Assembly (NCBI GenBank): GCA_963693095.2
Contig: OY843768.1
Location: 992,001 to 1,056,000, forward strand
Direction of reading: 5' to 3'
DNA from: Cenarchaeum sp.
Lineage (GTDB): Archaea; Thermoproteota; Nitrososphaeria; Nitrososphaerales; Nitrosopumilaceae
Length of the DNA stretch: 64,000 nucleotides
Shown here: piece after piece, positions 1 through 64,000 of the stretch
Layout of the letters: the number at the start of each line of letters is the position of its first letter
Position numbering within the stretch: position 1 is the first letter of the stretch
Notes under the pieces: model-generated
Databases searched by the model: none
What the model was told of the DNA's origin: nothing
Seen by the model: the letters and a program-made list of their open reading frames with translations, nothing else
Translations under genes and position numbers: made by a program

Positions 1-1391
1 GCCGTCGCGCCAGACTCGACCATGGTGTGCGCGCGCTGCTCAAAGAGCGTAAAGAACGACTGGCGCATTATCGTCGCATAGAGCGAGTCTAGCCGGGATG
101 CGATCATTGCGCGCCGGCGCGCCGGCGAGGCGGTGCGCATGAGCGCATCATGGAGCAGCGTCTCGGAGAATGTCGAGGCCGTCTCGGCGAGCGGGAGCGG
201 TGCGTGTTGCGTGAGTATCGACTGCGACGAGGCCGCAATGCTGTGGACCGCATGGCCGAGCTCGTGCGCGAGCGTAAACGTGTCCTCGACTGTGCCAGTA
301 AAGCTGAGCAGGACATAGGGGAGGAGCCCCGGCGAGACCGTGCTGCAGAACGCGCCATCACGCTTGCCCTTGCGGACCGACGAGTCGACGTGGCACGAGT
401 CCATGACGCGCCCCGCCATTGCGGCCATCTCGGGGCTAAAGTCCGACATTGCGCCAAGGACGCCCTTTACCGCGCTTGCGTACGAGTTGCGAGCCTTGCC
501 GCCGGGCACTGGCGCGTAGAGGTCATACCTGCGCATCTTTTCCAGGCCGATCATGCGCGCCTTTGCAGCAAAGAACCGCCTGAACACGGGCGCATTTTTC
601 TCGCATGTGCGCAAGAGTGCCGAGACTGTCCGGTCATCGACATTGTTTGCCATGTTTCTCGGAGATATTGCAGACTTGTGCGATCGCAGGCCAACCTCGA
701 CGCTGCCCCACTCGGAGGAAACACTAGAGTAAATGTCGCCAAGCGTTCCCCTGTTAGACGCAAACTTTGAGAGAAGCGCGCGGTATGCGGCGCGCCGAAC
801 CGATGCGCGCGGGCTCCGGACCAGCGCGCCGAGCTCCTCGCGACCCATCGTCTTGCGGCCCACGCGATACTCAAAGGCCGACGTGAGGCGGTCATACAGC
901 CGGACAAGAGCCGAGGAGCCGGTAACGTCCATGATGTTGATGATGCGCTCCTGGGCCTCAGGCAGCGTGTGGCGGGCCATGAGCCTCATGTACGCAAAGT
1001 GGCCGGCGAGCGGGCCGAGGTGCGTGAGGAGGCGTCGCGCGTTGCGCGCATCAAGATCCACCTTCCACCACTGATCAAAGAAGAGCATGTCGTTTGCCAC
1101 CTGCGCCGAGAGGCGAGTCATCGCCGCGACGCGCGCGCCGGCCCTCTCGGACTGCGTGTCAGCCGCATACGAGAGCGAGGCGTGCGAATAGACACGGCTC
1201 ATCGCATCGTGAATATCCTCAACTAGCGAGATCATGCGCAGCATCTGCGACGGGGATATTGACGGCTTTAGGAGACCCCTAGAGCGCTCAAAGCGCGCGA
1301 CGAGCCGACGCACCTTGCGCACCTCGGCGTCGGCCTTGCGCCCGCCGGGCAGCTCGGAGAGCGTCCACTCGCCTGTTCGCAGTCCGGCCAT
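1..1391 (-). CDS. pepF: M3B oligoendopeptidase F (3' end runs off the window)
   Basis: Not in the ORF track because it has no stop in the window. Manual translation from ATG 1391 gives MAGLRTGEWTL...KRDGAFC...TLAHELGHAVH (HExxH)...PLAETASTFSE, typical M3B motifs. Confidence 0.88.
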   Translation of the reverse strand, partial: MAGLRTGEWTLSELPGGRKADAEVRKVRRLVARFERSRGLLKPSISPSQMLRMISLVEDIHDAMSRVYSHASLSYAADTQSERAGARVAAMTRLSAQVANDMLFFDQWWKVDLDARNARRLLTHLGPLAGHFAYMRLMARHTLPEAQERIINIMDVTGSSALVRLYDRLTSAFEYRVGRKTMGREELGALVRSPRASVRRAAYRALLSKFASNRGTLGDIYSSVSSEWGSVEVGLRSHKSAISPRNMANNVDDRTVSALLRTCEKNAPVFRRFFAAKARMIGLEKMRRYDLYAPVPGGKARNSYASAVKGVLGAMSDFSPEMAAMAGRVMDSCHVDSSVRKGKRDGAFCSTVSPGLLPYVLLSFTGTVEDTFTLAHELGHAVHSIAASSQSILTQHAPLPLAETASTFSETLLHDALMRTASPARRRAMIASRLDSLYATIMRQSFFTLFEQRAHTMVESGAT

Positions 1392-1430
1392 CTAGGCCTG
1401 CCCCCAGTCCACACGCGTGCGCATGGCAGC

Positions 1431-1562
1431 TCAGGGAATCTCGTCCTGCAGGTCAGAGCATGCCTTGTGAACCCACTTGTCCTGTGAGTTGCGCAGTATC
1501 TCCTTTCCTGTCTTTATCTCCCCACCGCACTCGGGGCACGTTCCGGAAAATCTTGCCTTCAT
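1431..1562 (-). CDS. 43-aa putative zinc-binding microprotein
   Basis: Manual translation MKARFSGTCPECGGEIKTGKEILRNSQDKWVHKACSDLQDEIP: CxxC...HxxC; co-oriented with neighbours. Confidence 0.65.
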   Translation of the reverse strand: MKARFSGTCPECGGEIKTGKEILRNSQDKWVHKACSDLQDEIP

Positions 1563-1578
1563 CAGGCTGGCTCGCCCC

Positions 1579-1701
1579 CTAGGCAGTTATTACCCTTGCC
1601 CTAGACACGGAGTGGCCAGTGATCTTTTTGTGCGTCGAGGCCAGCTCGGCATCGCGGAACGTCAGCCCACACCTAAAGCACTTCCACGCAAGCTCGACCA
1701 T
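1579..1701 (-). CDS. 40-aa C2H2-type zinc-finger microprotein
   Basis: Manual translation MVELAWKCFRCGLTFRDAELASTHKKITGHSVSRARVITA: CxxC-x3-F...H-x5-H; AT-rich TATA-like tract just upstream. Confidence 0.65.
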   Translation of the reverse strand: MVELAWKCFRCGLTFRDAELASTHKKITGHSVSRARVITA

Positions 1702-1761
1702 GGATATATCTCGCATGGTATGGATATAAGCGTGTCGAACATTTGATCCAGAGGCGCCAGC

Positions 1762-2064
1762 CTAGCCATAATCGACGTACCGGTCATAGCGGCGCTCGAC
1801 CTCGGGGTTCAGGCCGCCCAGGATTCGCTCGGTCTCTGAGGAGATTCGCCGCTCGATATACTCGCGCAGGCTCTCCAGGCCCCCGTCAGAGGCGATCTGG
1901 GCGGCAAGTCCCCCAAAGTATGACGCAGCGAGCCTTCGATACTCGTCTCGCGCAGGCCTGCGCTCGCCTGCCGCCCGAAACGAGGCCGTCGCGCACGACG
2001 CGCCGACGATATGCGGCAGCTCGTCTAGTGCGCGGCTGATCTCGTACCGTGAGTCTGGCCTCAC
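1762..2064 (-). CDS. hypothetical protein
   Basis: 100-aa ORF whose start overlaps the hemB stop; plausible helical protein. Confidence 0.6.
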   Translation of the reverse strand: MRPDSRYEISRALDELPHIVGASCATASFRAAGERRPARDEYRRLAASYFGGLAAQIASDGGLESLREYIERRISSETERILGGLNPEVERRYDRYVDYG

Positions 2065-3056
2065 GGCCCATCACGCAGGGCAGCAGCGGCCTCTTTTGCA
2101 AAGTATGTCACGATGACGCCGGCGCCGGCCCTCTTTATGGCGTGGAGTATCTCTAGGGCCACTGCTGTCCCGTCGACCATGTCGCGCGACTCGGCGGCCT
2201 TTACGAGCGCATACTCGCCAGACACGCTATAGGCTGCCACGGGCACGTCAAAGCGCCTGCGCGTCTCGGCGATGATGTCAAGGTACGCCAGAGCCGGCTT
2301 TATCATCACAATGTCGACGCCCTCCTCAATGTCTGCAGCTATCTCTTGCATCGATGCGTGCGCGCCAGTGTACGGAACCTGGTATGACCTGCGGTCGCCA
2401 AACTGCGGCGCGCACGAGGCCGCATCACGAAAGGGCGCATAGAACGACGAGGCGTGCTTTGCCGAGTGCGACATTATCGCAACGTCGCCAAATCCCGCGC
2501 CATCAAGGGCTGCCCTGATCGCCGAGACCTGCCCGTCCATCATCGCCGACGGCGAGACGACATCAGCGCCAGCGCGCGCCTGGCTCACGGCGATCCTCGA
2601 GAGCGCCTCGAGGCTCGTGTCGTTGTCTATGGAGTTGCCGTCACCAACTAGCCCACAGTGGCCCGATGGCGTGTACTGGCACAGGCAGACATCAGACATT
2701 ATGGCAAGCGCATCGCCGTGCGAGGCACGCACTGAGCGTATGGCCTCTTGCACTACACCATCAGGCGCGTATGCCGAGGAGGCCGCGTCATCCTTGGAGG
2801 AGGGGACGCCAAATAGCATGACTGCGCGTATTCCAAGGTCGTGTATAGAGCCGGCCTCGGAGGCAACATCATCCGGACCAATCCTCGAGAGGCCTGGCAT
2901 CGAGTCGATACGCGAGGGCGATCCCGACTCGTCGACAAAGATGGGGCACACGAGGTCAGAGGCCGCAAGGCGCGTCTCGCGGACGAGCTCGCGGATGCTT
3001 CCTGACCTGCGCAGGCGGCGCAGGCGCGTGGCCGGAAACGGCATGTCAGAGCGCAC
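2061..3056 (-). CDS. hemB: porphobilinogen synthase
   Basis: RLRRLR N-terminus, DVCLCQYT..GHCG zinc site, SAMMDG, FYAPFRDA, VMIKPAL..YLD, AYSVSGEY. Confidence 0.97.
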   Translation of the reverse strand: MRSDMPFPATRLRRLRRSGSIRELVRETRLAASDLVCPIFVDESGSPSRIDSMPGLSRIGPDDVASEAGSIHDLGIRAVMLFGVPSSKDDAASSAYAPDGVVQEAIRSVRASHGDALAIMSDVCLCQYTPSGHCGLVGDGNSIDNDTSLEALSRIAVSQARAGADVVSPSAMMDGQVSAIRAALDGAGFGDVAIMSHSAKHASSFYAPFRDAASCAPQFGDRRSYQVPYTGAHASMQEIAADIEEGVDIVMIKPALAYLDIIAETRRRFDVPVAAYSVSGEYALVKAAESRDMVDGTAVALEILHAIKRAGAGVIVTYFAKEAAAALRDGP

Positions 3057-3076
3057 GGCCGAGATTGAATATAACT

Positions 3077-4321
3077 CTAGTCGGCGCGCCCAAAGAGGCG
3101 AGACGCCGCGTCTAGCACGCCATCATCGCCGTTCTCCGAGGCGCGCCTTATGCGCCCTATGGGGCCTGACACTATGCCCTCCATGATCGCGCGCGTGAGG
3201 TCGTCCACGGTGCGCGCCGTCTGCTCGTCGACGCCGCCCATCATGCCGATGGCCTTTGCGAGCTCGCGCGACCTGACCTCCTCGGCTGACCTAAAGACGT
3301 CAGCAATGAGCGGCTCGGCCTCTATGCGCCTCATGGAGGCCTCTATGCCGGGCACCTCGCCGGTGACCATCCCCTCGGCCGCGCGCGCCTGTGACTCGCG
3401 CTCCCTGACGTTGCGGTCCACGATGCCGGCTATCTCGTCAAGGTTTACGAGCCTCACGCCGTCGATCTGCGCGACACGCTCGTCGACGGTGCGCGGGTTT
3501 GAGAGGTCGACTATCATCATCGGGCGCGCCGAGGCGTCAAGCTTGTCGGCGGTGACCATAAAGTAGGGCGCAGTGGTTGCGACGAACATGACCGAGTACG
3601 CGCCAAAGTCGCCTAGCGCATCCTCAAACCTCACCGGCCTCCCGCCGACGTTCTCGCAGAACGCCTCGGCGCGCCGGAGCGTGCGGCTCGCGACGCCAAA
3701 CTCGTAGCCGCGCTGGAGGAGCGACTTTGCGACGAGCGTCGAGAGCTCGCCGGTCCCGATGAGGAGCACGCTCTGGCCAGAGAGGCTCCCGCCATGGCCC
3801 TCCTCGGCGAGGCGGACTGCCATCGAGCCAACAGACACGCCGCCACGGCTTATTCCCGTGTCCTGCCGCACGCGCGCGCCGAGTCGGACAGCCCTGTCAA
3901 ATGCCGTGTTGAGAACGTGGCCTGATGCGCCGCACTCGCGTGCGGCCGCTATTGACTGCCTGATCTGCCCGAGGACCTGCTCCTCGCCGATGACCATAGA
4001 GTCAAGTCCGGATGCGACGCGCAACAGGTGGCCGATGGCCTCGGTTCCCTCGCAGAACTCCATGTTCTCGCCGAACGTGCGCTCGTCCAGGCCCGCCATT
4101 GACGCCCACGTCCTCTTTATGCGCTCGGCGCCACATGACTCGGCAGCACCGTACACCTCGACCCTGTTGCACGTCTGCACGATGACGCACTCTTCCAGGC
4201 CGGCGTGCGCGCGAAAGCCCGAGAGGGCCGAGGCGATATTGCGAAACGTGAATAGCTCCATGACGTGTATTGGCGACTTGCGAAATGTCACGCGCGCGTT
4301 CACTATGCTCCTAGGCGCCAT
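3077..4321 (-). CDS. hemA: glutamyl-tRNA reductase
   Basis: TCNRVE catalytic Cys, SGLDSMVIGEEQVLGQ, GTGEL NADPH site, DLSNPR. Confidence 0.97.
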   Translation of the reverse strand: MAPRSIVNARVTFRKSPIHVMELFTFRNIASALSGFRAHAGLEECVIVQTCNRVEVYGAAESCGAERIKRTWASMAGLDERTFGENMEFCEGTEAIGHLLRVASGLDSMVIGEEQVLGQIRQSIAAARECGASGHVLNTAFDRAVRLGARVRQDTGISRGGVSVGSMAVRLAEEGHGGSLSGQSVLLIGTGELSTLVAKSLLQRGYEFGVASRTLRRAEAFCENVGGRPVRFEDALGDFGAYSVMFVATTAPYFMVTADKLDASARPMMIVDLSNPRTVDERVAQIDGVRLVNLDEIAGIVDRNVRERESQARAAEGMVTGEVPGIEASMRRIEAEPLIADVFRSAEEVRSRELAKAIGMMGGVDEQTARTVDDLTRAIMEGIVSGPIGRIRRASENGDDGVLDAASRLFGRAD

Positions 4322-4970
4322 CCCAGGTCTCCAATATCGACATTGCCCTGTCTCGCGCCGCGCGTGCGCGCCCGTCTTTTATTAACTGTTTAACCCCGTC
4401 ATCCTCGGCGAGCGCGCGCAAAAAGCGCCTTCTCCCACGGGGCGTCGCTATGCGGCCACGCGCAGCAGCCCTCATCTCGGCCTGGAGCGCAATGTGGGCC
4501 TCGTCGCCCTCGCCGACTAGGCCATCGAGCGCACCGGCGGCGCGCTCGCGCAGAATGCGGGCCATGACGGGGCTCTTGCCGCCTGTGGAGACGGCGAATG
4601 AGACCGAGTCTGAAAGGCGCGTTGCGGCAAGGTGCGCATAGTCGCTGTTTGCGGCATCATCTGACGAGTAGGCCAGGCAGTTGGGCTCGCATCGTGCCGC
4701 CTCGACAATGGTGGCGTTTAGCGCAGTGTCATCAGTGGCCGCAATCACAATGCGCGCGCCGCAGCCGCGTATGGCCACGGCGTCGCGCACGCGCTCGCGT
4801 CGCAACTCGAGCGAGTCACCGGCAAGCGCATCGAATCGCCCGTCGGCCGGCTCACCGATGACTAGGACTGTGCAGCCCTCGCCGAGGAGTGCCCGAGTCC
4901 GCCGGTAGGCCTCCGAGCCAGCACCGATGATCACGGCACGGCATCCGTGCAGGGCGAGGTCGACTATCAA
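4311..4970 (-). CDS. sirC: precorrin-2 dehydrogenase / sirohydrochlorin ferrochelatase (SirC/CysG N-terminal type)
   Basis: GAGSEA Rossmann motif, AATDD..LN, AVSTGGKSPVMAR; in an operon with hemA. Confidence 0.9.
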   Translation of the reverse strand: MIVDLALHGCRAVIIGAGSEAYRRTRALLGEGCTVLVIGEPADGRFDALAGDSLELRRERVRDAVAIRGCGARIVIAATDDTALNATIVEAARCEPNCLAYSSDDAANSDYAHLAATRLSDSVSFAVSTGGKSPVMARILRERAAGALDGLVGEGDEAHIALQAEMRAAARGRIATPRGRRRFLRALAEDDGVKQLIKDGRARAARDRAMSILETWDGA

Positions 4971-5151
4971 TGTGGGGGCACGGCGGGATTTTTCTATTTA
5001 AGTTGTGGATGCAGACGCGTGCGGCAGCCCACAGTCGTTAGCACATGCAAAGACCATGTGGGCGCCATCCACTGGCAGCACCCCACACGTGGCACATGAA
5101 CGCATCACAGGAAAGTGGCGCAGTGTCATGACCGGCATGCCACAGTAGCGC

Positions 5152-5577
5152 TCAGCCTGCAGCAGTATTCTGACTGCCAAGTGTTGCCATAGCCGTGCTC
5201 ACATGCCGCTCGTATATGTCAAGTAGCGCATCGGCCTCCTCCCTCATGCTCTCAAACATCAGGCATGGAAGCTCGCGCGTGGTCGGTGTCGCACCTCGCC
5301 TGCGCCGCGACTCGATCTCACGCGTGATCTCGTCCGGATGGGGTTCGAACAGGCAGTGCTCGAGGCCAAAGTAGCGGCATGCGGCAAAAAAGTCGTCCGT
5401 GTTCAACGAGGACACGTTGAGGTGGTGTCCGATATAGGCCTTGCCGCGCGGTCCTGTCGAGTCAAGAAAGTCCTTTAATCTCTCACGTGTCACCGTATAG
5501 CGCGATCCATAGTGTGCCCTTATGGTAAACTCCCTGTCCACGGCAGGGCGCGAAATGAGGAGACATATAACTCCCAC
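5152..5577 (-). CDS. hypothetical protein (accessory insert)
   Basis: 141-aa ORF with protein-like composition; no motif recognised. Confidence 0.45.
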   Translation of the reverse strand: MGVICLLISRPAVDREFTIRAHYGSRYTVTRERLKDFLDSTGPRGKAYIGHHLNVSSLNTDDFFAACRYFGLEHCLFEPHPDEITREIESRRRRGATPTTRELPCLMFESMREEADALLDIYERHVSTAMATLGSQNTAAG

Positions 5578-6069
5578 ATAAATGACGCACCAGGGAGTGC
5601 CATGATGTTCGCCTTTGCTAGGCCGTCAAGATCGCCCTCACTGACATTGCCGATTAACGCCGCTGCAACAATGGCAGCCGGCTCCCACCTTCTGTCCTGT
5701 ACATCTCGGGATACACCTCGCGGTAGAGCATCTCGGCGACGTTGATCTCGTGTGCGATCGCCTTCCGTAGGCGCTCAATGTGCGCGGCACGATCCCCAGG
5801 TTCGGTGGACAGCGTGCCGGACTTACACCGGGGTTCCTTGGAGCGCCCAATGTTAGGACACAGTTCGCCGTAGAGGCGTAGTTACAATCTGACCAGCGCA
5901 ATATGGCGCGAGGCGACCACGGTGTACGTAACAATAGATCTCACTAGCACGCACGAGCTAGCACCCAGTGCCCGCAACAACATATGCTAGATGTGCATGC
6001 CAGATTCCCCAAAATTCGCTATAAATACCATCCAGGAGAGCTTAAATGTACGCACAGATATGACGAGTC

Positions 6070-6693
6070 ATGGAAGCAGAAGGGCGCACCGTCGAGGAGG
6101 CCAAGACACGGCAGGGTCACGGCAGCGAGTTGCGCGTAAAGGAGCGCGCCATGAACCGTACGCTAAAGGCCAAACTAGCTAGCGATGACCTAATGGCCAG
6201 GCTTAAAAGCACGAAAATAGATCCCAACATTGAGCCCTTTCTGAGGATGCTCTGGGATTATAACCTGATCGACTGTAGCACAAACCCGAAAGACTCAACG
6301 TTAGAGACTCGCATAAAAGTGCAAAAGTTTGTGTATTTTGCCCAAAAATACTTTGGGCTGCAATTTCGCTATAGGCACACAATGTACCTGTATGGCCCGT
6401 ATTCCACCAGGCTTACAGGCGACTATTTCCATATACGAAACATCTGCGACGTTCCAAGCGAGAAGCCCAAAGGGTGGAGCAGGCAAGCGGAATTTCTCGA
6501 CTTTGCAAAAAATCACAACGATGTCAAATGGCTAGAAATTGCCAGCACACTAGTCTATTCACGACTTCACGATCACATAAATGGCTCCGACAATCTGATA
6601 AGATACGTGCAGAAAATAAAGCGCAACTTTCAAAAAGAGTTTGTTGTGCGCGTGCATGACGCGCTAGTCCAGATGGGATTTCTCGGGGAGTGA
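6070..6693 (+). CDS. Panacea/SocA/YwgA-like (DUF4065-like) putative antitoxin, copy 1
   Basis: RIKVQKFVYFAQ...YLYGPYS..L and WLEIAST match the KLQK..Y...YGPYS / LE..AT pattern. Confidence 0.6.
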   Translation: MEAEGRTVEEAKTRQGHGSELRVKERAMNRTLKAKLASDDLMARLKSTKIDPNIEPFLRMLWDYNLIDCSTNPKDSTLETRIKVQKFVYFAQKYFGLQFRYRHTMYLYGPYSTRLTGDYFHIRNICDVPSEKPKGWSRQAEFLDFAKNHNDVKWLEIASTLVYSRLHDHINGSDNLIRYVQKIKRNFQKEFVVRVHDALVQMGFLGE

Positions 6694-7037
6694 GGCAATG
6701 CCGGTGTGGGAGAGGCTTGCATCACACGCACCAGCTACAGACGGGCCATGCGTGGAACCACTCACACAAGTTCTGCAATACCTGCCACGGGATGCACCTG
6801 TTCAAACGCGTTGGGAGTGCAGCCCAGACGATGTTGACGCATGGGCCGACCGTACACGCCAACACTTGTGACGGCTAGGCACGCCTAAATTTCCAAGACT
6901 GCCTTAAATATAATCAAAAGGGCTTAAATGTCCGCGCCGGCTCGCCACGCCATGAAAACGGCAGGCAACACCACACTGGTGGGCAGTCCGGGACAGGGCA
7001 GGCTCACAGTAACGTGTAGAGCGGCGCGGAGGTCGCC

Positions 7038-7580
7038 ATGAACCCCACATCGGAGACCGAGATGGTCATCGACGACTCGTTTGCGTGGATCAAGGACATA
7101 AAGATAAGCCCCAACATTGAGCCATTTCTGAAAATGCTCTGGGATCATGGACTTATCAACTGTGACACAAATCCCGAAGACTCGACGCTGGAGACGCGCA
7201 TAAAGGTGCAAAAGTTTGTCTATTTTGCCCAAAAGTACTTTGGGCTGGATTTTCAATACAATCACGTGATGTACATATATGGACCATACTCACTCGATCT
7301 CACAGGCGACTATTTTCACATCCGGAACATCCGCGACATTCCAAACGGTGGGCTCGAGGGATGGAGCAAGCGGGAAGAGTTTCTCGACTTTGCAAAAAAC
7401 CACAATAGCACGGATTGGCTAGACGTGGCCAGCACGATTATTTATTCACGGTTTGATGATAACATGAAAGATGCAGACATGCTTGTAAAGCACGTGCAGT
7501 TAATCAAAGGAAACTTTCAAAAGGAGTTTGTTGTGCGCGTGCATGACGAGCTAGTCCAGATGGGGTTTCTCGGGGAATGA
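7038..7580 (+). CDS. Panacea/SocA/YwgA-like putative antitoxin, copy 2 (tandem paralogue)
   Basis: Clearly homologous to 6070-6693 (PNIEPFL..LWD, DSTLETRIKVQKFVYFAQKYFGL, near-identical C-terminus VQMGFLGE). Confidence 0.6.
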   Translation: MNPTSETEMVIDDSFAWIKDIKISPNIEPFLKMLWDHGLINCDTNPEDSTLETRIKVQKFVYFAQKYFGLDFQYNHVMYIYGPYSLDLTGDYFHIRNIRDIPNGGLEGWSKREEFLDFAKNHNSTDWLDVASTIIYSRFDDNMKDADMLVKHVQLIKGNFQKEFVVRVHDELVQMGFLGE

Positions 7581-7584
7581 GACA

Positions 7585-8169
7585 ATGTCCTCAGGAATGT
7601 GGATTTTGCCATCCATACCAATTACTGTTGGCATATGGGCAGCCCTATGGAGCATCGAAATTATAGATACGGAATCTCCATGGTCTACAATTATAACAAC
7701 CATATCATTGTATTTAGCAGTTCTAGGAGCCATACTAACATATGAAGGTCGCAAAATCTCACAAAAAATGAAAGAGAGAGACGAAGATAGAGATAATAAA
7801 AAAAGTCACATTGTTGCCAAATATGAAATACCGCACGTTGTCAAAGCGCTCAACACACTCCTTGTAAGCATGGGCAGAACAAAAGCGAATCTGGATCAAC
7901 ATGCCATAAACAAACAAAATCATTTAGAAGAGCCAGGCGAGTACACATACAGGCGGGTCATGATGCACATAGAGGCAATACGCTCAATACAGTCAGATTT
8001 TCGCGAAGCGGGGCTGTCAAAGCACCACAGGCGCCTAGACGGCATACTTGTCAACTTGGACCACATTGGATTCGAGCGCATGGGCAAGGCAAATATGGCA
8101 GTGTTTGAAAGGAGTATCAAAATAATTTTGGACGTGATGAACGAGATTAGGGATGCTGCTGGCACGTAG
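7585..8169 (+). CDS. membrane protein with two N-terminal TM helices and a soluble helical C-terminus
   Basis: Two hydrophobic stretches (ILPSIPITVGIWAALW; IITTISLYLAVLGAIL); starts 4 nt after copy 2; lower GC than flanks. Confidence 0.6.
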   Translation: MSSGMWILPSIPITVGIWAALWSIEIIDTESPWSTIITTISLYLAVLGAILTYEGRKISQKMKERDEDRDNKKSHIVAKYEIPHVVKALNTLLVSMGRTKANLDQHAINKQNHLEEPGEYTYRRVMMHIEAIRSIQSDFREAGLSKHHRRLDGILVNLDHIGFERMGKANMAVFERSIKIILDVMNEIRDAAGT

Positions 8170-8346
8170 ATTAAAATCCACATGTGGGCAATAGTGCCAT
8201 CATGCATACCAGGCATATGCAAGCCACGCACACGCCATGGGCGTGTCTTCGTTTTGCGACGGCATAAAGATCTCTCCCCCACGCCCTTGCCACACGCACA
8301 CACCCCACGCTAGGTATTTATCAAAACGCTGCGGCACGCGCGCCAG

Positions 8347-9369
8347 ATGGCAAAGATCACCGACCAGGACGCGCTCATACTAGACGAGCTCCAGCAGTCG
8401 TTTCCGCTCGTGAGCAGGCCGTTTGCCGACATCGCCTCAAGGCTCGGCATGCCCGAGGCCGAGGTCATCGAGCGCACGCGCGCGCTCAGGGAGTCTGGCG
8501 TCCTGCGGCAGCTCAGCGCGATATTTGACACCAGGAGGCTCGGCTACAAGAGCTCACTAGTCGCAATGCGCGTGAGCCCCGAGAACATCGAGCGCGTTGC
8601 CGGCATAATCAACGGCCACCCCGGCGTGAGCCACAACTATGAGCGCGACGGCAAGTACAACCTGTGGTTCACCATAGCGGTTCCACCGGGCTCCAACCTA
8701 AAGGACGAGCTCGCAAAGTTTGATGGCATTGGGGGAATCGAGGCGGTTCGCATGCTCCCGACGATAAAGCTCTTCAAGATCGGCGTGCGCCTAGAGATGG
8801 TCAAAAAGTCCGACGTAAAGCCCGCCGAGACTAAAGCCGACGCCCCGCGCGAGGCGTTTGTGCCAACAGAGCGTGACCGCGAGATCATACGCGAGACGCA
8901 AAAGGACCTCGACTTGTCGGAGCGGCCATTTGAGGCGCCTGCGCGCAGGCTCGGGATGGACGAGGATGGCATGTTTGCGGCCCTGCGCCACTACCAGGAG
9001 ATCGGCGTCATGCGCAGGTTTGCCGGCATACTGCGCCACCGCGACGCCGGCTTTGTCGCAAACGGCATGATAGTCTGGAAGGTGCCCGAGGGGAGGATAG
9101 AGGAGGTCGGCGCGACGCTCGGCGCGTTCCCGCAGGTGAGCCACTGCTACCAGCGCCCGACATATGACGACTGGCCGTACAACGTGTTCTCGATGATCCA
9201 CTGCAAGACCAGGGAGGAGGCCGACGCTATGGTGGGGCAGATACGCGACCAGATCAAGGTTGACGAGTACCGTGTCCTCTTTAGCCTGCGCGAGTTCAAA
9301 AAGACGCGCGTAGAGTATTTTGTCGAGCAAAAGTTTAGCGTCGCGCAGGCCGCCGCGACTGTCGCGTAG
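8347..9369 (+). CDS. ahbAB: siroheme decarboxylase, fused AhbA/AhbB (Lrp/AsnC-like, NirDL/GH family)
   Basis: Two repeated AsnC-like halves: FPLVSRPF..HPGVSHNYER..YNLWFT and LSERPF..FPQVSHCYQR..WPYNVFSMIH..EFKKT; near the haem genes. Confidence 0.88.
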   Translation: MAKITDQDALILDELQQSFPLVSRPFADIASRLGMPEAEVIERTRALRESGVLRQLSAIFDTRRLGYKSSLVAMRVSPENIERVAGIINGHPGVSHNYERDGKYNLWFTIAVPPGSNLKDELAKFDGIGGIEAVRMLPTIKLFKIGVRLEMVKKSDVKPAETKADAPREAFVPTERDREIIRETQKDLDLSERPFEAPARRLGMDEDGMFAALRHYQEIGVMRRFAGILRHRDAGFVANGMIVWKVPEGRIEEVGATLGAFPQVSHCYQRPTYDDWPYNVFSMIHCKTREEADAMVGQIRDQIKVDEYRVLFSLREFKKTRVEYFVEQKFSVAQAAATVA

Positions 9370-10159
9370 CGCGCTTTAGTCCGGCAACATATGCGGCAAC
9401 CTCGCCCTCGATCTTTGACTGTGGCACCGAAGCTGCCATGCGCACTATGGGGCTGCCGACCACGACGGCATCGGCTCCGGCCCGCACGCACTCGCGCACG
9501 TCACGGGGCGCAGATATTCCAAAGCCGACGCCGAGTGTAGTCCCCTGTGAGACCCTGCGCGCGGCGCGAATTGCGCGAAGCGTATAGGCGGCAACGCCGC
9601 GGCCTACGTGGCCAGTCGTGCCATAGACTGCAACGAGGTACATGAATCCGGACGAGGCGGCCGCTATGCGGGCCATGCGCGCAGGCGACGTGTTCGGCGA
9701 GGCCAGAAAGACCGTGTCAAGTCCGGCGGCCCTCGAGGCGGCAACATACGCAGATGACTCGTCGACTGGCATGTCTGGCAGTATGACGGCATCAATGCCG
9801 GCCCGAGCCATGCGAGCGGCAAGCCTCCTGACCCCATGGCGCTCAAAGATGTTGGCATATGTCATCGAGACGAGCGGCACGTCTGTTCTGCGCCGTGTCG
9901 CCGATATTGTCTCAAGGTATGTCCCCATCGTCATGCCGCCAGAGAGCGAGACTGTGGCGGCCTCCTGTATGGCCGGCCCGTCAGCTAGCGGGTCAGAGAA
10001 GGGGTAGCCGAGCTCGATGACATCAGCGCCGCCGCGGACCGCCCCGCGGACGGCAGCGGCTGACGCGCGAGCGCTAGGGTGGCCGGCCATGACATACGCG
10101 ACGAGGGCCGCCTCGCCGGCCCCGCGCAGCTCCTCGAGCCTATCGGCTAGCCGGCCCAT
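9335..10159 (-). CDS. trpA: tryptophan synthase alpha chain
   Basis: [32 protein letters not shown]; start placed at MGRLADRL. Confidence 0.95.
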
Positions 10160-11321
10160 TGGCCTCCACCCAGTCTGCCACAACGTCGACGTCCTTGTCG
10201 CCCCTTCCGGAGAGCGTGACGATGACGGTGTCAGACTTCCTGCCCGCGCGCGCAACCTTTGCTGCCTCGGCAATCGCGTGGGCCGACTCGAGTGCCGGTA
10301 TGATGCCCTCTGTGCGCGCAAGGAGGCGGAACGCCCTGATCGCCTCAACGTCAGTCGCCGAGCGATAGTCGACGCGGCGCGTGTCCTTTAGCCATGCGTG
10401 CTCTGGCCCGACTCCCGGATAGTCAAGGCCAGCAGACACGCTGTGCGTTTCAGAGACCTGGCCCTCGGCGTCCTGCATGACATATGTCATCATGCCGTGG
10501 AGTATTCCGCGCGAGCCGGCCCTTAGTGGCGCAGAATGCTTGCCTGAACGAACTCCCCTGCCGGCAGCCTCGACGCCGACGAGCTCCACTTTCGAGTCGA
10601 CAAACTCGTGAAACGTCCCTATCGCGTTGGATCCGCCCCCGACGCACGCTATTATCGTGTCTGGCGTGCGGCCGATCGCGCGCGCCTGCGAGCGGATCTC
10701 GTGGCCTATGACTGACTGAAAGTCGCGAACGATCTCCGGATACGGGTGCGGACCGACTGCCGAGCCGAGGAGGTAGTGCGTCGTGCGCACGTTGGCAAGC
10801 CAGTCGCGTATCGCCTCGTTGATCGCATCCTTTAGCGTCTTGGAGCCGGACTCGACGGCATGCACACCGGCGCCGAGGAGGCCCATGCGCGTGACGTTCA
10901 GTCGCTGCCTGACCATGTCACGGCTGCCCATGTAGACCTCGGCATCAAGGCCAACGCACGCGCAAGCCATTGCAGTCGCGACGCCGTGCTGGCCGGCTCC
11001 CGTCTCGGCGACGATGCGCCTCTTTTTCATCCTGCGCGCAAGGAGTGCCTGCCCTATCGTGTTGTTTATCTTGTGCGCCCCGCCGTGGAGCAGGTCCTCG
11101 CGCTTTAGGTATATCTGCGCGCCGCCGACCTCCTCGCTGAGGTTCTTTGCGTGGTATAGCGGCGTCGGGCGGCCAGCATACTCGGCCAGGAGGCGCGAGA
11201 GCTCGCGCCGAAATGTCGCATCGCGCCGGCACGAGCGGTACGCCGATTCGAGCTCCTCGAGTGCGGGCACGAGCGTCTCGGGAACATACCTCCCGCCGTA
11301 CTCGCCAAACCTGCCCCTCAT
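10140..11321 (-). CDS. trpB: tryptophan synthase beta chain
   Basis: [28 protein letters not shown] (PLP Lys), [14 protein letters not shown]; ATGA overlap with trpC. Confidence 0.97.
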
Positions 11322-12091
11322 ATGGCCATCACCATGCTCCTGACGGACTCGGCTATATTGGCGCTCCTCATTATCGACGTTCCGGCCAGGAACGCGTCGG
11401 CTCCGCACTCGCGCAGGCGCCTGACGTCATCCGGCCCGCCAATCCCGCTCTCCGAGACTATGGGCACGCCGCGCTCGCCGAGGCCGTCAAGAACGCGGCG
11501 CGTCGTGTCGAGATCCACCTCTAGCGTGTCGAGGTTGCGGTTGTTGACTCCGACCATGTCAGCACCCGACTCTAGGGCAGCGTCAAGCTCGGCGCGCGTG
11601 TGGGCCTCGAGGAGGACGCCCATGCCGCCGGCGTGTGCCAGGTCGACGAGCTCGTTCCTGTTTGTGGCGAGTCCATGGTCAAAGACTGCCTGTATGATAA
11701 GCACATAGTCTGCGCCCATCTGGCGCGCGGCCTCGACCTGTCGCGCATCCACGATGATATCCTTCATCAGTATCGGAATGTCAACTGTGTCCCTGACTAG
11801 TGCGAGGTTTGCCGGCGAGCCGTCAAACATGTGCGGTTGCGTGAGAACCGAGAGCGCGACTGCGCCTCCCTCGACCATGAGGCGCGCGACGTCTGCCGGA
11901 TTCGCGCCGCGCAGTATCTCGCCCTCGCTAGGCGAGGAGAACTTTACTTCTGATATGACCGGCGCGTGTGAGTGCTCGCGCACGGCGCGCACAAGGTCAA
12001 CGCCAGAGGGCTCGTGGCGCGCGACGCCATCGTACACGCCAGAGTCAATGGCACTCTGTGAGTTTCTCACGAGCTTTTCTAGCACGCTCAT
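11318..12091 (-). CDS. trpC: indole-3-glycerol phosphate synthase
   Basis: [36 protein letters not shown]. Confidence 0.96.
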
Positions 12092-13140
12092 GCGCGTCGA
12101 GCCTCCTCTAGGAGCGCCGGCTTGCCGCACATTGCGACAAACTCGTCGAGCTTTTTTGATGCGCCGCCCGAGCGGATCGAGGACATTGCCATCTCTAGGC
12201 CCTCGGCAATGCCTGCGGCCCTGTCGGCTACGACGAGTGCGGCACCGGCGTTGAGTGCGGCCGTCTCCACCATTGCGCGCCGCGCCGAGCCGTCTATGGC
12301 GCCGATGACGGCCGCTAGCGCGTCACGTGCGCCCTCGACGCGCAGGTCTCCTAGCCCAGACTCGCGCAGTCCGAGCCCTGATGGCGATATGGCCACCCTT
12401 TTCACCGCACCGTTGCGCGCAATGACTGCAGTCCCGTCTGACACAGTCGAGAGCTCATCGAGGCCATTGGCAGACCGCACCGCCATGGCGCACGCCGAGC
12501 CGCGTCGCGCGAGTATCTCCGGCAGCATGTCTAGGTGCAGGGACGAGCTGACGCCCACAAGCTGGCGATTCACGCGCGCCGGATTTGCGAGCGGGCCGAG
12601 GAGGTTTAGCGCGGTTCTAGTGCCAGAGATCATCTTGCGCGCCGCCGCCGCTGCCCTCATGGCCGGATGGAACTTTGGCGCAAACATAAACCCAATGCCG
12701 CACGTCTCGATGGCCGTGGCGACTGTATCGGGGGCAGAGTCGAGATCCATGCCGAGTGAGGCGAAAATGTCCGCGCTGCCCACGCCTCCCGAGGACGACC
12801 TGTTGCCGTGCTTGGCGACAGTCGCACCGGCAGCCGCGGCGACAAAGGCCGCCGCAGTCGAGACGTTGAACGTGTGCGCGCCGTCACCGCCCGTTCCGCA
12901 CACGTCTATGGCGTCGGGCCCGGAGAGGGCCACGCCAACGCTGCGCTCCATCATCACATCGAGCATTCCCTCGAGCTCGTCGGTGGCCTCGCCCCTAGCC
13001 GCAAGCGAGGAGAGAAACCCCGCAATGTCAGCATCACGCGCATCACCGGAGAGAATCTCTCGCATTGCGCCGGCGGCCTCTGCGCGCCCCAGTGTCGAGC
13101 CGGCACTGACGCGCGCGGCCATCTCGCCTAGCGCGCTCAT
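12088..13140 (-). CDS. trpD: anthranilate phosphoribosyltransferase
   Basis: DVCGTGGDG..TFNVST, KHGNRSSSG..GSAD, LGPLANP, GLDE. Confidence 0.97.
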   Translation of the reverse strand: MSALGEMAARVSAGSTLGRAEAAGAMREILSGDARDADIAGFLSSLAARGEATDELEGMLDVMMERSVGVALSGPDAIDVCGTGGDGAHTFNVSTAAAFVAAAAGATVAKHGNRSSSGGVGSADIFASLGMDLDSAPDTVATAIETCGIGFMFAPKFHPAMRAAAAARKMISGTRTALNLLGPLANPARVNRQLVGVSSSLHLDMLPEILARRGSACAMAVRSANGLDELSTVSDGTAVIARNGAVKRVAISPSGLGLRESGLGDLRVEGARDALAAVIGAIDGSARRAMVETAALNAGAALVVADRAAGIAEGLEMAMSSIRSGGASKKLDEFVAMCGKPALLEEARRA

Positions 13141-13730
13141 TTCATGCCCTCCACGATGCGCACAAAGTTTGCTAGTATGCGCTCGCCCTCGGCAGTCATT
13201 ATCGACTCGGGGTGGAACTGGACGCCAAATATCGGCTGTGTCCTGTGCCGGACCGCCATGACCTCGCCGTCATCATCGGCGACGGCAGTCACCTCGAGTG
13301 AGTCGGGGATAGTCGTCGACTCGCCGACGAGTGAGTGGTATCTCGTTGCGCGAAACGGGCTGCCAACGCCCTCAAAGAGCGCGTCGCCGGTGTGGCTCAC
13401 TGGACTAGTCTTGCCGTGGCGCACGTTTGCCGCATTGGTCACGCGGCCGCCAAACGAGCTGATGATCCCCTGGTGGCCAAGGCACACGCCGAGGAGCGGC
13501 GTGCTTGCGCCGAGGTCATCTATGGCCTGGCGCGAGACTCCAAAGTCGCGCGCGCTCTCTGGCGTGCCCGGTCCGGGCGATATGACGATCGCGTCATACT
13601 TTCTGCGAGCAATCTCGCCTGCGTCGATCGCGTCATTCCTGATGACGTCAGTCTCGACTCCGAGCCGGCCCAGGGCCTGCGCGATATTGTAGACGAACGA
13701 GTCATAGTTGTCTATAATGAGGAACTTCAT
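13137..13730 (-). CDS. trpG: anthranilate synthase component II (glutamine amidotransferase)
   Basis: IDNYDSF, ISPGPG, GVCLGHQ, RYHSL, QFHPES. Confidence 0.97.
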   Translation of the reverse strand: MKFLIIDNYDSFVYNIAQALGRLGVETDVIRNDAIDAGEIARRKYDAIVISPGPGTPESARDFGVSRQAIDDLGASTPLLGVCLGHQGIISSFGGRVTNAANVRHGKTSPVSHTGDALFEGVGSPFRATRYHSLVGESTTIPDSLEVTAVADDDGEVMAVRHRTQPIFGVQFHPESIMTAEGERILANFVRIVEGMK

Positions 13731-15079
13731 TGCGAGGCCTCCCCGAGCGCCTCGATGAGCGCGCCGGCCTTGTGCTCGGTCTCCTGCAGCTCGCGCTCGG
13801 GAACCGAGTCATAGACGATTCCGGCGCCTGACTGCACGTATCCGCTGCCGTTGCCGAGGAACATGCTGCGTATTGCGATCGCAAAGTCACACGAGCCGTT
13901 GGACGCAAAATAGCCCACGGCGCCGGCATACCCCCCGCGCGCCCTGCGCTCGAGGGACGATATTATCTCCATCGCGCGAACCTTTGGGGCCCCCGTGACC
14001 GTGCCGGCCGGAAAGACGGCGCCAAAGGCGTCAAAAGAGTCCGAGCCAGCCGCAAGCGTGCCAGTCACGTGTGTGACCATGTGCTGCACGTGGCTAAACC
14101 TCTTGACTGACATTAGATCCTCGACCTTGACTGAGCCTGCCTTGCAGACGCGCCCAATGTCATTGCGCCCAAGGTCTACCAACATGACGTGCTCGGCGAC
14201 CTCTTTTTCATCGTGTGTCATCTCCTCGCCGAGCGCGCCATCGCGCTCGTCGTCCCCCGTGATGGGCCGCGTTCCGGCTATCGGAAATGTCTCGACGCGA
14301 TCGCCGGTAACGCGCACGAGCATCTCGGGGCTGGCCCCCATGACTGACCTCTTGCGCAGCTTCATGTGATAGAGGTATGGCGACGGGTTTAGCTCGCGCA
14401 GTCTCTCGTACACGCGCATGGGGTCACCGGAGAACTCAAAGCTAAACCTGCGCGAGAGGACGGCCTGGAATATGTCACCGTCACGCACGTGTCCACGGGC
14501 CTCCTCGACGATGCGCTCAAACTCGCCGGCCTCGGGCTCGGCGCGCACGCGCGAGTGCGAGAACGGCGCGCGCTCGGGCTCATCAAGCCCAATCTCGCCA
14601 GACCTGTCCTTGCGCGTAAAGAAATAGTACGGCCTGCCCTCGGCGCTGTCAAACAGGATGCCGTCGCTATACACGCCAAACTCCATGAGCGGCACGTCTC
14701 CCCCCTGCGCGAGTCGCCTCTCCCAGAGGCCGACGGCCTCATAGTCCACAATTCCGACGGCACCACCAAGGTAGCGGTACCTCTGCGAGCGCGTCCTGGG
14801 CAGGATTTTTCGCATCTCGGCTATTGGGTCATCAGTGCAGATGACGCGCTCGGCGCCGTCGCGCCCCTCGATGACGAGCCTGTCAGCATACCCAGTTATC
14901 GTCTCGTCGGGATCGAATCCTATTATCGACGTCTCGGCAAGCGTCTCCGGACCGGTCAGGGACTCAAAGAGGAACGCCTGCTCGCAGGAGGCAGCAACGC
15001 GCCGGTATATCTCAAACTGGGTGCCCTCCACCTCAAGGGGTCGTATCTGCGGCTCGGCCATGTCTCCAAAGGTGCCCAC
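13727..15079 (-). CDS. trpE: anthranilate synthase component I
   Basis: LFES, GDIFQAVLS, NPSPY, SPEML, PIAGT, EHVMLVDLGRND, PAGTVTGAPK; start codon uncertain (GTG 15079, ATG 15061 or 15103). Confidence 0.96.
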   Translation of the reverse strand: MGTFGDMAEPQIRPLEVEGTQFEIYRRVAASCEQAFLFESLTGPETLAETSIIGFDPDETITGYADRLVIEGRDGAERVICTDDPIAEMRKILPRTRSQRYRYLGGAVGIVDYEAVGLWERRLAQGGDVPLMEFGVYSDGILFDSAEGRPYYFFTRKDRSGEIGLDEPERAPFSHSRVRAEPEAGEFERIVEEARGHVRDGDIFQAVLSRRFSFEFSGDPMRVYERLRELNPSPYLYHMKLRKRSVMGASPEMLVRVTGDRVETFPIAGTRPITGDDERDGALGEEMTHDEKEVAEHVMLVDLGRNDIGRVCKAGSVKVEDLMSVKRFSHVQHMVTHVTGTLAAGSDSFDAFGAVFPAGTVTGAPKVRAMEIISSLERRARGGYAGAVGYFASNGSCDFAIAIRSMFLGNGSGYVQSGAGIVYDSVPERELQETEHKAGALIEALGEASQ

Positions 15080-15165
15080 CCATGCGATCCATCGCATGGT
15101 CATCGATATTTAAGGGTGGCTTGGCATCAGGCTCGCCTAGGCGTGCCAGCACCCCCTGAATGATA

Positions 15166-15184
15166 TTTATAGTACCGTACTATA
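15166..15184. promoter_or_regulatory. TATA box overlapped by a perfect 8-bp inverted repeat (candidate operator)
   Basis: TTTATAG followed by TATAGTAC-C-GTACTATA (15168-15184) in the divergent trpE / microprotein intergenic region. Confidence 0.45.
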
Positions 15185-15193
15185 CCTGCTGCC

Positions 15194-15301
15194 ATGCTCA
15201 AGTGTGAGTACTGTGAGGGCAACTTTGCGGTGAGCCAGATAGGCCTCGCCGAAAAGCTCCTTCACAAGATTGTCCAGCACCCGGACGACATAAACAGGTA
15301 G
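15194..15301 (+). CDS. 35-aa C2H2-like zinc-finger microprotein
   Basis: MLKCEYCEGNFAVSQIGLAEKLLHKIVQHPDDINR: CxxC-x3-F...H-x4-H; TATA about 25 nt upstream (leaderless geometry). Confidence 0.65.
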   Translation: MLKCEYCEGNFAVSQIGLAEKLLHKIVQHPDDINR

Positions 15302-15363
15302 CGCCGCGGCGTAGTTTTTTTACCATCTCCTTTTTTATTCCCCCCTTTTCGGAGCGTGCCACG

Positions 15364-16911
15364 ATGGCGGCAAGAACGCTCAAAAAGGCGACCCCCAAGA
15401 GGGCAGCCACGACGGCCCGAAAGGCGGCAAAGCCCAAGGCGGCGGCCAAAAAGGCGGCAGTCAAAAAGGCGGCCCCCAAGAGGGCAACTGCTGCCAAGCC
15501 CAAGGCAGCGCCCAAAAAGCCTGCCGTCAAAAAGGCAGTCGTCAAAAAGGCGCCCTCGAGGACCACGGCGGCGAGCGCACGGACACTAGAGGCCCTGGCA
15601 AAAAAGGTCACGGCCGTCTCGGAGGACACGCATGCGCTCTCTGGTGACCTCAGGTCGATGGCCAAGATATTTGGGGACAACCAAAAGATACTCGTCTCGA
15701 TGAAGGGCGTCATGGAGGAGATCGCCGACGCGCTAGACGCAATCCAAAAGCAGTCAAAGAGGATCGGCTCACTAGAGACTGACACGCAGAAGATCTTTGC
15801 GGGCATTGGCGAGATGCGAGCGCACGCGCGAATCATAGCAAAGCTCGACTCACAGTCCGCAAAGATGGAAGAGACGGTTCGCGGGATCAAGGAGCGCTCT
15901 GACTCGGCTAGTGGGCTAGACGAGATATCCAAAAAGGTCGACGAGAGTTTTGGCTCCATAAAGAACAACTCGGAGATGATAATCAGGATCGGCAGGCACA
16001 TCGACGGCATGCGAGAGGACATTGGCGGCCTCTCTACTCGCGCGTCATCAGTAGAGTCGGTTCAGGGCGATCTCGCAAAGCTAAAGACGCTCTTTGAGGA
16101 GGCACAGGCAAGCCATTCCGGTGACGCCGACCTTGCCGCCGAGCTGGGCGCAATGTCAAAAAAGGTCGCCGAGCTCTCGCAGCTTCCCTCAGATGTGGGC
16201 GCGCTCAACAGGAGGCTCGAGGAGATCTCTGGCGCCTCAGGCACGCTAGGACCCATCGTCGAGGAGCTCAAGGAGCAGGTCTCGCGTGTGACCGAGCGCG
16301 CAAGCGCAGGATCTGGGGACATCGAGTCGGTTCGCGCCGAGTTCTCCACGATGCGCGAGGAGGTCACAGGGCGTGCAGGACGCCTAGAGTCCGGCATCGC
16401 CTCAGTAACTGACGCGCTAGGGCGCTCAGAGGGCGCTGTCGCCGAGGTCCACAAAAAAGCAGACGCGCTCTTTGAGGAGGTGCGTGCCCTGCGCGGCGAG
16501 GGCCAAAAGGCGGCGGGATCGTCATCAAGCGAGATAATGGCCCTGTTGCGCCTGTCCGAGTACCAGTCCGGCGTGCGCATGGTCGCCGAGTCAAAGTACG
16601 GCGAGGTCCCTGACCTTGAGCGCATGGCCTCACAGACAGTCGACGTGCTAAACGTCTTTGACCGTCTCGCCGTGGAGACCGGCTCGGAGGTTCGCCTCCC
16701 GCACGGCGTGAGGCAGTGGGCAGTCTCAAAGATACTAGAGTGCGCCGACAGGTGGGAGATACGCTTCTCAGACGTCCTAGGAGTCCTGCGCGACAAGCTT
16801 GGCGTCGCGCTCCTAAAGGAGGCAGTCAGGATGAACCAGGTTCGCGAGATTTACGGCACGCGCGCAGTAGATGAGCTCGAGGGCATTCTCGCCGAGCACG
16901 CAGGCCCCTAG
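15364..16911 (+). CDS. long coiled-coil protein with a Lys/Ala/Pro-rich (histone H1-like) N-terminus
   Basis: KKAAPK/KPKAA repeats over about 65 aa, then heptad-rich helical sequence and a compact C-terminal domain. Confidence 0.75.
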   Translation: MAARTLKKATPKRAATTARKAAKPKAAAKKAAVKKAAPKRATAAKPKAAPKKPAVKKAVVKKAPSRTTAASARTLEALAKKVTAVSEDTHALSGDLRSMAKIFGDNQKILVSMKGVMEEIADALDAIQKQSKRIGSLETDTQKIFAGIGEMRAHARIIAKLDSQSAKMEETVRGIKERSDSASGLDEISKKVDESFGSIKNNSEMIIRIGRHIDGMREDIGGLSTRASSVESVQGDLAKLKTLFEEAQASHSGDADLAAELGAMSKKVAELSQLPSDVGALNRRLEEISGASGTLGPIVEELKEQVSRVTERASAGSGDIESVRAEFSTMREEVTGRAGRLESGIASVTDALGRSEGAVAEVHKKADALFEEVRALRGEGQKAAGSSSSEIMALLRLSEYQSGVRMVAESKYGEVPDLERMASQTVDVLNVFDRLAVETGSEVRLPHGVRQWAVSKILECADRWEIRFSDVLGVLRDKLGVALLKEAVRMNQVREIYGTRAVDELEGILAEHAGP

Positions 16912-18896
16912 GCGTCGCGCTCGAGCTGTGACTTTTTGCGCTTTAGCGCCGTAAACACGACGAGGAGTCCGGCGATCCAGACGCATGCGAGGAGAATGTT
17001 CGTGATGCTCACGTACATGTAGGGCGTCGCGTTCACAATGTTCTCGCGTATCTCTAGGGCGCTCTGCTTTATGCTCGACATGCCCGTGTGGTATGCCGCA
17101 CTTGACGTGTCAGCCGAGCCGAGCGAGTCAGCAGTCTGGCGCATCTGCGCGAGGGCCGCCTGCATGAGCGCAAAGTCCGTCTCGGCAGTAGGGAATATCC
17201 ACACGGGGTTGCCCTCCGTGGGCAGCGCGCCGGCGGCCATGCTTGCAATCTCGGAGACCTGTCCGGGTGCCGTCTCGCGCGCAATGTCGCTCAGGTACCC
17301 GCGCGAGAGGTCCAGCGGATAGACTGTCGTGCGGTATCCCTCAAAAGAGGCCACGGCGCCGACGATAATGATCGCGATGATGCCCACTAGTGCCATGGTG
17401 TAGGGTCGGTTTGCCATCCTCTCGCGTCGGCTCGCCGGTGCGGCTCTTTTAAATCTTGAATGCGCCAGGCTATAGCCGGCCACATACATGAATCCGGCCG
17501 TCTGTATGCCGATTATCGGGACAAAGACGGGCTGCGAGGAGAATATGGCCACAAAGATGCCCATGACGCCATAAAAGGCAAAGAATATCTCTAGGAGCGT
17601 CGTCTTTGTGAAGGGCAGGTTGTACTCCTTGCCACGCCACTCGTCAGCAGTGCCCTTGATCCCGTGCTTTGGCGTCCGGAGGAACTCGCTTCTCTTGCCA
17701 AATATCGCGTCCATCACTGCGACTGTGTTGGTCACTGCCATTCCCGCGCTGTAGATAAAGAGGGCCGGCAGGACGCGGGCCTTTTTTGCCCACGACTCGC
17801 CATACATGCTCTGGACGACCATGACGTAGGCTGCCGGCCCGAGCGCAAGGTACGCCGCTATCGTTATGGCCGGCAGGCCAACGGCATAGAGGTTTACGTT
17901 GGCCATGAGAAGTATTGGCAGCGCGAGGAACTGGACGAGTGTGAGCGGAAAGACGATGTGGCGCGTCAGCTGCACGAACGCCTGCAGCTTTGTGCTTAGC
18001 GCTATCCCACGCCGCGCGATGATTCCCGTGAGGAGCTTTACTGCGCACTGGATCGAGCCCTTTGCCCACCTGAACTGTTGCCTCTTTACTGCGTTCATCT
18101 GCGCTGGCAGTTCGGCATCAACTACGACGTCGGGGAGGAATATGCACCTCCAGCCGCGCATCTGCGCGCGATAGCTGAGGTCAAGGTCCTCGACTAGCGT
18201 CGCGTCATGCCATCCACCCGCATCGACGATGCACTTGCGCCGCCATATTCCGGCGGTCCCGTTAAAGTTCATGAACAGGCCAGAGTCGCTCTTTGCGCGC
18301 TGCTCGACAAGAAAGTGTATGTCGAGGCTTATGGCCTGCACGCGCGTTATCGACGAGTACCCCTCGTTCAGGTGTCCCCACCTGCACTGCACAAAGCCGA
18401 TCTCGGGGCGCGTAAACTGCGGTATTGCTCGGCGCAGGAACCACGGTGGCGGCACAAAGTCCGCATCAAATATGGCCACGAGATCCGATGTCGTGGACTT
18501 CATCGCGTGGCGGAGCGCGCCGGCCTTGTAGCCCTTTCGCGAGTCACGGCGGACGTGCTCGATGTCCGTGCCAGACTCGCGCCACGTCCTGACCATGTCT
18601 CCCACGAGGGCAGTCGTGTCATCATCCGAGTCATCAAGGACCATTATGTGCAGCCGGTCGCGCGGATAGTCGAGCCTGCAGACGGCATCTATTAGGCGCG
18701 CGGCGACATACTTTTCATTGTATATTGGCAGGTGAACCGTCACGCTAGGCTCGTCATCAGAGTCTAGCACTTCTGCGGGGCGCCGGCGGCTAGAGATTAT
18801 TGCGAGATAGTAAAAGTTCATCGTGTACGCCATGATAAGCACGGCTGACACGATAAATAGGTCAAAGACCAGCTGCGTCAGGGGATTTGAGGCCAC
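16908..18896 (-). CDS. processive GT2 glycosyltransferase (cellulose synthase-like), multi-pass membrane
   Basis: DDS, KAGAL, FDADF, EDLDL, QQFRW (QxxRW) motifs and several TM helices. Confidence 0.92.
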   Translation of the reverse strand: MASNPLTQLVFDLFIVSAVLIMAYTMNFYYLAIISSRRRPAEVLDSDDEPSVTVHLPIYNEKYVAARLIDAVCRLDYPRDRLHIMVLDDSDDDTTALVGDMVRTWRESGTDIEHVRRDSRKGYKAGALRHAMKSTTSDLVAIFDADFVPPPWFLRRAIPQFTRPEIGFVQCRWGHLNEGYSSITRVQAISLDIHFLVEQRAKSDSGLFMNFNGTAGIWRRKCIVDAGGWHDATLVEDLDLSYRAQMRGWRCIFLPDVVVDAELPAQMNAVKRQQFRWAKGSIQCAVKLLTGIIARRGIALSTKLQAFVQLTRHIVFPLTLVQFLALPILLMANVNLYAVGLPAITIAAYLALGPAAYVMVVQSMYGESWAKKARVLPALFIYSAGMAVTNTVAVMDAIFGKRSEFLRTPKHGIKGTADEWRGKEYNLPFTKTTLLEIFFAFYGVMGIFVAIFSSQPVFVPIIGIQTAGFMYVAGYSLAHSRFKRAAPASRRERMANRPYTMALVGIIAIIIVGAVASFEGYRTTVYPLDLSRGYLSDIARETAPGQVSEIASMAAGALPTEGNPVWIFPTAETDFALMQAALAQMRQTADSLGSADTSSAAYHTGMSSIKQSALEIRENIVNATPYMYVSITNILLACVWIAGLLVVFTALKRKKSQLERDA

Positions 18897-18942
18897 GTGC
18901 CGCAGGCTGCCGGTCCGCTCACTTATAATCTAGCGCACGGAA

Positions 18943-19902
18943 CTAGGACTTCATCTCGAAGATCTTTATCGCCTTTGGGGGGCAGACGCCCTCGCAAGCG
19001 AGGCAGAATATACAGTCAGGCTCCTTTGACATTAGCGGCTTTTTGCCTGACGCGGCGTTGCCCGGCGTGTCAAACCACTCGTACACGTCAACGGGGCACG
19101 CGTCAATGCACGCGCCGTCTGCAACGCATATGTCAAAGTCAACGGAGACGAACTCGCCCCAGACGCCCATGACCGCATTGTCATCGCCCTTGCGGCCCCA
19201 CGTCTTTATCGTGTGCTCACCGTCGGTCACCTTGTACGGCGAGGATGCGGGCATGTGCGACTTGTATTCAATGTCTATGGGGCCAGGCTTTGCGCCTTCA
19301 GGAACCTCGACTGCGAGCTCGGCCACTGGAGCAGGCGTGCCGTCAGCTGCTGCAGGTGCCGGAGCAACTGGCTTTGGCTTGCCGCCGGGAACAATCTTTG
19401 CGAGTGGCGTCATCTCCTCGAGCCGCAATATCGCCTCGGCCTTTGTGACCTTTTCGGACTTTGCGAGCGATTCGACCATCTTGTCGGCCACGATGGTGTT
19501 GCGCATGATCGTGTCTATGATCATCTTTGCGTAATGGTCTGCCTTTTTGCGATAGTCCGTGACCCATTGCGGGTCGCCAAACTTTTCGAGCGGAAAGACC
19601 TGGTATATGATGTCAGTCACCTCGCCGGTGACTATCTCGACTGTGACTGACAGGTCGACTGACTCGGAGTCCTCCCCGTCACGCCTCTCGGTCCACGAGT
19701 GCGTCGCATAGATGCGATCTGCATACGTGTCCATGTTGAACGTCTTTTTGAGGCCGTCGGTGATAGACTTTATCTCGCCGGGCTCGTCGATCTTTACGGG
19801 CAGGCGATAGAGGCCAAGCTTGTAGCCGTGGAGGGGATAGACGCCGCGCTTGGCAGTGGCCGCCTCCATGGTGTAAACCCTGTCCTTTAGGAGCAGTGAC
19901 AC
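18943..19902 (-). CDS. dicluster 4Fe-4S ferredoxin with an extended N-terminal domain
   Basis: CVADGACIDACP and CIFCLACEGVCP at the C-terminus, resembling archaeal zinc-containing ferredoxins. Confidence 0.85.
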   Translation of the reverse strand: MSLLLKDRVYTMEAATAKRGVYPLHGYKLGLYRLPVKIDEPGEIKSITDGLKKTFNMDTYADRIYATHSWTERRDGEDSESVDLSVTVEIVTGEVTDIIYQVFPLEKFGDPQWVTDYRKKADHYAKMIIDTIMRNTIVADKMVESLAKSEKVTKAEAILRLEEMTPLAKIVPGGKPKPVAPAPAAADGTPAPVAELAVEVPEGAKPGPIDIEYKSHMPASSPYKVTDGEHTIKTWGRKGDDNAVMGVWGEFVSVDFDICVADGACIDACPVDVYEWFDTPGNAASGKKPLMSKEPDCIFCLACEGVCPPKAIKIFEMKS

Positions 19903-20108
19903 TGGCAGGGCGCGCCTGTGGGTTTGCTTAAAAACCTTCTCGGAGGCACGCGCCGGGGGCGCCTAGATCGCAGGGAGGCGAGATGGCCGATCCTGGGGGC
20001 GCACGGAACAGGGCGTTGGCAGTGCCGGCATTGGCGGGCTTTTGGCATGTCAGGTCGCGCCCATCATCTCCGGAAAGGGCTGCAGGCCGCAACAGACGGG
20101 CAGCGGCC

Positions 20109-21689
20109 CTAGACATAGTCGTCAAGCGAGTTGGCCGACTTGCGCCGTGGAGGCGAGCGCGTGGCCGGCTTTGCCGGCCGCCTCTCTATGCTCATGCCCA
20201 CACGTGCGGCGGCCTTGATCTTTTTCTTGCCTATCCAGTGGTATGCGACGTCGATCGTCCCCTTTGTGACCAGGCTGACGAGGCGTCCTGCGCTGTGCCT
20301 GCCCGTGCGCCCGCGCCGCTGCACGTAGCGTATCGAGCTTGGGACGCTGTCATAGAACACGACGAGGTTTACTGCAGAGATGTCAAGGCCCTCCTCGCCC
20401 ACGCGTGTCGTGACGAGAACGCGGTACTCGTCGGCGCGAAACCTCGCGACAGTCTCGACTTGCTTTTTCTGCTTTAGTCCGGCCTCACCGGCCTTGCCTA
20501 TTAGCATCTCGGCGTCAATCCCGTTCTCAACAAGCTTGTCACGTATAACCTCCACAGAGTCGCGATAGCTAGAGAACACTATTGCCTTGTCATCAGATTT
20601 CGAGAGTAGCTCGAGGAGCCGCGCCATCTTTGGGTGCTCCATGCCGCTCTTTTGGAGAACGCGCGCACGCGCGACTGCTGCTGAAAAATTTGGATCATCC
20701 TCCATGAGCGCCTTGGCACCGGCGTTCTTTTTTGCTGCGCGCTCGCAAAAGCGCAGGAATGTCGTCGTTCCGTGGGCCTCGAACATGTTTAACGAGTACG
20801 TTATGCGTATTGCCGAAAAGAGCGGCTTTATGGCGTTCTTGCGGTGCGAGAGGACAAACTGGCGCAGGCGCAAAAGGGCGGAGAGCGACTTGTTTGAGCC
20901 AGTGTCTAGCCCGAGTGCCTTTAGTGCCGCATAGCGCTCACCGAGTGCCTTTTTGATCAGCAACTGGATCTCGAGCATCGTTGCCGGAAGCTCTAGCATT
21001 ATGACGTCTGTGTCCGTCTTTTGGATGTATTTTTTGACGTCGTCGCTAGACTCAGAGCGCGTCTCCACGCTCTGCGCGCCTAGCGCATCGACTATCTCGT
21101 TGACCTTGGCGCGCTCGGCCGGAAGCGTTGCAGTCATCCCGACTAGGCGCGCCGTGGTGCCAGAGAACGCCGACGCTATTGCCGTGTACGCATAGTTGCC
21201 GACTGCCCTGTGCGCCTCGTCAAATATGACGAGGCCAAAGTCCCCCGGCGATATAACGCCACGGATCAGGTCGTTTTGCGCAATCTCTGGAGTCGCGCAC
21301 ACGACGCTGTTGAACCAGAGCTTCGAGCGCCGCTTTAGCGCCTCCTCGCCGGTCACAAGCGATATGTCCTCGATGGTCAGGTGCTCCATCATGAACCTGC
21401 GGTGCTGCTCGGCGAGAACGCGCGTTGGAGCTAGCATTAGCGAGACGCCGCGCGCGCGCTCGAGGAACCCCGCGATGAGCTGCAGCGCAACGGCCGTCTT
21501 GCCAAGGCCGGTGGGCAGGACCAGGATGCAGTTCTCGGATGCGGCATGGCGTGCGAGGCTGACCTGATAGTCGCGAACCTCGAGGGTGCCCTGCCTGACG
21601 TAGCGTCCCTCCAGGTATTCAGGCTCCCCCACGCGAGGCGTGCCGGGCCTGCGCGCTTTTAAAGATGGCCATGGTTCGCCCAAAACCAA
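20109..21689 (-). CDS. Hef/FANCM-like SF2 helicase (no C-terminal nuclease domain)
   Basis: EVRDYQ, LPTGLGKT, FDEAH, TAT, GEEGLDI, QRRGRTGR. Confidence 0.9.
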   Translation of the reverse strand: MVLGEPWPSLKARRPGTPRVGEPEYLEGRYVRQGTLEVRDYQVSLARHAASENCILVLPTGLGKTAVALQLIAGFLERARGVSLMLAPTRVLAEQHRRFMMEHLTIEDISLVTGEEALKRRSKLWFNSVVCATPEIAQNDLIRGVISPGDFGLVIFDEAHRAVGNYAYTAIASAFSGTTARLVGMTATLPAERAKVNEIVDALGAQSVETRSESSDDVKKYIQKTDTDVIMLELPATMLEIQLLIKKALGERYAALKALGLDTGSNKSLSALLRLRQFVLSHRKNAIKPLFSAIRITYSLNMFEAHGTTTFLRFCERAAKKNAGAKALMEDDPNFSAAVARARVLQKSGMEHPKMARLLELLSKSDDKAIVFSSYRDSVEVIRDKLVENGIDAEMLIGKAGEAGLKQKKQVETVARFRADEYRVLVTTRVGEEGLDISAVNLVVFYDSVPSSIRYVQRRGRTGRHSAGRLVSLVTKGTIDVAYHWIGKKKIKAAARVGMSIERRPAKPATRSPPRRKSANSLDDYV

Positions 21690-21718
21690 TATTTACACGG
21701 GCGCCCCTGATGCGCCCC

Positions 21719-22243
21719 ATGGAGCACGAGCGGCCCACGTGGGACGAGTACTTTATGCTCCAGGCCGAGCTTGCCAAGCTGCGCTCCAACTGCATGGCAA
21801 AGCGCGTCGGCGCCGTCATAGTCAGGGACAACAGGCAGCTCGCCACCGGATACAACGGGACGCCCCCCGGCGTCAGGAACTGCTATGAGGGCGGCTGCGC
21901 GCGCTGCACCGAGCGCGTCGAGGGCAAGATAGCCTCCGGTGAGGCCCTAGAGCGCTGCCTCTGCAACCATGCCGAGGCCAATGCGATAATGCACTGCGCG
22001 ATACTCGGAATCGGAACCGGCCGGTCCGGCACGTCGCTCTACTCGACGATGGTCCCGTGCCTAGAGTGCACAAAGATGGCAGTGACTGTGGGCGTTGTCA
22101 GGATCGTCTGTGTCGAGGGGTATGCCGAGTCTGACATGGGCCTCCTCGCCGACGCGCGCGTCGAGGTCGTCCGCATGGACGCTAGGCGTGTCGAGCGCTG
22201 GGCAAGGGAGCTCGTGGCCGAGTATGGCGCAAAAAAGTCTTAA
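21719..22243 (+). CDS. dCMP deaminase family protein
   Basis: RPTWDEYF, GYNG.P, HAEANAI, PCLEC. Confidence 0.93.
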   Translation: MEHERPTWDEYFMLQAELAKLRSNCMAKRVGAVIVRDNRQLATGYNGTPPGVRNCYEGGCARCTERVEGKIASGEALERCLCNHAEANAIMHCAILGIGTGRSGTSLYSTMVPCLECTKMAVTVGVVRIVCVEGYAESDMGLLADARVEVVRMDARRVERWARELVAEYGAKKS

Positions 22244-22268
22244 AGGCCCCGGTTCGCGCGCGGGACGC

Positions 22269-22673
22269 ATGGCAAAGAACCGCCGGATAAAGATACTCGT
22301 CGCAAAGATGGGCCTTGACGGCCACGACAGGGGCGCGATGGTCCTCTGCCGCGCGTTTCGCGACGCCGGAATGGAGGTGATCTACTCTGGCCTCTTTGCG
22401 ACGCCAAAGCGCGTGGCGCAGATAGCCGAGGACGAGGACGTCGATGCCATAGCGATGAGCCTCCTCAACGGCGCGCACAATACGCTCTTTCCGCGCGTCG
22501 TGAGCGAGCTCGGCAAGAAGGGCATGCGCAACGTCCTCGTCATGGGCGGCGGGATAATACCCGAGTCTGACAGGGGCGCACTGGAGAAGCGCGGGCTAAA
22601 TGGCGTCTTTGGTCCTGGAACGCCCTTGCCGGGAATCATAGAGCACATACAAAAGAACGTAAAAAAGCGCTAG
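22269..22673 (+). CDS. methylmalonyl-CoA mutase small (cobalamin-binding) subunit
   Basis: KMGLDGHDRGA (DxHxxG), GMEVIY.G, GGIIP, FGPGT. Confidence 0.93.
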   Translation: MAKNRRIKILVAKMGLDGHDRGAMVLCRAFRDAGMEVIYSGLFATPKRVAQIAEDEDVDAIAMSLLNGAHNTLFPRVVSELGKKGMRNVLVMGGGIIPESDRGALEKRGLNGVFGPGTPLPGIIEHIQKNVKKR

Positions 22674-22675
22674 GC

Positions 22676-23674
22676 CTACTCGGTCGAGTCTGGCCACATC
22701 ATCTTGCGCATGCGTCGGCCGACCTCCTCGATCTGGTGTGAATCGAGTGCCTTCATGTGGGACTCGAACGAGTCCTTGCCGCCAGACGCGTATGCCGACA
22801 CCCATTCAGAGTTGAACGTGCCGTCGCGTATCTCGCCGAGAACTCCGGCCATGCGCTCCTTTGCCTGCGCGTCGATCACGCGAGGCCCGCGCGTGAGGCC
22901 TCCGTATCGTGCCGTCTCGCTGACGCGCCTGTACATTCCGGCGACGCCATAGCGCTGAATCATGTCAACGATGAGCTTTAGCTCGTGGAGAACCTCAAAG
23001 TATGCTATCTCGGGCTGGTATCCGGCCTCGACTAGCGTCTCAAACGCGTTGATGACCATCGAGGCCGAGCCCCCGCACAGGTCAGCCTGCTCGCCAAACC
23101 AGTCAGTCTCGACCTCCTCCTGAAACGTCGTGCGTATGACTCCTGCGCGCGTGCTGCCGATCGCCTTTGCGAGGGCGAGTGTGCGATCCCACGCGTTGCC
23201 GGTGTGGTCCTGGTGAACCGCGACGATCGATGGCGTGCCAAACCCGTCAAGGTACGTCTCGCGAACCTTGGAGCCGGGCCCCTTTGGCGCCACCATGATA
23301 ACGTCAATGTCAGACGGCACGTCTATCCACTTCCAGTGGATCGCCGCCGCGTGCGAAAAGGAGAGCGCGTTGCCTGCAGAGAGCCCCTGCGCAATCTCCT
23401 CGCCGTACACCTTGGCCTGGACCATATCGGGTATGAGGACGTGGATGACGTCCGCTGCGGCGCACGCCTCGCGCACGCCCATGACCGTGTGACCGTCAGC
23501 AGTCGCCTTTTTCCAGCTCGCCCCGCCCTCCTTTAGGCCCACAATGACGTCGAGTCCAGAGTCCTTCATGTTGTTGGCCTGCGCGTCGCCCTGTATGCCA
23601 TATCCGATAACTGCGACCTTTTGGCCATTGAGCGGCTCGAGGCTAGTGTCTGCGTCTCCCCAGGTCTGCACCAT
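22676..23674 (-). CDS. ilvC: ketol-acid reductoisomerase
   Basis: IGYGIQG, MVAPKGPG, ETDWFGEQ..LCGG, AYFE.LHE. Confidence 0.97.
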   Translation of the reverse strand: MVQTWGDADTSLEPLNGQKVAVIGYGIQGDAQANNMKDSGLDVIVGLKEGGASWKKATADGHTVMGVREACAAADVIHVLIPDMVQAKVYGEEIAQGLSAGNALSFSHAAAIHWKWIDVPSDIDVIMVAPKGPGSKVRETYLDGFGTPSIVAVHQDHTGNAWDRTLALAKAIGSTRAGVIRTTFQEEVETDWFGEQADLCGGSASMVINAFETLVEAGYQPEIAYFEVLHELKLIVDMIQRYGVAGMYRRVSETARYGGLTRGPRVIDAQAKERMAGVLGEIRDGTFNSEWVSAYASGGKDSFESHMKALDSHQIEEVGRRMRKMMWPDSTE

Positions 23675-23766
23675 TTCAGGGCATGCTCCATTTCGCGCAA
23701 ATATTAACCAATGAGTGCGTTAGGGCTACCGTCATTTATAAAGACGGCGAGTCTCCCCGTGGCCTG

Positions 23767-23871
23767 ATGAGCGAGGACGAGTCTGATAGCAAGGCAGAGG
23801 CAGCCGAGCCAGAGAAGCCAAAGAAAAAGCCAGTCGAGATTGAGCTTGGTGGCAGCATGCGCTACAATTGA
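23767..23871 (+). CDS. 34-aa micro-peptide 1 (MSEDESDSKAEAAEPEKPKKKPVEIELGGSMRYN)
   Basis: Own TATA box about 30 nt upstream; reading frame preserved across four copies. Confidence 0.6.
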   Translation: MSEDESDSKAEAAEPEKPKKKPVEIELGGSMRYN

Positions 23872-24034
23872 CACAGGATTCCCGAGTGTCATCCTGCAAA
23901 CCCATAGTAAAGACCCCAAATGTGTCCAAGGCACGCAGCGCAGATCTGCCCAACCAAAAACCGGAACATGGTCTAGCCGCCACGCACATATGCCTCTGAA
24001 ATATTTATAAAGACGGCGAGCACACAGGCTGCTG

Positions 24035-24130
24035 ATGAGCGAGGACGAGTCTGATAGCAAGACCAAGACAGCCGAGCCAAAGAAAAAGCCGGTCAAGCTG
24101 GAGTTTGGTGGCCTTGTGCGCTACATTTGA
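24035..24130 (+). CDS. 31-aa micro-peptide 2 (MSEDESDSKTKTAEPKKKPVKLEFGGLVRYI)
   Basis: Paralogue of peptide 1 differing by an in-frame 9-nt indel; own TATA box. Confidence 0.6.
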   Translation: MSEDESDSKTKTAEPKKKPVKLEFGGLVRYI

Positions 24131-24284
24131 CACAAGATTCCCGAGAGTGCCACATCATAAATCCACAGTAAAGACTCCAAATGTGTCCAAGGCGTGCAGC
24201 ACAAATTCACCCAACCCAAAACTGTAACATGCCCCACACATGCCTCTGAAATATTTATAAAGACGGCTAATGTATAGGCTGCTG

Positions 24285-24380
24285 ATGAACGAGGACGAGT
24301 CCGATAGCAAGACCAAGACAGCCGAGCCAAAGAAAAAGCCGGTCAAGGTGAAGTTTGGTGGCCTTGTGCGTGCCGTTTGA
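24285..24380 (+). CDS. 31-aa micro-peptide 3 (MNEDESDSKTKTAEPKKKPVKVKFGGLVRAV)
   Basis: Paralogue with own TATA box; directly upstream of the membrane protein gene. Confidence 0.6.
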   Translation: MNEDESDSKTKTAEPKKKPVKVKFGGLVRAV

Positions 24381-24416
24381 AGCAAGATTCCCGGGCAGCG
24401 TCACGGAGGGGCATAG

Positions 24417-24992
24417 TTGAACCCCAAAGACATCTATCACGCGACACAAGAGCAGATTCGTCACCACGATACGGTTTTGGAGGGGCAGAAGGCAAGGGCT
24501 CGCACACTCCTTAGCGTCGGTGCCGTGCTTCTCGGTATTATGGCCATCAGTCTGGGAAACTATGCAGGATTTGTCCAGGGAAATTATGCTGGAGTCATAA
24601 ACGATCCTCAAATGCTGCTGGTTCAGGCAATAGCGGTCACAATGATGCTCGGTGTGGCCGGACTCGGAGGGGCAATGACGTCAGTGATATTTTCTGCACG
24701 TGCGCTATCTGTGTCATACGCACATCAGCCCATAATGTCTGAAAACTTTAGAAATGGCGACTACACGGAGGACGAGATTTTGGATGCCCTGGTAAACATG
24801 CCTGAACACGAGACATACATGATGCTAACCAAGTCTTGTATTCAGGCACTGCGCAGCCGCGAGCAGGACCTGGACAAGATTGGGGCAAGGGCATCAATGG
24901 CACAAACGAGCCTGCTGTCTGGACTGGTGCTTGCCGGCACGGGTGCCATGGTTACGCTTGCCGTGTTCGTCCCGGCGCTTCTGGCCGTGTAG
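24417..24992 (+). CDS. 3-TM membrane protein, tentatively PycTM/DUF5706-like architecture
   Basis: TTG start after a GGAGGGG SD; helix-KARARTLL-TM1, TM2 ending SVIFSARAL, soluble loop, C-terminal TM. Confidence 0.6.
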   Translation: MNPKDIYHATQEQIRHHDTVLEGQKARARTLLSVGAVLLGIMAISLGNYAGFVQGNYAGVINDPQMLLVQAIAVTMMLGVAGLGGAMTSVIFSARALSVSYAHQPIMSENFRNGDYTEDEILDALVNMPEHETYMMLTKSCIQALRSREQDLDKIGARASMAQTSLLSGLVLAGTGAMVTLAVFVPALLAV

Positions 24993-25037
24993 CGGATCGC
25001 GCGTTGCGGCGGCACGCTGCCCAACTTTAATATAATT

Positions 25038-25718
25038 ATGATCGGCGGCAGGCGCTCAGATAGGCCGTTGCTTGCGATCTTTGACGTCGAGGGTGTGCTC
25101 TTTGATGCCGAGTACCTCCCCATGCTCGCCGAGGAGCGCGGCAAGGAGGACGAGATTTGGGAGATCACGAGGCGAGGCATAGAGGGCACGATCAACTGGG
25201 AGGAGGGCCTCCGAAAGAGGGTCGACATACTGCGCGGCATAGACTATGGCACGTGTGAGCGCGTTGCTGACGCGCTGCCCATAATGACAGGCGCGCACGA
25301 GCTCTGCTCGACGCTAAAGGCCGCCGGATGGCGCATCATGGCAGTCTCGGGCGGATTTACGATAATGACTGACCGCCTAAAGCGCGAGCTCGGCCTAGAC
25401 ACCATACTCTCCAACGAGCTCGTCTTTGAGGACAACCAGCTTGACGGCGTCCGGATAAAGGTCGGCTCGGACAAGGCGTATGCGGCCTCTGCGGCAATCG
25501 CCGAGATGGGCGAGCGCGTCGAGGACACAGTCGCCATAGTCGACGGGGCCAACGACATAAAGCTCTTTGACATATGTGGCCTCGGAATCGCGTTTCGGGC
25601 ACAGGACATCGTCAGGGAGCAGGCCAACGCGGTACTAGAGAGAAAGGACCTCATCGATGCGCTCGACGTGATAAACAAGCACTATGGACTGGCCCTCAAG
25701 GCGCCATCCCGCGCCTAG
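25038..25718 (+). CDS. serB: phosphoserine phosphatase (HAD)
   Basis: IFDVEGVLFD, EITRRGIEG, VSGGF, DGAND; true start may be TTG 25068. Confidence 0.9.
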   Translation: MIGGRRSDRPLLAIFDVEGVLFDAEYLPMLAEERGKEDEIWEITRRGIEGTINWEEGLRKRVDILRGIDYGTCERVADALPIMTGAHELCSTLKAAGWRIMAVSGGFTIMTDRLKRELGLDTILSNELVFEDNQLDGVRIKVGSDKAYAASAAIAEMGERVEDTVAIVDGANDIKLFDICGLGIAFRAQDIVREQANAVLERKDLIDALDVINKHYGLALKAPSRA

Positions 25719-25730
25719 GGCATCGGCGCA

Positions 25731-26480
25731 ATGCCTGCTCGTGAGCTCTGCGTCGTGCCGGTCAGCATTGACGGCGAGGTTGCGCGCGGCCAGAGCCTCG
25801 GTGCTGCCCTGGCGCGCTCGGGCGCAGAGGTTGTTGACGGCGATGTCCTCGTCGTCTCGCAAAAGGCAGTCTCAAAGTCAGAGGGGCGCGTCGTGGAGCT
25901 TGACACCGTCAGCCCGTCCGCACTTGCGCTCGGCATCGCCTCCGAGTATGGCAAGGACGCGCGCGTCGTAGAGCTCGTCATGGCCGAGGCGAGGCGCATA
26001 GTGCGCATGGGCCATGGCGTCATCATTACCGAGACGCATGGCGGCCTCGTGTGCGCCAACTCGGGAGTCGACGAGAGCAACATGCGCGAGGGGCACGCCG
26101 CGCTCCTGCCCGAGGATCCCGACGCGTCTGCGCGGCGCATAAGGGCAGAGGTCGCCGAGTCCTGCAGTGCCGACGTCGGCGTCATAGTGTCAGACACGTT
26201 TGGGCGGCCATTTCGGACAGGCCAGGTTGACTGCGCCATAGGGTCTGCCGGAGTCGGCGCCGCACTAGACTATGCCGGAAGCCCGGACGCGTTTGGGCGC
26301 ACGCTGCAGACCACAATGATTGCAGTAGCCGACGAGATCGCCGGCGCTGCCGAGCTCGTCATGGGCAAGCTCGACAGGTGCCCCATGGCAATAGTCCGTG
26401 GAGCAGGCCTCGTCATATCCGGACAGGCCGAGTCGGCATCCACGCTCATCAGGCCCGATGGCGAGGACCTGTTCAGGTAG
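25731..26480 (+). CDS. cofE: coenzyme F420-0:L-glutamate ligase
   Basis: VVSQKAVSKSEG, ANSGVDESN, LPEDPDASA, DTFGRPFR.G, DLFR C-terminus. Confidence 0.94.
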   Translation: MPARELCVVPVSIDGEVARGQSLGAALARSGAEVVDGDVLVVSQKAVSKSEGRVVELDTVSPSALALGIASEYGKDARVVELVMAEARRIVRMGHGVIITETHGGLVCANSGVDESNMREGHAALLPEDPDASARRIRAEVAESCSADVGVIVSDTFGRPFRTGQVDCAIGSAGVGAALDYAGSPDAFGRTLQTTMIAVADEIAGAAELVMGKLDRCPMAIVRGAGLVISGQAESASTLIRPDGEDLFR

Positions 26481-26559
26481 GCAAGGGTTTGCTACCTGCT
26501 GCTGGCATCCCTAAACTCTTAAAAGCCAGCCGTCTGTGCGCGTGATCACATTGCGGCAA

Positions 26560-27468
26560 ATGAGGACAGAGCTACACTGCCACAATGTCTTTTCCAACTT
26601 TAATGTCGGTCCCCTAGAGGCGCCGTATGACTGCAGCGTGGGCGTTCGCGAGCAGCTCGACGGCGCCCTTGCGGCCGGACTAGACGCGATATTTGTAACA
26701 AACCACAACACGCTTGACGGGTACGAGCAGGCCCGAGAGTACGCCTCGACGCACGCGCGCCATGCCGGCATTGCAGTCTATCCGGCCGAGGAGATTACGC
26801 TAGATGACGGCTCGCACGTCATCGCATATGGCATATCGAGCCGCGTGCGCCCCGGCAGGAGCCTCGGCGAGACGCTCGATGCGATTCGCGCGCAGGGCGG
26901 CGTCTCGTCTGCACCCCACCCGTTTAGCATACTAGACGCGCTGCGCGAGCGCGCCGCCGAGTGTGACATCATGGAGGTCTTTAACAGCAACAATGCAGAT
27001 ATCATATCCAACGCGCGTGCCGCATCGTTTGCCGATGAGCGATCCATGGTCGGCGTTGCCGGAAGCGACTCGCACGTGGCATCGACGATCGGCAGGTGCG
27101 TGAACGTCATTGACGCCGAGGAGAGCCTCGACTCGGCGCTCGACTCGCTGAGGCGCGGGCGCGTCTCGATATGCGAGGCCGGATATGCGACAGGGAGCGA
27201 GGCTATCGACCACATACGCTACAAGATCGAGAACTCGGCCGAGTATATCGACGAGTACATGGCGCGCTTTTATCCGCGCTCGCGCCACTTTTTTGCGCTA
27301 TTGCTGCGCGCGTTTCGCAAAAACCCCGACAGCCGCCTGTGGATACTCCTCTACCGCATAGCCGTGGCAGGAATGAGGCGCATATCGCGAAAGATAAACC
27401 TCGAGGGGCATGACGTCGGGCCGATGGCCGCGCGCAGCCTAGGCGGCATGGCCCGCATGGCGATCTGA
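26560..27468 (+). CDS. PHP-domain metal-dependent phosphoesterase
   Basis: ELHCH, TNHN, APHPF, EVFNS, GSDSH. Confidence 0.88.
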   Translation: MRTELHCHNVFSNFNVGPLEAPYDCSVGVREQLDGALAAGLDAIFVTNHNTLDGYEQAREYASTHARHAGIAVYPAEEITLDDGSHVIAYGISSRVRPGRSLGETLDAIRAQGGVSSAPHPFSILDALRERAAECDIMEVFNSNNADIISNARAASFADERSMVGVAGSDSHVASTIGRCVNVIDAEESLDSALDSLRRGRVSICEAGYATGSEAIDHIRYKIENSAEYIDEYMARFYPRSRHFFALLLRAFRKNPDSRLWILLYRIAVAGMRRISRKINLEGHDVGPMAARSLGGMARMAI

Positions 27469-27560
27469 GCGGCAAGGGCTGCAGGGTCTCTCGCGCAACG
27501 CGTCTGCACCTTGCCGCCATCACAGAGTTTAATACACGCGCGCCTTCGCATTGGCCACGT

Positions 27561-27788
27561 ATGGCAGACAAGGAGCTTGACGCGACGGGGCTGTTCTGCC
27601 CCGAGCCGGTCTTTCGCACAAAGATAGAGATCGAGCGCATGCAGGCAGGCTCGACGATTGCAGTAAAGGCCGACGATCCGGCCGCCGAGGACGACATATC
27701 AAAGTGGGCCACGCGCCACGGCCATGAAATCCTCTCGATGAAAAAGGACGGCAACGTCATAGAGTTTGAGATCAAAAAGGGCAAGTGA
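27561..27788 (+). CDS. tusA: TusA/SirA-family sulfur carrier
   Basis: LDATGLFCPEP, ADDP...DI..W. Confidence 0.92.
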   Translation: MADKELDATGLFCPEPVFRTKIEIERMQAGSTIAVKADDPAAEDDISKWATRHGHEILSMKKDGNVIEFEIKKGK

Positions 27789-27790
27789 GC

Positions 27791-28785
27791 ATGCAAAAGT
27801 CGGCTAGCGCGCAGGACATACTCGCAAAGGTGGGCAACACGCCGCTCGTGCGCCTCGAGTCACTCTCTGATGACACCAAGGAGGTTCACGCAAAGCTCGA
27901 GGGCCACAACCCGTTTGGCTCAGTCAAGGACAGGGCAGCATACTGGATGATACGCGAGGCCGAAAAGGAGGGACTCATCAACCGCACGCGCCGCACGATA
28001 ATAGAGCCGACATCAGGCAACACCGGAATCGCGCTGACCGGAATCGCGCGCCTCCTCGGCTATGACGCCGAGATTGTCATACAGAAAAGGCCAGCGACGA
28101 GACAAAGCGCATAATCAGGGCGATGGGCGCAGCAGTCCACGAGACGAGTGACGACCTGTGCCCAAAGGTCGGGGCAGGAACCGACCAGAGCATTGCGCTT
28201 GCCACGTCGATAGCTTCCAACCGGCCCACCGAGTACTATTCTCCAAACCAGTACGCAAACGAGGCCAACTTTAGCGGCCACTATCGCGGGACCGGACCGG
28301 AGCTCTGGGAGCAGACCGGAGGCAAGATTACGCACTTTTTCACCGGCGTCGGGACCGGCGGCACGATAACTGGCGTCGGGACATTCCTAAAGGAGAAAAA
28401 CCCCGACATCCGCATAGTCGGCTGCCAGCCGCAAAAGGACCACCTCATCCAGGGGTGGCGTAACTTTGACGAGTCGGCCAAGCCCGACCTGTTCCTAAAG
28501 CGCCAGGACGTCGTCGACGAGTGGGCGCACGTGACTAATGCCGAGGCCTTTGGAGTCGTTCGCGAGATACTCGGGGCCGACGGCATGCTAGTCAGCCCGT
28601 CCTCGGCAGCAGTGTATGCGTGCATGAAAAAGCACGACATTGGTGCCGGCGCGTGCGCCGTTGGCCTCTTTGCCGATGACGGCCGCAAGTTTGAGAGCGT
28701 GTATGTGGGGCAGAAAATAATGACAAAGGCCGAGTTTGATGACGCGCTTGCGCGCTCGGCGAACATGTCCGAGACGTTCTACTAG
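27791..28785 (+). pseudogene. PLP-dependent cysteine synthase family, split by a 1-nt frameshift near 28082
   Basis: The N-half has VGNTPLV, KLEGHNPFGSVKDR and EPTSGNTG; the C-half has NQYAN, GVGTGGT and SPSS. Inserting one C in GTC ATA ^CA GAA AAG restores VIPEKASDETK. Confidence 0.8.
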
Positions 28786-29808
28786 GCGCTCTCGGCGAGA
28801 TAGCGGTCTGCGCTGATTGCGGCCATGCAGCCAAATCCTGCCGCCGTGATCGCCTGCCTGTACGTGTGGTCATGGACGTCACCGGCCGCAAAGACGCCCT
28901 CAACACTCGTCTGCGCGCCGTCCTTGAGGACGACGTACCCGCGCGCGTCAAGCTCGACCTGCCCCACAAAGAGCGCCGTCGTGGGCTCGTGGCCAATGGC
29001 CACAAAGACGCCGCCCACATTAACGCGCTTTTCAGAGCCTGTCGAGTCGCGCATCATCACGCTCTCCACGCGCGACTCGCCCGATATGTCGCTGACCGTC
29101 GTGTTTAGGTGCATGTCAATCTTTTCGTCTGCCGTGGCGCGCTCTTGCATTATCGTGCTGGCCCTAAAAGAGTCCCTCCGGTGCACGAGGTGGACGCGAC
29201 TGGCAAACTTTGTCAAAAATGTCGCCTCCTCCATTGCCGAGTCACCTCCGCCGACTACGACTAGCTCCTTGCCGCGAAAGAACGGCCCGTCGCATGTCGC
29301 ACAGTACGACACTCCCCTGCCGGCGAGCGTCTCCTCACCGGGGATTCCGAGCTTTCTGGGGCTCGCCCCAGTCGCTATGATGACTGTGCGCGCGACATAC
29401 TCTTCAGATGCCGTCATTACCCTGAACGGCTTGCGCCTAAAGTCGACATTGGTCACCTCGTCATCGACAATAGTCGCGTCCATCCTCGCAGTCTGCGCGC
29501 GCATGGCGATCATGAGGTCAGGCCCCATGATGCCCTTTTCAAAGCCCGGATAGTTCTCCACGTCAGTCGTGTTGACGAGCTGCCCGCCGGGGAGTATGCC
29601 AGAGAGTATGAGCGTGTCGCGCCGCGCACGCGACGTGTATATTCCGGCCGTGTATCCGGCCGGACCGGCCCCTATGATAATCACGTCAAATGACGTCTTT
29701 TTCCTCGTCGGAGAATCGGGGCGCGCCGCCGGAGTGGCTGCCTCCCCTGTGCTGCCCTTGGCCTCATCATCCCTCTTTTCTAGCACCTGTGAGGCGGATC
29801 CCGACATC
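28782..29808 (-). CDS. trxB: thioredoxin reductase
   Basis: GAGPAG, GGQL..T..VENYPG, CATCDG, GGGDSA, GDV; N-terminal extension, start uncertain. Confidence 0.96.
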
Positions 29809-29837
29809 ATTCGCACCGGCGGCGGGCGCACGCAGAT

Positions 29838-30593
29838 TTAAGTCAAACCGCCATCGATGAGGCCCGAGTGCCTTGCGCACAGCGACTCGGCGGCATTGAG
29901 CCGAATCACGTCGGCCTGCCAGTGCGAGTCGGCAAGCCGACATTCAGGCTCGGCGCAGAACGCCTCTCCGGTCATCGCATAGGCGACTGCCTGCATCGCG
30001 TATCCCTCGATGACGGTGCGCATGCGCGCGTCGCCGGCGACTAGGTGGTCGGCCGCATGGGCCGCCTCGACGGGAGCCTCGCCGTCGCCGGCGGCCCTGC
30101 ACGCCATGATATCGGCATAATAGCGCCTAGAGCGCGCCGGCCCCCACACGGCGCCAGCAGTCGAGAGGAGCGACGGGTTTGACGCGACGACGGGGCGCGC
30201 GTGATACCTTGCATCAGCGTCATCATACGTGCCGACTAGGAGGTCAGTCACCATGATGTGCAGCGAGCCTCCGGGGACTGCGCCGGGGCCGGCCACCGCA
30301 AGGGCTGCGCGCAGGAGCTCGTGGCCGTCATGTAGTCCGGGCACGGTGCGCGCGTCTTTGTCATCACGCTGGCGCCAGAACGGCCTAGTCGTGTCAGTCA
30401 CAATGCATGACTCTGTTGGCCCTCCGGCACCTGCGCGCAGGATGCCGGCCCCGCCGTGAATTGGCGCTGTGTCAATTCCAAACGTCGAGGAGAGAAACTG
30501 CGCGAGGAGGCCGATGTCTATGCCAACTTGTGCCTGCCAGTCATGGACGACGATCTCGCGCGGCTTGCGCGAGACACCGGCCCTACCTGCCAA
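29838..30593 (-). CDS. conserved archaeal putative metallopeptidase-like protein
   Basis: TYDD.D.RYHAR, GPARSR.YY, FC.EP.CRL...HWQ, LC..H; archaemetzincin-like Cys cluster. Confidence 0.6.
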   Translation of the reverse strand: MAGRAGVSRKPREIVVHDWQAQVGIDIGLLAQFLSSTFGIDTAPIHGGAGILRAGAGGPTESCIVTDTTRPFWRQRDDKDARTVPGLHDGHELLRAALAVAGPGAVPGGSLHIMVTDLLVGTYDDADARYHARPVVASNPSLLSTAGAVWGPARSRRYYADIMACRAAGDGEAPVEAAHAADHLVAGDARMRTVIEGYAMQAVAYAMTGEAFCAEPECRLADSHWQADVIRLNAAESLCARHSGLIDGGLT

Positions 30594-31386
30594 TCTCCTT
30601 TAGCTTTGTCGCAGTGACCTGCGCGGCCTTGCGTCCCGAAAAGAGCATCGAGCCAAACGTCGGACCCATGCGCGCCAGTCCAAACGTCTCGGTGACGGAC
30701 ATTCCGGCGACGACGAGTCCGGGGTATATCTCGCCGGTCTTTTCGACTACGGCGTCCTCCTCGTTGACATGCATTGGCTGCATGCCCTTCCACTCGACGA
30801 GTCCGCGATCCTCCAGCCTCTTTACTGCAACAGAGTCATGTCCGGACGAGTCAATGACCATCTTTGACTCCAGCGCGACTGGGTCGACGCACGTGATGTT
30901 GCGCGGCAGAGCCGAGACTGGCATCCAGTTGACAACTAGGCCGCAGACGCGGCCGTGCTTTAGGACAAGGTCGTCGAACTTTGTGAGCTGAAGAAACTTT
31001 ACCCCCGCGTCGCACGCGTTGGCGATGAGCTTTGAGACCGCATGCGGGCCCGGTGTCAAGTAGAGTCCCTCGCTGACCTGCTTGTAGGGTATTCCGAGCT
31101 CCTCCCACATCTTTTGGGCAGGCGCGCGAACCGTCACGGGGTTCATCATGTATCCGCCAAGCCAGTACCCGCCGCCGAGATAGTTGTTCTGCTCTACGAC
31201 GAGAACCTTGTGGCCCATTGCGGCAAGCTCGCCGCTAGCCGTCAGGCCCGCAGGGCCGGCTCCGATGACGATAACATCAGACTGTGCGCACTCCATGAGC
31301 ACGGTGTGGAACTCGGTTGCGATCGCACGCGTGATCTCGGCCTCGCCCACGCTAGCAAACATGGTCGGCGTGTCGCTGACTCCCAC
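30583..31386 (-). CDS. thi4: thiazole synthase Thi4
   Basis: GAGPAGL, GGG.W.GG, CVDP, D.SGHD, RMGPTFGSMLFSG; start uncertain. Confidence 0.95.
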   Translation of the reverse strand: MGVSDTPTMFASVGEAEITRAIATEFHTVLMECAQSDVIVIGAGPAGLTASGELAAMGHKVLVVEQNNYLGGGYWLGGYMMNPVTVRAPAQKMWEELGIPYKQVSEGLYLTPGPHAVSKLIANACDAGVKFLQLTKFDDLVLKHGRVCGLVVNWMPVSALPRNITCVDPVALESKMVIDSSGHDSVAVKRLEDRGLVEWKGMQPMHVNEEDAVVEKTGEIYPGLVVAGMSVTETFGLARMGPTFGSMLFSGRKAAQVTATKLKEIGR

Positions 31387-31622
31387 TGATCTCTGCACGA
31401 GCCAAAGTGCCCTACGCGCGCCTTTAATACCTTCGCGGAAGGCACCGGTCGCATCCAGGCCAAAACCTGCCTGCTGCCGCATTCCTGCGATCCGACACTG
31501 CGCGACAGGGCCCCTAGACGCATGATGGTGCCGTGCGTTGGCAGGCCACGTCATACAAGCTTTAAAGTGATCCCCGCTGCGTGCGCGCGTCGGTGGCGCG
31601 TGTGGTCGACAGCGGCGTTCGT

Positions 31623-32876
31623 ATGGTCTATGTGCTCCTTGACGGCGTGGGGGACCTTCCAAACCCCGACCTTGGCGGCAAGACGCCCCTAGAGGCCGCG
31701 CAGACGCCATCGATGGACTCGATGGCCCGCAACGGCTCGCTAGGCGACGCGATCACCGTGGGCCGCGGAATCGCCCCCGAGTCTGACATTGCAGTCTTTA
31801 ACATGCTAGGCTACACGTTTGGCTCCGAGTATCCCGGCCGCGGCGTCATCGAGTCGATCGGCTCGGGAGTCGACTTTGTCGACGGGGACCTTGCGCTGCG
31901 CGGAAACTTTGCGACGCTAGGCGAGGGCGGGATCATCACTGACCGTCGCGCAGGGCGCACCATCAACAGGGAGGACGCCACGGCCGTCGCGCGCGAGATC
32001 GAGGAGGGCGTGCGCTTTTCGCACCCCGGCGCGAGCGTCGTAATCAGGCCCACAGTCGGCCACAGGGTGAGCGTGCGCATACGCGTCAAGGACGAGGGTC
32101 TCCTGCCCGAGATCACCAACACCGACCCCGCCTATGAGCGCGTAGGCGGCATGGGAGTCGCGCGCGATGCTGCCGCCGAGATGAGGATTGCCGCAGCATC
32201 GGCCATCTCACCAGAGCCCGGTGCTGCCCTTGCCGCACGCCTCGTCAACGACCTTGACTGCGAGTCGCGCCGCATAATGGCCGCAAGTCGCGTGAATGCG
32301 CGGCGCAGGGAGCGCGGCGAAAAGGAGCTCGGGTGCATACTCTTGCGCGATGCGGGCTGTAACCGGCCGCGCGTGCGCCCCATAGGCGATGTCCACTCGC
32401 TCTCGTTCTCGTGCATCGTCGACATGCCAGTGGAGATCGGCATTGCGCAGGTTCTCGGCATGAAGGCGTACGAGGCCGGCGGCGGGACAGACTATGCAAA
32501 AAAGGCCGAGGTCGCAGCCGACGCAATAAAGCGCCACAACGTGATGTACGTCCACCTAAAGGGGCCTGACGAGTTTGGCCATGACGGCGATGCGGCCGGA
32601 AAGGTTCGCAGCATTGAAGAGATCGACTCTGGGTTTTTTGCGCCACTCCTCGATCGCATCGGCGACAATGTTGCAGTCGCCGTCTCCGCTGACCACTCGA
32701 CGCCATGCACGCTGCGCGGCCACAGCGATGATCCCGTTCCCGTCCTCGTCTCGGGCAGCATGGTCAGTCGCGACTCGTCATCAAGGGTGACAGAGGCCGA
32801 GGCGCGCAGCGGCGCCATTGGCCACATTGCCGGCGCCGATGTCCTCAGGACTGCGCTGTCGATGGCCGGATCATGA
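31623..32876 (+). CDS. apgM: 2,3-bisphosphoglycerate-independent phosphoglycerate mutase (archaeal type)
   Basis: LDGVGD, TPLEAA.TP, ESD, GRG..E, HLKGPDE.GHDG, ADHSTP, HS.DPVP. Confidence 0.94.
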   Translation: MVYVLLDGVGDLPNPDLGGKTPLEAAQTPSMDSMARNGSLGDAITVGRGIAPESDIAVFNMLGYTFGSEYPGRGVIESIGSGVDFVDGDLALRGNFATLGEGGIITDRRAGRTINREDATAVAREIEEGVRFSHPGASVVIRPTVGHRVSVRIRVKDEGLLPEITNTDPAYERVGGMGVARDAAAEMRIAAASAISPEPGAALAARLVNDLDCESRRIMAASRVNARRRERGEKELGCILLRDAGCNRPRVRPIGDVHSLSFSCIVDMPVEIGIAQVLGMKAYEAGGGTDYAKKAEVAADAIKRHNVMYVHLKGPDEFGHDGDAAGKVRSIEEIDSGFFAPLLDRIGDNVAVAVSADHSTPCTLRGHSDDPVPVLVSGSMVSRDSSSRVTEAEARSGAIGHIAGADVLRTALSMAGS

Positions 32877-33432
32877 ACGGTCCGACGCTGCGCGAGGATA
32901 TCATGGACGAGACGGCATCGCGCACTGCGGCAATGTTGATCCCGCCATATTCGGCCGGCGCACCGTGCAGCTTTTTTGCTGCGCGCGCCAGTATCGACAG
33001 CGATATGCCGTCCTCGTCCTTTTGGTGATGAACCAGCGCGGCAGCAGCAAGTATGATTCCCTGAACGGTATCTCGCTCAATGCTCGGCTGCGCGCATGAT
33101 GCCCAGAGGCCCTCGAATGCCTCGTGTGACTCCCAAAATCGCTCGCCGTTAAAGTGATCCACGCCCTCGCGAATGGCCGCAGCCGCACCCGCATAGCCCT
33201 CGACGAGGTGACGCGCGCGCACCAGGGCGCCCACGGGCTCGAGGTGGACGACCATCTCGTCGATGCGTGACTGATCGACGCTAATGTCGAGCTCCACGTG
33301 CGGCGTGGCGACCCTCACGTCGCGAACCGTGCGCTCAAGGCCCGAGGTCAGCTCGCGTGCGCGGGTCAGTATGTCGCGCGCCTCGCGCGGGGAGTGCCCG
33401 CGGTTCTCGAGGTGGACCATGAACCTGTCCAT
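32845..33432 (-). CDS. DUF309 domain protein
   Basis: FN.ERFWESHEAFEGLW, QGIIL.AAALVH. Confidence 0.85.
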   Translation of the reverse strand: MDRFMVHLENRGHSPREARDILTRARELTSGLERTVRDVRVATPHVELDISVDQSRIDEMVVHLEPVGALVRARHLVEGYAGAAAAIREGVDHFNGERFWESHEAFEGLWASCAQPSIERDTVQGIILAAAALVHHQKDEDGISLSILARAAKKLHGAPAEYGGINIAAVRDAVSSMISSRSVGPFMIRPSTAQS

Positions 33433-33491
33433 GGGGGCGCGGCGGCGGCGAGGCCAATTAAGGTTTATATCCACGCGTGGGCCGGTGCGCG

Positions 33492-34034
33492 GTGTTGCCA
33501 TCCATAAAGACGCTAAGCGACGTCAAGAACGAGTTTCTTGCGAGGCGCGAGCTCGTGTGCGACTTTGATGACGCCTCTGGCCGGATAAAGAGGGCAGAGG
33601 CGATCGAGGCAGTCTCCAAGGAGCACGGCCTAGACGGCAAGCTCATCATACCGGTCAGGCTGCAAAACCACGTGGGCCGGACACACACGACAGGGACGTT
33701 CTTTGTGTACGAGGACGAGGCTGTCGCAAAGGCCCACATTGACCCCTCGGTCATGGAGCGGATTGAAAAGTCAAAGGCCGCCGACAAGGGAGCAGCAGAC
33801 GATCAGGGCGACGGCAAGGCCGACGCAGCAGGCGGAGAGGAAAAGTCCGAGGCTGCAGGAACCGATGACAAGGGCGCAGCAGACGACAAGGCTGAAGGCA
33901 AGGCCGACACACAGGGCGGCGAGGAAAAGTCTGAGGCTGCAGGAACCGATGACAAGGGCGCAGCAGACGACAAGGCCGAAGCCAAGGCCGACGCACAGGG
34001 CGGCGAGGAGAAGCCCAAGGAGGGCGGCGAGTGA
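33492..34034 (+). CDS. rps24e: 30S ribosomal protein S24e with an acidic repetitive tail
   Basis: N.FL.RRE N-terminal motif; directly upstream of rps27ae (TGATG overlap). Confidence 0.85.
33783..34020 (+). repeat. 84-bp (28-aa) coding tandem repeat, about 2.8 copies
   Basis: DKGAADD...[15 protein letters not shown] is repeated in the S24e tail. Confidence 0.85.
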
Positions 34035-34207
34035 TGGCAGGCAGAAAGGGATCAAGCCCCAAGATTCACACATACTACAAGATAGAGTCAGACAAGGCGA
34101 CGAGGCTAAAAAAGGTCTGCTCGCGCTGCGGCAAGGGCGTCTTTATGTCCGAGCACAAGGGTCGCCACACGTGCGGCAAGTGCGGCCTGACCGAGTTTGG
34201 TCAATAG
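34034..34207 (+). CDS. rps27ae: 30S ribosomal protein S27ae
   Basis: Manual translation [18 protein letters not shown]...[27 protein letters not shown]. Confidence 0.95.
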
Positions 34208-34905
34208 CGGCGCCGCGAACGTATGCTCTTGCTGCGCTCCACAATCTCATCCATCTTTGCCAAAAGTGCTGGATCAAAGCGTATCTTTGATATCGACTCA
34301 GCAGACAGTCGCAGTGTGTTAGAGTCAAGCTCGACGCCTGTTCGCGGCAAGCCGCGCTTGATCCACAGGCGCGTCACCTTTTCTTCGAGGCGCATGTCAT
34401 GGAACCCCTCCGGAAAGCGCTTTGTGATGTGCGCAAGTATGTTGCGGTCACGAAAGACGGCGCGTGGATCAAAGAGGCGCATAGAGTCCGAGTATGCCCC
34501 CTCAAAGAGGCTGCCAGAGACCTCATCGGACACGATGTCCATGGTCGATATGCGCCGCACGAGCTCGAGATAGTGGAGGAACTCGTGTGCGAGTATGGCG
34601 TGGATTGTGCCCTTTAGCCCATAGGCGACTAGGGGCGCGCAGACCTGGATGACGACGCGTAGGCTGTTCTCGACTACGAGTGGAACCGTGCGCGCATAGA
34701 GTATGCCATAGCCATAAGAGTCGCGCGTGCCGGCGATGACGATCGAAGGCTCGACATACGCGACCGGATACGCGATTCCCGTGGCTCCCTCTATGCGGTC
34801 AATTCCCGAGACGACACGGTCAAAGCGTGACTCGGCGAGCTCGGCGACATCCTTTGGGACGGTTCCCCCCGAGGCGGCCTCACGAAGCCTTGCGAGCGGG
34901 TCCAA
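34201..34905 (-). CDS. conserved hypothetical protein with an HExxH motif
   Basis: [12 protein letters not shown]; 234 aa, protein-like composition. Confidence 0.7.
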
Positions 34906-35073
34906 CGCGGGCTCTCATGGCACGCGCGCGTAAAAACCTTGAGCCGCATGGCGCGATCCGGCCACGTCCTTTGGGCTACTTTGGGCCATGCGCGCTAGTT
35001 TGCCCACGGCTGCGTAGTCGAGCATGGCCGCCCCTGAGACTAGAACCAATTCATGGGGGGTGCGAGACCGAGC

Positions 35074-35175
35074 CTAGCGCCTGCCGCGCTTGCCGCTCTT
35101 TGACTTTTTTATCTTGCGGCGATTCTCGCGCTGGTCGGCCCATCGCATGTGCTTGCCAGGCTTTCGCGTCGACAT
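35074..35175 (-). CDS. 33-aa highly basic microprotein
   Basis: MSTRKPGKHMRWADQRENRRKIKKSKSGKRGRR; AT-rich AATTAA tract about 30 nt upstream. Confidence 0.45.
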   Translation of the reverse strand: MSTRKPGKHMRWADQRENRRKIKKSKSGKRGRR

Positions 35176-35408
35176 GGCAGGCGCTCCCCGCGCAAGAGTA
35201 GTTAATTGTTCGCATTATGGCCGACAATCTAGACGCAACGGGGCAGAAACGGCCCCTCCTCCGGGGTGCAGGCCCCTGATCGCAGCAGGCTCACGACCCT
35301 GGCGGCCAAGTGGGGAGGTGCGCGCTCGTGGCGAGTGTGGCACCACGAGCCGTTCTGCAGGGTGCGCAGCACGCCATCTAATATAGCGGCGGGGCCGGCA
35401 GGCGTCGC

Positions 35409-36341
35409 ATGGCCATGCTAGAGGTCGACTCGCTGTGCGTCGAGTATGCGACTGCCGGCGGGCGCCTCATGGCAGTGGACGGCGCGACGTTCTCGCTAGG
35501 GGCCGGCGAGGCCCTCGGAATCGCCGGCGAGAGCGCGTGCGGCAAGAGCACGCTTGGCATGGCACTCATGCGCAGCCTGCCGGCCGGCACGTCAGTCACC
35601 GGAAGCGCAAGACTTGACGGGACTGACATGCTCGCAATGAAGGGGCGCGACTATGACGCAACGCACAGGTGGAAGCGCGTCTCGATGGTCTTTCAGGCCG
35701 CAATGAACTCCCTTGATCCAGTGTACACGATAGGCGAGCAGCTCGCCGAGGTTCTCGAGGAGCACGGACGCGCGCGTGGGGCCGATGACGCAATTGCGTC
35801 GGCGATACGCGACGTTGGCCTTGAGGGCAGCGTACTGCGCCAGTACCCCCACGAGCTTAGCGGCGGCATGAGGCAGAGGGCAGTCATCGCCATGGCACTC
35901 CTCCTAGAGCCGCGCCTAGTCATCGCCGACGAGCCGACGACGGCCCTTGACGTGCTCGTCCAGTCCCAGGTCATCGGTGTCCTGCGCCGTCTGCGCCAGC
36001 GCGGGACATCAGTCATAGTCATAACGCATGACCTGGCCCTCCTCTCCGAGATTGCCGACGTGGTTGCCATAATGTATGCCGGCCAGATAGTCGAGCTCGG
36101 CTGCGCACGGGAGATATACGACAGTCCAAAGCACCCCTACACGCAGGCGCTCATAGCCGCAACGCCGACGATCCACGGGGACGCGCCGCAGCACATATCG
36201 GGCAGGCCGCCGGACATGGCCCGTCCGGGCAAGGCGTGCAGGTTTATGCCGCGCTGCGCTCACGCGATGGAGAAGTGCAATGTGGATCCGCACGTGTTTG
36301 GCGATCCTGCAAGATACACGAGATGCTGGCTCTACGAGTAG
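35409..36341 (+). CDS. oligopeptide/dipeptide ABC transporter ATP-binding subunit
   Basis: GESACGKS, YPHELSGGMRQR, DEPTTALD, HPYT, CRF.PRC. Confidence 0.93.
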   Translation: MAMLEVDSLCVEYATAGGRLMAVDGATFSLGAGEALGIAGESACGKSTLGMALMRSLPAGTSVTGSARLDGTDMLAMKGRDYDATHRWKRVSMVFQAAMNSLDPVYTIGEQLAEVLEEHGRARGADDAIASAIRDVGLEGSVLRQYPHELSGGMRQRAVIAMALLLEPRLVIADEPTTALDVLVQSQVIGVLRRLRQRGTSVIVITHDLALLSEIADVVAIMYAGQIVELGCAREIYDSPKHPYTQALIAATPTIHGDAPQHISGRPPDMARPGKACRFMPRCAHAMEKCNVDPHVFGDPARYTRCWLYE

Positions 36342-36715
36342 CGCCGCACGACGGGAAGGCACGAGTCGACGATCCGGAGAACCTCGCTTCGCACGACCTT
36401 TTTGTCGATCGATATCCAGACGCGATGGCGCTTTATCGCAAACGAGATTATCTGGGCCTTTGTGCGCTCCTCCCAGATAAACTCGATCGAGCCGAGGCTC
36501 TTGTCAAAGTACGCCTCGAGGTCTGTCCTCATCGCAATGTGCGAGAACTGATAGTGCGTGTCGCGCTCGTTGAGCAGCGGGCGCAGGTTTGAGCGGCGAT
36601 TGTACGCTAGGAGCTCGCCGCTCTCGCCGATCAGGCCGACAAAGCGGATGACTGGGCTTATCGAGGCGATCGCATCGCATATCAGGCCATACTTTTTCCT
36701 GAGGCGGGCTGACAT
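36332..36715 (-). CDS. conserved small roadblock-like thaumarchaeal protein
   Basis: IRFVGLI...G, PLL, FD..LG pattern; about 127 aa. Confidence 0.6.
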   Translation of the reverse strand: MSARLRKKYGLICDAIASISPVIRFVGLIGESGELLAYNRRSNLRPLLNERDTHYQFSHIAMRTDLEAYFDKSLGSIEFIWEERTKAQIISFAIKRHRVWISIDKKVVRSEVLRIVDSCLPVVRRYS

Positions 36716-36870
36716 GGCACGCGCGCGCCGTGCCGAGCTATATTTGCGTGTCGGCACCTGCGCACGGGGATCACGCGCCCTCAGGCGCGCAAGATCGCCG
36801 TGCGTGCCATCAGTGGCCCCCCACAGGCCCTTAACACATATTTAACTTGGTCCGAGCCAGTCGCGCCAGA

Positions 36871-38583
36871 ATGGTCGAGAACCTCGAGTACGACCTTGTT
36901 ATATGCGGATCCGGCCTAGCCGGCCTGCGTGCGGCCATCGCCGCTGCAACAAGGCAGCCCTCGCTAAAGATAGGCGTCGTCTCAAAGGTCCAGGTCATGA
37001 GGTCGCACTCGGTCTCAGCCGAGGGGGGCACGGCTGCTGCCCTCTTTGAGGACGAGGGCGACAGCATAGAGTCGCACATCTATGACACCGTAAAGGGGAG
37101 CGACTTTTTGGCAGACCAGGACGTAGCCGAGAGGCTTTGTCGCGAGATGCCGCACGAGGTTTATCAGCTTGAGCACTGGGGCATGCCATGGTCGCGCAGA
37201 AAGGACGGGAGGATCGACCAGCGCGCCTTTGGCGGGTATAGCTTTCCGCGCGCAACGTACGCGTCTGACAAGGTGGGCTTTTTCGAGATGCAGACGCTCT
37301 ATGACACGTGCCAGAGGCATGAGAGCATAGAGTACCTCAACGAGTGGTTTGTCAGCGCGATTATACACGATGGCAAGAGGTTCCTCGGCGTCACGGCAGT
37401 AGAGCTTGCGACTGGCGCGTTCTATGCGATAAAGGCAAAGGCCCTAATCATAGCAACGGGAGGCGCCGGAAGGCTCTATAGCTTTTCAACGTATGCGCAC
37501 TCGTCGACTCCGGACGGACTTGACATGGCGTTTCGCGCCGGCATGGCGCTAAAGGACATGGAGTTTGTCCAGTTCCATCCCACTGGCATAATGCCGTCGG
37601 GCATACTAATCACAGAGGGCGCGCGAGGCGAGGGCGGACACCTACTCAACAGCGAGGGCGAGCGATTCATGTCCGCGTATGCGCCCTCAAAGATGGAGCT
37701 TGCGCCACGCGACATTGTGTCAAGGTCCATAATGACCGAGATTGCCGAGGGCAGGGGACTCAAGAGCATGACGGGTGCGGACTGTGTAAAGCTGGACTTG
37801 CGCCATGTTGGAGACGCCACGATACGCGAAAAGCTTGGCGCAATACGCGAGATTAGCATAAAGTTCTCCGGCGTGGATCCGTCCGAGGAGCCGATCGACG
37901 TGAGGCCCGTCTGCCACTACATGATGGGCGGCATACACACGGACATTGACGGCAAGACCGAGCTTGCCGGCGTGTGGGCCGCCGGCGAGGCCGCATGCAA
38001 CAGCACCCACGGCTCAAACAGGCTTGGGGCCAACTCGACGTCTGAATGCATAGTGTGGGGCAAGATAGTCGGCGAGCTCGCCGCCGACTATGCCGCCGCC
38101 GGCGTCGCGCAGACGCCCTGGCCGCACCACCTCGTGACTGCCGAGGAGAGCCGGATATATGGCGAGATATTTAGGGGGAGTGGGGACGCAAACCCCTATG
38201 AGGTCCGGCAAGAGCTGACAGACACGATGAACGAGTTCGCCTATGTGTACCGCGACGAGGACAGCCTGGCCGAGGGCCTGCGCAGGCTTCGCGAGCTGCG
38301 CTCGAGGCCATGGAGGCATGTTGAGGACAAGGCCAGCGAGTACAACACCAACTTTGTCAACGTCATGGAGCTCGACTCGATGTTTCGCGTGGCCGAAGTC
38401 GTCCTAGTCGGCGCGCTAGGCCGCAAAGAGTCGCGCGGTGCGCACGCGCGCACCGACTATCCAAGGCGCGATGACGAGTCGTTCCTCCATCACACGCTGG
38501 CGTACCATGGTGCCGAGGAACCCATAATGAGAACGTCGCCAGTCAAGATAACAAACTACCAGCCAGTGGAGAGAAAGTACTAA
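36871..38583 (+). CDS. sdhA: succinate dehydrogenase flavoprotein subunit
   Basis: GSGLAG, RSHSVSAEGG (covalent FAD His), QFHPTG, HYMMGG, HGSNRLG, ESRGAH. Confidence 0.97.
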   Translation: MVENLEYDLVICGSGLAGLRAAIAAATRQPSLKIGVVSKVQVMRSHSVSAEGGTAAALFEDEGDSIESHIYDTVKGSDFLADQDVAERLCREMPHEVYQLEHWGMPWSRRKDGRIDQRAFGGYSFPRATYASDKVGFFEMQTLYDTCQRHESIEYLNEWFVSAIIHDGKRFLGVTAVELATGAFYAIKAKALIIATGGAGRLYSFSTYAHSSTPDGLDMAFRAGMALKDMEFVQFHPTGIMPSGILITEGARGEGGHLLNSEGERFMSAYAPSKMELAPRDIVSRSIMTEIAEGRGLKSMTGADCVKLDLRHVGDATIREKLGAIREISIKFSGVDPSEEPIDVRPVCHYMMGGIHTDIDGKTELAGVWAAGEAACNSTHGSNRLGANSTSECIVWGKIVGELAADYAAAGVAQTPWPHHLVTAEESRIYGEIFRGSGDANPYEVRQELTDTMNEFAYVYRDEDSLAEGLRRLRELRSRPWRHVEDKASEYNTNFVNVMELDSMFRVAEVVLVGALGRKESRGAHARTDYPRRDDESFLHHTLAYHGAEEPIMRTSPVKITNYQPVERKY

Positions 38584-39017
38584 TGTCCGACACAGACGAG
38601 AACAAGGGCGGCATTCGCGACATGGCAAGCCCGCGGCGCTATGGCATAGAGCGCGTCGCGTACTGGCTAATGAGGCTCTCAGGACTTGGACTCCTTGCGT
38701 ACTTTGTCGGGCACATTTACGAGACGAGCGCAATACTGCGCGGGCGCGCCGGCTGGGACGAGCTCCTCGCAATGACGCAGAGCACCGAGGGCCATGCGCT
38801 CCTTGCGCTAGTCATCGGCATGTGCGTCTTTCACACGGCAAACGGCATACGCCTCATGCTGGTCCAGGGCGGCGTGTGGGCCGGCAAGCCGGGGCGGGCC
38901 GACTATCCGTACACGCCGCGCTCGCAGAACGCGCGCAACAAGATTGCGATATACTCCTCGATTGTGATGGCTGCTGTCGCGATGGTGTATGGCCTGACGG
39001 TGATGTTTGGTGAGTGA
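38583..39017 (+). CDS. sdhC: succinate dehydrogenase membrane anchor (cytochrome b)
   Basis: 3 TM, RLSG, FHTANGIR; lies between sdhA and sdhB. Confidence 0.88.
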   Translation: MSDTDENKGGIRDMASPRRYGIERVAYWLMRLSGLGLLAYFVGHIYETSAILRGRAGWDELLAMTQSTEGHALLALVIGMCVFHTANGIRLMLVQGGVWAGKPGRADYPYTPRSQNARNKIAIYSSIVMAAVAMVYGLTVMFGE

Positions 39018-39020
39018 GCG

Positions 39021-39365
39021 ATGAGGGAAAGCCACCTGATAAGGATACACTATGCGACGGCACTGGCCGCCGTCGCCCTAGTCGCCGTCCACGTTCTCAT
39101 GCGCGTGACGCAGGGGTTCGCCGAGTCCCTCGAGTACGAGAGCGTCGTGGCCAACTATCGCTTCCTCCCGTATGCGGGCCTCCTCGAGATCATACTCGTT
39201 CTCCTCTCGATACACGGCTTTAACGGCCTGCGCGTCATACTCCTCGAGCTCCGCCAGGGCCGCACGTACGAGAGGGCAGTCACGGTCATATGCGTGGCGG
39301 GCATGGTAGCAGTTATAGCGTATGGCTCGCGCACGATATTCATGATGAACGCGGGGGTGCTCTAG
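39021..39365 (+). CDS. sdhD: succinate dehydrogenase hydrophobic anchor
   Basis: 3 TM, HGFNGLRVILLE. Confidence 0.88.
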   Translation: MRESHLIRIHYATALAAVALVAVHVLMRVTQGFAESLEYESVVANYRFLPYAGLLEIILVLLSIHGFNGLRVILLELRQGRTYERAVTVICVAGMVAVIAYGSRTIFMMNAGVL

Positions 39366-39369
39366 GGAG

Positions 39370-40137
39370 ATGTCAGCAGCCGCAGTGCAGCAGGCCAAAA
39401 GTGCGCCGGCGCCACAGGCCGACTCGCATATCACGCGCAGGCTCCGCATAAGGCGCTCAAACCCGTCAGCTGGTGAGGCAAAGTCATACTCGGAGTTTGA
39501 CGTCGAGGCAGAGCCATGGACGACTGTCCTTGACGTCATACTAGAGGCAAAGAAAAACGCAGACCACTCCATCGGCGTGCGCTACTCTTGCAGGCAGGCG
39601 ACATGCGGCTCGTGCGGCATGATGATAAACGGCAAGCCGCGCCTTGCGTGCTTTACAAAGGTGAACGAGCTTGACGGTGACACGATAACAGTCGAGCCGA
39701 TGCAGAACTTTCCGGTCGTTCGTGACCTCGTAGTCGGCTTTGATCGCCTCTTCAGGTCGCACCACAAGATAAAGCCATACATCATTAGCGATGAGGCCGA
39801 CATCACAGAGGGGGTGCGCGAGACGCCGCAGACTCCCGAGGAGCTTGATCGCTATATCCAGTTTGCCGGATGCATAAAGTGCGGCCTGTGCAACTCGGCG
39901 TGCCCCACGATGGCAACAGACTCGCAGTTTATCGGGCCACAGTCCCTAGCGCAGGTGTACAGGTATGTTGCAGACACGCGCGACCACGGCAAGGACGAGC
40001 GCCTAAAGATCATCGATGACTCGCATGGCATATGGAGGTGCCACTATGCGGGCTCGTGCAGCAAGGTGTGCCCAAAGGGCGTCGATCCTGCGATGGGAAT
40101 ACAGCTCCTAAAGGGGCACATGCTCGGCCTCAGGTAG
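39370..40137 (+). CDS. sdhB: succinate dehydrogenase iron-sulfur subunit
   Basis: SCRQATCGSC, CIKCGLCNSACP, CHYAGSCSKVCPK. Confidence 0.97.
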   Translation: MSAAAVQQAKSAPAPQADSHITRRLRIRRSNPSAGEAKSYSEFDVEAEPWTTVLDVILEAKKNADHSIGVRYSCRQATCGSCGMMINGKPRLACFTKVNELDGDTITVEPMQNFPVVRDLVVGFDRLFRSHHKIKPYIISDEADITEGVRETPQTPEELDRYIQFAGCIKCGLCNSACPTMATDSQFIGPQSLAQVYRYVADTRDHGKDERLKIIDDSHGIWRCHYAGSCSKVCPKGVDPAMGIQLLKGHMLGLR

Positions 40138-40549
40138 TGCCACTAGGGCGCGCATCCTGCGCTGCAGCCGATGCTCCCTCACCCTGTGGCGCGCTGGCCG
40201 CTCCGGCCTGCGCCGGCTCTGCTGTCGCGCCGTCCTTTGGGGGCTTTGGGCTGCTGTTGACCTGGTTGTTTATCTGCTCGGCCATAAAGTGGTTTGACAC
40301 GTTTACCGTGACATTATCAACGGTGTCTATCTTTAGGAGATAGTCATGGATGTCCTGGCATATCTTGAACCCAAATACGGCAGGGCAGAACGGGCTCGTC
40401 AGGTGGAGGTCGACCTTTATGTCGCTGCCCTCAATGTCGACATTGTCTATGAGCTCGAGGTCAGTTATCGACGTGTTTATCTCGGGATCCACGATCTTTG
40501 AAAGCTCGTCAAAGATACGCACGCGAAGCTGCCTTGTCTCCTCGGACAC
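40130..40549 (-). CDS. DUF59 / SufT-like Fe-S cluster assembly protein
   Basis: IVDPEIN.SI.DL.LI, LTSPFCP. Confidence 0.88.
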   Translation of the reverse strand: MSEETRQLRVRIFDELSKIVDPEINTSITDLELIDNVDIEGSDIKVDLHLTSPFCPAVFGFKICQDIHDYLLKIDTVDNVTVNVSNHFMAEQINNQVNSSPKPPKDGATAEPAQAGAASAPQGEGASAAAQDARPSGTT

Positions 40550-40599
40550 GCCTTGCGCCCACCGCTGACGCTATATATAACCACTGCACGAGGGTGCGC

Positions 40600-42075
40600 G
40601 TGTACCGCGCAAGGATGGGCGAGGGCCTCGATGACGCCGCCGCCTCGTACGTCTCCTCGGCTGACGATGATGCCGTGATTGTGCAGTATGACATTCTTGG
40701 CAGCATGGCGCACGTCGTCATGCTCCATGACCGCAAGCTCGTCTCGCGCCCCGATGCGGCGGCCATACTCGATGCGCTCTCCAAGATCTCGTCTAGCCCG
40801 CCGGAGGCGCGCGATGGCGTCGAGGACATCCATGAGCTCATAGAGGCCGACGTGATCAGGAGGGCAGGCAAGGGCGCAGGCGGGCGCATGCACACTGCCA
40901 GGTCGCGCAACGACCAGGTCTCCCTTGACATCCGCCTAAAGCTGCGCGATGACATCAATGACGTCTGCACGCTAGCCATAGGGCTCGCCGAGGCCATGGC
41001 CGCCGTCGCAAGCACGCACAGAAAGACTATCATGCCGCTCTACACGCACATGCAGCAGGCCCAGTACGGGACGCTCTCGCACTATATGATCGCCCATATT
41101 GATTCCCTCATGCGCGACGTCGAGCGCCTCTCCTCGGCGTACACGCGCATCAACCAGTGCCCACTGGGCGCCGGCGCAGTCGGCGGAACGAGCCTAAACA
41201 TAGACAGGCGCCAGGTCTCAAGGCTTCTCGGGTTTGGCGGCATAGTCGAGAACGCCCTTGACGCAACGGGCTCGCGTGACCACGTCGCCGAGTACGTCTC
41301 GGCCATAGCAATAATGATGTCAGGGCTCAGCAGGATTGCCGAGGACATTGCGATATGGTCAACGAGCGAGTTTTCGTTCGTCGAGCTTGGCGGCTCGGTG
41401 TCATCACCATCAAGTGTACTGCCGCAAAAAAAGAATCCCGACGTGCTAGAGCTCACGCGCGGCAAGGCCGCCGAAACCCTCGGCGGGCTCGTCACGACGA
41501 TTGCGGCGACAAAGGGCCTTGCGTCCGGATACTCGCGCGACCTGCAGCAGTCAAAGCTCGCCGCATGGGCAGCGACACGGACCGCAGTCGGCGCGCTTGC
41601 GATCCTGCGCACTGCAATATCCGGAATGAGCGTGAATGTCGAACGCATGTCCGAGGCGGCCAACGCAGGCGACCTTGACGCCCTAGAGATCGCCGAGATC
41701 CTAGTCGCCGGCGGCAAGGTGCCATTCAGGTCGGCCCACATGGTCGTCGGCCGGCTCGTAAAGAGCGCGCACGCCGCCGACGTTGGCATGGGCGAGCTAG
41801 ACGACAAGGCAGTCAGCACCGCAGTAAAGGGGGCAGGCGTGAGCGTCAAGGATCTGCGCAGCGCAATCGGGCGCTGCGGAGCCGTCGCGTCGCTGCGCCG
41901 GCGCGGCTCGATGGGCTCATCAGGATATGCCGAGCAGGCAAGGATGGCTCGGGCCAGGCTGCGCTCGATTCCAAAATACCGCCGCGAGGTCGACATGCGC
42001 CGGAGCGCAGTCAGCGAGGCGTATGCGGTTCTCGGAAAGAGGGTTCGCGCCCTAGGGGCGCGCCGCAAGTCCTAG
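40600..42075 (+). CDS. argH: argininosuccinate lyase
   Basis: EDIH, HTARSRNDQV, PLYTHMQQAQ, SSVLPQKKNPD, PFRSAH. Confidence 0.96.
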   Translation: MYRARMGEGLDDAAASYVSSADDDAVIVQYDILGSMAHVVMLHDRKLVSRPDAAAILDALSKISSSPPEARDGVEDIHELIEADVIRRAGKGAGGRMHTARSRNDQVSLDIRLKLRDDINDVCTLAIGLAEAMAAVASTHRKTIMPLYTHMQQAQYGTLSHYMIAHIDSLMRDVERLSSAYTRINQCPLGAGAVGGTSLNIDRRQVSRLLGFGGIVENALDATGSRDHVAEYVSAIAIMMSGLSRIAEDIAIWSTSEFSFVELGGSVSSPSSVLPQKKNPDVLELTRGKAAETLGGLVTTIAATKGLASGYSRDLQQSKLAAWAATRTAVGALAILRTAISGMSVNVERMSEAANAGDLDALEIAEILVAGGKVPFRSAHMVVGRLVKSAHAADVGMGELDDKAVSTAVKGAGVSVKDLRSAIGRCGAVASLRRRGSMGSSGYAEQARMARARLRSIPKYRREVDMRRSAVSEAYAVLGKRVRALGARRKS

Positions 42076-42119
42076 GGGCAAAGAAATCTGCAATCGTTCC
42101 AGGATTGTGCGCGCAGGCA

Positions 42120-42563
42120 CTAGTGAAGAAATCTAGGCAGGCTGCGAATCTTGTGGGCCAGCGAGAGGCTTCCCGGACCGGCGACGATGACTAGGAGCGA
42201 GACGGCCAGGAGCATGAGGTCATACTCGTACGCGTCGGCTCCCTCGGCGCCGGCGTATGAGGCCAGGCCCTTTATGACTATCATTGCGGCGAGCATGATG
42301 ACTGCGATTATCGAGGCCGATATGCGGCTCAGGACGCCGATGACCAAGAGTATGCCGGGTATAAACTCGCCGGCCGCTATAATCATCGCAAACTCGGGCG
42401 ATATGCCATATGTCGACATCCAGCCGATAAAGCCCTCGTTGCCAAACTTGCCATACCCGTGGACGATGAACGCCACGCCTAGTGCGATCCTCATGCCACA
42501 GTAGGCGATATCCGTGAGCCTCTTTGGGCGAAATGCTGCTCCCTCGAGCTTTTCTGCTGTCAT
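42120..42563 (-). CDS. DoxX family membrane protein
   Basis: RIALG..FIVHGYGK, YEYDL, GPG..SL. Confidence 0.88.
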   Translation of the reverse strand: MTAEKLEGAAFRPKRLTDIAYCGMRIALGVAFIVHGYGKFGNEGFIGWMSTYGISPEFAMIIAAGEFIPGILLVIGVLSRISASIIAVIMLAAMIVIKGLASYAGAEGADAYEYDLMLLAVSLLVIVAGPGSLSLAHKIRSLPRFLH

Positions 42564-42670
42564 GCCTGGTCTAGGCGTCTCTTCCACGCGTCATGGCCCC
42601 AACTGGCACTATTTAACTCAAGCGGGCACGGCCGCACGAGCCATGCCGCAGGCACGGTGACTCTATTATA

Positions 42671-44809
42671 TTGCCACGCGCCCTAGGACGAGTCATGGGC
42701 GGTTCGGAGAGGCGCGGTGCGGCCATGCCCGAGTGGAGGGTCGCGATGCTGCCGGCGCTTGCGGTCTCTTTTGCGCTCATCGCCGTGTCGATCACGGCGA
42801 TGGCCATAATATCGGACAGCGTGACAAAGGGGTCGATAAACTCACTCGTCGGCGAACAGTCGACGTTCGCCTCGCATGCGGCCCTCGCTAGAATCGACGA
42901 GGAGATCAATGACAGAATAGGCGAGCTGCTCGTTCTGGGAACCGAGCCGAGGATCCGCGCGGCTCTGGCGCACCACAGCTCTGATGGCGACGGGCCGCGG
43001 GGGCTTGCGCATGCGCGAGCCGAGGCGCTGCTGGAAGAGAGGATCGGCTCGCAGGGGGCGCCGTTTGCCGCAATTGCGCTACTGGGCGCAGACGGGCGCA
43101 CCGTCGCCGTGGGCGGTGCGGTCGCAGACACCGTCACGTCCGGCGAGCGCGACGTGCTAGTGTCTGATGCGCACTATGACGCGACGATCGGCAGGGATGT
43201 CATCAGGATCAGCACCACGCTAAGGGACGCTGGGGGCGCAGTGTCCGGCGAGCTCGTCGCGTTCATGGAGATGCACGAGGTCTATCGCATTGCCCGAGAG
43301 ACGCAGAACAGCGTGCGCCTCGGCATGGCGACTGTGGACATTTACAGGCTCGACGGCCGTCCCGTCTATGCGTCCTCGCCGAACGGGGACTTTGGCTCCC
43401 TTGAGCTAGTCGCGCCGGGATTTGCGCAGGTTCCCGAGGGCGTCAGGGACGAGCTCGAGAGGCGCTTTGAGGAGATCGACGCCGAGTATGAGCGCGTTTT
43501 TGCCGAGTACGGCTTTGAGCAGCCCGTTCTCGACGAGGACGAGGCCCACGAGTACATGGTTCGCGTCAGGGAGCTCGACGAGCGCTATATGAGAATCATC
43601 TCCGGTGCGGACGGCGACATCGACGGCTCTAGGGCCGATGACCTCAGGTGGGCAATGGAGGGCGCGCTCTCTGATGCCGTGATCATCGACGAGATTGAGG
43701 GCATTATCGACGAGGCTAGCGCCGGCTCCCTAGAGGACGTCTTTGAGGCGTATGACGTCGAGCACAGCAAGATCGCCGCAGACTATGGCATAAGCCACCC
43801 CATGCTGACTGAGGACGAGGAGATCGCACTAGCCGCCGAGACTGCGCGCATTGACGAGATGTCATCAAGGGTCTATGACGGCCTTGATGTCGACTATACC
43901 TTTGGCGAGCGCGGGTTTGTCATTGTGGGCCACGGCGAGGAGGAGACGCTCCACTCGTTCTCGCGGCAGGCCGGATACGGCGACTTTGACGGCCTCGGCT
44001 GGACCCTAGTCGTACACACAAACCTCAATGACGCCCTAGTCGAGGCCAACTCGCAGCGCAACGCGCTCCTTGCGCTTGCCGCCGTCATCGGCATTGTCGC
44101 CGGCGCGCTGAGCGCATACCTTGCGCGCACAATGTACTTTCAGTCAAGGCGGCTGCGCCAGACCGAAAAGATCGGCGCAATAGGGCACCTTGCCTCAAAC
44201 ATCGCGCACGACCTGCGCAACCCGCTCGGGATCATACGAAACTCGACTGAGCGCATCAGGCGGCAGGCCGGAGGCGGGGACGGCATCGTCGACGGCGAGC
44301 TCGACAGGGTGAACCGCGCGATATCCAGAATGTCGCACCAGATCGAGGGTGTCCTAAACTATGTTCGCACAACTCCGGTCATCGCAAAGGAGTGTCGCGT
44401 GAGCGAGATGCTAAAGTATGCCGTAGAGTCAATCGAGATTCCGGACAACGTGTCTGTCGAGCTGCCGCACGAGGACGCAGTCATCGAGTGTGACCGCGAA
44501 AAGATAGAGATCACGTTTGCGAACCTGCTCCTCAATGCGGTTCATGCGATCGGCGAGCAGGACGGGAAGATAGCTGTTCGCATGGCCGAGCGTGGCGATG
44601 CGATACACATGGAGTTTGAGAACACGGGGCCGGCCATACCAAAGGGCGACCTGCCGCACATATTTGAGCCGCTCTTTACGACAAAGCTAAAGGGCACTGG
44701 CCTTGGCCTGTCAGGCTGCCGCAACATTGTCGAGCAGCACGGCGGCACGATAGGCGCGTCGGCGAGTCCCGTCGTGTTTGCCGTGATGCTGCCCAAAAGG
44801 CAGCGATAG
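42671..44809 (+). CDS. membrane sensor histidine kinase with an acidic repeat insertion
   Basis: Two TM helices, AHDLRNPL H-box, NLLLNA N-box, IFEPLFTTK, GTGLGL; start uncertain. Confidence 0.9.
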   Translation: MPRALGRVMGGSERRGAAMPEWRVAMLPALAVSFALIAVSITAMAIISDSVTKGSINSLVGEQSTFASHAALARIDEEINDRIGELLVLGTEPRIRAALAHHSSDGDGPRGLAHARAEALLEERIGSQGAPFAAIALLGADGRTVAVGGAVADTVTSGERDVLVSDAHYDATIGRDVIRISTTLRDAGGAVSGELVAFMEMHEVYRIARETQNSVRLGMATVDIYRLDGRPVYASSPNGDFGSLELVAPGFAQVPEGVRDELERRFEEIDAEYERVFAEYGFEQPVLDEDEAHEYMVRVRELDERYMRIISGADGDIDGSRADDLRWAMEGALSDAVIIDEIEGIIDEASAGSLEDVFEAYDVEHSKIAADYGISHPMLTEDEEIALAAETARIDEMSSRVYDGLDVDYTFGERGFVIVGHGEEETLHSFSRQAGYGDFDGLGWTLVVHTNLNDALVEANSQRNALLALAAVIGIVAGALSAYLARTMYFQSRRLRQTEKIGAIGHLASNIAHDLRNPLGIIRNSTERIRRQAGGGDGIVDGELDRVNRAISRMSHQIEGVLNYVRTTPVIAKECRVSEMLKYAVESIEIPDNVSVELPHEDAVIECDREKIEITFANLLLNAVHAIGEQDGKIAVRMAERGDAIHMEFENTGPAIPKGDLPHIFEPLFTTKLKGTGLGLSGCRNIVEQHGGTIGASASPVVFAVMLPKRQR

Positions 44810-44813
44810 CGCC

Positions 44814-45095
44814 TCAGGCCGTGCGCTTTATGATGTGGTATCCATACTCGGTCTTTACGGGCGCCGAGGTCTCGCCGGGTGAGAGCGTAAAGGCAATCTC
44901 CTCAAAGGGCTTTACCATCTTGCCTCGCGCAAAATAGCCGAGGTTGCCGTCGCGCTTTGCGCTTCCCGTGTCAAGGGACGCCTCGCGCGCCAGGCGGCCA
45001 AATTTCTCGCCTGACTCTAGGCGCTCGAGTATTGTGATTGCCTCGCCGTGCTTTTTGACGAGTATGTGCGAGCACTTTATCTTGGCTGCTGCCAT
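44814..45095 (-). CDS. parvulin-type peptidyl-prolyl isomerase
   Basis: CSHILVK, F..LA...S.D, G.LG.F..G.MV..FE, TEYGYHII. Confidence 0.95.
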   Translation of the reverse strand: MAAAKIKCSHILVKKHGEAITILERLESGEKFGRLAREASLDTGSAKRDGNLGYFARGKMVKPFEEIAFTLSPGETSAPVKTEYGYHIIKRTA

Positions 45096-45258
45096 GGGGC
45101 ACATGGGCGGATCAAGGGTAAAAAACTGTTTTGGGCGCCCACAGGAGCGGGAAGGTCAGGGCCGCGCAGCGATGGCACATGGCGCGTTCGAGCGGGCGCC
45201 TGCCGCCGATCATAATCATGCCAAAGTTGGGCAACGTGCCGCCACAATGCGCGATCCA

Positions 45259-45639
45259 CTACATGGGCAGGAAGGGCAGGACAAACAGAGAGAGCGCAAC
45301 CATGGCTCCCGCACCGGCAAGCACAAGTCCGGACAGGAGGCTCAGCTGTGCCATGTGCACCCTGGCCCCAATCCTGGCCATGTCCTGCTCGCGGCTGTAC
45401 AGCGCAATAAAACATGACCTGATTAGCATCACGTATCTCGTGTGATCTGACATTTTTATCAGTGTGTCTAGCATACCGTCATCCACCTTGCCGCCTTTTA
45501 CCAAGTTTTCAGACGATATGGGCTGGTATATGCATGAAACAGATAGCGCCCGTGCAGAAAAGATCATCGATATCATCGCCCCTGCAAGTCCGGCCATGCC
45601 GAGCATTATTGTGGCCGCTATTGCCTGAACTGGCAGCAT
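45259..45639 (-). pseudogene. N-terminally deleted paralogue of the 24417-24992 membrane protein
   Basis: DPQML.VQAIA.T.MLG...IFSARALSVS...SREQD...LLSGLVLAG matches; about 60 N-terminal codons are missing directly after GCATAGTTGA. Confidence 0.7.
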
Positions 45640-45686
45640 TTGAGGATCAACTATGCGCCTCCGTGATGTCACTTGTGGGCATTGCC

Positions 45687-45791
45687 TCAAACGGCGCGCA
45701 CATAGCCGCCAATCTCCAAGAGCTCTGGCTTTTTCTTTCTCTCCTTTGGCTCGGCTGCCTTGGCCTTGCCATCAGACTTGTCCTTGCCCAT
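45687..45791 (-). CDS. 34-aa micro-peptide 4 (MGKDKSDGKAKAAEPKERKKKPELLEIGGYVRAV)
   Basis: Homologue of peptides 1-3 with an intact frame and its own TTTATAA box about 30 nt upstream. Confidence 0.6.
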   Translation of the reverse strand: MGKDKSDGKAKAAEPKERKKKPELLEIGGYVRAV

Positions 45792-46055
45792 CAGATGGCC
45801 GGAGACTCGGCGTCGTTATAAATATTCCAGGGTCATGCGCGTATGAGGCCAGCACCTCTCCGCCCATTTGGACAAATGGGCGCGATCTCGACCAATCCAT
45901 TTACCGCTGCGGCGCCTGCCTGGGCATGAGCGGTGGCGGTGCTGATCTCGTAATGTGCCAGTGCCGGCAAGGCGTAGACAGCAATGCTGGTGCCACGCGT
46001 GGCGGGGTTAGCCCTCGTCATCTGACATGTAGGGGCAGAGCCTGGCGAACTCGAG

Positions 46056-46354
46056 CTCGGCGGCGGGCGCCCCACGTTGCCTGGATCGGGCGCGAGGAGC
46101 ACCTGAGCAACCGCGGCGAGTGGCTGTGGGACAACGGCTACGGCCGGAGGCCGTCAGGAGAGACGACGTTCTCCACGATCAAGCTGGTGTTCCGCGACCA
46201 CGTGAGGGCGCTGAACTGGGGCCAGGTGGTCCGCGAGGTGGCATTCATGGCGTACGCGTACAACCGGCTGATCGACATGGCGGGCGGTCCGGGGTGAGCC
46301 GCGGCCTGGGGCGCCATGCGTGGCACGCGCGGTCACCGGTTATGAAACAACGCC
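46056..46354 (+). mobile_element. IS5-family (IS903-like) remnant: transposase C-terminus and right inverted repeat
   Basis: W..DNGYGRRPSGETTFSTIK (Y-x2-R-x3-E-x6-K signature); ends in GGTTATGAAACAACGCC (46338-46354). Confidence 0.7.
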
Positions 46355-46436
46355 GTACACGATGACCCTGCCATACCACCTTGAGGCACAAGAAACCTCA
46401 TGGCATCATGGAACAGGCCAGTCATGCGCGTTCCCG

Positions 46437-47456
46437 TCACCCAACCCTGCGTATCCTCTCAGAGCGCTGACCGGGAACGTCAATCACGTACCTTCCGTCG
46501 CCGAGCTGCTCAAACCACTCATAGAGAACCTGCACGTTTCCCGTGAGATCCCGCCGGCTCGGAACCGGCACGTCAGTGCAGTTGTCCTGTATCCACTCCT
46601 TTACACGTCCAAAGTACGTCTCTGGGTCTATGAATGAGTCCATCTGTTGCACAAACGGGTGCGCAAAGAATCGTGATGCCAGCTGTGCGCGAAACTCTGC
46701 CTCTGACAGACCCAGCTCTATACCATAGTTTGCCAGGTCATGGAACACACATGCTGCCACCTCGTCATCATCAGACGGCTCTAGTCCCTGCCCCATTCTC
46801 GCGTATCCGGACACGAGGTCATCAACGCTCCTAGTCATCGGCAGTGCCGATACCAGAAACTTGTCTGGCTGCATTCTCACAAGCGAGTCAAGCTCATCCT
46901 CTGTCTTTGGTGGCTGCGGCTGTTTCCTAATCCATGCAGAAAGCTTGTCATACATTTCATCATCCACAAGCCGTGATTCGCAACGTATGCGCTCAAAGTA
47001 CACACGGTCATCCGGTGAGGCCTCTTTTACAAGCACGCCCATCTCATGGTTGCCGCCCTCGTGCATTCCCCTGCGCGACATGTTTCCCGTGCAGAGCACA
47101 TAGTGGCGCAGTCCGACCGAGACAACCTTTAGGTGGATTTTAGAGTTCACGTAGAGCCTGATGTCCTGCTCCTTGCAGTACGGATACAGGGACAGCTCGG
47201 ATGAGCCTGACACAAGATCCCTAGTGTCCCACGTCGTGATGATCACCACCTTGGAGTCGATGCCGTCTAGGAGCTCCCTGACCACGTCTGTCCGGATATA
47301 GGGGACGATGATGTGGATCGTCTCGCCGCTGCGCGAGTGCTCCTCAATATAGGCCCTGACGCGCGCATAGAGGGGGCTCTGAAACGTGGGCTGCTCGTCG
47401 GTCAATCCGGCGCGCACGCGCGGGGTTCCCGTATATGGATGGTTGGAAGAGGCCAC
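46437..47456 (-). CDS. phospholipase D-fold (BfiI/NgoFVII-like) putative nuclease
   Basis: IIVPYI, IHLKV (HxK), CTGNMS..G...NHE.G; located in a defence island. Confidence 0.7.
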   Translation of the reverse strand: MASSNHPYTGTPRVRAGLTDEQPTFQSPLYARVRAYIEEHSRSGETIHIIVPYIRTDVVRELLDGIDSKVVIITTWDTRDLVSGSSELSLYPYCKEQDIRLYVNSKIHLKVVSVGLRHYVLCTGNMSRRGMHEGGNHEMGVLVKEASPDDRVYFERIRCESRLVDDEMYDKLSAWIRKQPQPPKTEDELDSLVRMQPDKFLVSALPMTRSVDDLVSGYARMGQGLEPSDDDEVAACVFHDLANYGIELGLSEAEFRAQLASRFFAHPFVQQMDSFIDPETYFGRVKEWIQDNCTDVPVPSRRDLTGNVQVLYEWFEQLGDGRYVIDVPGQRSERIRRVG

Positions 47457-47608
47457 AAGGCACAGAAACGATCAACAGAGAAATGTGGCGCAAGCGTGTA
47501 AACTGAGCACATCATTGAGATCTACTCCAATGAAAAGGTGCAAGTATGAGCATAACAAGCACGTAGTCAAGATGCTTGTTCAAACAACTAAACCACTTAA
47601 CTCACACA

Positions 47609-47670
47609 AGCGTTGTTTCATAACCTCTCCCGGGTATCATTCCCGCATGCTCCCCTGCCCGGCGTCCTTC
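47609..47670 (+). mobile_element. IS5-family left-end fragment
   Basis: AGCGTTGTTTCATAACC (47609-47625) is a 16/17 match to the reverse complement of 46338-46354; followed by a short GC-rich IS-like tract. Confidence 0.55.
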
Positions 47671-47722
47671 GCACGAGGCACGCGGCAGTTTAACCAAGTC
47701 ACAAATGGATCGGCGCGTGCGA

Positions 47723-47879
47723 TGGCTGGTGTCATGGACGCAAAGTACGTTGACAGAGAGAAGATGTTCGTCATTGGCTGGTACACTAGGGGCAAGCTAG
47801 TGCCTCGCGTCGTCCGCGTCCGCGCGCATGGCAAACATCCTGTCCCTGCCAACGTACTTTGCGTTCTCTGTGCCAGCCA
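47723..47879. repeat. imperfect 52-bp inverted repeat with a 53-bp spacer
   Basis: Arms 47723-47774 and 47828-47879 share the perfect core ACGCAAAGTACGTTG/CAACGTACTTTGCGT and TGGCTGG/CCAGCCA ends. Confidence 0.75.
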
Positions 47880-48202
47880 ACGCGATGTCAGCTCACGAGC
47901 CGAGCCATTTAGGGTTAAGTCGTGGACGTCACGTGCATAGACGCGGTTATGAGATAGGGCCACAGATGCGGCAGGCTCATAACCATTACCAATCACAACA
48001 GATTTGTATCATGTAATACTAACGCAGTTCAAAAGATTTTAAAATAGTATTGTTATTCTACGTGTCATTCAAAACAAATCAAAAAAAGAGCGAACAGTAG
48101 AATTAAAAAACAAAAATTATTGCAGGAGTTTAGGTTTGAGGACATTAAAGAAGTTGATGAACAAATAATGAATAGACACATACAGAATAAAACTTCTATA
48201 AA

Positions 48203-50026
48203 TTATTTATCTAATTTCTTACGAATCGGATTTAAATCGATTTCTTTAGTGATTATATCTATAAGACGATTATGGCGTTTGAGTATTTCGTCGACATTCC
48301 AGATTGGAATTTCAGTTAATTCTTTTGTTATTTTATAAGTTGGTGATTTGCCATATACAATTTTTTTGTCTTCAAATGATTTTTTGCCAGCATCAACATT
48401 ATATTCATGAGCTAAAAGAGTTTGATTACCAATTAATCTATAATGCTTGGTATGAATAATATTAATAATTTGTTTAGGGGATTTGCCAGCAATTTCTTTG
48501 TTGTGGGTAAGAATATAGTCGTTCCAGAGATCATGATCTTTAGGCATTATATGTTCGACGGTTGTGCCAACACGACTTATTTTGTCAGACTTTTCGTATT
48601 CAACTTCCTCTAAGAGGACCTGAGCTTGACGGCCACGTGCAAAATCTTTAGTGTACAAAACACCTTTTATCGCTTCGTCATCAGGATATTCATTACCGAT
48701 TAATATCTTGTCAGAGATTATTTTACCCAATGAAACACCTTTATAAATATCACAAATAACACCATATAATTTACGTTCATAATTTTTGGTTTCAAATATA
48801 CGTGTTATAACCATAACCCTGACATGATACTTAAAACATAGCGTGACTAAATCTTCAAAGGTTTCATGATCTTTGCGCTTCCAATATTTTTCATAACCTG
48901 CCAAAAGGACAGGATACACATAGATGGCGCCCATATCGTTAATTTTTTTAAGATAGTAAATGGTGTTCGGGCTATTTTGAAAGTGAATCGGATCAGCTGT
49001 TCAAATTTTTTCAAATACCTTTGACCAGGACGATAATTCATCTATTATCGTATCAGGCATCATGCCAGAGTTTATCAATTTTTTGAACCCATTAGGGATT
49101 AGCTTGAGGTGCGGGACAGTTTTGGGACGATATTTATTTAAAAGTAGGTAATGGTTTAGAAATTTGTCAAGCTTGTAATTAGAGCCATTATAACTAGTCA
49201 CATTGTCAACTATGCCCTTCCATTCACGATCATAACGCTTTGTAATCTTATCTCCATCTGTGTTTTGTTCTATCATGCTCAGCAGATATGCCTTAACATG
49301 ATCAGCCGGATTAAGTTTTATTCCACGGTTGTTGATTAATTCAAACATACGATATATGTCTGTATGGCGAGCATAAGAAATGTGATAAACGAAGAATTTA
49401 TTCAAGACATTATTAATATATTCATAGGCCTGATCAATGTCATGTTCGTCCTTATGAGGAAGTTTTGCCACATGGAGGCGAATTTTAGTATACGCAGATA
49501 TTAGCCTCATGTTAGATTTGTTGCTATACTTTGGCTTGAGATCAGTTGCGGTATGTCCAACATTACGTTTAGGTCTAGGTTCTGGTTCAAAAGGAATAGA
49601 TATGAGCATCTCGTGAAAAAGATCTTTGTCGGTTTGGCTCAGAGTCAAGATAGGGGCAGAGCCGTTAATAGTCGATTTGTCGTCAATATGCAAGATTCGA
49701 CTAAGAGTTTTCAAATATTTTTGAGCGTTATTGTATTTTTTATGTTTATCAAAAAAGTTTCTGGCACAGATCAGCAATAATAACGCAGTGGTTAGGCGTT
49801 GTTGACCATCAATTATCGTGGTAGGTTGAGCAGAGTCGTTGTTTGTGGTGATAATCAGTCCGAATGGATGTTCTTCATCATTGCGAACTTTATCCAAATC
49901 ATCAAGAAAGTCAGCCACATGTTTTGGTTTCCATGAATAGCCACGTTGCTGGGAGGGGATGACATAGTGTGTGTTAGATCTAAGCACTTTTTTCAAGGGT
50001 TGCTTGTCCACAAGAAAACGACTCAC
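48203..50026 (-). pseudogene. DUF262 + DUF1524 (SspE/GmrSD-like) nuclease interrupted by one in-frame TGA at 49001-49003
   Basis: The N-part has IPSQQRGYSW, IIDGQQRLTT and FELINNRG; the C-part has TVEHIMPK, IGNQTLL...N and F..KK..Y. The two ORFs share a frame with 22 open codons between them. Confidence 0.8.
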
Positions 50027-50457
50027 TAGCCAGTAATTAAACTTAATCTGCTGCCTAGCCAGGCAGAGGAGTGCAGGCCAATAGCTCGATAGGCGGAAAT
50101 CTGACTAGACGCGATCTAGTAGCGGAACACACCGATGGGAAATTCTAGCACCACATCAGGCAATATGAAGGGCAGGTTACAGAAAAGGCCATGTAGTCAA
50201 TATCCGTCATGAGGCTAGATGACATGGGGTAAACAGAACAAAATCAGCCACATGGTATGGCAAGTGCTCCAATCAGCTCATTTGGCTGGCATAGGAGGCA
50301 TCACTGGCCACAGTCTGAGACCTTCCGGCCGCAGATCAACCCCCCGGCACGCACTGTGGGTGAAAACAACATCAATAATGGGTTGATCGCAGGCACAACC
50401 AAATTGATTTAAACTCCCACCCCCTCGTGGGGGCATGGCAGGCCAGGAGTTGATCGC

Positions 50458-51297
50458 ATGACGCGCCACGTGTGCGGCATATCGGGCGGCAAGGACTCTA
50501 GCGCGCTGGCCGTCTACATGAGGGACAAGGTTCCGGACATGGAATACTTCTTTTGTGACACGGGGGCCGAGCTTCCCGAGACGTATGCGTACATCAACAA
50601 GCTAGAGGTCGTCCTCGGCAAAAAGATTGCCCGCCTCAACTCTAGCCGCGGGTTTGACCACTATTTCGAGGTCTTCAAGGGATGCCTGCCGTCCCCGCAG
50701 ATGAGGTGGTGCACAAAGCTCCTAAAGATAAAGCCGCTCGAGGAGTGGCTCGGCGATGACGAGTCCGTCTCATATGTCGCCATACGCGCCGACGAAAAGA
50801 ACCGCAAGGGGCACGTGTCATCTAGACCCAACATAACTACCCAGTACCCGTTCATCGACGATGACATTGACCTCGATGGCGTGAACCGCATACTCGAGGA
50901 GGCCGGCATTGGCCTGCCCGACTATTACAAGTGGCGCACGCGCTCGGGCTGCTACTTTTGCTTTTTCCAGCGCAAGGCTGAATGGGTCGGCCTGCAGCAA
51001 CACCACCCAGAGCTCTTCAAGCAGGCAGTCGCAATCGAGAACAAGGTCCTAAAGGACGCAGGCGCCAATGGTGATGCGTCATTTGCCGATCACGCAATGG
51101 AGGGCAGGCAGTACACGTGGTCGCAGGGAGAGACACTCATACAGCTAGTCAGCCGAAAGGACCAGATACTAGAGAACCACAAGGCCGCAATGGAGCGCTC
51201 CAAGGGAAAAAGGAAAAACCTGCCGCTAGTGGACGTCTTAGGCGGAGCGCTAGACGACGAGGAGGACACAAAGGCATGCACAATGTGCCATCTATAG
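50458..51297 (+). CDS. sspD: PAPS-reductase-family protein of the Ssp phosphorothioation module
   Basis: SGGKDS PP-loop, DTGAELPET, RWCT..LKIKP, RSGCYFC; adjacent to the desulfurase and DUF4007 genes. Confidence 0.85.
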   Translation: MTRHVCGISGGKDSSALAVYMRDKVPDMEYFFCDTGAELPETYAYINKLEVVLGKKIARLNSSRGFDHYFEVFKGCLPSPQMRWCTKLLKIKPLEEWLGDDESVSYVAIRADEKNRKGHVSSRPNITTQYPFIDDDIDLDGVNRILEEAGIGLPDYYKWRTRSGCYFCFFQRKAEWVGLQQHHPELFKQAVAIENKVLKDAGANGDASFADHAMEGRQYTWSQGETLIQLVSRKDQILENHKAAMERSKGKRKNLPLVDVLGGALDDEEDTKACTMCHL

Positions 51298-51336
51298 TGT
51301 GGTCAACGACCCACCTGCGTTCAAGCGGAGGGCGAC

Positions 51337-52563
51337 ATGGAAGATAACAACGGTCGTGCTGGCACACACGGTTCGGGCAATGTCACGTACATGGACTATA
51401 ACTCTACTACTCCCGTGGATCCACGCGTCATTAGGGAGATGGAGCCGCTGTTCAGCACATGGTATGGCAACCCGTCAAGTGAGTATCACCGATATGGCCG
51501 GGACGCAGTGGCTAGGGCAGAGCGCGCACGCGCGCAAGTTGCCGAGCTTGTCGGCATGGGTTCACCCGATGTCATATTCACGTCAGGCGCCACAGAGGCC
51601 AACAACCTTGCGCTTCGGGGAATGGCCGAGGGGGCCGGAAGGCGCATTCGCATACTAGTCGGCGCCGCAGAGCACAAGTCCGTCCTAGAGGCAGCCGATG
51701 GCCTAGCCGAGCTCGGCCTAGCCACCACAGGCAGCGTGCCGGTGGGCAGTGACGGCGTCACTGACTGCGACGCCCTAGCCAACGCGCTCTCCGGGGACAA
51801 GGTCGACCTAGTCTCGATCATGGGAGCCAACAGCGAGACAGGCGTCGTGCAGCCGATCGGGCAGATCGCCGAGATTGTCCACGCGGCAGGCGCGATATAC
51901 CACTGCGACATGACTCAGGGGGTCGGCCGCATCCCCTTTGGCGCCTCTGGGCTAGGCGTTGACATGGTCTCGCTGAGCAGCCACAAGTTATACGGGCCCA
52001 AGGGGTGCGGCGCGCTCGTGGCGAGCAGGGAAGTGCGCAAGAGGCTGCGCGCAACGATGCGCGGTGGCGGCCAGGAAAACGACCTGCGCAGCGGAACGCT
52101 CAACGTGCCCGGCATCGTGGGGTTTGGCAAGGCATGCGAGATCGCCTCCAAGGACGGGCTTGCCGATGCCCCCCGGCAGCAGGCGCTCAGGGACGCACTA
52201 GAGGAGAGGCTCACGTCCAGGATTTCCGGGACGAGCGTGAACGGTGCTGATGCCCCACGCCTGCCCAACACGTCAAACGTGAGGTTTGAGGGCGTGTCTG
52301 CGATGGCAATGATCGCAAACGTGCCGTCACTGGCAATCTCGTCCGGAAGCGCGTGCTCGGCGTCCACGGTCTCCCCCTCGCACGTTCTGCTGGCCATGGG
52401 AATGGGCGACGAGGCGGCCGACGAGTCGCTCAGGTTCTCCATTGGCCGTCCGACAGTGGAGGCTGACATTGACGCCGCAATAGGCCAGGTTGTCGCCGCA
52501 GTCGAGCGCATAAGGGGCATGACAGAGAATGCCATGACAGTGGGTGAAGGACATGCACATTGA
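51337..52563 (+). CDS. sspA: cysteine desulfurase (IscS/DndA/SspA type)
   Basis: YMDYNSTTP, GNPSS, SGATEANN, SSHKLYGPKG (PLP Lys), RSGT, SSGSACS (catalytic Cys). Confidence 0.9.
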   Translation: MEDNNGRAGTHGSGNVTYMDYNSTTPVDPRVIREMEPLFSTWYGNPSSEYHRYGRDAVARAERARAQVAELVGMGSPDVIFTSGATEANNLALRGMAEGAGRRIRILVGAAEHKSVLEAADGLAELGLATTGSVPVGSDGVTDCDALANALSGDKVDLVSIMGANSETGVVQPIGQIAEIVHAAGAIYHCDMTQGVGRIPFGASGLGVDMVSLSSHKLYGPKGCGALVASREVRKRLRATMRGGGQENDLRSGTLNVPGIVGFGKACEIASKDGLADAPRQQALRDALEERLTSRISGTSVNGADAPRLPNTSNVRFEGVSAMAMIANVPSLAISSGSACSASTVSPSHVLLAMGMGDEAADESLRFSIGRPTVEADIDAAIGQVVAAVERIRGMTENAMTVGEGHAH

Positions 52564-53551
52564 GCAGGCGGTTCCAAATCCGGGGTTTGCGCGGCACGAG
52601 ACGTTTCACCTCCGCTTTGGGTGGCTCAAGAAATGCTATGACGGGACGAGTCAGGACGAGCGCGTGTTCCAGAGTGAGGACGCCCTAGTCAGGCTAGGCG
52701 TCGGAAAGAACATGGTTCGCGCCATTCGCTTTTGGGGCATCGCCGCAAAGATCATACGGCAAAAGGTCGAGCCCGGCGAGGAGAGCAGGCGCGGGAGCCA
52801 GGAGGTCGAGGTCACCGAGATGGGACGCAGGATATTTGACGGCAAGACCGGCCTGGATCCGTACCTCGAGCGCCCCGAGACGCTGTGGCTGCTCCACTGG
52901 CTAATCTACGCCCCGCCGTCGTCAATCCCCGCATGGTGGGTGATCATGAACGACCTAAGTGCGGTGAGGGTGCCTGTGGGCGAGCTTCCCGGATATGTGC
53001 GCGGCAAGGTGAGCACCGTGGACACGTGGGCAATACCCAACGAAACCTCGATCAAAAAGGACACGGACGCGTTTGTGCACACGTACGCCTCAAAACGCGA
53101 CAATATCGGGGACATGGAGGATTACATGGACTGCCCGTTTCGCGCGTTGCGCATAGTAAAGGCCGACACTTCGGCAAAGTCCACCATACAGTTCTCCATC
53201 GGCATAAAGCCTGGCATGAGCGCAGACATTGTTGCATATATCTGCCTAGACTTTTTGAATCGTCTTAGAACGGAGAGCCGAACCGTGTCGGTGAACTATT
53301 TGACAACCGAGCCTGGGGGGCCTGGTCACGTGCTAAAGCTTGATGAGCCAAGCCTCACAAAACTGCTGACCGAGGCGTCTAAAGTCAGTGGACGATCCAT
53401 CAAGGTGTACGATGTCAACGGCGTCGCACACATATCATTCCCAAAAGACATAATGAAAGAGGCCACGCAGATACTAGAGCAGATATACGCCACAGACAAG
53501 ACACGGGTTCGGCGCAAGGCACCCAAGGTCGTGATGAGGGCACGCAAATGA
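52544..53551 (+). CDS. sspB: DUF4007 protein (SspB nickase-like)
   Basis: FARHETFHLRFGWLKK, LGVGKNMVRAIRFW, DPYLE...TLWLLHW; overlaps the sspA stop. Confidence 0.88.
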   Translation: MKDMHIEQAVPNPGFARHETFHLRFGWLKKCYDGTSQDERVFQSEDALVRLGVGKNMVRAIRFWGIAAKIIRQKVEPGEESRRGSQEVEVTEMGRRIFDGKTGLDPYLERPETLWLLHWLIYAPPSSIPAWWVIMNDLSAVRVPVGELPGYVRGKVSTVDTWAIPNETSIKKDTDAFVHTYASKRDNIGDMEDYMDCPFRALRIVKADTSAKSTIQFSIGIKPGMSADIVAYICLDFLNRLRTESRTVSVNYLTTEPGGPGHVLKLDEPSLTKLLTEASKVSGRSIKVYDVNGVAHISFPKDIMKEATQILEQIYATDKTRVRRKAPKVVMRARK

Positions 53552-56500
53552 CACGCGAACGGCCACCAATGGCAAAAGTATCCAAAAAGGCAAAGGTCAA
53601 GACAAAGGGCAGACAAGGCACGGTGAAAAAGCCAGTTCAGCGAAGCGAACCGTTGACTAGGCTAGTCACGCCTGTTGACTCGTTTGTGCGCTCGACGAAC
53701 ATAGAGAGAGACAGGGCAGGATCAGAGTCCCTTGGGACATACATTGCAGACGCCTCAGTCCTAGACACGGTTCATCGGGTGTCTGCCTCCATGGAGTCAG
53801 GCGGAAGGGCATTTTCCGTGACAGGCCCGTACGGGTCTGGCAAGTCAACACTAGCCGTGTTTCTCAACGGCCTAGTCGCCCCGTCAGCCGATCCTGACTG
53901 GAAGTATGCGCATCGCCTGCTGCAGGGCATCGCGCCTGCCATGTCCAGGCAGATCGTCGCCGGACGCAAGCACCTCAAGGCTCACAGGGGCGGGTTTGTC
54001 AGGTGCTTTGTGGTGTCAAGCCGCGAGCCGGTGGTCGTGACCGTCGTGAGGGCACTAGAGCACGGAGTAAAGGAGCACTTTGGCCCAAAATACTCCAACA
54101 GGGACTTTGCCACGGCTAGCCAGCTGCGGCGCGTGTGTGACGATATACGCCGGACGGGCAAGGCAGGGCTGTCAGGCACGTCCCACGCAGGCGCAGTCAT
54201 GGAGATAATCAGGGACATATGCGCCAAGACGCCCATCATGATCGTGATTGACGAGTTTGGCAAAAACCTCGAATACTTTGCAGAGAGCAAGTCCGGAGAC
54301 GGCGACCTGTTCCTCCTGCAGACCATGGCCGAGGCCGGTGCCGGAAAGAATGGCATTGCGCTGTTTATGATCACCATGCAGCACATGGCATTTGAGGAGT
54401 ATGGTGTGGGAATATCGGCTGCGCACAGGAGGGAGTGGGCAAAGGTGCAGGGGAGGTTTGATGACATTCCATTCTCAAACTCGGCAGGGCAGACAAGGCT
54501 CCTAGTTGGCAAAGCACTCCGTGTCACCAATAATCTAAAGCGTCAAAGGACAGTAGGAAAATGGGCAAGAGATCACAGAAGGGTATTGCATAACCTAGGC
54601 TTAGACAGAGATCTTAGTGAAGAGGTGTTAACATCATGCTACCCACTCCACCCGCTAGCCCTGCTCGTTCTGCCAGAGCTGTGCGCCAGGTACGGGCAAC
54701 ATGAGCGAACCCTAATGTCATTTGTCGCCGGAAGTGGAAAGAATGCAGTTCCCGCATTCATAGACAATGAAACTTGGTCAGGAAACAAACTCCCTTCCAT
54801 GGACATAGAGTCCCTGTATGACTATTTTGTGTCTAGCCACCAGTCGACCAGTTCAGCGTCTGCGGCAAACGTGACGCGTCTCATGGAGATCACATCAATA
54901 ATACGTGACTCGTATGGACTTTCCAGGCAGGCGATAAAGACGCTCAAGACGATCGGGGTGCTAAACCTAATCTCGACATCAGGTCCCCTGCGTGCCTCCA
55001 AGGGCGTCATAGAGTATGCCATTGGCACGCATATTGAGGAGGCCATCGAAGAGCTAGAGGCAGGGTCGCTCATAACATATCGTCCATACGCAGACGAGTA
55101 CAGGATATGGCGCGGAACTGACGTGGACATACAGGCCTCAATAGATGTTCTATCCAAGCACTATTCCGGCGTGCCCCTAGCCCACACGCTAGAGCGTATA
55201 GCGCCGCTAGACCCCGTCATAGCCGCACGGCATGGAATCCGAACAGGGACGATGAGAATGTTTGAAAGGAGGTTTTTTGGGCAAAAGGAGGGCGAGGTTG
55301 ACGTGTCGAGGCAGGACTATGACGGCATTGTCCTGTACTCTACAGAAAAGGATGGCAGTCTGCCAAGGATCAGCACCGGCACAAAACCGGTAATTCTCGT
55401 AAGGCCCGCATCTAGCACACACGAGATAAGCGGAGTTGCGCTAGAGACTGCCTCCATAATGGAGATGCTTGAGTCTGATGAATCCATAAAGGGCGACTGG
55501 GTGGCAAGACGCGAGCTTTGGAGTCGCATGAGCCATGGCATTACCACAATCGAGTCCTGGCTTGAGCACGCATACGGAAACGATGCAGAGTGGTGGCTGT
55601 ATAACGGGACAAAACCCCACAGGATTGACGAGGCAGGCGGGGCAGCAGTGTCATCTGCAGCAGACATTGCGTATCCAGGAACACCGTACATTCACAATGA
55701 GATGATCAACCGCACAAAGCTGTCCATGCAGGCATCACGCGCCCGCCTCATGCTAATCAACGCGATGATCAGAGACCACACAAAGAAAAACCTTGGGATA
55801 GAAGGATGGGGGCCGGAACGCGCAATGTACGAAGCCGTGTTAAAAAAGACTGGACTGCACAAGCGCAATGGCAAAGTATGGAAGATTGCAGCGCCAACGC
55901 AAGATATACTAGCCGCATGGGAGTCAGTAAGCAAGTCAATTGAGCGTTCACAAAAACATCGCGTGAATGTGGGAGAAGTATATGCGGCATTGCAAACACC
56001 TCCCATAGGTGGAAAAGGCGGCATGGCACCCGTTCTCCTGTCAGCTGCGCTAATCATCAAGAGTGGAGACGTGGCGCTATACGAACACGGGACATACTGT
56101 CCAAACATTGCACCAGAAGTGGTGGAACGACTGCTAAAGAACCCCACACATTTTGAGATAAAGCACTTTGCTAGCAAGACAAAACTCAAAGCAAATGTGA
56201 TCCAAAACGTTGGCAAAGAACTAGGAATAAAAAATCCAAGCCTGCTGGGAATAGTAAGCTCGCTCGTAAAGACTCTGAGTGGGTTGCCAAAATACACAAA
56301 GACAACAAAAATGCTCGAAAAGCACGACCTGATGGTCAGAAACGCAATACTCACGGCCACAGAGCCCGACGTTATGCTGTTTGAAGCGCTCCCCAAGGCA
56401 CTAGGACTAGGACTAGAACTGTCAGGGAGATCAGCCTCAAATAGAGTCGTTAGCGAGTTTGCGCACAACCTAGCTATGTCAATCAAGTCAATAGAGCTGT

Positions 56501-57030
56501 TTTATCCGCGCACGCTAAAAATGCTGCAGAGTAGCCTGCTCAAGGCAACACAGACAAAAGAACGACAGCGCCTAGAGGCCATAGCAGCATCGCTATCGAA
56601 AAGGACAACTGCTGCAGATCCCAAAATGCGAACATTCCTGAACGCCATAACAACAAGCACTCTAGAGACTGAAGACTGGATCGAGTATGTAGCAATGATT
56701 ATGACGGATGCTCCAATGAGTGAATGGAATGACGACATGTACGAGTTATTCCATGCCAATTTACAAGAGATAGCAGGCAGGTTTTCGCGCCTAGTCGCCC
56801 TAAACTTTGAAAAGACGTCAAAACACATGAGCACAGATCCATCATTGTACAGAGTCACGGTTACAAACCAAGACGGAACGGAAAATACCAACATAGCGTC
56901 AATAAACAAGCGACAGGAAAAGAACGTAAATGAGATCGTTGAACGTATGATCGACGTAATCCAAAAAAACAGAGGAGAACGTCCACAGATCGTTTTAGCA
57001 TTAATTGCGTCATTAGCGAAGAAGTTATAA
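53548..57030 (+). CDS. sspC: large P-loop ATPase (SspC-like)
   Basis: GPYGSGKS Walker A, IVIDEFGKNLE Walker B, EWAKVQGRF, YPLHP, GQHERTL; ATGA-coupled to sspB; 1160 aa. Confidence 0.85.
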   Translation: MTRERPPMAKVSKKAKVKTKGRQGTVKKPVQRSEPLTRLVTPVDSFVRSTNIERDRAGSESLGTYIADASVLDTVHRVSASMESGGRAFSVTGPYGSGKSTLAVFLNGLVAPSADPDWKYAHRLLQGIAPAMSRQIVAGRKHLKAHRGGFVRCFVVSSREPVVVTVVRALEHGVKEHFGPKYSNRDFATASQLRRVCDDIRRTGKAGLSGTSHAGAVMEIIRDICAKTPIMIVIDEFGKNLEYFAESKSGDGDLFLLQTMAEAGAGKNGIALFMITMQHMAFEEYGVGISAAHRREWAKVQGRFDDIPFSNSAGQTRLLVGKALRVTNNLKRQRTVGKWARDHRRVLHNLGLDRDLSEEVLTSCYPLHPLALLVLPELCARYGQHERTLMSFVAGSGKNAVPAFIDNETWSGNKLPSMDIESLYDYFVSSHQSTSSASAANVTRLMEITSIIRDSYGLSRQAIKTLKTIGVLNLISTSGPLRASKGVIEYAIGTHIEEAIEELEAGSLITYRPYADEYRIWRGTDVDIQASIDVLSKHYSGVPLAHTLERIAPLDPVIAARHGIRTGTMRMFERRFFGQKEGEVDVSRQDYDGIVLYSTEKDGSLPRISTGTKPVILVRPASSTHEISGVALETASIMEMLESDESIKGDWVARRELWSRMSHGITTIESWLEHAYGNDAEWWLYNGTKPHRIDEAGGAAVSSAADIAYPGTPYIHNEMINRTKLSMQASRARLMLINAMIRDHTKKNLGIEGWGPERAMYEAVLKKTGLHKRNGKVWKIAAPTQDILAAWESVSKSIERSQKHRVNVGEVYAALQTPPIGGKGGMAPVLLSAALIIKSGDVALYEHGTYCPNIAPEVVERLLKNPTHFEIKHFASKTKLKANVIQNVGKELGIKNPSLLGIVSSLVKTLSGLPKYTKTTKMLEKHDLMVRNAILTATEPDVMLFEALPKALGLGLELSGRSASNRVVSEFAHNLAMSIKSIELFYPRTLKMLQSSLLKATQTKERQRLEAIAASLSKRTTAADPKMRTFLNAITTSTLETEDWIEYVAMIMTDAPMSEWNDDMYELFHANLQEIAGRFSRLVALNFEKTSKHMSTDPSLYRVTVTNQDGTENTNIASINKRQEKNVNEIVERMIDVIQKNRGERPQIVLALIASLAKKL

Positions 57031-57070
57031 CTACGTCACTAGATATAGACTGTGCGCGGCACCAACATGA

Positions 57071-58693
57071 TCAAGTGTCCCAGTAGGCTGAAAAATATTC
57101 ATACACATCGTCCAATCCACCATATTCAGTAATGATATTGTCCACAACGTCAATAAGCTGAAATTCTTCTGTCCCGCCTAGTTCTAATCCTCGCATACCT
57201 CTTCCAATCATTTGGCCATAAACCACCACAGATGTAGTTGGTCTAGCAATAACCACAGCATCGATATTTGGAGCGTCAAAACCAGTGGTGAATATATCAT
57301 AATTAAATATGAATTGAATGTCCCCATTTTTAAATTTGTTGATCACATCGTGTCTGTAGTTATGTGGCGTACTACCATCAACATGAATAGCGGATTTTCC
57401 CAGAGCAATCAATAATCCGCACAAGAGTTTTGATTGGCGGACACTTGCATTGAAAACGATTATGTGTTTGCAAGATTCAGATAGCTCCAGTAATTTTTGG
57501 ACAATTTTTAAATTACGTGGCACGTCATCAGCGATTTTTTTTAGTACTGAATCTGGATATTCATGATTAAAACTTTTTTGAATTTGATTCCATTCATCTT
57601 TAGTTAAATAAAATTTACGTTTTGTTTGTAATGGTTTTCGTATACACCTAGAAAGAATATTTTTATCTTGGAGATAAGAAATTGGACTTTGAACACCAGA
57701 GTCAATTGTGATGATTTGATTATCAAAAAAATCAGCCAGCTTGTCTGAATGTTTTGTTCGCCCAGGGGTTGCAGAAAGACCAATAATCTTAGTTTGTTTA
57801 TAAAATATATCACAAAGGGCTTTTATAATTTTTTGGTAAGTTGGTGCCAAAGCATTGTGTGCTTCGTCAGCAACTATTAGATCAGCTTTTAATGATAGTT
57901 GTTCGTTAAAAAGTGGATTACGAATTTTTTGATACATGGCGATAATTAATTGTGAGTGATCAAAGTCGAGATCAGGGATAGGGTGTTTCCCCCAAAGTCT
58001 AGAAATAGTGAGATCGCACTTAGCAACATGAGGCCAGATTGCAAGAAACGTATCGTATGCTTGTTCGCACAGTTCAGAGCGGTCGGCAAGCCAAACAACA
58101 GTTCTAGATTTGTTTGAATTTAAAAATGATGATACGATCTCCATGGCTACCCTAGTCTTACCTGATCCAGTGGGCATTTGAACAACAATTTTTGAATTTG
58201 GGTATTCAGCGTACTGCCGAGCTTTAAAATATACATAAGCCTGGTAATCTTTTAGAGTAGTATAGGTATGAATTGATTTAGGTATGAAATTTGCAGCTGG
58301 CACAGGTTTAACGCTATGTGGAATTAAATAATCAGGATATTGAAAGGCACTTACAAATGATTTAGTTATATCGTTATTAGACCAAACAAACCTAGATGAA
58401 CGTTTTCGAAATTCAACATCATCAATATCGGCATTGGTGTACGATATGTTTGATTTTTGTACAAAATCCAAAAATTGTGAAGAGGGAGCATATTTGAGCA
58501 AATTAGAACGAAACTGATGATTTGAATATTGATCAATATTCAGTGCGTGGTGTAATTGTCCAAGAAGATCTTTATCGTGCCGAAGCGGCAAATCAATGTC
58601 AGGGTCAATTGATTTTAATAGCAACTCCCATGAATCAATAAAAGGATCAAGGTTTTCATATAGTTGATCAAATGGGAGGTGTTGATTCAGCAT
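57071..58693 (-). CDS. SF2 DEAH helicase (ResIII/type III restriction-like), no evident nuclease domain
   Basis: LKDYQ, MPTGSGKT, ADEAH, SATP, TTGFDAP, QMIGRG.RG; AT-rich. Confidence 0.88.
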   Translation of the reverse strand: MLNQHLPFDQLYENLDPFIDSWELLLKSIDPDIDLPLRHDKDLLGQLHHALNIDQYSNHQFRSNLLKYAPSSQFLDFVQKSNISYTNADIDDVEFRKRSSRFVWSNNDITKSFVSAFQYPDYLIPHSVKPVPAANFIPKSIHTYTTLKDYQAYVYFKARQYAEYPNSKIVVQMPTGSGKTRVAMEIVSSFLNSNKSRTVVWLADRSELCEQAYDTFLAIWPHVAKCDLTISRLWGKHPIPDLDFDHSQLIIAMYQKIRNPLFNEQLSLKADLIVADEAHNALAPTYQKIIKALCDIFYKQTKIIGLSATPGRTKHSDKLADFFDNQIITIDSGVQSPISYLQDKNILSRCIRKPLQTKRKFYLTKDEWNQIQKSFNHEYPDSVLKKIADDVPRNLKIVQKLLELSESCKHIIVFNASVRQSKLLCGLLIALGKSAIHVDGSTPHNYRHDVINKFKNGDIQFIFNYDIFTTGFDAPNIDAVVIARPTTSVVVYGQMIGRGMRGLELGGTEEFQLIDVVDNIITEYGGLDDVYEYFSAYWDT

Positions 58694-60357
58694 TATTCTG
58701 GATCTTTATCAGTAGCGCCCTCAATTTTTTCATAAAGATAAAACGTCCAATTACGCATCAATCTCTTAATCACCTCGGCATTTTGTTGTTGGTCCGCATT
58801 GAATTCACGCCGAGCAATCGCAAAAGTGCCCAACGCAACATAAACGGAGTTTTTTATGTGCTTAAGTGCAAGTATTTGAGATTTGTCAAGATTAGGCGAT
58901 ATTGTGTCTAGTTTATTAAATGAATCAAAGAATAATTTCCAAAATGGGTGAAGCATGTTGAGTTGGAGTAATGTCCTATTACCTTCAGACACGATATCAA
59001 CGAACGGGCCAGCTGATCCTAAATTATAATTTTCATGAATCACATATGGTTTATCTGTTAGTTGCTGAAACAAAACGTCATTTTGAGCTTGGTTTTCTAC
59101 TCCCGCAGCTTTGAGAATGCTTGCAACCTCCTGATCATCTGGAGGAAGAGGATCACTTTGACCTTGCAGCCACTGTTCGGCCAATTCCGGAGATGCGGTA
59201 TTACCAATAACCTCTTGTTTTTTAGTTTTTTGATCTTCGCGAACTTTACGTATTAGCTTACGATAATCATAGATAGTACTGTTAACATGTTTTTGGATTA
59301 TTTCACGCATTTCAGGCAAAGGACGGGCACCAACTTTAATGGTCTTGACTTTAAACCAGCGATCAAGATCAGCATTAAAGGATATTTCACAACCCCAAAA
59401 TCGGTCAATTTCACGAGAATCCCCTTCATCCAGACTATAATGAGGTATTTTTCCAAACATCACCTCACGATCGTTGCGAAGTATGGAGAAACTAGTGGAC
59501 GTAACAAGCTGACGATCCTTATTTGCGATAGTGCCTCCCGAACCCTCTTTTTCCCACCAGGATTGGGGCAGTAACGATAATCGGATTGTGATAGGACTAG
59601 TGCCATGTTGCTTATCAGGAGGAGGATCATAAGTGTGGATTTTCATCGGAATGCTAATTTCTCCAGCAAGCTTTGAGACTTCATCGCCATATTTGGTTTG
59701 AGTTGCGTATAAAGGATCCAATGCAGGGATTTCTTTCCCATCAAGAAAAATATGGCGTTGGTTAGGATTTTGAACCACTTTGGAATTTGAGATTGTCTGT
59801 TTGCCGATAAATTTACGATAAGTTCTGCCTATCCATTTGATCAAGTCGTCAGAACGCGCATCTGCCATGTCAAGCTTTTTCCAGATCACAAGAGTGCCAC
59901 TATTCGCAATTAAATCAGAATAGTCTTCAGGAATGTTTTTTCTTATAGGAGGGGGGATTTTAGAACCAATTTCAAGAAAAGTGTAATACCATTCACCGCC
60001 TTTGGTTTTTGAGTACACCTCAATATGGCGACATTGGCTAATCGCACCAAGAATCATCCCCACGCCAAATCTTCCAATGCCTGATCTGTCATTATACCTA
60101 GACGAATATCCGAGAACCAAACATTTATGTAATGTGTCGGGATTCATGCCAATACCGTCATCTCCAAAAGCCATTTCAACAAATCTGTAATGTGGTTTAC
60201 GGGTTTCAACCTTTTGGGTCATGATCCTGATGTTGGTTGCCTCAGCCTGTATAGAGTTGTCTATGACTTCCCCGATGGCCGAGACTGTATCAAAATCCGA
60301 ATGTCGCATAGATTCAAGAGCTTGTTTGTCGTCAACTGGGCTTATAGGCGTGTCCAC
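58693..60357 (-). CDS. GHKL ATPase of the prokaryotic MORC/HATPase_c_3 type
   Basis: EVIDNSIQA, DDGIGM, GRFGVGM, GTLVIW, S5-like RNDREV; TAATG-coupled to the helicase. Confidence 0.85.
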   Translation of the reverse strand: MDTPISPVDDKQALESMRHSDFDTVSAIGEVIDNSIQAEATNIRIMTQKVETRKPHYRFVEMAFGDDGIGMNPDTLHKCLVLGYSSRYNDRSGIGRFGVGMILGAISQCRHIEVYSKTKGGEWYYTFLEIGSKIPPPIRKNIPEDYSDLIANSGTLVIWKKLDMADARSDDLIKWIGRTYRKFIGKQTISNSKVVQNPNQRHIFLDGKEIPALDPLYATQTKYGDEVSKLAGEISIPMKIHTYDPPPDKQHGTSPITIRLSLLPQSWWEKEGSGGTIANKDRQLVTSTSFSILRNDREVMFGKIPHYSLDEGDSREIDRFWGCEISFNADLDRWFKVKTIKVGARPLPEMREIIQKHVNSTIYDYRKLIRKVREDQKTKKQEVIGNTASPELAEQWLQGQSDPLPPDDQEVASILKAAGVENQAQNDVLFQQLTDKPYVIHENYNLGSAGPFVDIVSEGNRTLLQLNMLHPFWKLFFDSFNKLDTISPNLDKSQILALKHIKNSVYVALGTFAIARREFNADQQQNAEVIKRLMRNWTFYLYEKIEGATDKDPE

Positions 60358-60597
60358 GGATCAGAACACCGGGGACTACATAATAAACATATCTCAAAAC
60401 ATGGACTTCAATTACGCATGAAATTAGAGCTCACGCTAGCGAGTACACATGATGATGCGTAGGCCAAGGCTCCCAGGTGCCAGAGGCACCACGTGGCGCG
60501 CACATAGGTAGCAGGCACTCCCAGGCCGCATCTTGGCTACCACGTATTTAAAAACCCGAAATAACGCTTATACGATCAACAGCCCGCTCCAAGTCCA

Positions 60598-61245
60598 ATG
60601 TCAGGACAAGAGCACGCCACGCCATGCCCTACTTGCGGGAGCACCAGGGCCGCAGCGGAAGCCGACAGGGTGCCAAAAAAGGAGATCAGCGCGTATGAAG
60701 GCCGGATGAATCGGCTCAGGCTAGAGGCCGAGGGCGGACCACTCGCCCCCATACCAGGATCCGCAGTCCCCATATTCCATGTCCTCTGCGACGCCGGCGT
60801 GGTTGACTGCGGCATGTCTCCGAGCAATGGAAGCGTCGCGGAGCGCCTGGCACTGAACATACTGGTATACTTTGCAAAGCACAGGTTTGGGTGTCCCGGA
60901 CTGGAGAGGTTTGACTACGAGTGGAGCATATCAAGTCCCCACTCGATCAAGCTCGAGGTCGACCTTGATGACATTACTGATCTCCATTCAGAGCCGGCCC
61001 AAGAGTGGGACAGAAAGGACGAGTTTGTCAAGTTTGCGCAAAAGCACGGCAACGACGCCGAATGGCTCCAGATTGCCTCGACGATATGCCACATAGATGA
61101 CGAGATGATGAAGGATTCCGTGACGCTCACGCGAGATGAGATGATCGACGAGGCGCGCCAGTGGTACATATTCAATTCCAAGGCAGTGCCAGGGGTGTAT
61201 GACGATATTGTCGACATGCTAGCAAGGACACGGGGCGACGCGTAG
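60598..61245 (+). CDS. divergent Panacea/YwgA-like protein, copy 3
   Basis: LVYFAKHRFG...W....P.S..L, EFVKFAQKHGNDAEWLQIAST aligns with copies 1-2 (EFLDFAKNHNDVKWLEIAST); N-terminal CPTCG. Confidence 0.55.
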   Translation: MSGQEHATPCPTCGSTRAAAEADRVPKKEISAYEGRMNRLRLEAEGGPLAPIPGSAVPIFHVLCDAGVVDCGMSPSNGSVAERLALNILVYFAKHRFGCPGLERFDYEWSISSPHSIKLEVDLDDITDLHSEPAQEWDRKDEFVKFAQKHGNDAEWLQIASTICHIDDEMMKDSVTLTRDEMIDEARQWYIFNSKAVPGVYDDIVDMLARTRGDA

Positions 61246-61344
61246 CCCAAGGCGCCGGACACTGCATAAGTGCCACATGAAGCGCACATTAGGCAGCAAG
61301 AGTCCATAAACCGTGCTACGCCTACCGCGTATTTAAAAACCCGA

Positions 61345-62436
61345 TGTATTGTACAAAAAGTAGGAGCGGGGGCCAGAGGGCTTGCCGGGCGCGGATCCGG
61401 GAGCCCGCGGAGGGCCTTCGGGTCCGGCAGGCTGCCGAAACACACGTTTGGGGGCCTCCGGCGCCGGCGCGCCATGCCGGTCAGGAGGCTGGACGCGCGG
61501 GCGCTCCGGTACATCGCGAGGACGCTTGCGACCAGGAGCACCGGGGCAGTGGCGCGCGAGCTGGGGATCTCGCCGTCGTGGGCCCGCAAGCTCCGCGCGC
61601 ACTGCCGGCGGACCGGCGCGCCGCCGGAGCCGCGGCCGATGGGGAGGCCGCGCAGGCCGATCACGCGGGAGCAGGCCGACGAGGTCCTCGCCGCGCACTC
61701 GCGCGACCCCGTCGGCGTGGTGCACCTGGTCAGGCTCATGCGGCTCAACAACTCAAAAATAGCGTACGGCGCGGCGTACCGCATATTGTCTGCGGAGGGA
61801 CTGGTCAGCAGCTCGCCGGCGAGGTCGAGGAGGCGCAAGTGGGTGAGGTTCGAGAGAAAGTACTCCAACGCGATGTGGCACGTGGACTGGCACATAATGA
61901 AATACGGCCCCCTGAGGGGCTCGCACCTCATAGTGTTCCTCGACGACGCGTCGAGGTGCGTGACGGGGTTCGGTGTCTTCCCCGAGGCCACGTCGGGCAA
62001 CACTGTGCTCGTGCTGCACCACGCGATCGGGAGGTTCGGCAAGCCGGCGCAGGTGCTCTCGGACCACGGGACGCAGTTCACGGCGAGCCGGCGCGGCGCC
62101 CCGCGCCGCAGCTGGAAGCCGACGCTCTTCGAGCGGGAGCTGCTCGACGCCGGGATAAAGCACGTCATGGCGCGCGTCGGCCACCCCCAGACCAACGGCA
62201 AGGTCGAGAGGTTCTTCCGGACGCTCGAGACGGAGATCGACCGCCATGGCGGGGTCGCCGAGTTCATCGGGCACTACAACGAGGAGAGGCTCCACTTCTC
62301 CCTCGACATGGAGACCGGCGAGACGCCCCTGCTGGCCTTCAGGAGGCGGAGGGCCGACGGGCGGGTCCGGGCGGAGAACCCAGGGTGGATGGAGGTGGAC
62401 TCGGATGGGTAGCGCTCCTACTTTCCGTATAATACA
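61345..62436 (+). mobile_element. IS481-like insertion sequence (1092 bp) with 24-bp TG...CA inverted repeats and a 15-bp target duplication
   Basis: IRL TGTATTGTACAAAAAGTAGGAGCG, IRR CGCTCCTACTTTCCGTATAATACA; TATTTAAAAACCCGA at 61330-61344 and 62437-62451. Confidence 0.92.
61474..62412 (+). CDS. DDE (rve) transposase, single ORF
   Basis: N-terminal HTH (VARELGIS), WHVD, LDDASR, SDHGTQF, PQTNGKVERF, YNEER.H.SL. Confidence 0.92.
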   Translation: MPVRRLDARALRYIARTLATRSTGAVARELGISPSWARKLRAHCRRTGAPPEPRPMGRPRRPITREQADEVLAAHSRDPVGVVHLVRLMRLNNSKIAYGAAYRILSAEGLVSSSPARSRRRKWVRFERKYSNAMWHVDWHIMKYGPLRGSHLIVFLDDASRCVTGFGVFPEATSGNTVLVLHHAIGRFGKPAQVLSDHGTQFTASRRGAPRRSWKPTLFERELLDAGIKHVMARVGHPQTNGKVERFFRTLETEIDRHGGVAEFIGHYNEERLHFSLDMETGETPLLAFRRRRADGRVRAENPGWMEVDSDG

Positions 62437-62489
62437 TATTTAAAAACCCGAGATAACGCTTATACGATCAGCGGCCCGCTCCAAGGCCA

Positions 62490-63128
62490 ATGTCCGAGCA
62501 AGAGCACGCCACGCCATGCCCGACGTGCGGGAGCACCAGGGCCGCAGCGGAGGTCGGCAGGGTGCCAAAAAAGGAGATTAGCGCGTATGAAGGCCGGATG
62601 ATTCGGCTCAGGCTCGAGGCCAAGGGCGGGCCACTCGCCCCCATACCGGGATCCGCTGTCCCCATATTCCACGTCCTCTGTGACGCCGGCGTGATTGACT
62701 GTGACATGTCCCCAAAGAACGAGGACAACGACACTCGCCTGTCCCTGAACATGCTGGTCTACTTTGCAAAGCACAGGTTTGGGTGTCCGGGGCTGGAGAG
62801 GTATGTCTTTGATTGGAGCGCGGTGAGCACATTCTCGATGAAGCTAGAGCACGACTTTGATGACATGGCAGAATTTCATTCAGAACCAGCCCAAGAGTGG
62901 GACAGAAAGGCCGAGTTTGTCAAGTTTGCGCGCAAGCACGGCAACGACGTCGAATGGCTCCAGATAGCCTCGGCTATATGTTACATAGAGGACGAGATGA
63001 TGAAGGATTCCGTGACGCTCACGCGAGATGAGATGATCGACGAGGCGTGCCAGTGGTACATATTCCATCCCGAGGCCGTGCCAGGTGTGTACGACGACAT
63101 TGCGGGTTCGCTGTTGAGGACGGGGTGA
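62490..63128 (+). CDS. divergent Panacea/YwgA-like protein, copy 4 (close paralogue of copy 3)
   Basis: Near-identical N- and C-termini to 60598-61245, including the duplicated promoter region. Confidence 0.55.
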   Translation: MSEQEHATPCPTCGSTRAAAEVGRVPKKEISAYEGRMIRLRLEAKGGPLAPIPGSAVPIFHVLCDAGVIDCDMSPKNEDNDTRLSLNMLVYFAKHRFGCPGLERYVFDWSAVSTFSMKLEHDFDDMAEFHSEPAQEWDRKAEFVKFARKHGNDVEWLQIASAICYIEDEMMKDSVTLTRDEMIDEACQWYIFHPEAVPGVYDDIAGSLLRTG

Positions 63129-63137
63129 TGAGCAGTC

Positions 63138-63716
63138 GTGAACATGCCAAAAGTCCTCATGTTGTCGCTCCTTCTCATGGGGGCCATAGGCGGAGGACTA
63201 GTCATAATACACGCGAGCTTCCTGATCAACACAGGGAGTCTCTATGGTGCCGTCTCGCTGCTCTCGTCGATCATGGCCCTTGCAGTCGCCACAGTGTACG
63301 GATACTATGCATACCTGCTCGGCGTGTTTAGCTACCAAACTAACCAGCAAGCAGAGAGGTTCCGGCTTGGCGAGGAGACTGATTCGCTGCTCTACTTGCT
63401 TGCCATCCTGTCCATCGTATGCAGGCGCATCATCAAAACACTCGAGACAAAATCTCCGGACACATGTAAAACCACAATTTCAGATTATGACAGGGCGACG
63501 ATTGAAAAGCACGTGTACACGATAAGAAGTGCGATAATCAGCGCAAGGGTGGAGCGCGGCAGCAAGATTCGACCACTGTTCCTAACAGATCGGATGATAA
63601 AAGATCTACAAAGAGACACCCTTAACGTCTTGGACATCCAAAGCGTGCAAAAGTCGGCAATAAACATTGCCAGACACATCGCAGACACGCGGCGCCGGGC
63701 CAAATCGCGCGCCTAG
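63138..63716 (+). CDS. membrane protein with two N-terminal TM helices and a helical C-terminus
   Basis: Two hydrophobic segments; same size and position relative to the paralogue pair as 7585-8169. Confidence 0.6.
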   Translation: MNMPKVLMLSLLLMGAIGGGLVIIHASFLINTGSLYGAVSLLSSIMALAVATVYGYYAYLLGVFSYQTNQQAERFRLGEETDSLLYLLAILSIVCRRIIKTLETKSPDTCKTTISDYDRATIEKHVYTIRSAIISARVERGSKIRPLFLTDRMIKDLQRDTLNVLDIQSVQKSAINIARHIADTRRRAKSRA

Positions 63717-63835
63717 CCCTGCCCTGCACGCCATGCCACACAGAGCCGCCTAATGCAGCACTGCCCTAGACCCCTAGCGCCCGTGTGCGGCCGGCGCGCC
63801 AATGTTAATTAATGAAGGAGTGCCGCACCGTCGCA

Positions 63836-64000
63836 TTGCGCGTGATACTCTGCGGCTTTGGCGTCGTGGGCCAGAGCCTCGCTAGGCTCCTCGAGTCGAG
63901 GGCAGGCGACCTCTACTCTAGGTTTGGCGTAAAGCCGCGCATAGTCGGAGTGGCTGACAGCGGCGGGGCCGTGGCCGACTCTGCGGGGCTTGACGCATCA
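63836..64000 (+). CDS. hom: homoserine dehydrogenase, 5' part
   Basis: TTG start: MRVILCGFGVVGQSLARLL...IVGVADS..A....GLD (GxGxVG Rossmann motif). Confidence 0.8.
   Translation, partial: MRVILCGFGVVGQSLARLLESRAGDLYSRFGVKPRIVGVADSGGAVADSAGLDAS

What the first reader, a model, noticed from the sequence alone, without database searches (positions are those of the whole stretch)
23735..24992. Array of self-promoted GG-motif micro-peptides feeding into a PycTM-like membrane protein
Seen: three tandem units, each with a TTTATAAA box, a leaderless-type ATG and a 31-34-aa ORF; a fourth copy lies at 45687-45791. All share a charged, disordered N-terminus, KKKP-x-x-h-x-h-GG and exactly five variable C-terminal residues (SMRYN, LVRYI, LVRAV, YVRAV; Arg invariant). 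Indels inside the ORFs are in-frame, which suggests coding selection. At both loci the last peptide precedes the same 3-TM gene, whose layout resembles Pycsar PycTM/DUF5706 effectors, but no cyclase is present. Inference, as alternatives: double-glycine leader + pentapeptide signals, peptide antitoxins or decoys gating a membrane effector, or Pup-like disordered tags. I do not recognise this as a described system.
Basis: partly seen in the sequence, partly recalled or inferred. Interest (0 to 1): 0.75.

Follow-up and report, generated by a model that had tools for sequence, protein, structure and literature searches.

The report
Stacked micro-proteins before PycTM-like membrane gene
An archaeon carries small cassettes in which a roughly 30-residue charged protein is made just ahead of a membrane protein distantly related to a known anti-virus effector, and leftover copies of the small gene pile up in tandem, which suggests an undescribed toxin/immunity-like pair.

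Summary
There are three tandem units at 23735-24416 and a fourth copy at 45791-45687 (-). Each has a TATA box 31-32 nt before an ATG and a 31-34-aa ORF ending GG-x2-R-x2. A fifth copy lies elsewhere in the genome.

The ORFs look coding. Orthologue dN/dS is 0.03-0.27, indels are in frame, no RNA family matches and there is no RNA fold signal.

The 191-aa gene (24417-24992) has no direct Pfam or PADLOC hit. A 103-sequence family profile nevertheless aligns end to end with true PycTM (PF18967): hhalign 95.9%, E 5e-9, against 4% for a reversed control. No dedicated cyclase exists.

The membrane family is patchy in the class (23 of 301 genomes). Only in this genus is it multi-copy, and here it nearly always follows a small, TATA-positioned leaderless ORF.

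Units 1 and 2 keep 49-nt relics of the membrane gene's start. The locus-2 membrane gene is truncated, yet its peptide is intact. The cassette is 65-80% identical between two species whose flanks are about 95% identical.

Best reading (about 0.45): the peptide is a cognate cytoplasmic inhibitor (antitoxin or immunity-like) of a PycTM-like membrane effector, and cassette replacement leaves orphan peptide genes. Double-glycine leader and Pup-like readings are not supported. Binding, toxicity and expression are untested.

The parts
23735..23742 (+). TATA box of unit 1 (TTTATAAA), 5' edge 32 nt before the ATG
   Evidence: Sequence. The same spacing (29-33 nt) is seen in 14 of 19 cassettes of the genus, against 45 of 5719 start codons in these loci.
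23767..23871 (+). Micro-ORF u1, 34 aa, tail GGSMRYN. It is the positional orthologue of the single peptide of species G004. Here it is an orphan: no membrane gene follows.
   Evidence: u1 vs the G004 orthologue: 27 of 34 residues identical, changes by codon position 7/0/6, dN/dS 0.27.
23872..23920 (+). Relic of the peptide-to-membrane-gene junction and the first codons of a lost membrane gene. The Shine-Dalgarno and TTG are mutated.
   Evidence: Local alignment, position for position, with the junction before 24417 and with that of G004 (spacer positions 0-49 vs 0-48). The remaining ~80 nt score within the shuffle range.
24004..24011 (+). TATA box of unit 2, 31 nt before the ATG
   Evidence: Sequence
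24035..24130 (+). Micro-ORF u2, 31 aa, tail GGLVRYI; an orphan, followed by a second junction relic
24254..24261 (+). TATA box of unit 3, 31 nt before the ATG at 24285
   Evidence: Sequence
24285..24380 (+). Micro-ORF u3, 31 aa, tail GGLVRAV; first cistron of the intact cassette
24405..24411 (+). Shine-Dalgarno-like GGAGGGG, 7 nt before the TTG start of the membrane gene
   Evidence: Sequence. The same GGAGG + TTG is seen in the G004 orthologue and in the third locus of this genome.
24417..24992 (+). 191-aa membrane protein, a remote relative of the Pycsar effector PycTM. The model shows a long N-terminal helix running into membrane helix 1, membrane helix 2, a loop plus a short helix, then a long helix ending in membrane helix 3.
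   Evidence: AF2 model with pLDDT 80.7. Family profile vs PycTM profile: 95.9%, E 5.4e-9, 146 columns. No direct Pfam or PADLOC hit.
45815..45822 (-). TATA box (TTTATAAC on the minus strand) of the fourth unit, 31 nt before its ATG
   Evidence: Sequence; (L009)
45687..45791 (-). Micro-ORF u4, 34 aa, tail GGYVRAV; intact. It differs from the G004 copy in two codons (one amino-acid change).
   Evidence: (33 of 34 residues identical)
45259..45690 (-). Truncated copy of the membrane gene. It lacks about residues 2-62 and is out of frame with the retained SD+TTG. The duplicated segment also includes the first bases of the downstream HAD-hydrolase gene.
   Evidence: G000 vs G004: 5 non-synonymous and 1 synonymous codon difference in 127 codons.

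Best explanation
This is a genus-specific two-gene cassette. A TATA box drives a leaderless mRNA. Its first cistron is a 30-50-residue hydrophilic protein with an acidic start, a basic middle and a short hydrophobic core of the type h-x-F-G-G-h-h-R. After a 36-nt spacer with a Shine-Dalgarno site comes a 190-aa, three-helix membrane protein that is a remote relative of PycTM, the membrane-disrupting effector of the Pycsar anti-virus system. Inference: the membrane protein is a latent membrane toxin or effector. The small protein is its cognate cytoplasmic inhibitor (antitoxin or immunity-like), standing in for the cyclic-nucleotide control that a cyclase gives canonical PycTM. Cassettes are exchanged between strains. 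When a new cassette displaces an old one, or when the membrane gene decays, the harmless protective peptide gene survives with its promoter. That would give the stack of three peptide genes before one membrane gene, and the intact peptide before a truncated membrane gene at 45.7 kb. Shown: the anatomy, the coding signal, the remote homology, the restriction of the pair to one genus, the hypervariability and the orphan pattern. Inferred: binding, toxicity, inhibition and any role in virus defence.
For: Coding: L013 vs the two L008 copies change by codon position 1/4/15 and 1/2/12, dN/dS 0.03-0.04. u1 vs its G004 orthologue is 7/0/6, dN/dS 0.27. L014-L018 is 0.24 and L016-L019 is 0.48. The only indel is 9 nt. 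Promoter position: a TATA-like octamer lies 29-33 nt before an in-frame start in 14 of 19 cassettes, against 45 of 5719 start codons, and in 5 of 11 further loci. Not a structured RNA: 0 Rfam matches at E<=1; fold z-scores are 0.05, 0.97 and 0.97. Pairing: all 7 membrane paralogues of this genome, and the 17 full-length loci of the genus that were inspected, have a small hydrophilic ORF ending from 4 nt inside to about 50 nt before the membrane gene. The peptide profile hits only 10 places, all in this genus and all directly before a membrane gene or its relic; 0 of 147 genomes of 26 other genera have a hit. Other genera: 1 of 17 homologous loci has any TATA-positioned small ORF (an unrelated 21-aa one). 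In 6 of 17 the membrane gene itself sits at leaderless distance from a TATA. Tree: the 19 genus paralogues form one clade (100/99), and the peptide classes follow the membrane-protein clades (A 99/98, B 100/99, E 96/98, F 97/94, I 100/100). Homology to PycTM: 95.9%, E 5.4e-9, 146 collinear columns, reversed control 4.1%. The smaller profile A3 gives 63.9%, against a maximum of 5.7% in 30 block shuffles. The order of helices is the same in both AF2 models. In the ESM Atlas, 8 of 30 neighbours fall in a set where 11% of members carry PF18967. Selfish or defence-like behaviour: the family occurs in 23 of 301 genomes of the class, single-copy outside this genus and sometimes with internal stops. 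Neighbours of distant members include a ParE toxin, two DNA methylases, three kinds of transposase and ThsB-TIR, with no cyclase among 45 ORFs. Hypervariability: the cassette is 65-80% identical between G000 and G004, while the flanks are about 92-100% identical per 60-nt window. Membrane-gene dS is 0.77 with dN/dS 0.35. A second haplotype, with one peptide and 612 replaced letters, is present in contigs of all 4 runs laid; these come from one study, so this is not independent support. Orphan asymmetry: three intact peptide genes (u1, u2, u4) stand beside deleted or truncated membrane genes. No intact membrane gene without a peptide was seen in the genus. A tandem peptide duplicate also exists in species G002 (L008).
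Against: No experiment or RNA data bear on it; no RNA run was listed. Peptide-membrane protein binding could not be tested because the complex predictor never accepted the job. The homology to PycTM is remote. No direct HMM hit exists; 0 of 98 relatives carry PF18967 at E<=0.01. The genus-only profile A2 gives 0.8-2.3%. Membrane helices can inflate profile scores. Homologues in other genera live without the peptide, so the membrane protein need not be toxic by itself. Within subfamily A, paralogue dN/dS is 0.65-1.33. This may be diversifying selection or weak constraint. Homology between the peptide classes (GG, GK, SG, DA cores) rests on inspection only. The 5:1 non-synonymous:synonymous count at locus 2 is a small number. 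Orphan peptides would also be kept if they had an independent function. Labels shared by kin on a tree do not prove co-evolution.
Confidence: 0.45

Rival explanations
1. The small protein is a positive partner of a non-toxic membrane protein: a subunit, sensor, adaptor or trigger, for example one that couples the PycTM-like protein to a cytoplasmic signal. The orphan copies are then simply duplicated genes.
For: The same pairing, promoter and coding evidence applies. Homologues elsewhere exist without the peptide, so the membrane protein may be harmless alone.
Against: This reading does not explain why peptides stay intact where the membrane gene is deleted or truncated. It does not explain why the cassette is a divergence hot spot between near-identical flanks, nor the defence- and mobile-type neighbourhoods of distant members.
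Confidence: 0.2
2. The micro-ORFs are regulatory upstream ORFs. Their translation, rather than their product, tunes expression of the membrane gene, and the tandem promoters raise transcription.
For: The leaderless first cistron lies 36 nt before a TTG-started gene with its own Shine-Dalgarno site. No run of five or more T occurs between the units, so read-through into the membrane gene is plausible.
Against: Amino-acid sequence is conserved well beyond what reading-frame maintenance needs (dN/dS 0.03-0.27 for orthologues, second codon positions 0-4 changes). Orphan units with no downstream gene keep intact ORFs.
Confidence: 0.12
3. The peptides are precursors cleaved at GG: either a double-glycine leader releasing a C-terminal pentapeptide signal, or a Pup/ubiquitin-like tag exposed by trimming. 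The membrane protein acts in export or processing.
For: GG is followed by exactly five residues with an invariant Arg in 7 copies of subfamily A. The N-terminus is charged and probably disordered.
Against: No C39 peptidase and no Pup ligase were found in a 99.6%-complete genome. The membrane protein has no peptidase or ABC domain. Known double-glycine leaders are N-terminal, with the product after them (recalled knowledge). In sister cassettes the GG is followed by 2, 4 or 24 residues or is absent.
Confidence: 0.08
4. The ORFs are not genes. The repeats are duplicated promoter and 5'-UTR segments, or a small RNA, and the ORFs are open by chance in a GC-rich, stop-poor sequence.
For: Intergenic parts of units 1 and 2 are as similar (82%) as the ORFs (80-91%), so within this genome the repeat is simply young. 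Antisense frames are also open (a 130-aa ORF at 23704-24096 on the minus strand).
Against: Between species and paralogues, substitutions fall on sense third positions (1/4/15, 1/2/12, 7/0/6). The ORF, its length class and its TATA spacing persist across cassettes whose membrane proteins are only 20-30% identical. No Rfam match and no fold signal were found.
Confidence: 0.05

Closest known systems
Pycsar effector PycTM (Pfam PF18967, formerly DUF5706)
   Same: Same size class (165 vs 191 aa). Same order of elements: N-terminal helix running into membrane helix 1, membrane helix 2, a loop with a conserved Pro, short helices, then a long helix ending in membrane helix 3. Profile-profile match 95.9%, E 5.4e-9, over 146 columns. 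A canonical cyclase+PycTM pair exists in a related genus of the same family (L052).
   Different: No direct HMM hit to PF18967 or to the PADLOC PycTM models. No adjacent cyclase in any of the cassettes examined. A small leaderless ORF precedes the gene instead. The gene is multi-copy in one genus.
Type II toxin-antitoxin operons (small labile protein antitoxin encoded first, toxin second)
   Same: Two-gene operon with the small hydrophilic protein first. Patchy distribution, paralogue expansion and decay. Orphan first genes beside lost second genes. Mobile and defence-type neighbourhoods of relatives.
   Different: The peptide has no recognisable DNA-binding antitoxin domain (no Pfam hit). The putative toxin is a 3-helix membrane protein, not a cytoplasmic enzyme. 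Toxicity and neutralisation are untested.
Orphan immunity-gene arrays next to polymorphic toxin or bacteriocin loci (recalled knowledge; no call)
   Same: A stack of small, divergent, promoter-bearing protective-type genes left beside one functional effector. Strain-level cassette replacement between conserved flanks.
   Different: Those systems act between cells and carry secretion or delivery genes; none is seen here. Here the orphans lie upstream of the effector, not downstream.
Double-glycine leader peptides of class II bacteriocins and quorum signals
   Same: A GG dipeptide preceded by a hydrophobic-x-hydrophobic pattern.
   Different: The GG lies 5 residues from the C-terminus, not at the end of an N-terminal leader. 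No C39 peptidase or ABC exporter was found in the genome. The GG is not conserved across sister cassettes.

Membership tests
Pycsar system | A pyrimidine cyclase (PycC) encoded next to the effector | tested here: not met
   Neighbours of locus 1 are ketol-acid reductoisomerase, a HAD hydrolase and F420 ligase. Neighbours of locus 2 are a PPIase and a histidine kinase. None of 45 neighbour ORFs of distant homologues is a cyclase. The one class-III cyclase of the genome (PADLOC PycC 2e-33) lies 295 kb away, has no effector beside it, and is conserved in 23 of 24 genomes of the family (one per genus) regardless of whether the membrane family was found there.
Pycsar system | Effector activated by cCMP/cUMP | not testable with these tools
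   Needs biochemistry.
PycTM (PF18967) | Match to the family HMM above its curated cut-off (27.2 bits) | tested here: not met
   No hit for the window protein at E<=1. None for 17 genus paralogues at E<=10. None for 98 wider relatives at E<=0.01. The six-frame search of the genome gives only an unrelated 13-bit match.
PycTM (PF18967) | Remote homology by profile-profile comparison over the whole domain | tested here: met
   103-sequence family alignment vs 20 true PycTM: probability 95.9%, E 5.4e-9, 146 columns; reversed control 4.1%. The 30-sequence profile gives 63.9%; 30 shuffles give at most 5.7%. The genus-only profile gives 0.8%.
Type II toxin-antitoxin | Two-gene operon with a small first gene and the second gene a growth-arresting toxin that the first neutralises by binding | tested here: inconclusive
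   The operon layout is met. Toxicity and neutralisation are not testable here. Complex prediction could not be run.
Double-glycine leader peptide system | C39 peptidase-domain ABC exporter that cleaves after GG | tested here: not met
   PF03412 was not found in the 99.55%-complete genome; the control rings in 7 of 14 reference genomes.
Double-glycine leader peptide system | N-terminal leader ending in GG, followed by the mature product | tested here: not met
   The GG lies 5 residues from the stop codon. In sister cassettes 2, 4 or 24 residues follow, or there is no GG.
Pup-like tagging | Pup ligase (PafA/Dop) in the genome | tested here: not met
   PF03136 was not found; the control rings in Corynebacterium.

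The most novel reading that the evidence does not exclude
A cyclase-independent branch of the PycTM effector superfamily has been re-wired in one archaeal genus. Each membrane effector is held in check by its own roughly 30-residue leaderless peptide rather than by a nucleotide signal. The cassettes behave as exchangeable, strain-specific addiction or abortive-infection modules. Their replacement leaves 'fossil' immunity peptides stacked in front of the current effector. This would be a peptide-gated membrane toxin system not yet described in archaea.
Probability: 0.35. Interest if true: 0.75.

Novelty: new variant of a known kind. Interest (0 to 1): 0.62.

Why it matters
PycTM-type effectors are known only as the killing arm of cyclic-pyrimidine signalling. 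How they are gated and how they damage membranes is still poorly understood. A natural variant with no cyclase, paired instead with a tiny cognate protein, would give a simple two-component handle on that gating: a peptide-binding site and specificity residues in the five-residue tail. It would also add a protein-antitoxin/membrane-toxin module to the sparse catalogue of archaeal defence or addiction systems. The stacked orphan peptides and the strain-level cassette replacement between housekeeping genes offer a readable record of an arms race in an uncultured ammonia-oxidiser lineage. The locus also shows that 31-34-codon leaderless genes, which most gene callers drop, can be the conserved half of a system.

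Tried and rejected
It was never accepted (queue full, or no usable answer), so there is no result either way.

RNA evidence: no RNA holder was listed for the stretch. The four runs laid are contigs from one study and say nothing on expression.

Foldseek against the PDB gave no match at E<=0.001. VIA-align wide gave only generic long-helix bundles, Z about 10, which is within the stated background for helical models.

Viral contigs: no relative of the membrane protein was found.

Word-based homologue search with the membrane protein found only 4 close relatives.

Peptide queries were too short for the search for homologous proteins and the search for related loci. The six-frame profile search of 151 genomes was used instead.

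The ESM Atlas gave no usable hit for the peptide. Earlier findings of this scan returned nothing.

A C/D-box small-RNA reading (CTGATGA ... CTGA at the ORF starts) was considered and dropped. There is no Rfam hit, no second box pair is visible in the sequence, and substitutions follow codon positions.

Stop-codon read-through or an ancestral fusion was considered because the peptide and membrane ORF share a frame in subfamilies A and B (gaps of 36 or 39 nt). It was dropped because the other cassettes have gaps of -4, 1, 2, 8, 13, 14, 46, 49 and 50 nt.

The spacer beyond the 49-nt junction relic could not be traced to any part of the membrane gene.

Literature: full-text searches for 'PycTM' (11 papers; listing seen, passages read in PMC13069673 only), 'DUF5706' (0 papers), 'Pycsar'+'antitoxin'+'transmembrane effector' (2 papers, listing only) and one genus-name+'toxin-antitoxin' search (17 papers, listing only). 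None showed a small-peptide partner of a PycTM-like protein. Supplements were not opened.
Full report
WHAT IS THERE

The window is part of a 2.0-Mb, 60% G+C archaeal genome (G000:C1:992001-1056000). Between a ketol-acid reductoisomerase gene (22676-23674, minus strand) and a HAD-hydrolase gene (25038-25718) lie three tandem units of about 250-268 bp.

Each unit starts with TTTATAAAGACGGC. An ATG follows 31-32 nt after the 5' edge of the TATA box. It opens an ORF of 34, 31 and 31 codons:
- u1, 23767-23871
- u2, 24035-24130
- u3, 24285-24380

The products run acidic (MSEDESDSK), then basic (KKKP), then h-x-h-GG plus five residues (SMRYN, LVRYI, LVRAV).

After u3 comes a 36-nt spacer with GGAGGGG, 7 nt before a TTG. 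A TAG stands directly before that TTG in the same frame, so the 191-codon membrane gene 24417-24992 must start there.

A fourth unit lies on the minus strand at 45822-45687 (tail YVRAV). A fifth lies outside the window at G000:C1:237616-237708 (tail LIRDN), 36 nt before a full paralogue of the membrane gene.

A strict motif scan of all six frames of the genome finds only the four window copies. The bare tail motif alone occurs 80 times, so it is the whole pattern that is specific.

ARE THE MICRO-ORFS GENES?

Within this genome the repeat is young. The non-coding parts of units 1 and 2 are as alike (82%) as the ORFs, so the copies cannot show selection by themselves. Relatives can. Comparisons below give changes at codon positions 1/2/3:

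| Comparison | Changes at positions 1/2/3 | dN/dS |
|---|---|---|
| u1 vs single positional orthologue in species G004 (27 of 34 residues identical) | 7/0/6 | 0.27 |
| G001 copy vs first G002 copy (sister subfamily ...DPKKILLKLGGKMPYW) | 1/4/15 | 0.04 |
| G001 copy vs second G002 copy | 1/2/12 | 0.03 |
| L014 vs L018 | 15/7/16 | 0.24 |
| L016 vs L019 | 9/8/11 | 0.48 |
| Paralogues inside subfamily A | mostly first-position Glu/Lys flips | 0.65-1.33 |

The subfamily-A values mean either diversification or weak constraint. I count them as evidence against strong purifying selection there.

Other points:
- The one indel between units is 9 nt.
- A TATA-like octamer lies 29-33 nt before an in-frame start of the small ORF in 14 of 19 cassettes of the genus. 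The same is true of only 45 of 5719 start codons in the same loci.
- Five of 11 further loci pass the same strict test.

This spacing puts the transcription start at or next to the start codon, which means leaderless mRNAs; that step rests on established knowledge of archaeal promoters. Rfam gives no match at E<=1. The three transcripts fold no better than shuffles (z 0.05, 0.97, 0.97). I conclude that the ORFs are very probably translated first cistrons. Direct RNA or protein evidence is lacking, because no RNA run was listed.

THE MEMBRANE PROTEIN

The protein has no Pfam or PADLOC match. The same is true of 17 paralogues at E<=10. None of 98 wider relatives carries PF18967 at E<=0.01. The PF18967 model run over the genome finds nothing relevant.

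An exhaustive profile search shows a real family: at least 150 representative clusters at E<=0.001, 58 at E<=1e-10.

A true Pycsar locus (cyclase plus PycTM) exists in a related genus (L052). I used its PycTM and 19 relatives that all carry PF18967 as a test profile:

| Query profile | hhalign probability vs PycTM profile |
|---|---|
| Genus-only (A2) | 0.8% |
| 30-sequence family (A3) | 63.9% |
| 30 block shuffles of the PycTM profile | at most 5.7% |
| Reversed controls | 3.8% and 11.0% |
| 103 full-length family members | 95.9% (E 5.4e-9, 146 collinear columns covering nearly the whole protein) |
| Reversed control for the 103-member profile | 4.1% |

The two AF2 models have the same order of elements:
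- This protein (pLDDT 80.7): H3-57, H66-98, loop, H119-127, H130-190.
- PycTM (pLDDT 71.3): H3-42, H51-75, loop, two short helices, H111-159.

The ESM Atlas places 8 of 30 neighbours in a set where 11% of members carry PF18967. Structure searches against the PDB give only generic helical bundles.

The protein is not a member of PF18967 by the family's own threshold.

NO DEDICATED CYCLASE

No cyclase is in the window or among 45 neighbour ORFs of distant homologues. The genome has one class-III cyclase that matches PADLOC PycC models (2e-33). Three facts speak against it as a partner:
- It lies 295 kb from locus 1.
- It has no effector beside it.
- It is conserved at 47-90% identity in 23 of 24 genomes of the family (one per genus), whether or not the membrane family was found in them.

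I therefore do not count it as a partner, though a trans-acting role is not excluded.

THE PAIR IS A CASSETTE OF ONE GENUS

With the single protein, matches occur in 4 of 41 relatives, all in the window's genus: 7 matches in G000, 17 in G001, 9 in G002 and 4 in G004. None occur in G003, which is 91% complete.

With the family profile, 23 of 301 genomes of the class have a match (10 of 67 genera). Outside the genus the match is almost always a single one, and several have internal stops.

In the genus, all 17 full-length loci inspected, and all 7 loci of G000, have a small hydrophilic ORF ending from 4 nt inside to about 50 nt before the membrane gene.

These ORFs differ widely. Some carry a zinc-ribbon-like N-terminus. 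As judged by eye, they share a core of the type [KR]-h-x-h-[G/S/D]-[G/K/A]-x-h-h. Examples are KLEFGGLVRY, LKLGGKMPYW, VKLGGLVLE, RLFSGKLIRV, RITFGKARFV, MELGGPKFASL and RMFFDAPLIAS. The sequences are too short for a statistical test of homology.

After the GG come 5, 4, 2 or 24 residues, so 'GG plus five' is a feature of one subfamily only.

In 17 loci of other genera, the same algorithm finds one unrelated 21-aa ORF. In 6 of the 17, the membrane gene itself sits at leaderless distance from a TATA. The peptide profile hits only its ten input copies and nothing in 147 genomes of 26 other genera.

A maximum-likelihood tree used 19 genus paralogues and 4 outgroups. I left out the two truncated copies, one partial copy and the 11 loci fetched later. 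The tree puts the genus copies in one clade (100/99). The peptide classes follow the membrane-protein clades. The pair has therefore been duplicated as a unit since one origin. Kin share labels, so this is not proof of co-evolution.

HOW THE ARRAY AROSE

The first 49 nt after the stop codons of u1 and u2 align position for position with the junction before 24417 and with the first codons of the membrane gene. The Shine-Dalgarno and TTG are destroyed there. The remaining 80 nt or so match nothing.

Species G004 has one peptide (tail SMRYN, like u1) followed directly by its membrane gene. G000 and G004 compare as follows:
- About 94-95% nucleotide identity through the reductoisomerase gene and u1.
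- 92-100% per 60-nt window in the downstream genes.
- 65-80% across the membrane gene (59% protein identity, dS 0.77, dN/dS 0.35).

Contigs of all four runs laid (one study, possibly the source sample) hold a second haplotype. It follows the reference up to 23886 with 33 differences, then has 612 other letters and rejoins at 25011. That corresponds to one peptide plus a different membrane gene.

The simplest reading is cassette replacement by recombination between conserved flanks, with older peptide genes left behind.

At the second locus, the peptide, its TATA, the SD and the TTG are intact. About 61 codons of the membrane gene are missing and the rest is out of frame. The duplicated segment even includes the first bases of the HAD gene. 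G004 has the same arrangement at about 96% identity. Between the two species there are 5 non-synonymous and 1 synonymous codon differences in 127 codons. That fits decay, but the numbers are small. Species G002 also has a tandem peptide duplicate.

MECHANISM

The following is shown:
- a leaderless small gene plus a PycTM-like membrane gene in one operon;
- expansion and patchiness;
- a divergence hot spot;
- defence- and mobile-type company for distant members (ParE, methylases, transposases, ThsB-TIR);
- the asymmetry that peptide genes outlive membrane genes, never the reverse, in the genus.

From this I infer, at about 0.45, that the membrane protein is a latent membrane-damaging effector, as PycTM is held to be (recalled from the Pycsar literature; passages seen only in PMC13069673). 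I further infer that the peptide is its cognate inhibitor.

No run of five or more T occurs inside the array. The three promoters may therefore also read through and give peptide in excess over effector. That step is speculation.

Rivals:
- positive subunit or adaptor (0.20)
- regulatory upstream ORF (0.12)
- GG-processed signal or tag (0.08), with no C39 peptidase and no Pup ligase
- non-coding repeat (0.05)

The complex predictor never accepted the job, so binding remains untested.

NOVELTY

Full-text searches found no description of a small-peptide partner for a PycTM-like protein. I saw listings, plus passages of one paper, and opened no supplements.

I rate it a new variant of a known kind. 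The effector superfamily and the logic of a small protein antitoxin are known. Three things are not: the pairing, the loss of the cyclase, and the stacked orphan peptides in an archaeon.

Noticed in passing
G000:C1:720666-721451 (outside the window; locus L053/L054): A 262-aa class-III cyclase matches PADLOC PycC models (E 2e-33) but has no effector gene beside it. About 1 kb of ORF-poor sequence follows it. It is conserved in 23 of 24 genomes of the family (one per genus). It looks like a 'housekeeping' PycC-like cyclase of unknown role.
   Followed up: partly
L052:626-1848 (genome G124, a related genus): A canonical Pycsar pair: a 242-aa cyclase overlapping by 4 nt a 165-aa PycTM (PF18967, 54.5 bits). 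It was the only such hit in 301 genomes of the phylum sampled.
   Followed up: partly
L030:213-2064 (genome G228): A distant member of the membrane family lies divergently next to a ThsB-type TIR protein (E 2e-16) and an '8xMP' octameric membrane protein (E 4e-36). This may be a TIR-linked effector arrangement.
   Followed up: no
window 15406-15562: Run of 15-nt periodic repeats (AAGGCGGC.GCCAAAA type) that would encode a Lys/Ala-rich repeat region (family D4).
   Followed up: no
window 33778-34029: Three tandem 84-nt repeats, 75-83% identical to the first copy. The sequence is rich in GAC/GGC/AAG codons (family D7).
   Followed up: no
window 60542-63102: Two segments 1892 nt apart share three blocks of 84-280 nt at 87-91% identity. 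This is probably a recent tandem gene duplication (families D1, D3, D10).
   Followed up: no
window 6087-7587: Two segments 887 nt apart share blocks of 172-300 nt at 71-78% identity; an older tandem duplication (families D2, D5).
   Followed up: no
window 45653-47456: Next to the truncated cassette there is a 214-aa ORF with no Pfam hit. There is also a 338-aa ORF on the minus strand with only a weak PLD-like match (E 9e-4, below cut-off). Neither is characterised.
   Followed up: partly
window 23704-24096 (-): A 130-aa antisense ORF spans units 1 and 2. It is open because the sense codons are GAN/AAG-rich. Substitution patterns favour the sense frame.
   Followed up: partly

Follow-up and report, generated by a model that had tools for sequence, protein, structure and literature searches.

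The window analysed here is a stretch of 64,000 nucleotides from Cenarchaeum sp. (GenBank assembly GCA_963693095.2, contig OY843768.1, positions 992,001 to 1,056,000 of the forward strand). It holds a phosphorothioate (PT) writing operon, a pair of genes encoding a GHKL ATPase and an SF2 helicase, a gene for a PLD-fold protein, and a low-GC insertion (Table 1). The original prediction had described the pair as two intact, TAATG-coupled genes converging on sspC with 40 bp between the stops, and this was confirmed from the open reading frames and their coordinates; the TAATG at 58693 is the overlap of the GHKL gene stop and the helicase ATG. The copy of the GHKL protein in the database begins at Met17 (538 aa), so the gene likely spans 58693..60309 with its start codon at 60309. 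The pair had also been said to lack an obvious nuclease motif, and Pfam indeed gives no nuclease family in either protein.

Table 1. Features of the ssp locus and its surroundings, in window coordinates
Feature	Position	Strand	Length	Description
PLD gene (P0242)	46437..47456	-		Third component: predicted single-HKD nuclease plus winged-helix domain
Low-GC insertion	47437..50391	-	2.95 kb	~33-38% GC; parts the PLD gene from sspD
Split GmrSD-type DUF262/DUF1524 gene	48203-50026	-		Pfam GmrSD_N 1.6e-33, GmrSD_C 1e-14
sspD-sspA-sspB-sspC	50458..57030	+		PT-writing operon, presumed partner supplying the DNA mark
sspD	50458-51297			PADLOC SspD E 2.8e-107, nearly full profile covered
sspA	51337-52563			PADLOC SspA E 9.3e-127, nearly full profile covered
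sspB	52544-53551			PADLOC SspB E 2.6e-84, nearly full profile covered
sspC	53548-57030			PADLOC SspC E 7e-302, nearly full profile covered
Spacer	57031..57070		40 bp	Between convergent stops of sspC (57030) and helicase (57071)
SF2 helicase gene	57071..58693	-	540 aa	Open, full length; ResIII/RadD/SauUSI-like helicase-translocase
MORC-like GHKL ATPase gene	58693..60357	-	554 aa	Open, full length

Domain architecture of the three proteins

The GHKL protein (Pfam HATPase_c_3, E 3.6e-19) is MORC-like, with a GHKL plus S5 transducer module at residues ~1-380 and a C-terminal domain at ~390-554. Across 23 homologues there is no variation in its N-box (E30/N34), G1 box (D66xGxG70) or G2 box (G93-G100), and in a sequence profile search of the PDB, MORC2, MORC3 and MORC4 were the only matches (E 2e-8 to 2e-5). 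Residues 1-370 of the structure model (pLDDT 82.9) superpose on the MORC3 ATPase module in VIA-align with a Z of 20.7 (rmsd 3.7, 292 aligned), with further matches to SMCHD1 (Z 20.7), MORC2 (18.8) and MutL (17.2-17.6). The features by which MORC and paraMORC proteins are recognised are present: a Bergerat-fold GHKL domain with intact ATP-binding motifs, an S5-fold transducer behind it in one ATPase module, as seen in the structure model, and an SF2 helicase in the gene neighbourhood (Iyer et al. 2008). For the C-terminal domain, the ESM Atlas returned only stand-alone hypothetical proteins of 140-165 aa (0.94-0.95).

The helicase matches the Pfam families ResIII (3.9e-27), DEAD and Helicase_C (6.9e-16), and 37 homologues share, without exception, Q151, Walker A (174-181), DEAH (276-279), motif III and motif VI. 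The best sequence matches in the PDB are SauUSI (7clg, E 3e-22) and RadD (6jde, E 8e-20). The protein ends at 540 aa directly past motif VI, with no further Pfam domain. Its N-terminal domain (1-145) is family-specific, and the ESM Atlas gave no informative relative of it (best 0.79). Across the same 37 homologues, positions 1-146 contain no invariant residue and only L11 comes close, which argues against a hidden catalytic site in this domain.

The PLD protein combines a single-HKD PLD-fold domain (~18-175) with a bipartite winged-helix domain (~194-339), and H108, K110, N125 and E138 are invariant in 28 homologues. In its structure model (pLDDT 89.5), the PLD domain best matches that of SauUSI (VIA-align Z 15.8, rmsd 2.6, 147 aligned), and then Nuc (14.0) and BfiI (13.8). 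The C-terminal part is predicted from the model to be a BrxA/SspB/FokI-like winged-helix domain; its matches to 3bhw (Z 7.7), N.BspD6I (7.6), SspB (6.4), FokI (6.3) and BrxA (6.2) are middling and fall at Z 6-8, the range in which, for this tool, chance matches occur. Complex prediction of the helicase with the PLD protein returned 'no answer' (score 0.00).

The module is linked to phosphorothioate writers

Two peptide patterns served to collect relatives of the GHKL protein, and from the 102 matches the best 80 gave a set of 78 loci; sampled in this way, the set leans to close relatives, and many of its loci come from one archaeal family and hence are not independent. In this best-80-of-102 set, a helicase gene adjoins the GHKL gene in 39/78 loci and lies directly downstream in 38 of the 39. 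SspB/C/D homologues are found at 27 of these 39 pair loci and dndB/C/D/E at 7 (PADLOC E ~1e-11 to 1e-275), and a PLD homologue is present at 32, usually directly after the helicase. The latter count bears out the suggestion that the protein at 46437-47456 belongs with the pair. PC4-like single-strand-DNA-binding proteins join the module at 16-17 of the 39 loci. At loci outside the window, a DUF2196 + AlbA_2 gene accompanies it, and AIPR, HNH, ApeA, TIR, GmrSD and pPIWI genes as well as integrases also occur at module loci. Neither the DUF2196 + AlbA_2 gene nor the PC4 gene was found in the window (tblastn, best E 0.69), which therefore carries the minimal three-gene form of the module.

The check proposed for the original prediction, co-localisation with sspBCD or dndCD as against methyltransferases, was run on the 32 pair loci of the best-80-of-102 set that have at least 8 kb of sequence on both flanks. 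PT writers lie within 10 kb at 31 of the 32 (24 ssp and 7 dndBCDE), and a DNA methyltransferase was found at none (202 unlabelled ORFs of at least 180 aa). The lone exception, L002, has transposases all around and is missing the PLD gene. As a control from the same best-80-of-102 set, 28 helicase-less loci with distant GHKL relatives yielded PLD in 0/28 and sspBCD in 1/28. At five loci (L004, L005, L009, L017 and L057), the GHKL gene starts 4-60 nt past sspD or sspA.

A reverse census covered 401 genomes of the window's class: 26 contain SspB and 27 the helicase (E<=1e-40), with 22 containing both, so that a helicase relative is present in 22/26 SspB-positive genomes. The two are on one contig in 19 genomes and no more than 11 kb apart in 17. 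The five helicase-only genomes comprise four in which the helicase is dnd-linked and one with an ssp locus cut by the contig end. PT-linked triads occur under 12 phylum-level labels in both bacteria and archaea, and the tree requires at least five switches between Ssp and Dnd partners. Genomic coupling to PT writers, as would be expected of a PT-coupled restriction arm, is thus consistent. The module is also carried by harmless cultured bacteria, Roseivirga seohaensis SW-152 (L009) and Nitrincola alkalisediminis JCM 19317 (L023), which makes experiments practical.

Cassette exchange in a congener

A congener (locus L083) has the same PLD gene (92% aa identity) beside sspD (96%) and a sister GHKL/helicase pair, further evidence that the PLD protein is a member of the module. 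Pairs of this sister type, subtype B, lie between sspD and sspA at L083 and have the order helicase then GHKL. The window segment that holds the pair (~56883-60536) has no DNA-level counterpart at L083. With the same PLD gene and sspD and a different GHKL/helicase cassette elsewhere in the congener, the pair is a swappable cassette that works for a single PLD and ssp locus. Both sspD and the PLD gene would then be native, and the present cassette would have replaced a sister cassette that the congener still keeps. In the window, the PLD gene lies 9.6 kb from the pair, across the ssp operon, and its history differs from that of the pair, so the combination present here may be non-functional.

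The cassette has 35-41% GC, compared with roughly 60% for the genome. Transfer from another domain of life was considered as the source of the low GC and dropped, as the genome census found the module in the host's own family; the nearest relatives of the pair are Nitrosopumilaceae, the family to which the host belongs. Distribution is patchy: among 30 relatives searched, a full-length GHKL match (E<=1e-100) was found in two and a partial one in another.

The low-GC insertion that carries the split GmrSD-like gene is absent from L083 and lies outside the triad. The gene had been taken for an interrupted SspE-like gene. Interrupted it is, by one in-frame stop (49001-49003) in a 607-codon frame that is otherwise open, but the likeness to SspE did not hold, the PADLOC HEC-06, Orf5 match being far better. 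The idea that the pair compensates for its loss also found no support, the gene being part of a separate insertion that the congener lacks.

Comparison with known systems

The module had been proposed to differ from SspE, SspFGH, DndFGH and PbeABCD, and its domain content and the PADLOC profiles match none of these. All of SspE, SspFGH, DndFGH and DndI share with it the niche beside sspBCD or dndBCDE and presumably the role. SspE joins a DUF262 (GmrSD_N) NTPase to a DUF1524/HNH nuclease, and neither domain is found by Pfam in the pair proteins, nor do these match SspE in PADLOC (for the helicase, among 25 of 40 matches listed). The text available of PMC8092258 describes SspFGH as a Walker-A protein (SspF), SspG, and an SspH whose C-terminus is FtsK/SpoIIIE-like, and recognises no homology beyond these; the GHKL, SF2 helicase and PLD proteins are set apart from them by that domain description. 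DndFGH has a HerA/FtsK ATPase, a triple winged helix and other domains, and neither the pair nor the PLD protein matches DndF, DndG or DndH in PADLOC (again among 25 of 40 matches listed for the helicase).

PbeABCD and the CxC-ABC ATPase systems are alike in being PT-neighbourhood effectors that combine an HKD nuclease with an SF2 helicase. Passages of PMC10853773 describe PbeA as an HKD-SF2 fusion that is accompanied by the CxC ABC ATPase PbeC, the DndE-like PbeD and a small disordered protein. In the module, by contrast, the ATPase is of GHKL/MORC type and the helicase (P0001) lacks an HKD. Its core matches the PADLOC PbeA profile with 75 bits at positions 260-436 of 672, that is, in the helicase part only, and PbeC and PbeD had no match among the 15 window proteins scanned with PADLOC. 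The module is also distinct from Mza. Among named families, MzaB comes closest to the GHKL protein (NCBIfam 52.9 bits, PADLOC 38.6 bits), but the protein falls far under the MzaB equivalog cut-off of 850 bits, and the two systems have different partner genes.

The logic of nuclease plus motor is shared with SauUSI, the best match of both the PLD structure and, in the PDB, the helicase sequence, and both of its parts are found here: a PLD/HKD nuclease domain with catalytic His and Lys, and an SF2 helicase motor. SauUSI itself carries everything on a single polypeptide, which ends in a target-recognition domain for 5mC/5hmC, and attacks modified DNA, whereas the module encodes nuclease and motor separately and includes a GHKL ATPase, its locus lies beside a modification writer, and Pfam finds no C-terminal modified-cytosine recognition domain in the helicase. 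The helicase and PLD protein resemble a split SauUSI.

Similar in gene neighbourhood are the systems of Iyer, Abhiman and Aravind (2008; PMC2292703), in which a GHKL plus S5 ATPase adjoins an SF2 helicase with a nuclease near. In the text available of that paper, these MORC/paraMORC and SF2 helicase neighbourhoods are predicted to be restriction-like, an HKD domain replaces the restriction-endonuclease fold in 'a few instances', as a fusion with a Rad25-like helicase, and methylases are the partners; 'Dnd' is absent from its main text. Here, the nuclease is instead separate and carries a winged helix, and the partner is a PT writer, with methyltransferases at 0/32 loci of the best-80-of-102 set. 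MutL couples mark-directed nicking by MutH with UvrD. The MutL-MutH-UvrD system may serve as a working analogy, as there too a clamp ATPase of GHKL plus S5 type links a helicase to a nuclease that reads a mark; the module differs in having no MutS-like sensor, in its nuclease and helicase families, and in its context of defence and not repair.

Proposed mechanism and alternatives

The three genes are found together, almost always next to or within ssp or dnd writer operons, their catalytic motifs are intact, and they are swapped as cassettes. As a conserved module beside PT writers in many archaea and bacteria, this is probably an undescribed DNA-cutting partner of the PT marking system, judging from sequence and gene context. 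We are fairly confident that the GHKL, helicase and PLD proteins form a conserved three-protein effector dedicated to PT systems, their DNA-attacking arm. The pair, perhaps with the PLD protein, had been put forward as a candidate undescribed PT-coupled restriction arm; linkage to PT writers largely supports that proposal, and restriction itself is what we infer from it. In such a mechanism, the PLD protein would bind DNA via its BrxA/SspB/FokI-like domain and cleave it as a dimer in the manner of Nuc, BfiI or SauUSI. With ATP, the helicase would translocate on double-stranded DNA, the two together acting as a split SauUSI or a Type I/III-like motor nuclease. Upon binding ATP, the GHKL protein may dimerise to form a clamp by which helicase and PLD protein are licensed or coupled, much as with MutL. 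PT marks from SspABCD, or from DndABCDE in other genomes, would label self DNA, and unmarked invading DNA would be cut.

Passages of PMC10853773 report that DndFGH is often decoupled from its writer, so neighbourhood alone leaves the logic of self and non-self unfixed; we infer the part played by PT, whether as a self mark or as a signal sensed by the module. Were PT sensed, PT-marked host DNA would switch on the ATPases and the nuclease would then attack invaders, as with SspE, which the available text of PMC8092258 describes as PT-stimulated. The module would then do no harm in the absence of PT and would not count as a classical restriction enzyme. Tight writer linkage fits this reading equally well, and partnership with writers of two kinds, Dnd (double-strand PT) and Ssp (single-strand PT), with the partner switches required by the tree, is easier to explain if the module reads sulfur itself and not a sequence motif. 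We nevertheless regard it as rather unlikely: none of the three proteins has a recognisable sulfur-binding domain, and at L002, the sole writer-less locus with full flanks in the best-80-of-102 set, a transposase replaces the nuclease gene, a single case which hints that the nuclease alone is not tolerated or not useful.

Processing of PT-modified DNA, as opposed to a role as a weapon, was also considered, with a MutL-like clamp, a helicase and a nuclease acting on nicks or oxidised PT sites that arise during modification. SspB is a nickase, the GHKL plus S5 module scores almost as high against MutL (Z 17.6) as against MORC (20.7), and PC4-like proteins join 16-17 of the 39 pair loci in the best-80-of-102 set. 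Such a maintenance or repair role is nonetheless improbable, given that nuclease and helicase alike are most closely related to restriction enzymes (SauUSI, BfiI, NgoAVII and Type I R subunits), that patchy distribution and cassette swapping are what one expects of defence genes, not of housekeeping repair, and that SspABCD alone suffices for PT modification in E. coli. About as improbable is an autonomous MORC-helicase defence cassette, of the sort predicted in 2008, that shares defence islands with PT genes without any functional coupling to PT. The low GC and mobility of the pair would suit it, as would the AIPR, HNH, ApeA, TIR, GmrSD, pPIWI and integrase genes at these loci and the restriction-like MORC and SFII helicase neighbourhoods that the text available of PMC2292703 presents without mention of PT. 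Against it stand PT linkage at 31/32 loci versus 1/28 in the helicase-less outgroup (best-80-of-102 set), the packing of the genes into or directly against writer operons, the association with two unrelated writer systems under 12 phylum-level labels, and the helicase in 22/26 SspB-positive genomes though SspB itself occurs in only 26/401.

Returning to the effector dedicated to PT systems, a broader proposal can be made tentatively, at somewhat less than even odds. The GHKL(MORC-like)-helicase-PLD module may represent a fourth, unnamed class of PT-coupled restriction machine, interchangeable between Dnd and Ssp writers, with GHKL relatives beside BREX type 4-like genes, and may be the main PT partner in ammonia-oxidising archaea. 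A MORC-type clamp would license a mark-reading nuclease and motor, a possible prokaryotic forerunner of the eukaryotic MORC silencing of foreign DNA via epigenetic marks.

Significance

Among the papers that literature searches listed, we found none linking a GHKL/MORC ATPase, helicase and PLD protein to PT systems, and prior mention is possible in subscription papers. The term 'MORC' is absent from the text available of the broad comparative papers PMC10853773 and PMC12839542, as are 'GHKL' and 'HATPase' from that of the former. According to passages of PMC8092258, a 2021 census of 2,678 sspBCD loci found SspFGH at 7.3% and SspE at 7.4%, leaving ~85% without a known restriction partner. The available text of PMC7848895 and PMC6790972 mentions dnd and 'dnd-like' genes of ammonia-oxidising archaea but no partner for them. 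The module, present through its helicase in 22 of the 26 SspB-positive genomes of the class and found in many bacterial phyla, would fill much of this gap. How self is told from non-self with only partial PT marking is a long-standing question, and a compact three-gene system that occurs with both Dnd and Ssp writers makes it testable. Prokaryotic MORC-like ATPases, for which a restriction role has been predicted since 2008, would gain a defined epigenetic mark and partners.

The GHKL–helicase pair and its surroundings

The two ORFs of the pair, encoding a MORC-like GHKL ATPase and an SF2 helicase, lie at exactly the positions at which they were originally predicted, and the details read from the sequence there are borne out: the GHKL stop overlaps the helicase ATG (TAATG), the helicase and sspC genes converge with 40 bp between their stops, and neither protein has a nuclease domain by Pfam. 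Because the database copy of the GHKL protein starts at Met17, its gene probably extends over 58693..60309. The GC content of the pair is 35-41%, as compared to ~60% in the region. Upstream of the ssp genes, one in-frame stop (49001-49003) divides the GmrSD-type gene (48203-50026), which if read through would give ~607 aa. The gene lies inside a 2.95-kb low-GC segment (47437-50391) that L083, a congeneric locus, does not have. Within the ssp loci of relatives, DUF262 genes are a recurring feature (L005, L007, L036, L084, L086, L090 and L099). On the far side of the pair, a segment of ~0.7-0.8 kb is duplicated either side of the rve integrase gene (60432-61344 and 62434-63103); each copy has an ORF of ~213 aa without known family (60598-61245 and 62490-63128), and both match a single stretch of L083 (17407-18214).

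Features of the window and of related loci (L numbers denote loci, followed where applicable by positions within them)
Feature	Position or loci	Strand	Description
IS5 transposase fragment	45653-46297		One flank of the whole stretch
PLD protein gene	46437-47456		339 aa; weak PLD match; upstream of ssp genes
GmrSD-type DUF262/DUF1524 gene, two pieces	48203-48934 and 49001-50026	-	Upstream of ssp genes
sspD	50458-51297		PADLOC (ssp E-values 3e-84 to 7e-302)
sspA	51337-52563		PADLOC (same E-value range)
sspB	52544-53551		PADLOC (same E-value range)
sspC	53548-57030		PADLOC (same E-value range)
SF2 helicase gene	57071..58693	-	540 aa; Pfam ResIII, DEAD, Helicase_C
GHKL ATPase gene	58693..60357	-	554 aa; Pfam HATPase_c_3
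rve integrase	61270-62412		Other flank of the whole stretch
Four-gene PC4 variant	L016-L023, L029, L034, L038, L043, L049, L051, L052, L057		E.g. L057:11684-12307
DUF2196 + Schlafen/AlbA_2 gene	L004:14324-15103, L005:14339-15103, L037:14332-15144		Beside PLD
DUF2196 + Schlafen/AlbA_2 gene	L044:14353-15447, L057:14919-15803		Beside PLD

The pair is linked to phosphorothioation writers

Full-length relatives of each protein of the pair number well above a thousand, and they often occur on shared contigs. One genome per species was scanned with a 23-sequence GHKL alignment, giving 78 loci (from the best 80 of 102 matches) with flanks of up to 10 kb, in which neighbouring genes were sought by tblastn with the window's proteins. 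The helicase was found in 39 of the 78, in 38 of them directly downstream on the same strand. Within these 39 helicase loci, again from the best 80 of 102 matches, a homologue of the window's PLD protein (at most 57% identity) was present in 30 by tblastn, usually 24-130 nt past the helicase, and two divergent PLDs added by Pfam (L020 and L053) raise this to 32; SspD was detected in 27, SspC in 26 and SspB in 19. A run of dndB, dndC, dndD and dndE was identified by PADLOC in seven triad loci (pair plus PLD gene) without ssp genes (L001, L003, L011, L012, L014, L018 and L044). With ssp genes or dndBCDE present, 34 of the 39 helicase loci are linked to DNA phosphorothioation (PT) among these best 80 of 102 matches, as are 31 of the 32 whose flanks reach 8 kb or more on each side, in agreement with the predicted co-localisation. 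The sole full-flank exception, L002, is surrounded by four transposase/integrase genes, with a transposase at the expected PLD position; the other four helicase loci without PT genes are on short or truncated contigs (L037, L052 and L075) or, in L073, retain no more than a piece of GHKL. The control set was formed by 28 loci from the same best 80 of 102 matches in which the GHKL relative is more distant, no helicase is present and the downstream sequence spans 2.5 kb or more; PLD was in none of them and sspBCD in one, a count that leaves out 11 further helicase-less loci with too short a downstream sequence.

An association with methyltransferases is the alternative against which PT linkage had been set. 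The 32 full-flank loci contain 202 unlabelled ORFs that reach 180 aa, and none of these has a DNA methyltransferase family; the methyltransferases present were one rRNA methylase (SpoU) and two of generic small-molecule type. The module genes are embedded in writer operons, beyond mere proximity, and the GHKL start lies 4-60 nt past sspD or sspA in L004, L005, L009, L017 and L057. In Roseivirga seohaensis SW-152 (L009), a harmless bacterium available in culture, sspBCDA, GHKL, helicase and PLD form a single block. In a concatenated GHKL and helicase tree (38 rows; IQ-TREE, LG+G4, SH-aLRT), the window's pair groups with three Nitrosopumilaceae loci with 100% support, and at least five changes between Ssp and Dnd partners are needed.

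A reverse census covered 401 genomes sampled from the window's class, with SspB recognised by PF13182 and the helicase at E<=1e-40. SspB occurred in 26 genomes and the helicase in 27, all in one family, with both present in 22. They share a contig in 19 of these 22, at most 11 kb apart in 17, while the two same-contig genomes beyond 11 kb keep sspD directly beside the pair (L093 and L094); separate contigs were found in three fragmented assemblies. In four of the five genomes with the helicase but not SspB, the triad adjoins dndBCDE (L001 and L100-L102), and the fifth, G363, is the source of L036, whose ssp locus is interrupted by a contig end. PT genes stood beside the pair in all 20 regions retrieved from the census. 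Of 30 relatives searched, 2 carry a full-length GHKL relative (E<=1e-100) and one more a partial match, a sparse occurrence expected of an accessory gene.

Cassette exchange at a congeneric locus

Across the left flank and PLD gene (window 40360-47436), DNA identity between the congeneric locus L083 and the window is 94.7%, and for sspD it is 86%. Between sspD and sspA, where the window is empty, L083 carries a sister form of the pair (subtype B, helicase then GHKL, as opposed to the GHKL-then-helicase order of subtype A; 38% GC), followed downstream by sspA, sspB and sspC at 73, 75 and 67% DNA identity. The window's own pair (about 56883-60536) is absent from L083, beyond which the right flank matches again. 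One locus with a common PLD (92% amino acid identity) thus holds either GHKL/helicase cassette, which shows that the pair is exchangeable and ties the PLD protein to the system, as had been tentatively proposed. Along sspC, GC content drops on approaching the low-GC pair, with ~55% in the 5' portion and 48% in the 3' portion, and the 67-75% DNA identity of sspA/B/C to the congener compares with 95% in the flanks, suggesting that part of the ssp operon was swapped along with the cassette.

Variants and related neighbourhoods

A gene of ~200 aa lies between GHKL and helicase in 16-17 of the 39 helicase loci (best 80 of 102 matches); its product is PC4-like and single-strand-DNA-binding in all eight tested (PF02229, E 1e-7 to 1e-13), and homology links the last 110 aa of the GHKL protein to the C-terminal half of this product. 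Next after PLD, 5 of 6 loci tested encode a DUF2196 + Schlafen/AlbA_2 protein; by tblastn its gene is in 10 of the 78 loci from the best 80 of 102 matches, all 10 within the 39 helicase loci, and adjoins PLD in about a quarter of triad loci. Neither gene was found in the window. Subtype B, which came to light in the genome census and has the same PLD family, is embedded in the ssp loci L083-L094 (e.g. L083:8243-11604). At L019:4030-12540 a subtype-B pair is arranged in tandem with the four-gene set of subtype A beside sspDCB, with one PLD gene common to both.

Several other neighbourhoods were observed. At L069:9959-15845, sspB-sspC-sspD is followed by a distant 631-aa GHKL protein and ORFs of 623, 542 and 176 aa without Pfam family, which may be a further PT-linked GHKL system. 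Distant GHKL relatives at L028:11753-16863 and L045:4598-9567 adjoin cysteine desulfurase, BrxL and a DUF7862-7864 protein, neighbourhoods that look like BREX type 4 (PT-type). In an Endozoicomonas genome (L071:2735-15623), a distant GHKL relative has a 1711-aa HerA-domain protein (DndH-like) on one side and dndE-dndD-dndC on the other. A partial DndB-like domain is carried by large proteins (571-776 aa) found repeatedly next to the triad (L014:6046-7761, L034:13850-15811 and L051:7414-9744).

Predicted structures of the three proteins

The ATP-binding motifs of the GHKL protein are invariant in the 23-sequence alignment, and a profile search of PDB sequences matches MORC2/3/4 only. In the predicted structure (pLDDT 82.9), residues 1-370/380 align to MORC3 and SMCHD1 (both Z 20.7), MORC2 (18.8), MutL (17.6) and topoisomerase VI-B (17.2), and the protein is on this basis a GHKL+S5 module; its C-terminal 165 residues yielded no informative relative. 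All SF2 motifs of the helicase are invariant in 37 sequences, and its closest solved structures are SauUSI (7clg) and RadD. H108, K110, N125 and E138 of the PLD protein are invariant in 28 sequences, and the N-terminal domain of its model (pLDDT 89.5) matches the SauUSI nuclease domain (Z 15.8), Nuc (14.0) and BfiI (13.8). The C-terminal domain (194-339) matches 3bhw, a BrxA-family structure (7.7), N.BspD6I (7.6), SspB (6.4), FokI (6.3) and BrxA (6.2). Since BrxA HTH modules, FokI/BpuJI DNA-binding domains and SspB are described as structurally homologous in PMC12839542, these matches may point to one fold, although this is a lead only because the scores lie within the range the tool calls common.

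Relation to known systems and proposed mechanism

The pair is a member of none of the known systems compared. SspFGH combines SspG with a Walker-A protein and an FtsK-like protein (PMC8092258), and PbeA, a fusion of an HKD nuclease and an SF2 helicase, works with an ABC ATPase of the CxC type and a protein resembling DndE (PMC10853773). For the window's helicase, the match to the PbeA profile is confined to the helicase part, and so is that to a Type IV enzyme profile. The GHKL protein scores 52.9 bits against MzaB, far below the NCBIfam cut-off of 850.

The module genes are co-inherited, coupled to the writers and intact at their active sites. We infer that the helicase and PLD protein would form a split SauUSI or a Type I/III-like motor nuclease, with DNA recognition presumably supplied by the PLD protein. 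By analogy with MutL, MutH and UvrD, a GHKL dimer could serve as an ATP-driven clamp that licenses the helicase and PLD, and host DNA would be told apart by its PT marks. That the module is used alongside Dnd as well as Ssp writers suggests recognition of the sulfur mark, or of some general feature, and not of a single sequence motif. PT may act either by protecting DNA, as is reported of DndFGH and SspFGH, or by activating the enzyme, as with SspE.

MORC-helicase-nuclease neighbourhoods were predicted to be restriction-like in 2008, in a study whose main text does not contain the term 'Dnd' (PMC2292703), and HKD-helicase fusions adjoining dnd genes are described in PMC10853773. A separate-gene trio with near-obligate coupling to PT writers was not found in the literature searched, nor in the main text of PMC10853773 and PMC12839542. 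The overall idea of a PT-linked restriction arm holds up, with linkage in 31 of 32 full-flank loci and the PLD protein as partner, and on these sequence comparisons the module is rated as probable PT-based restriction-modification with a MORC-type restriction arm.
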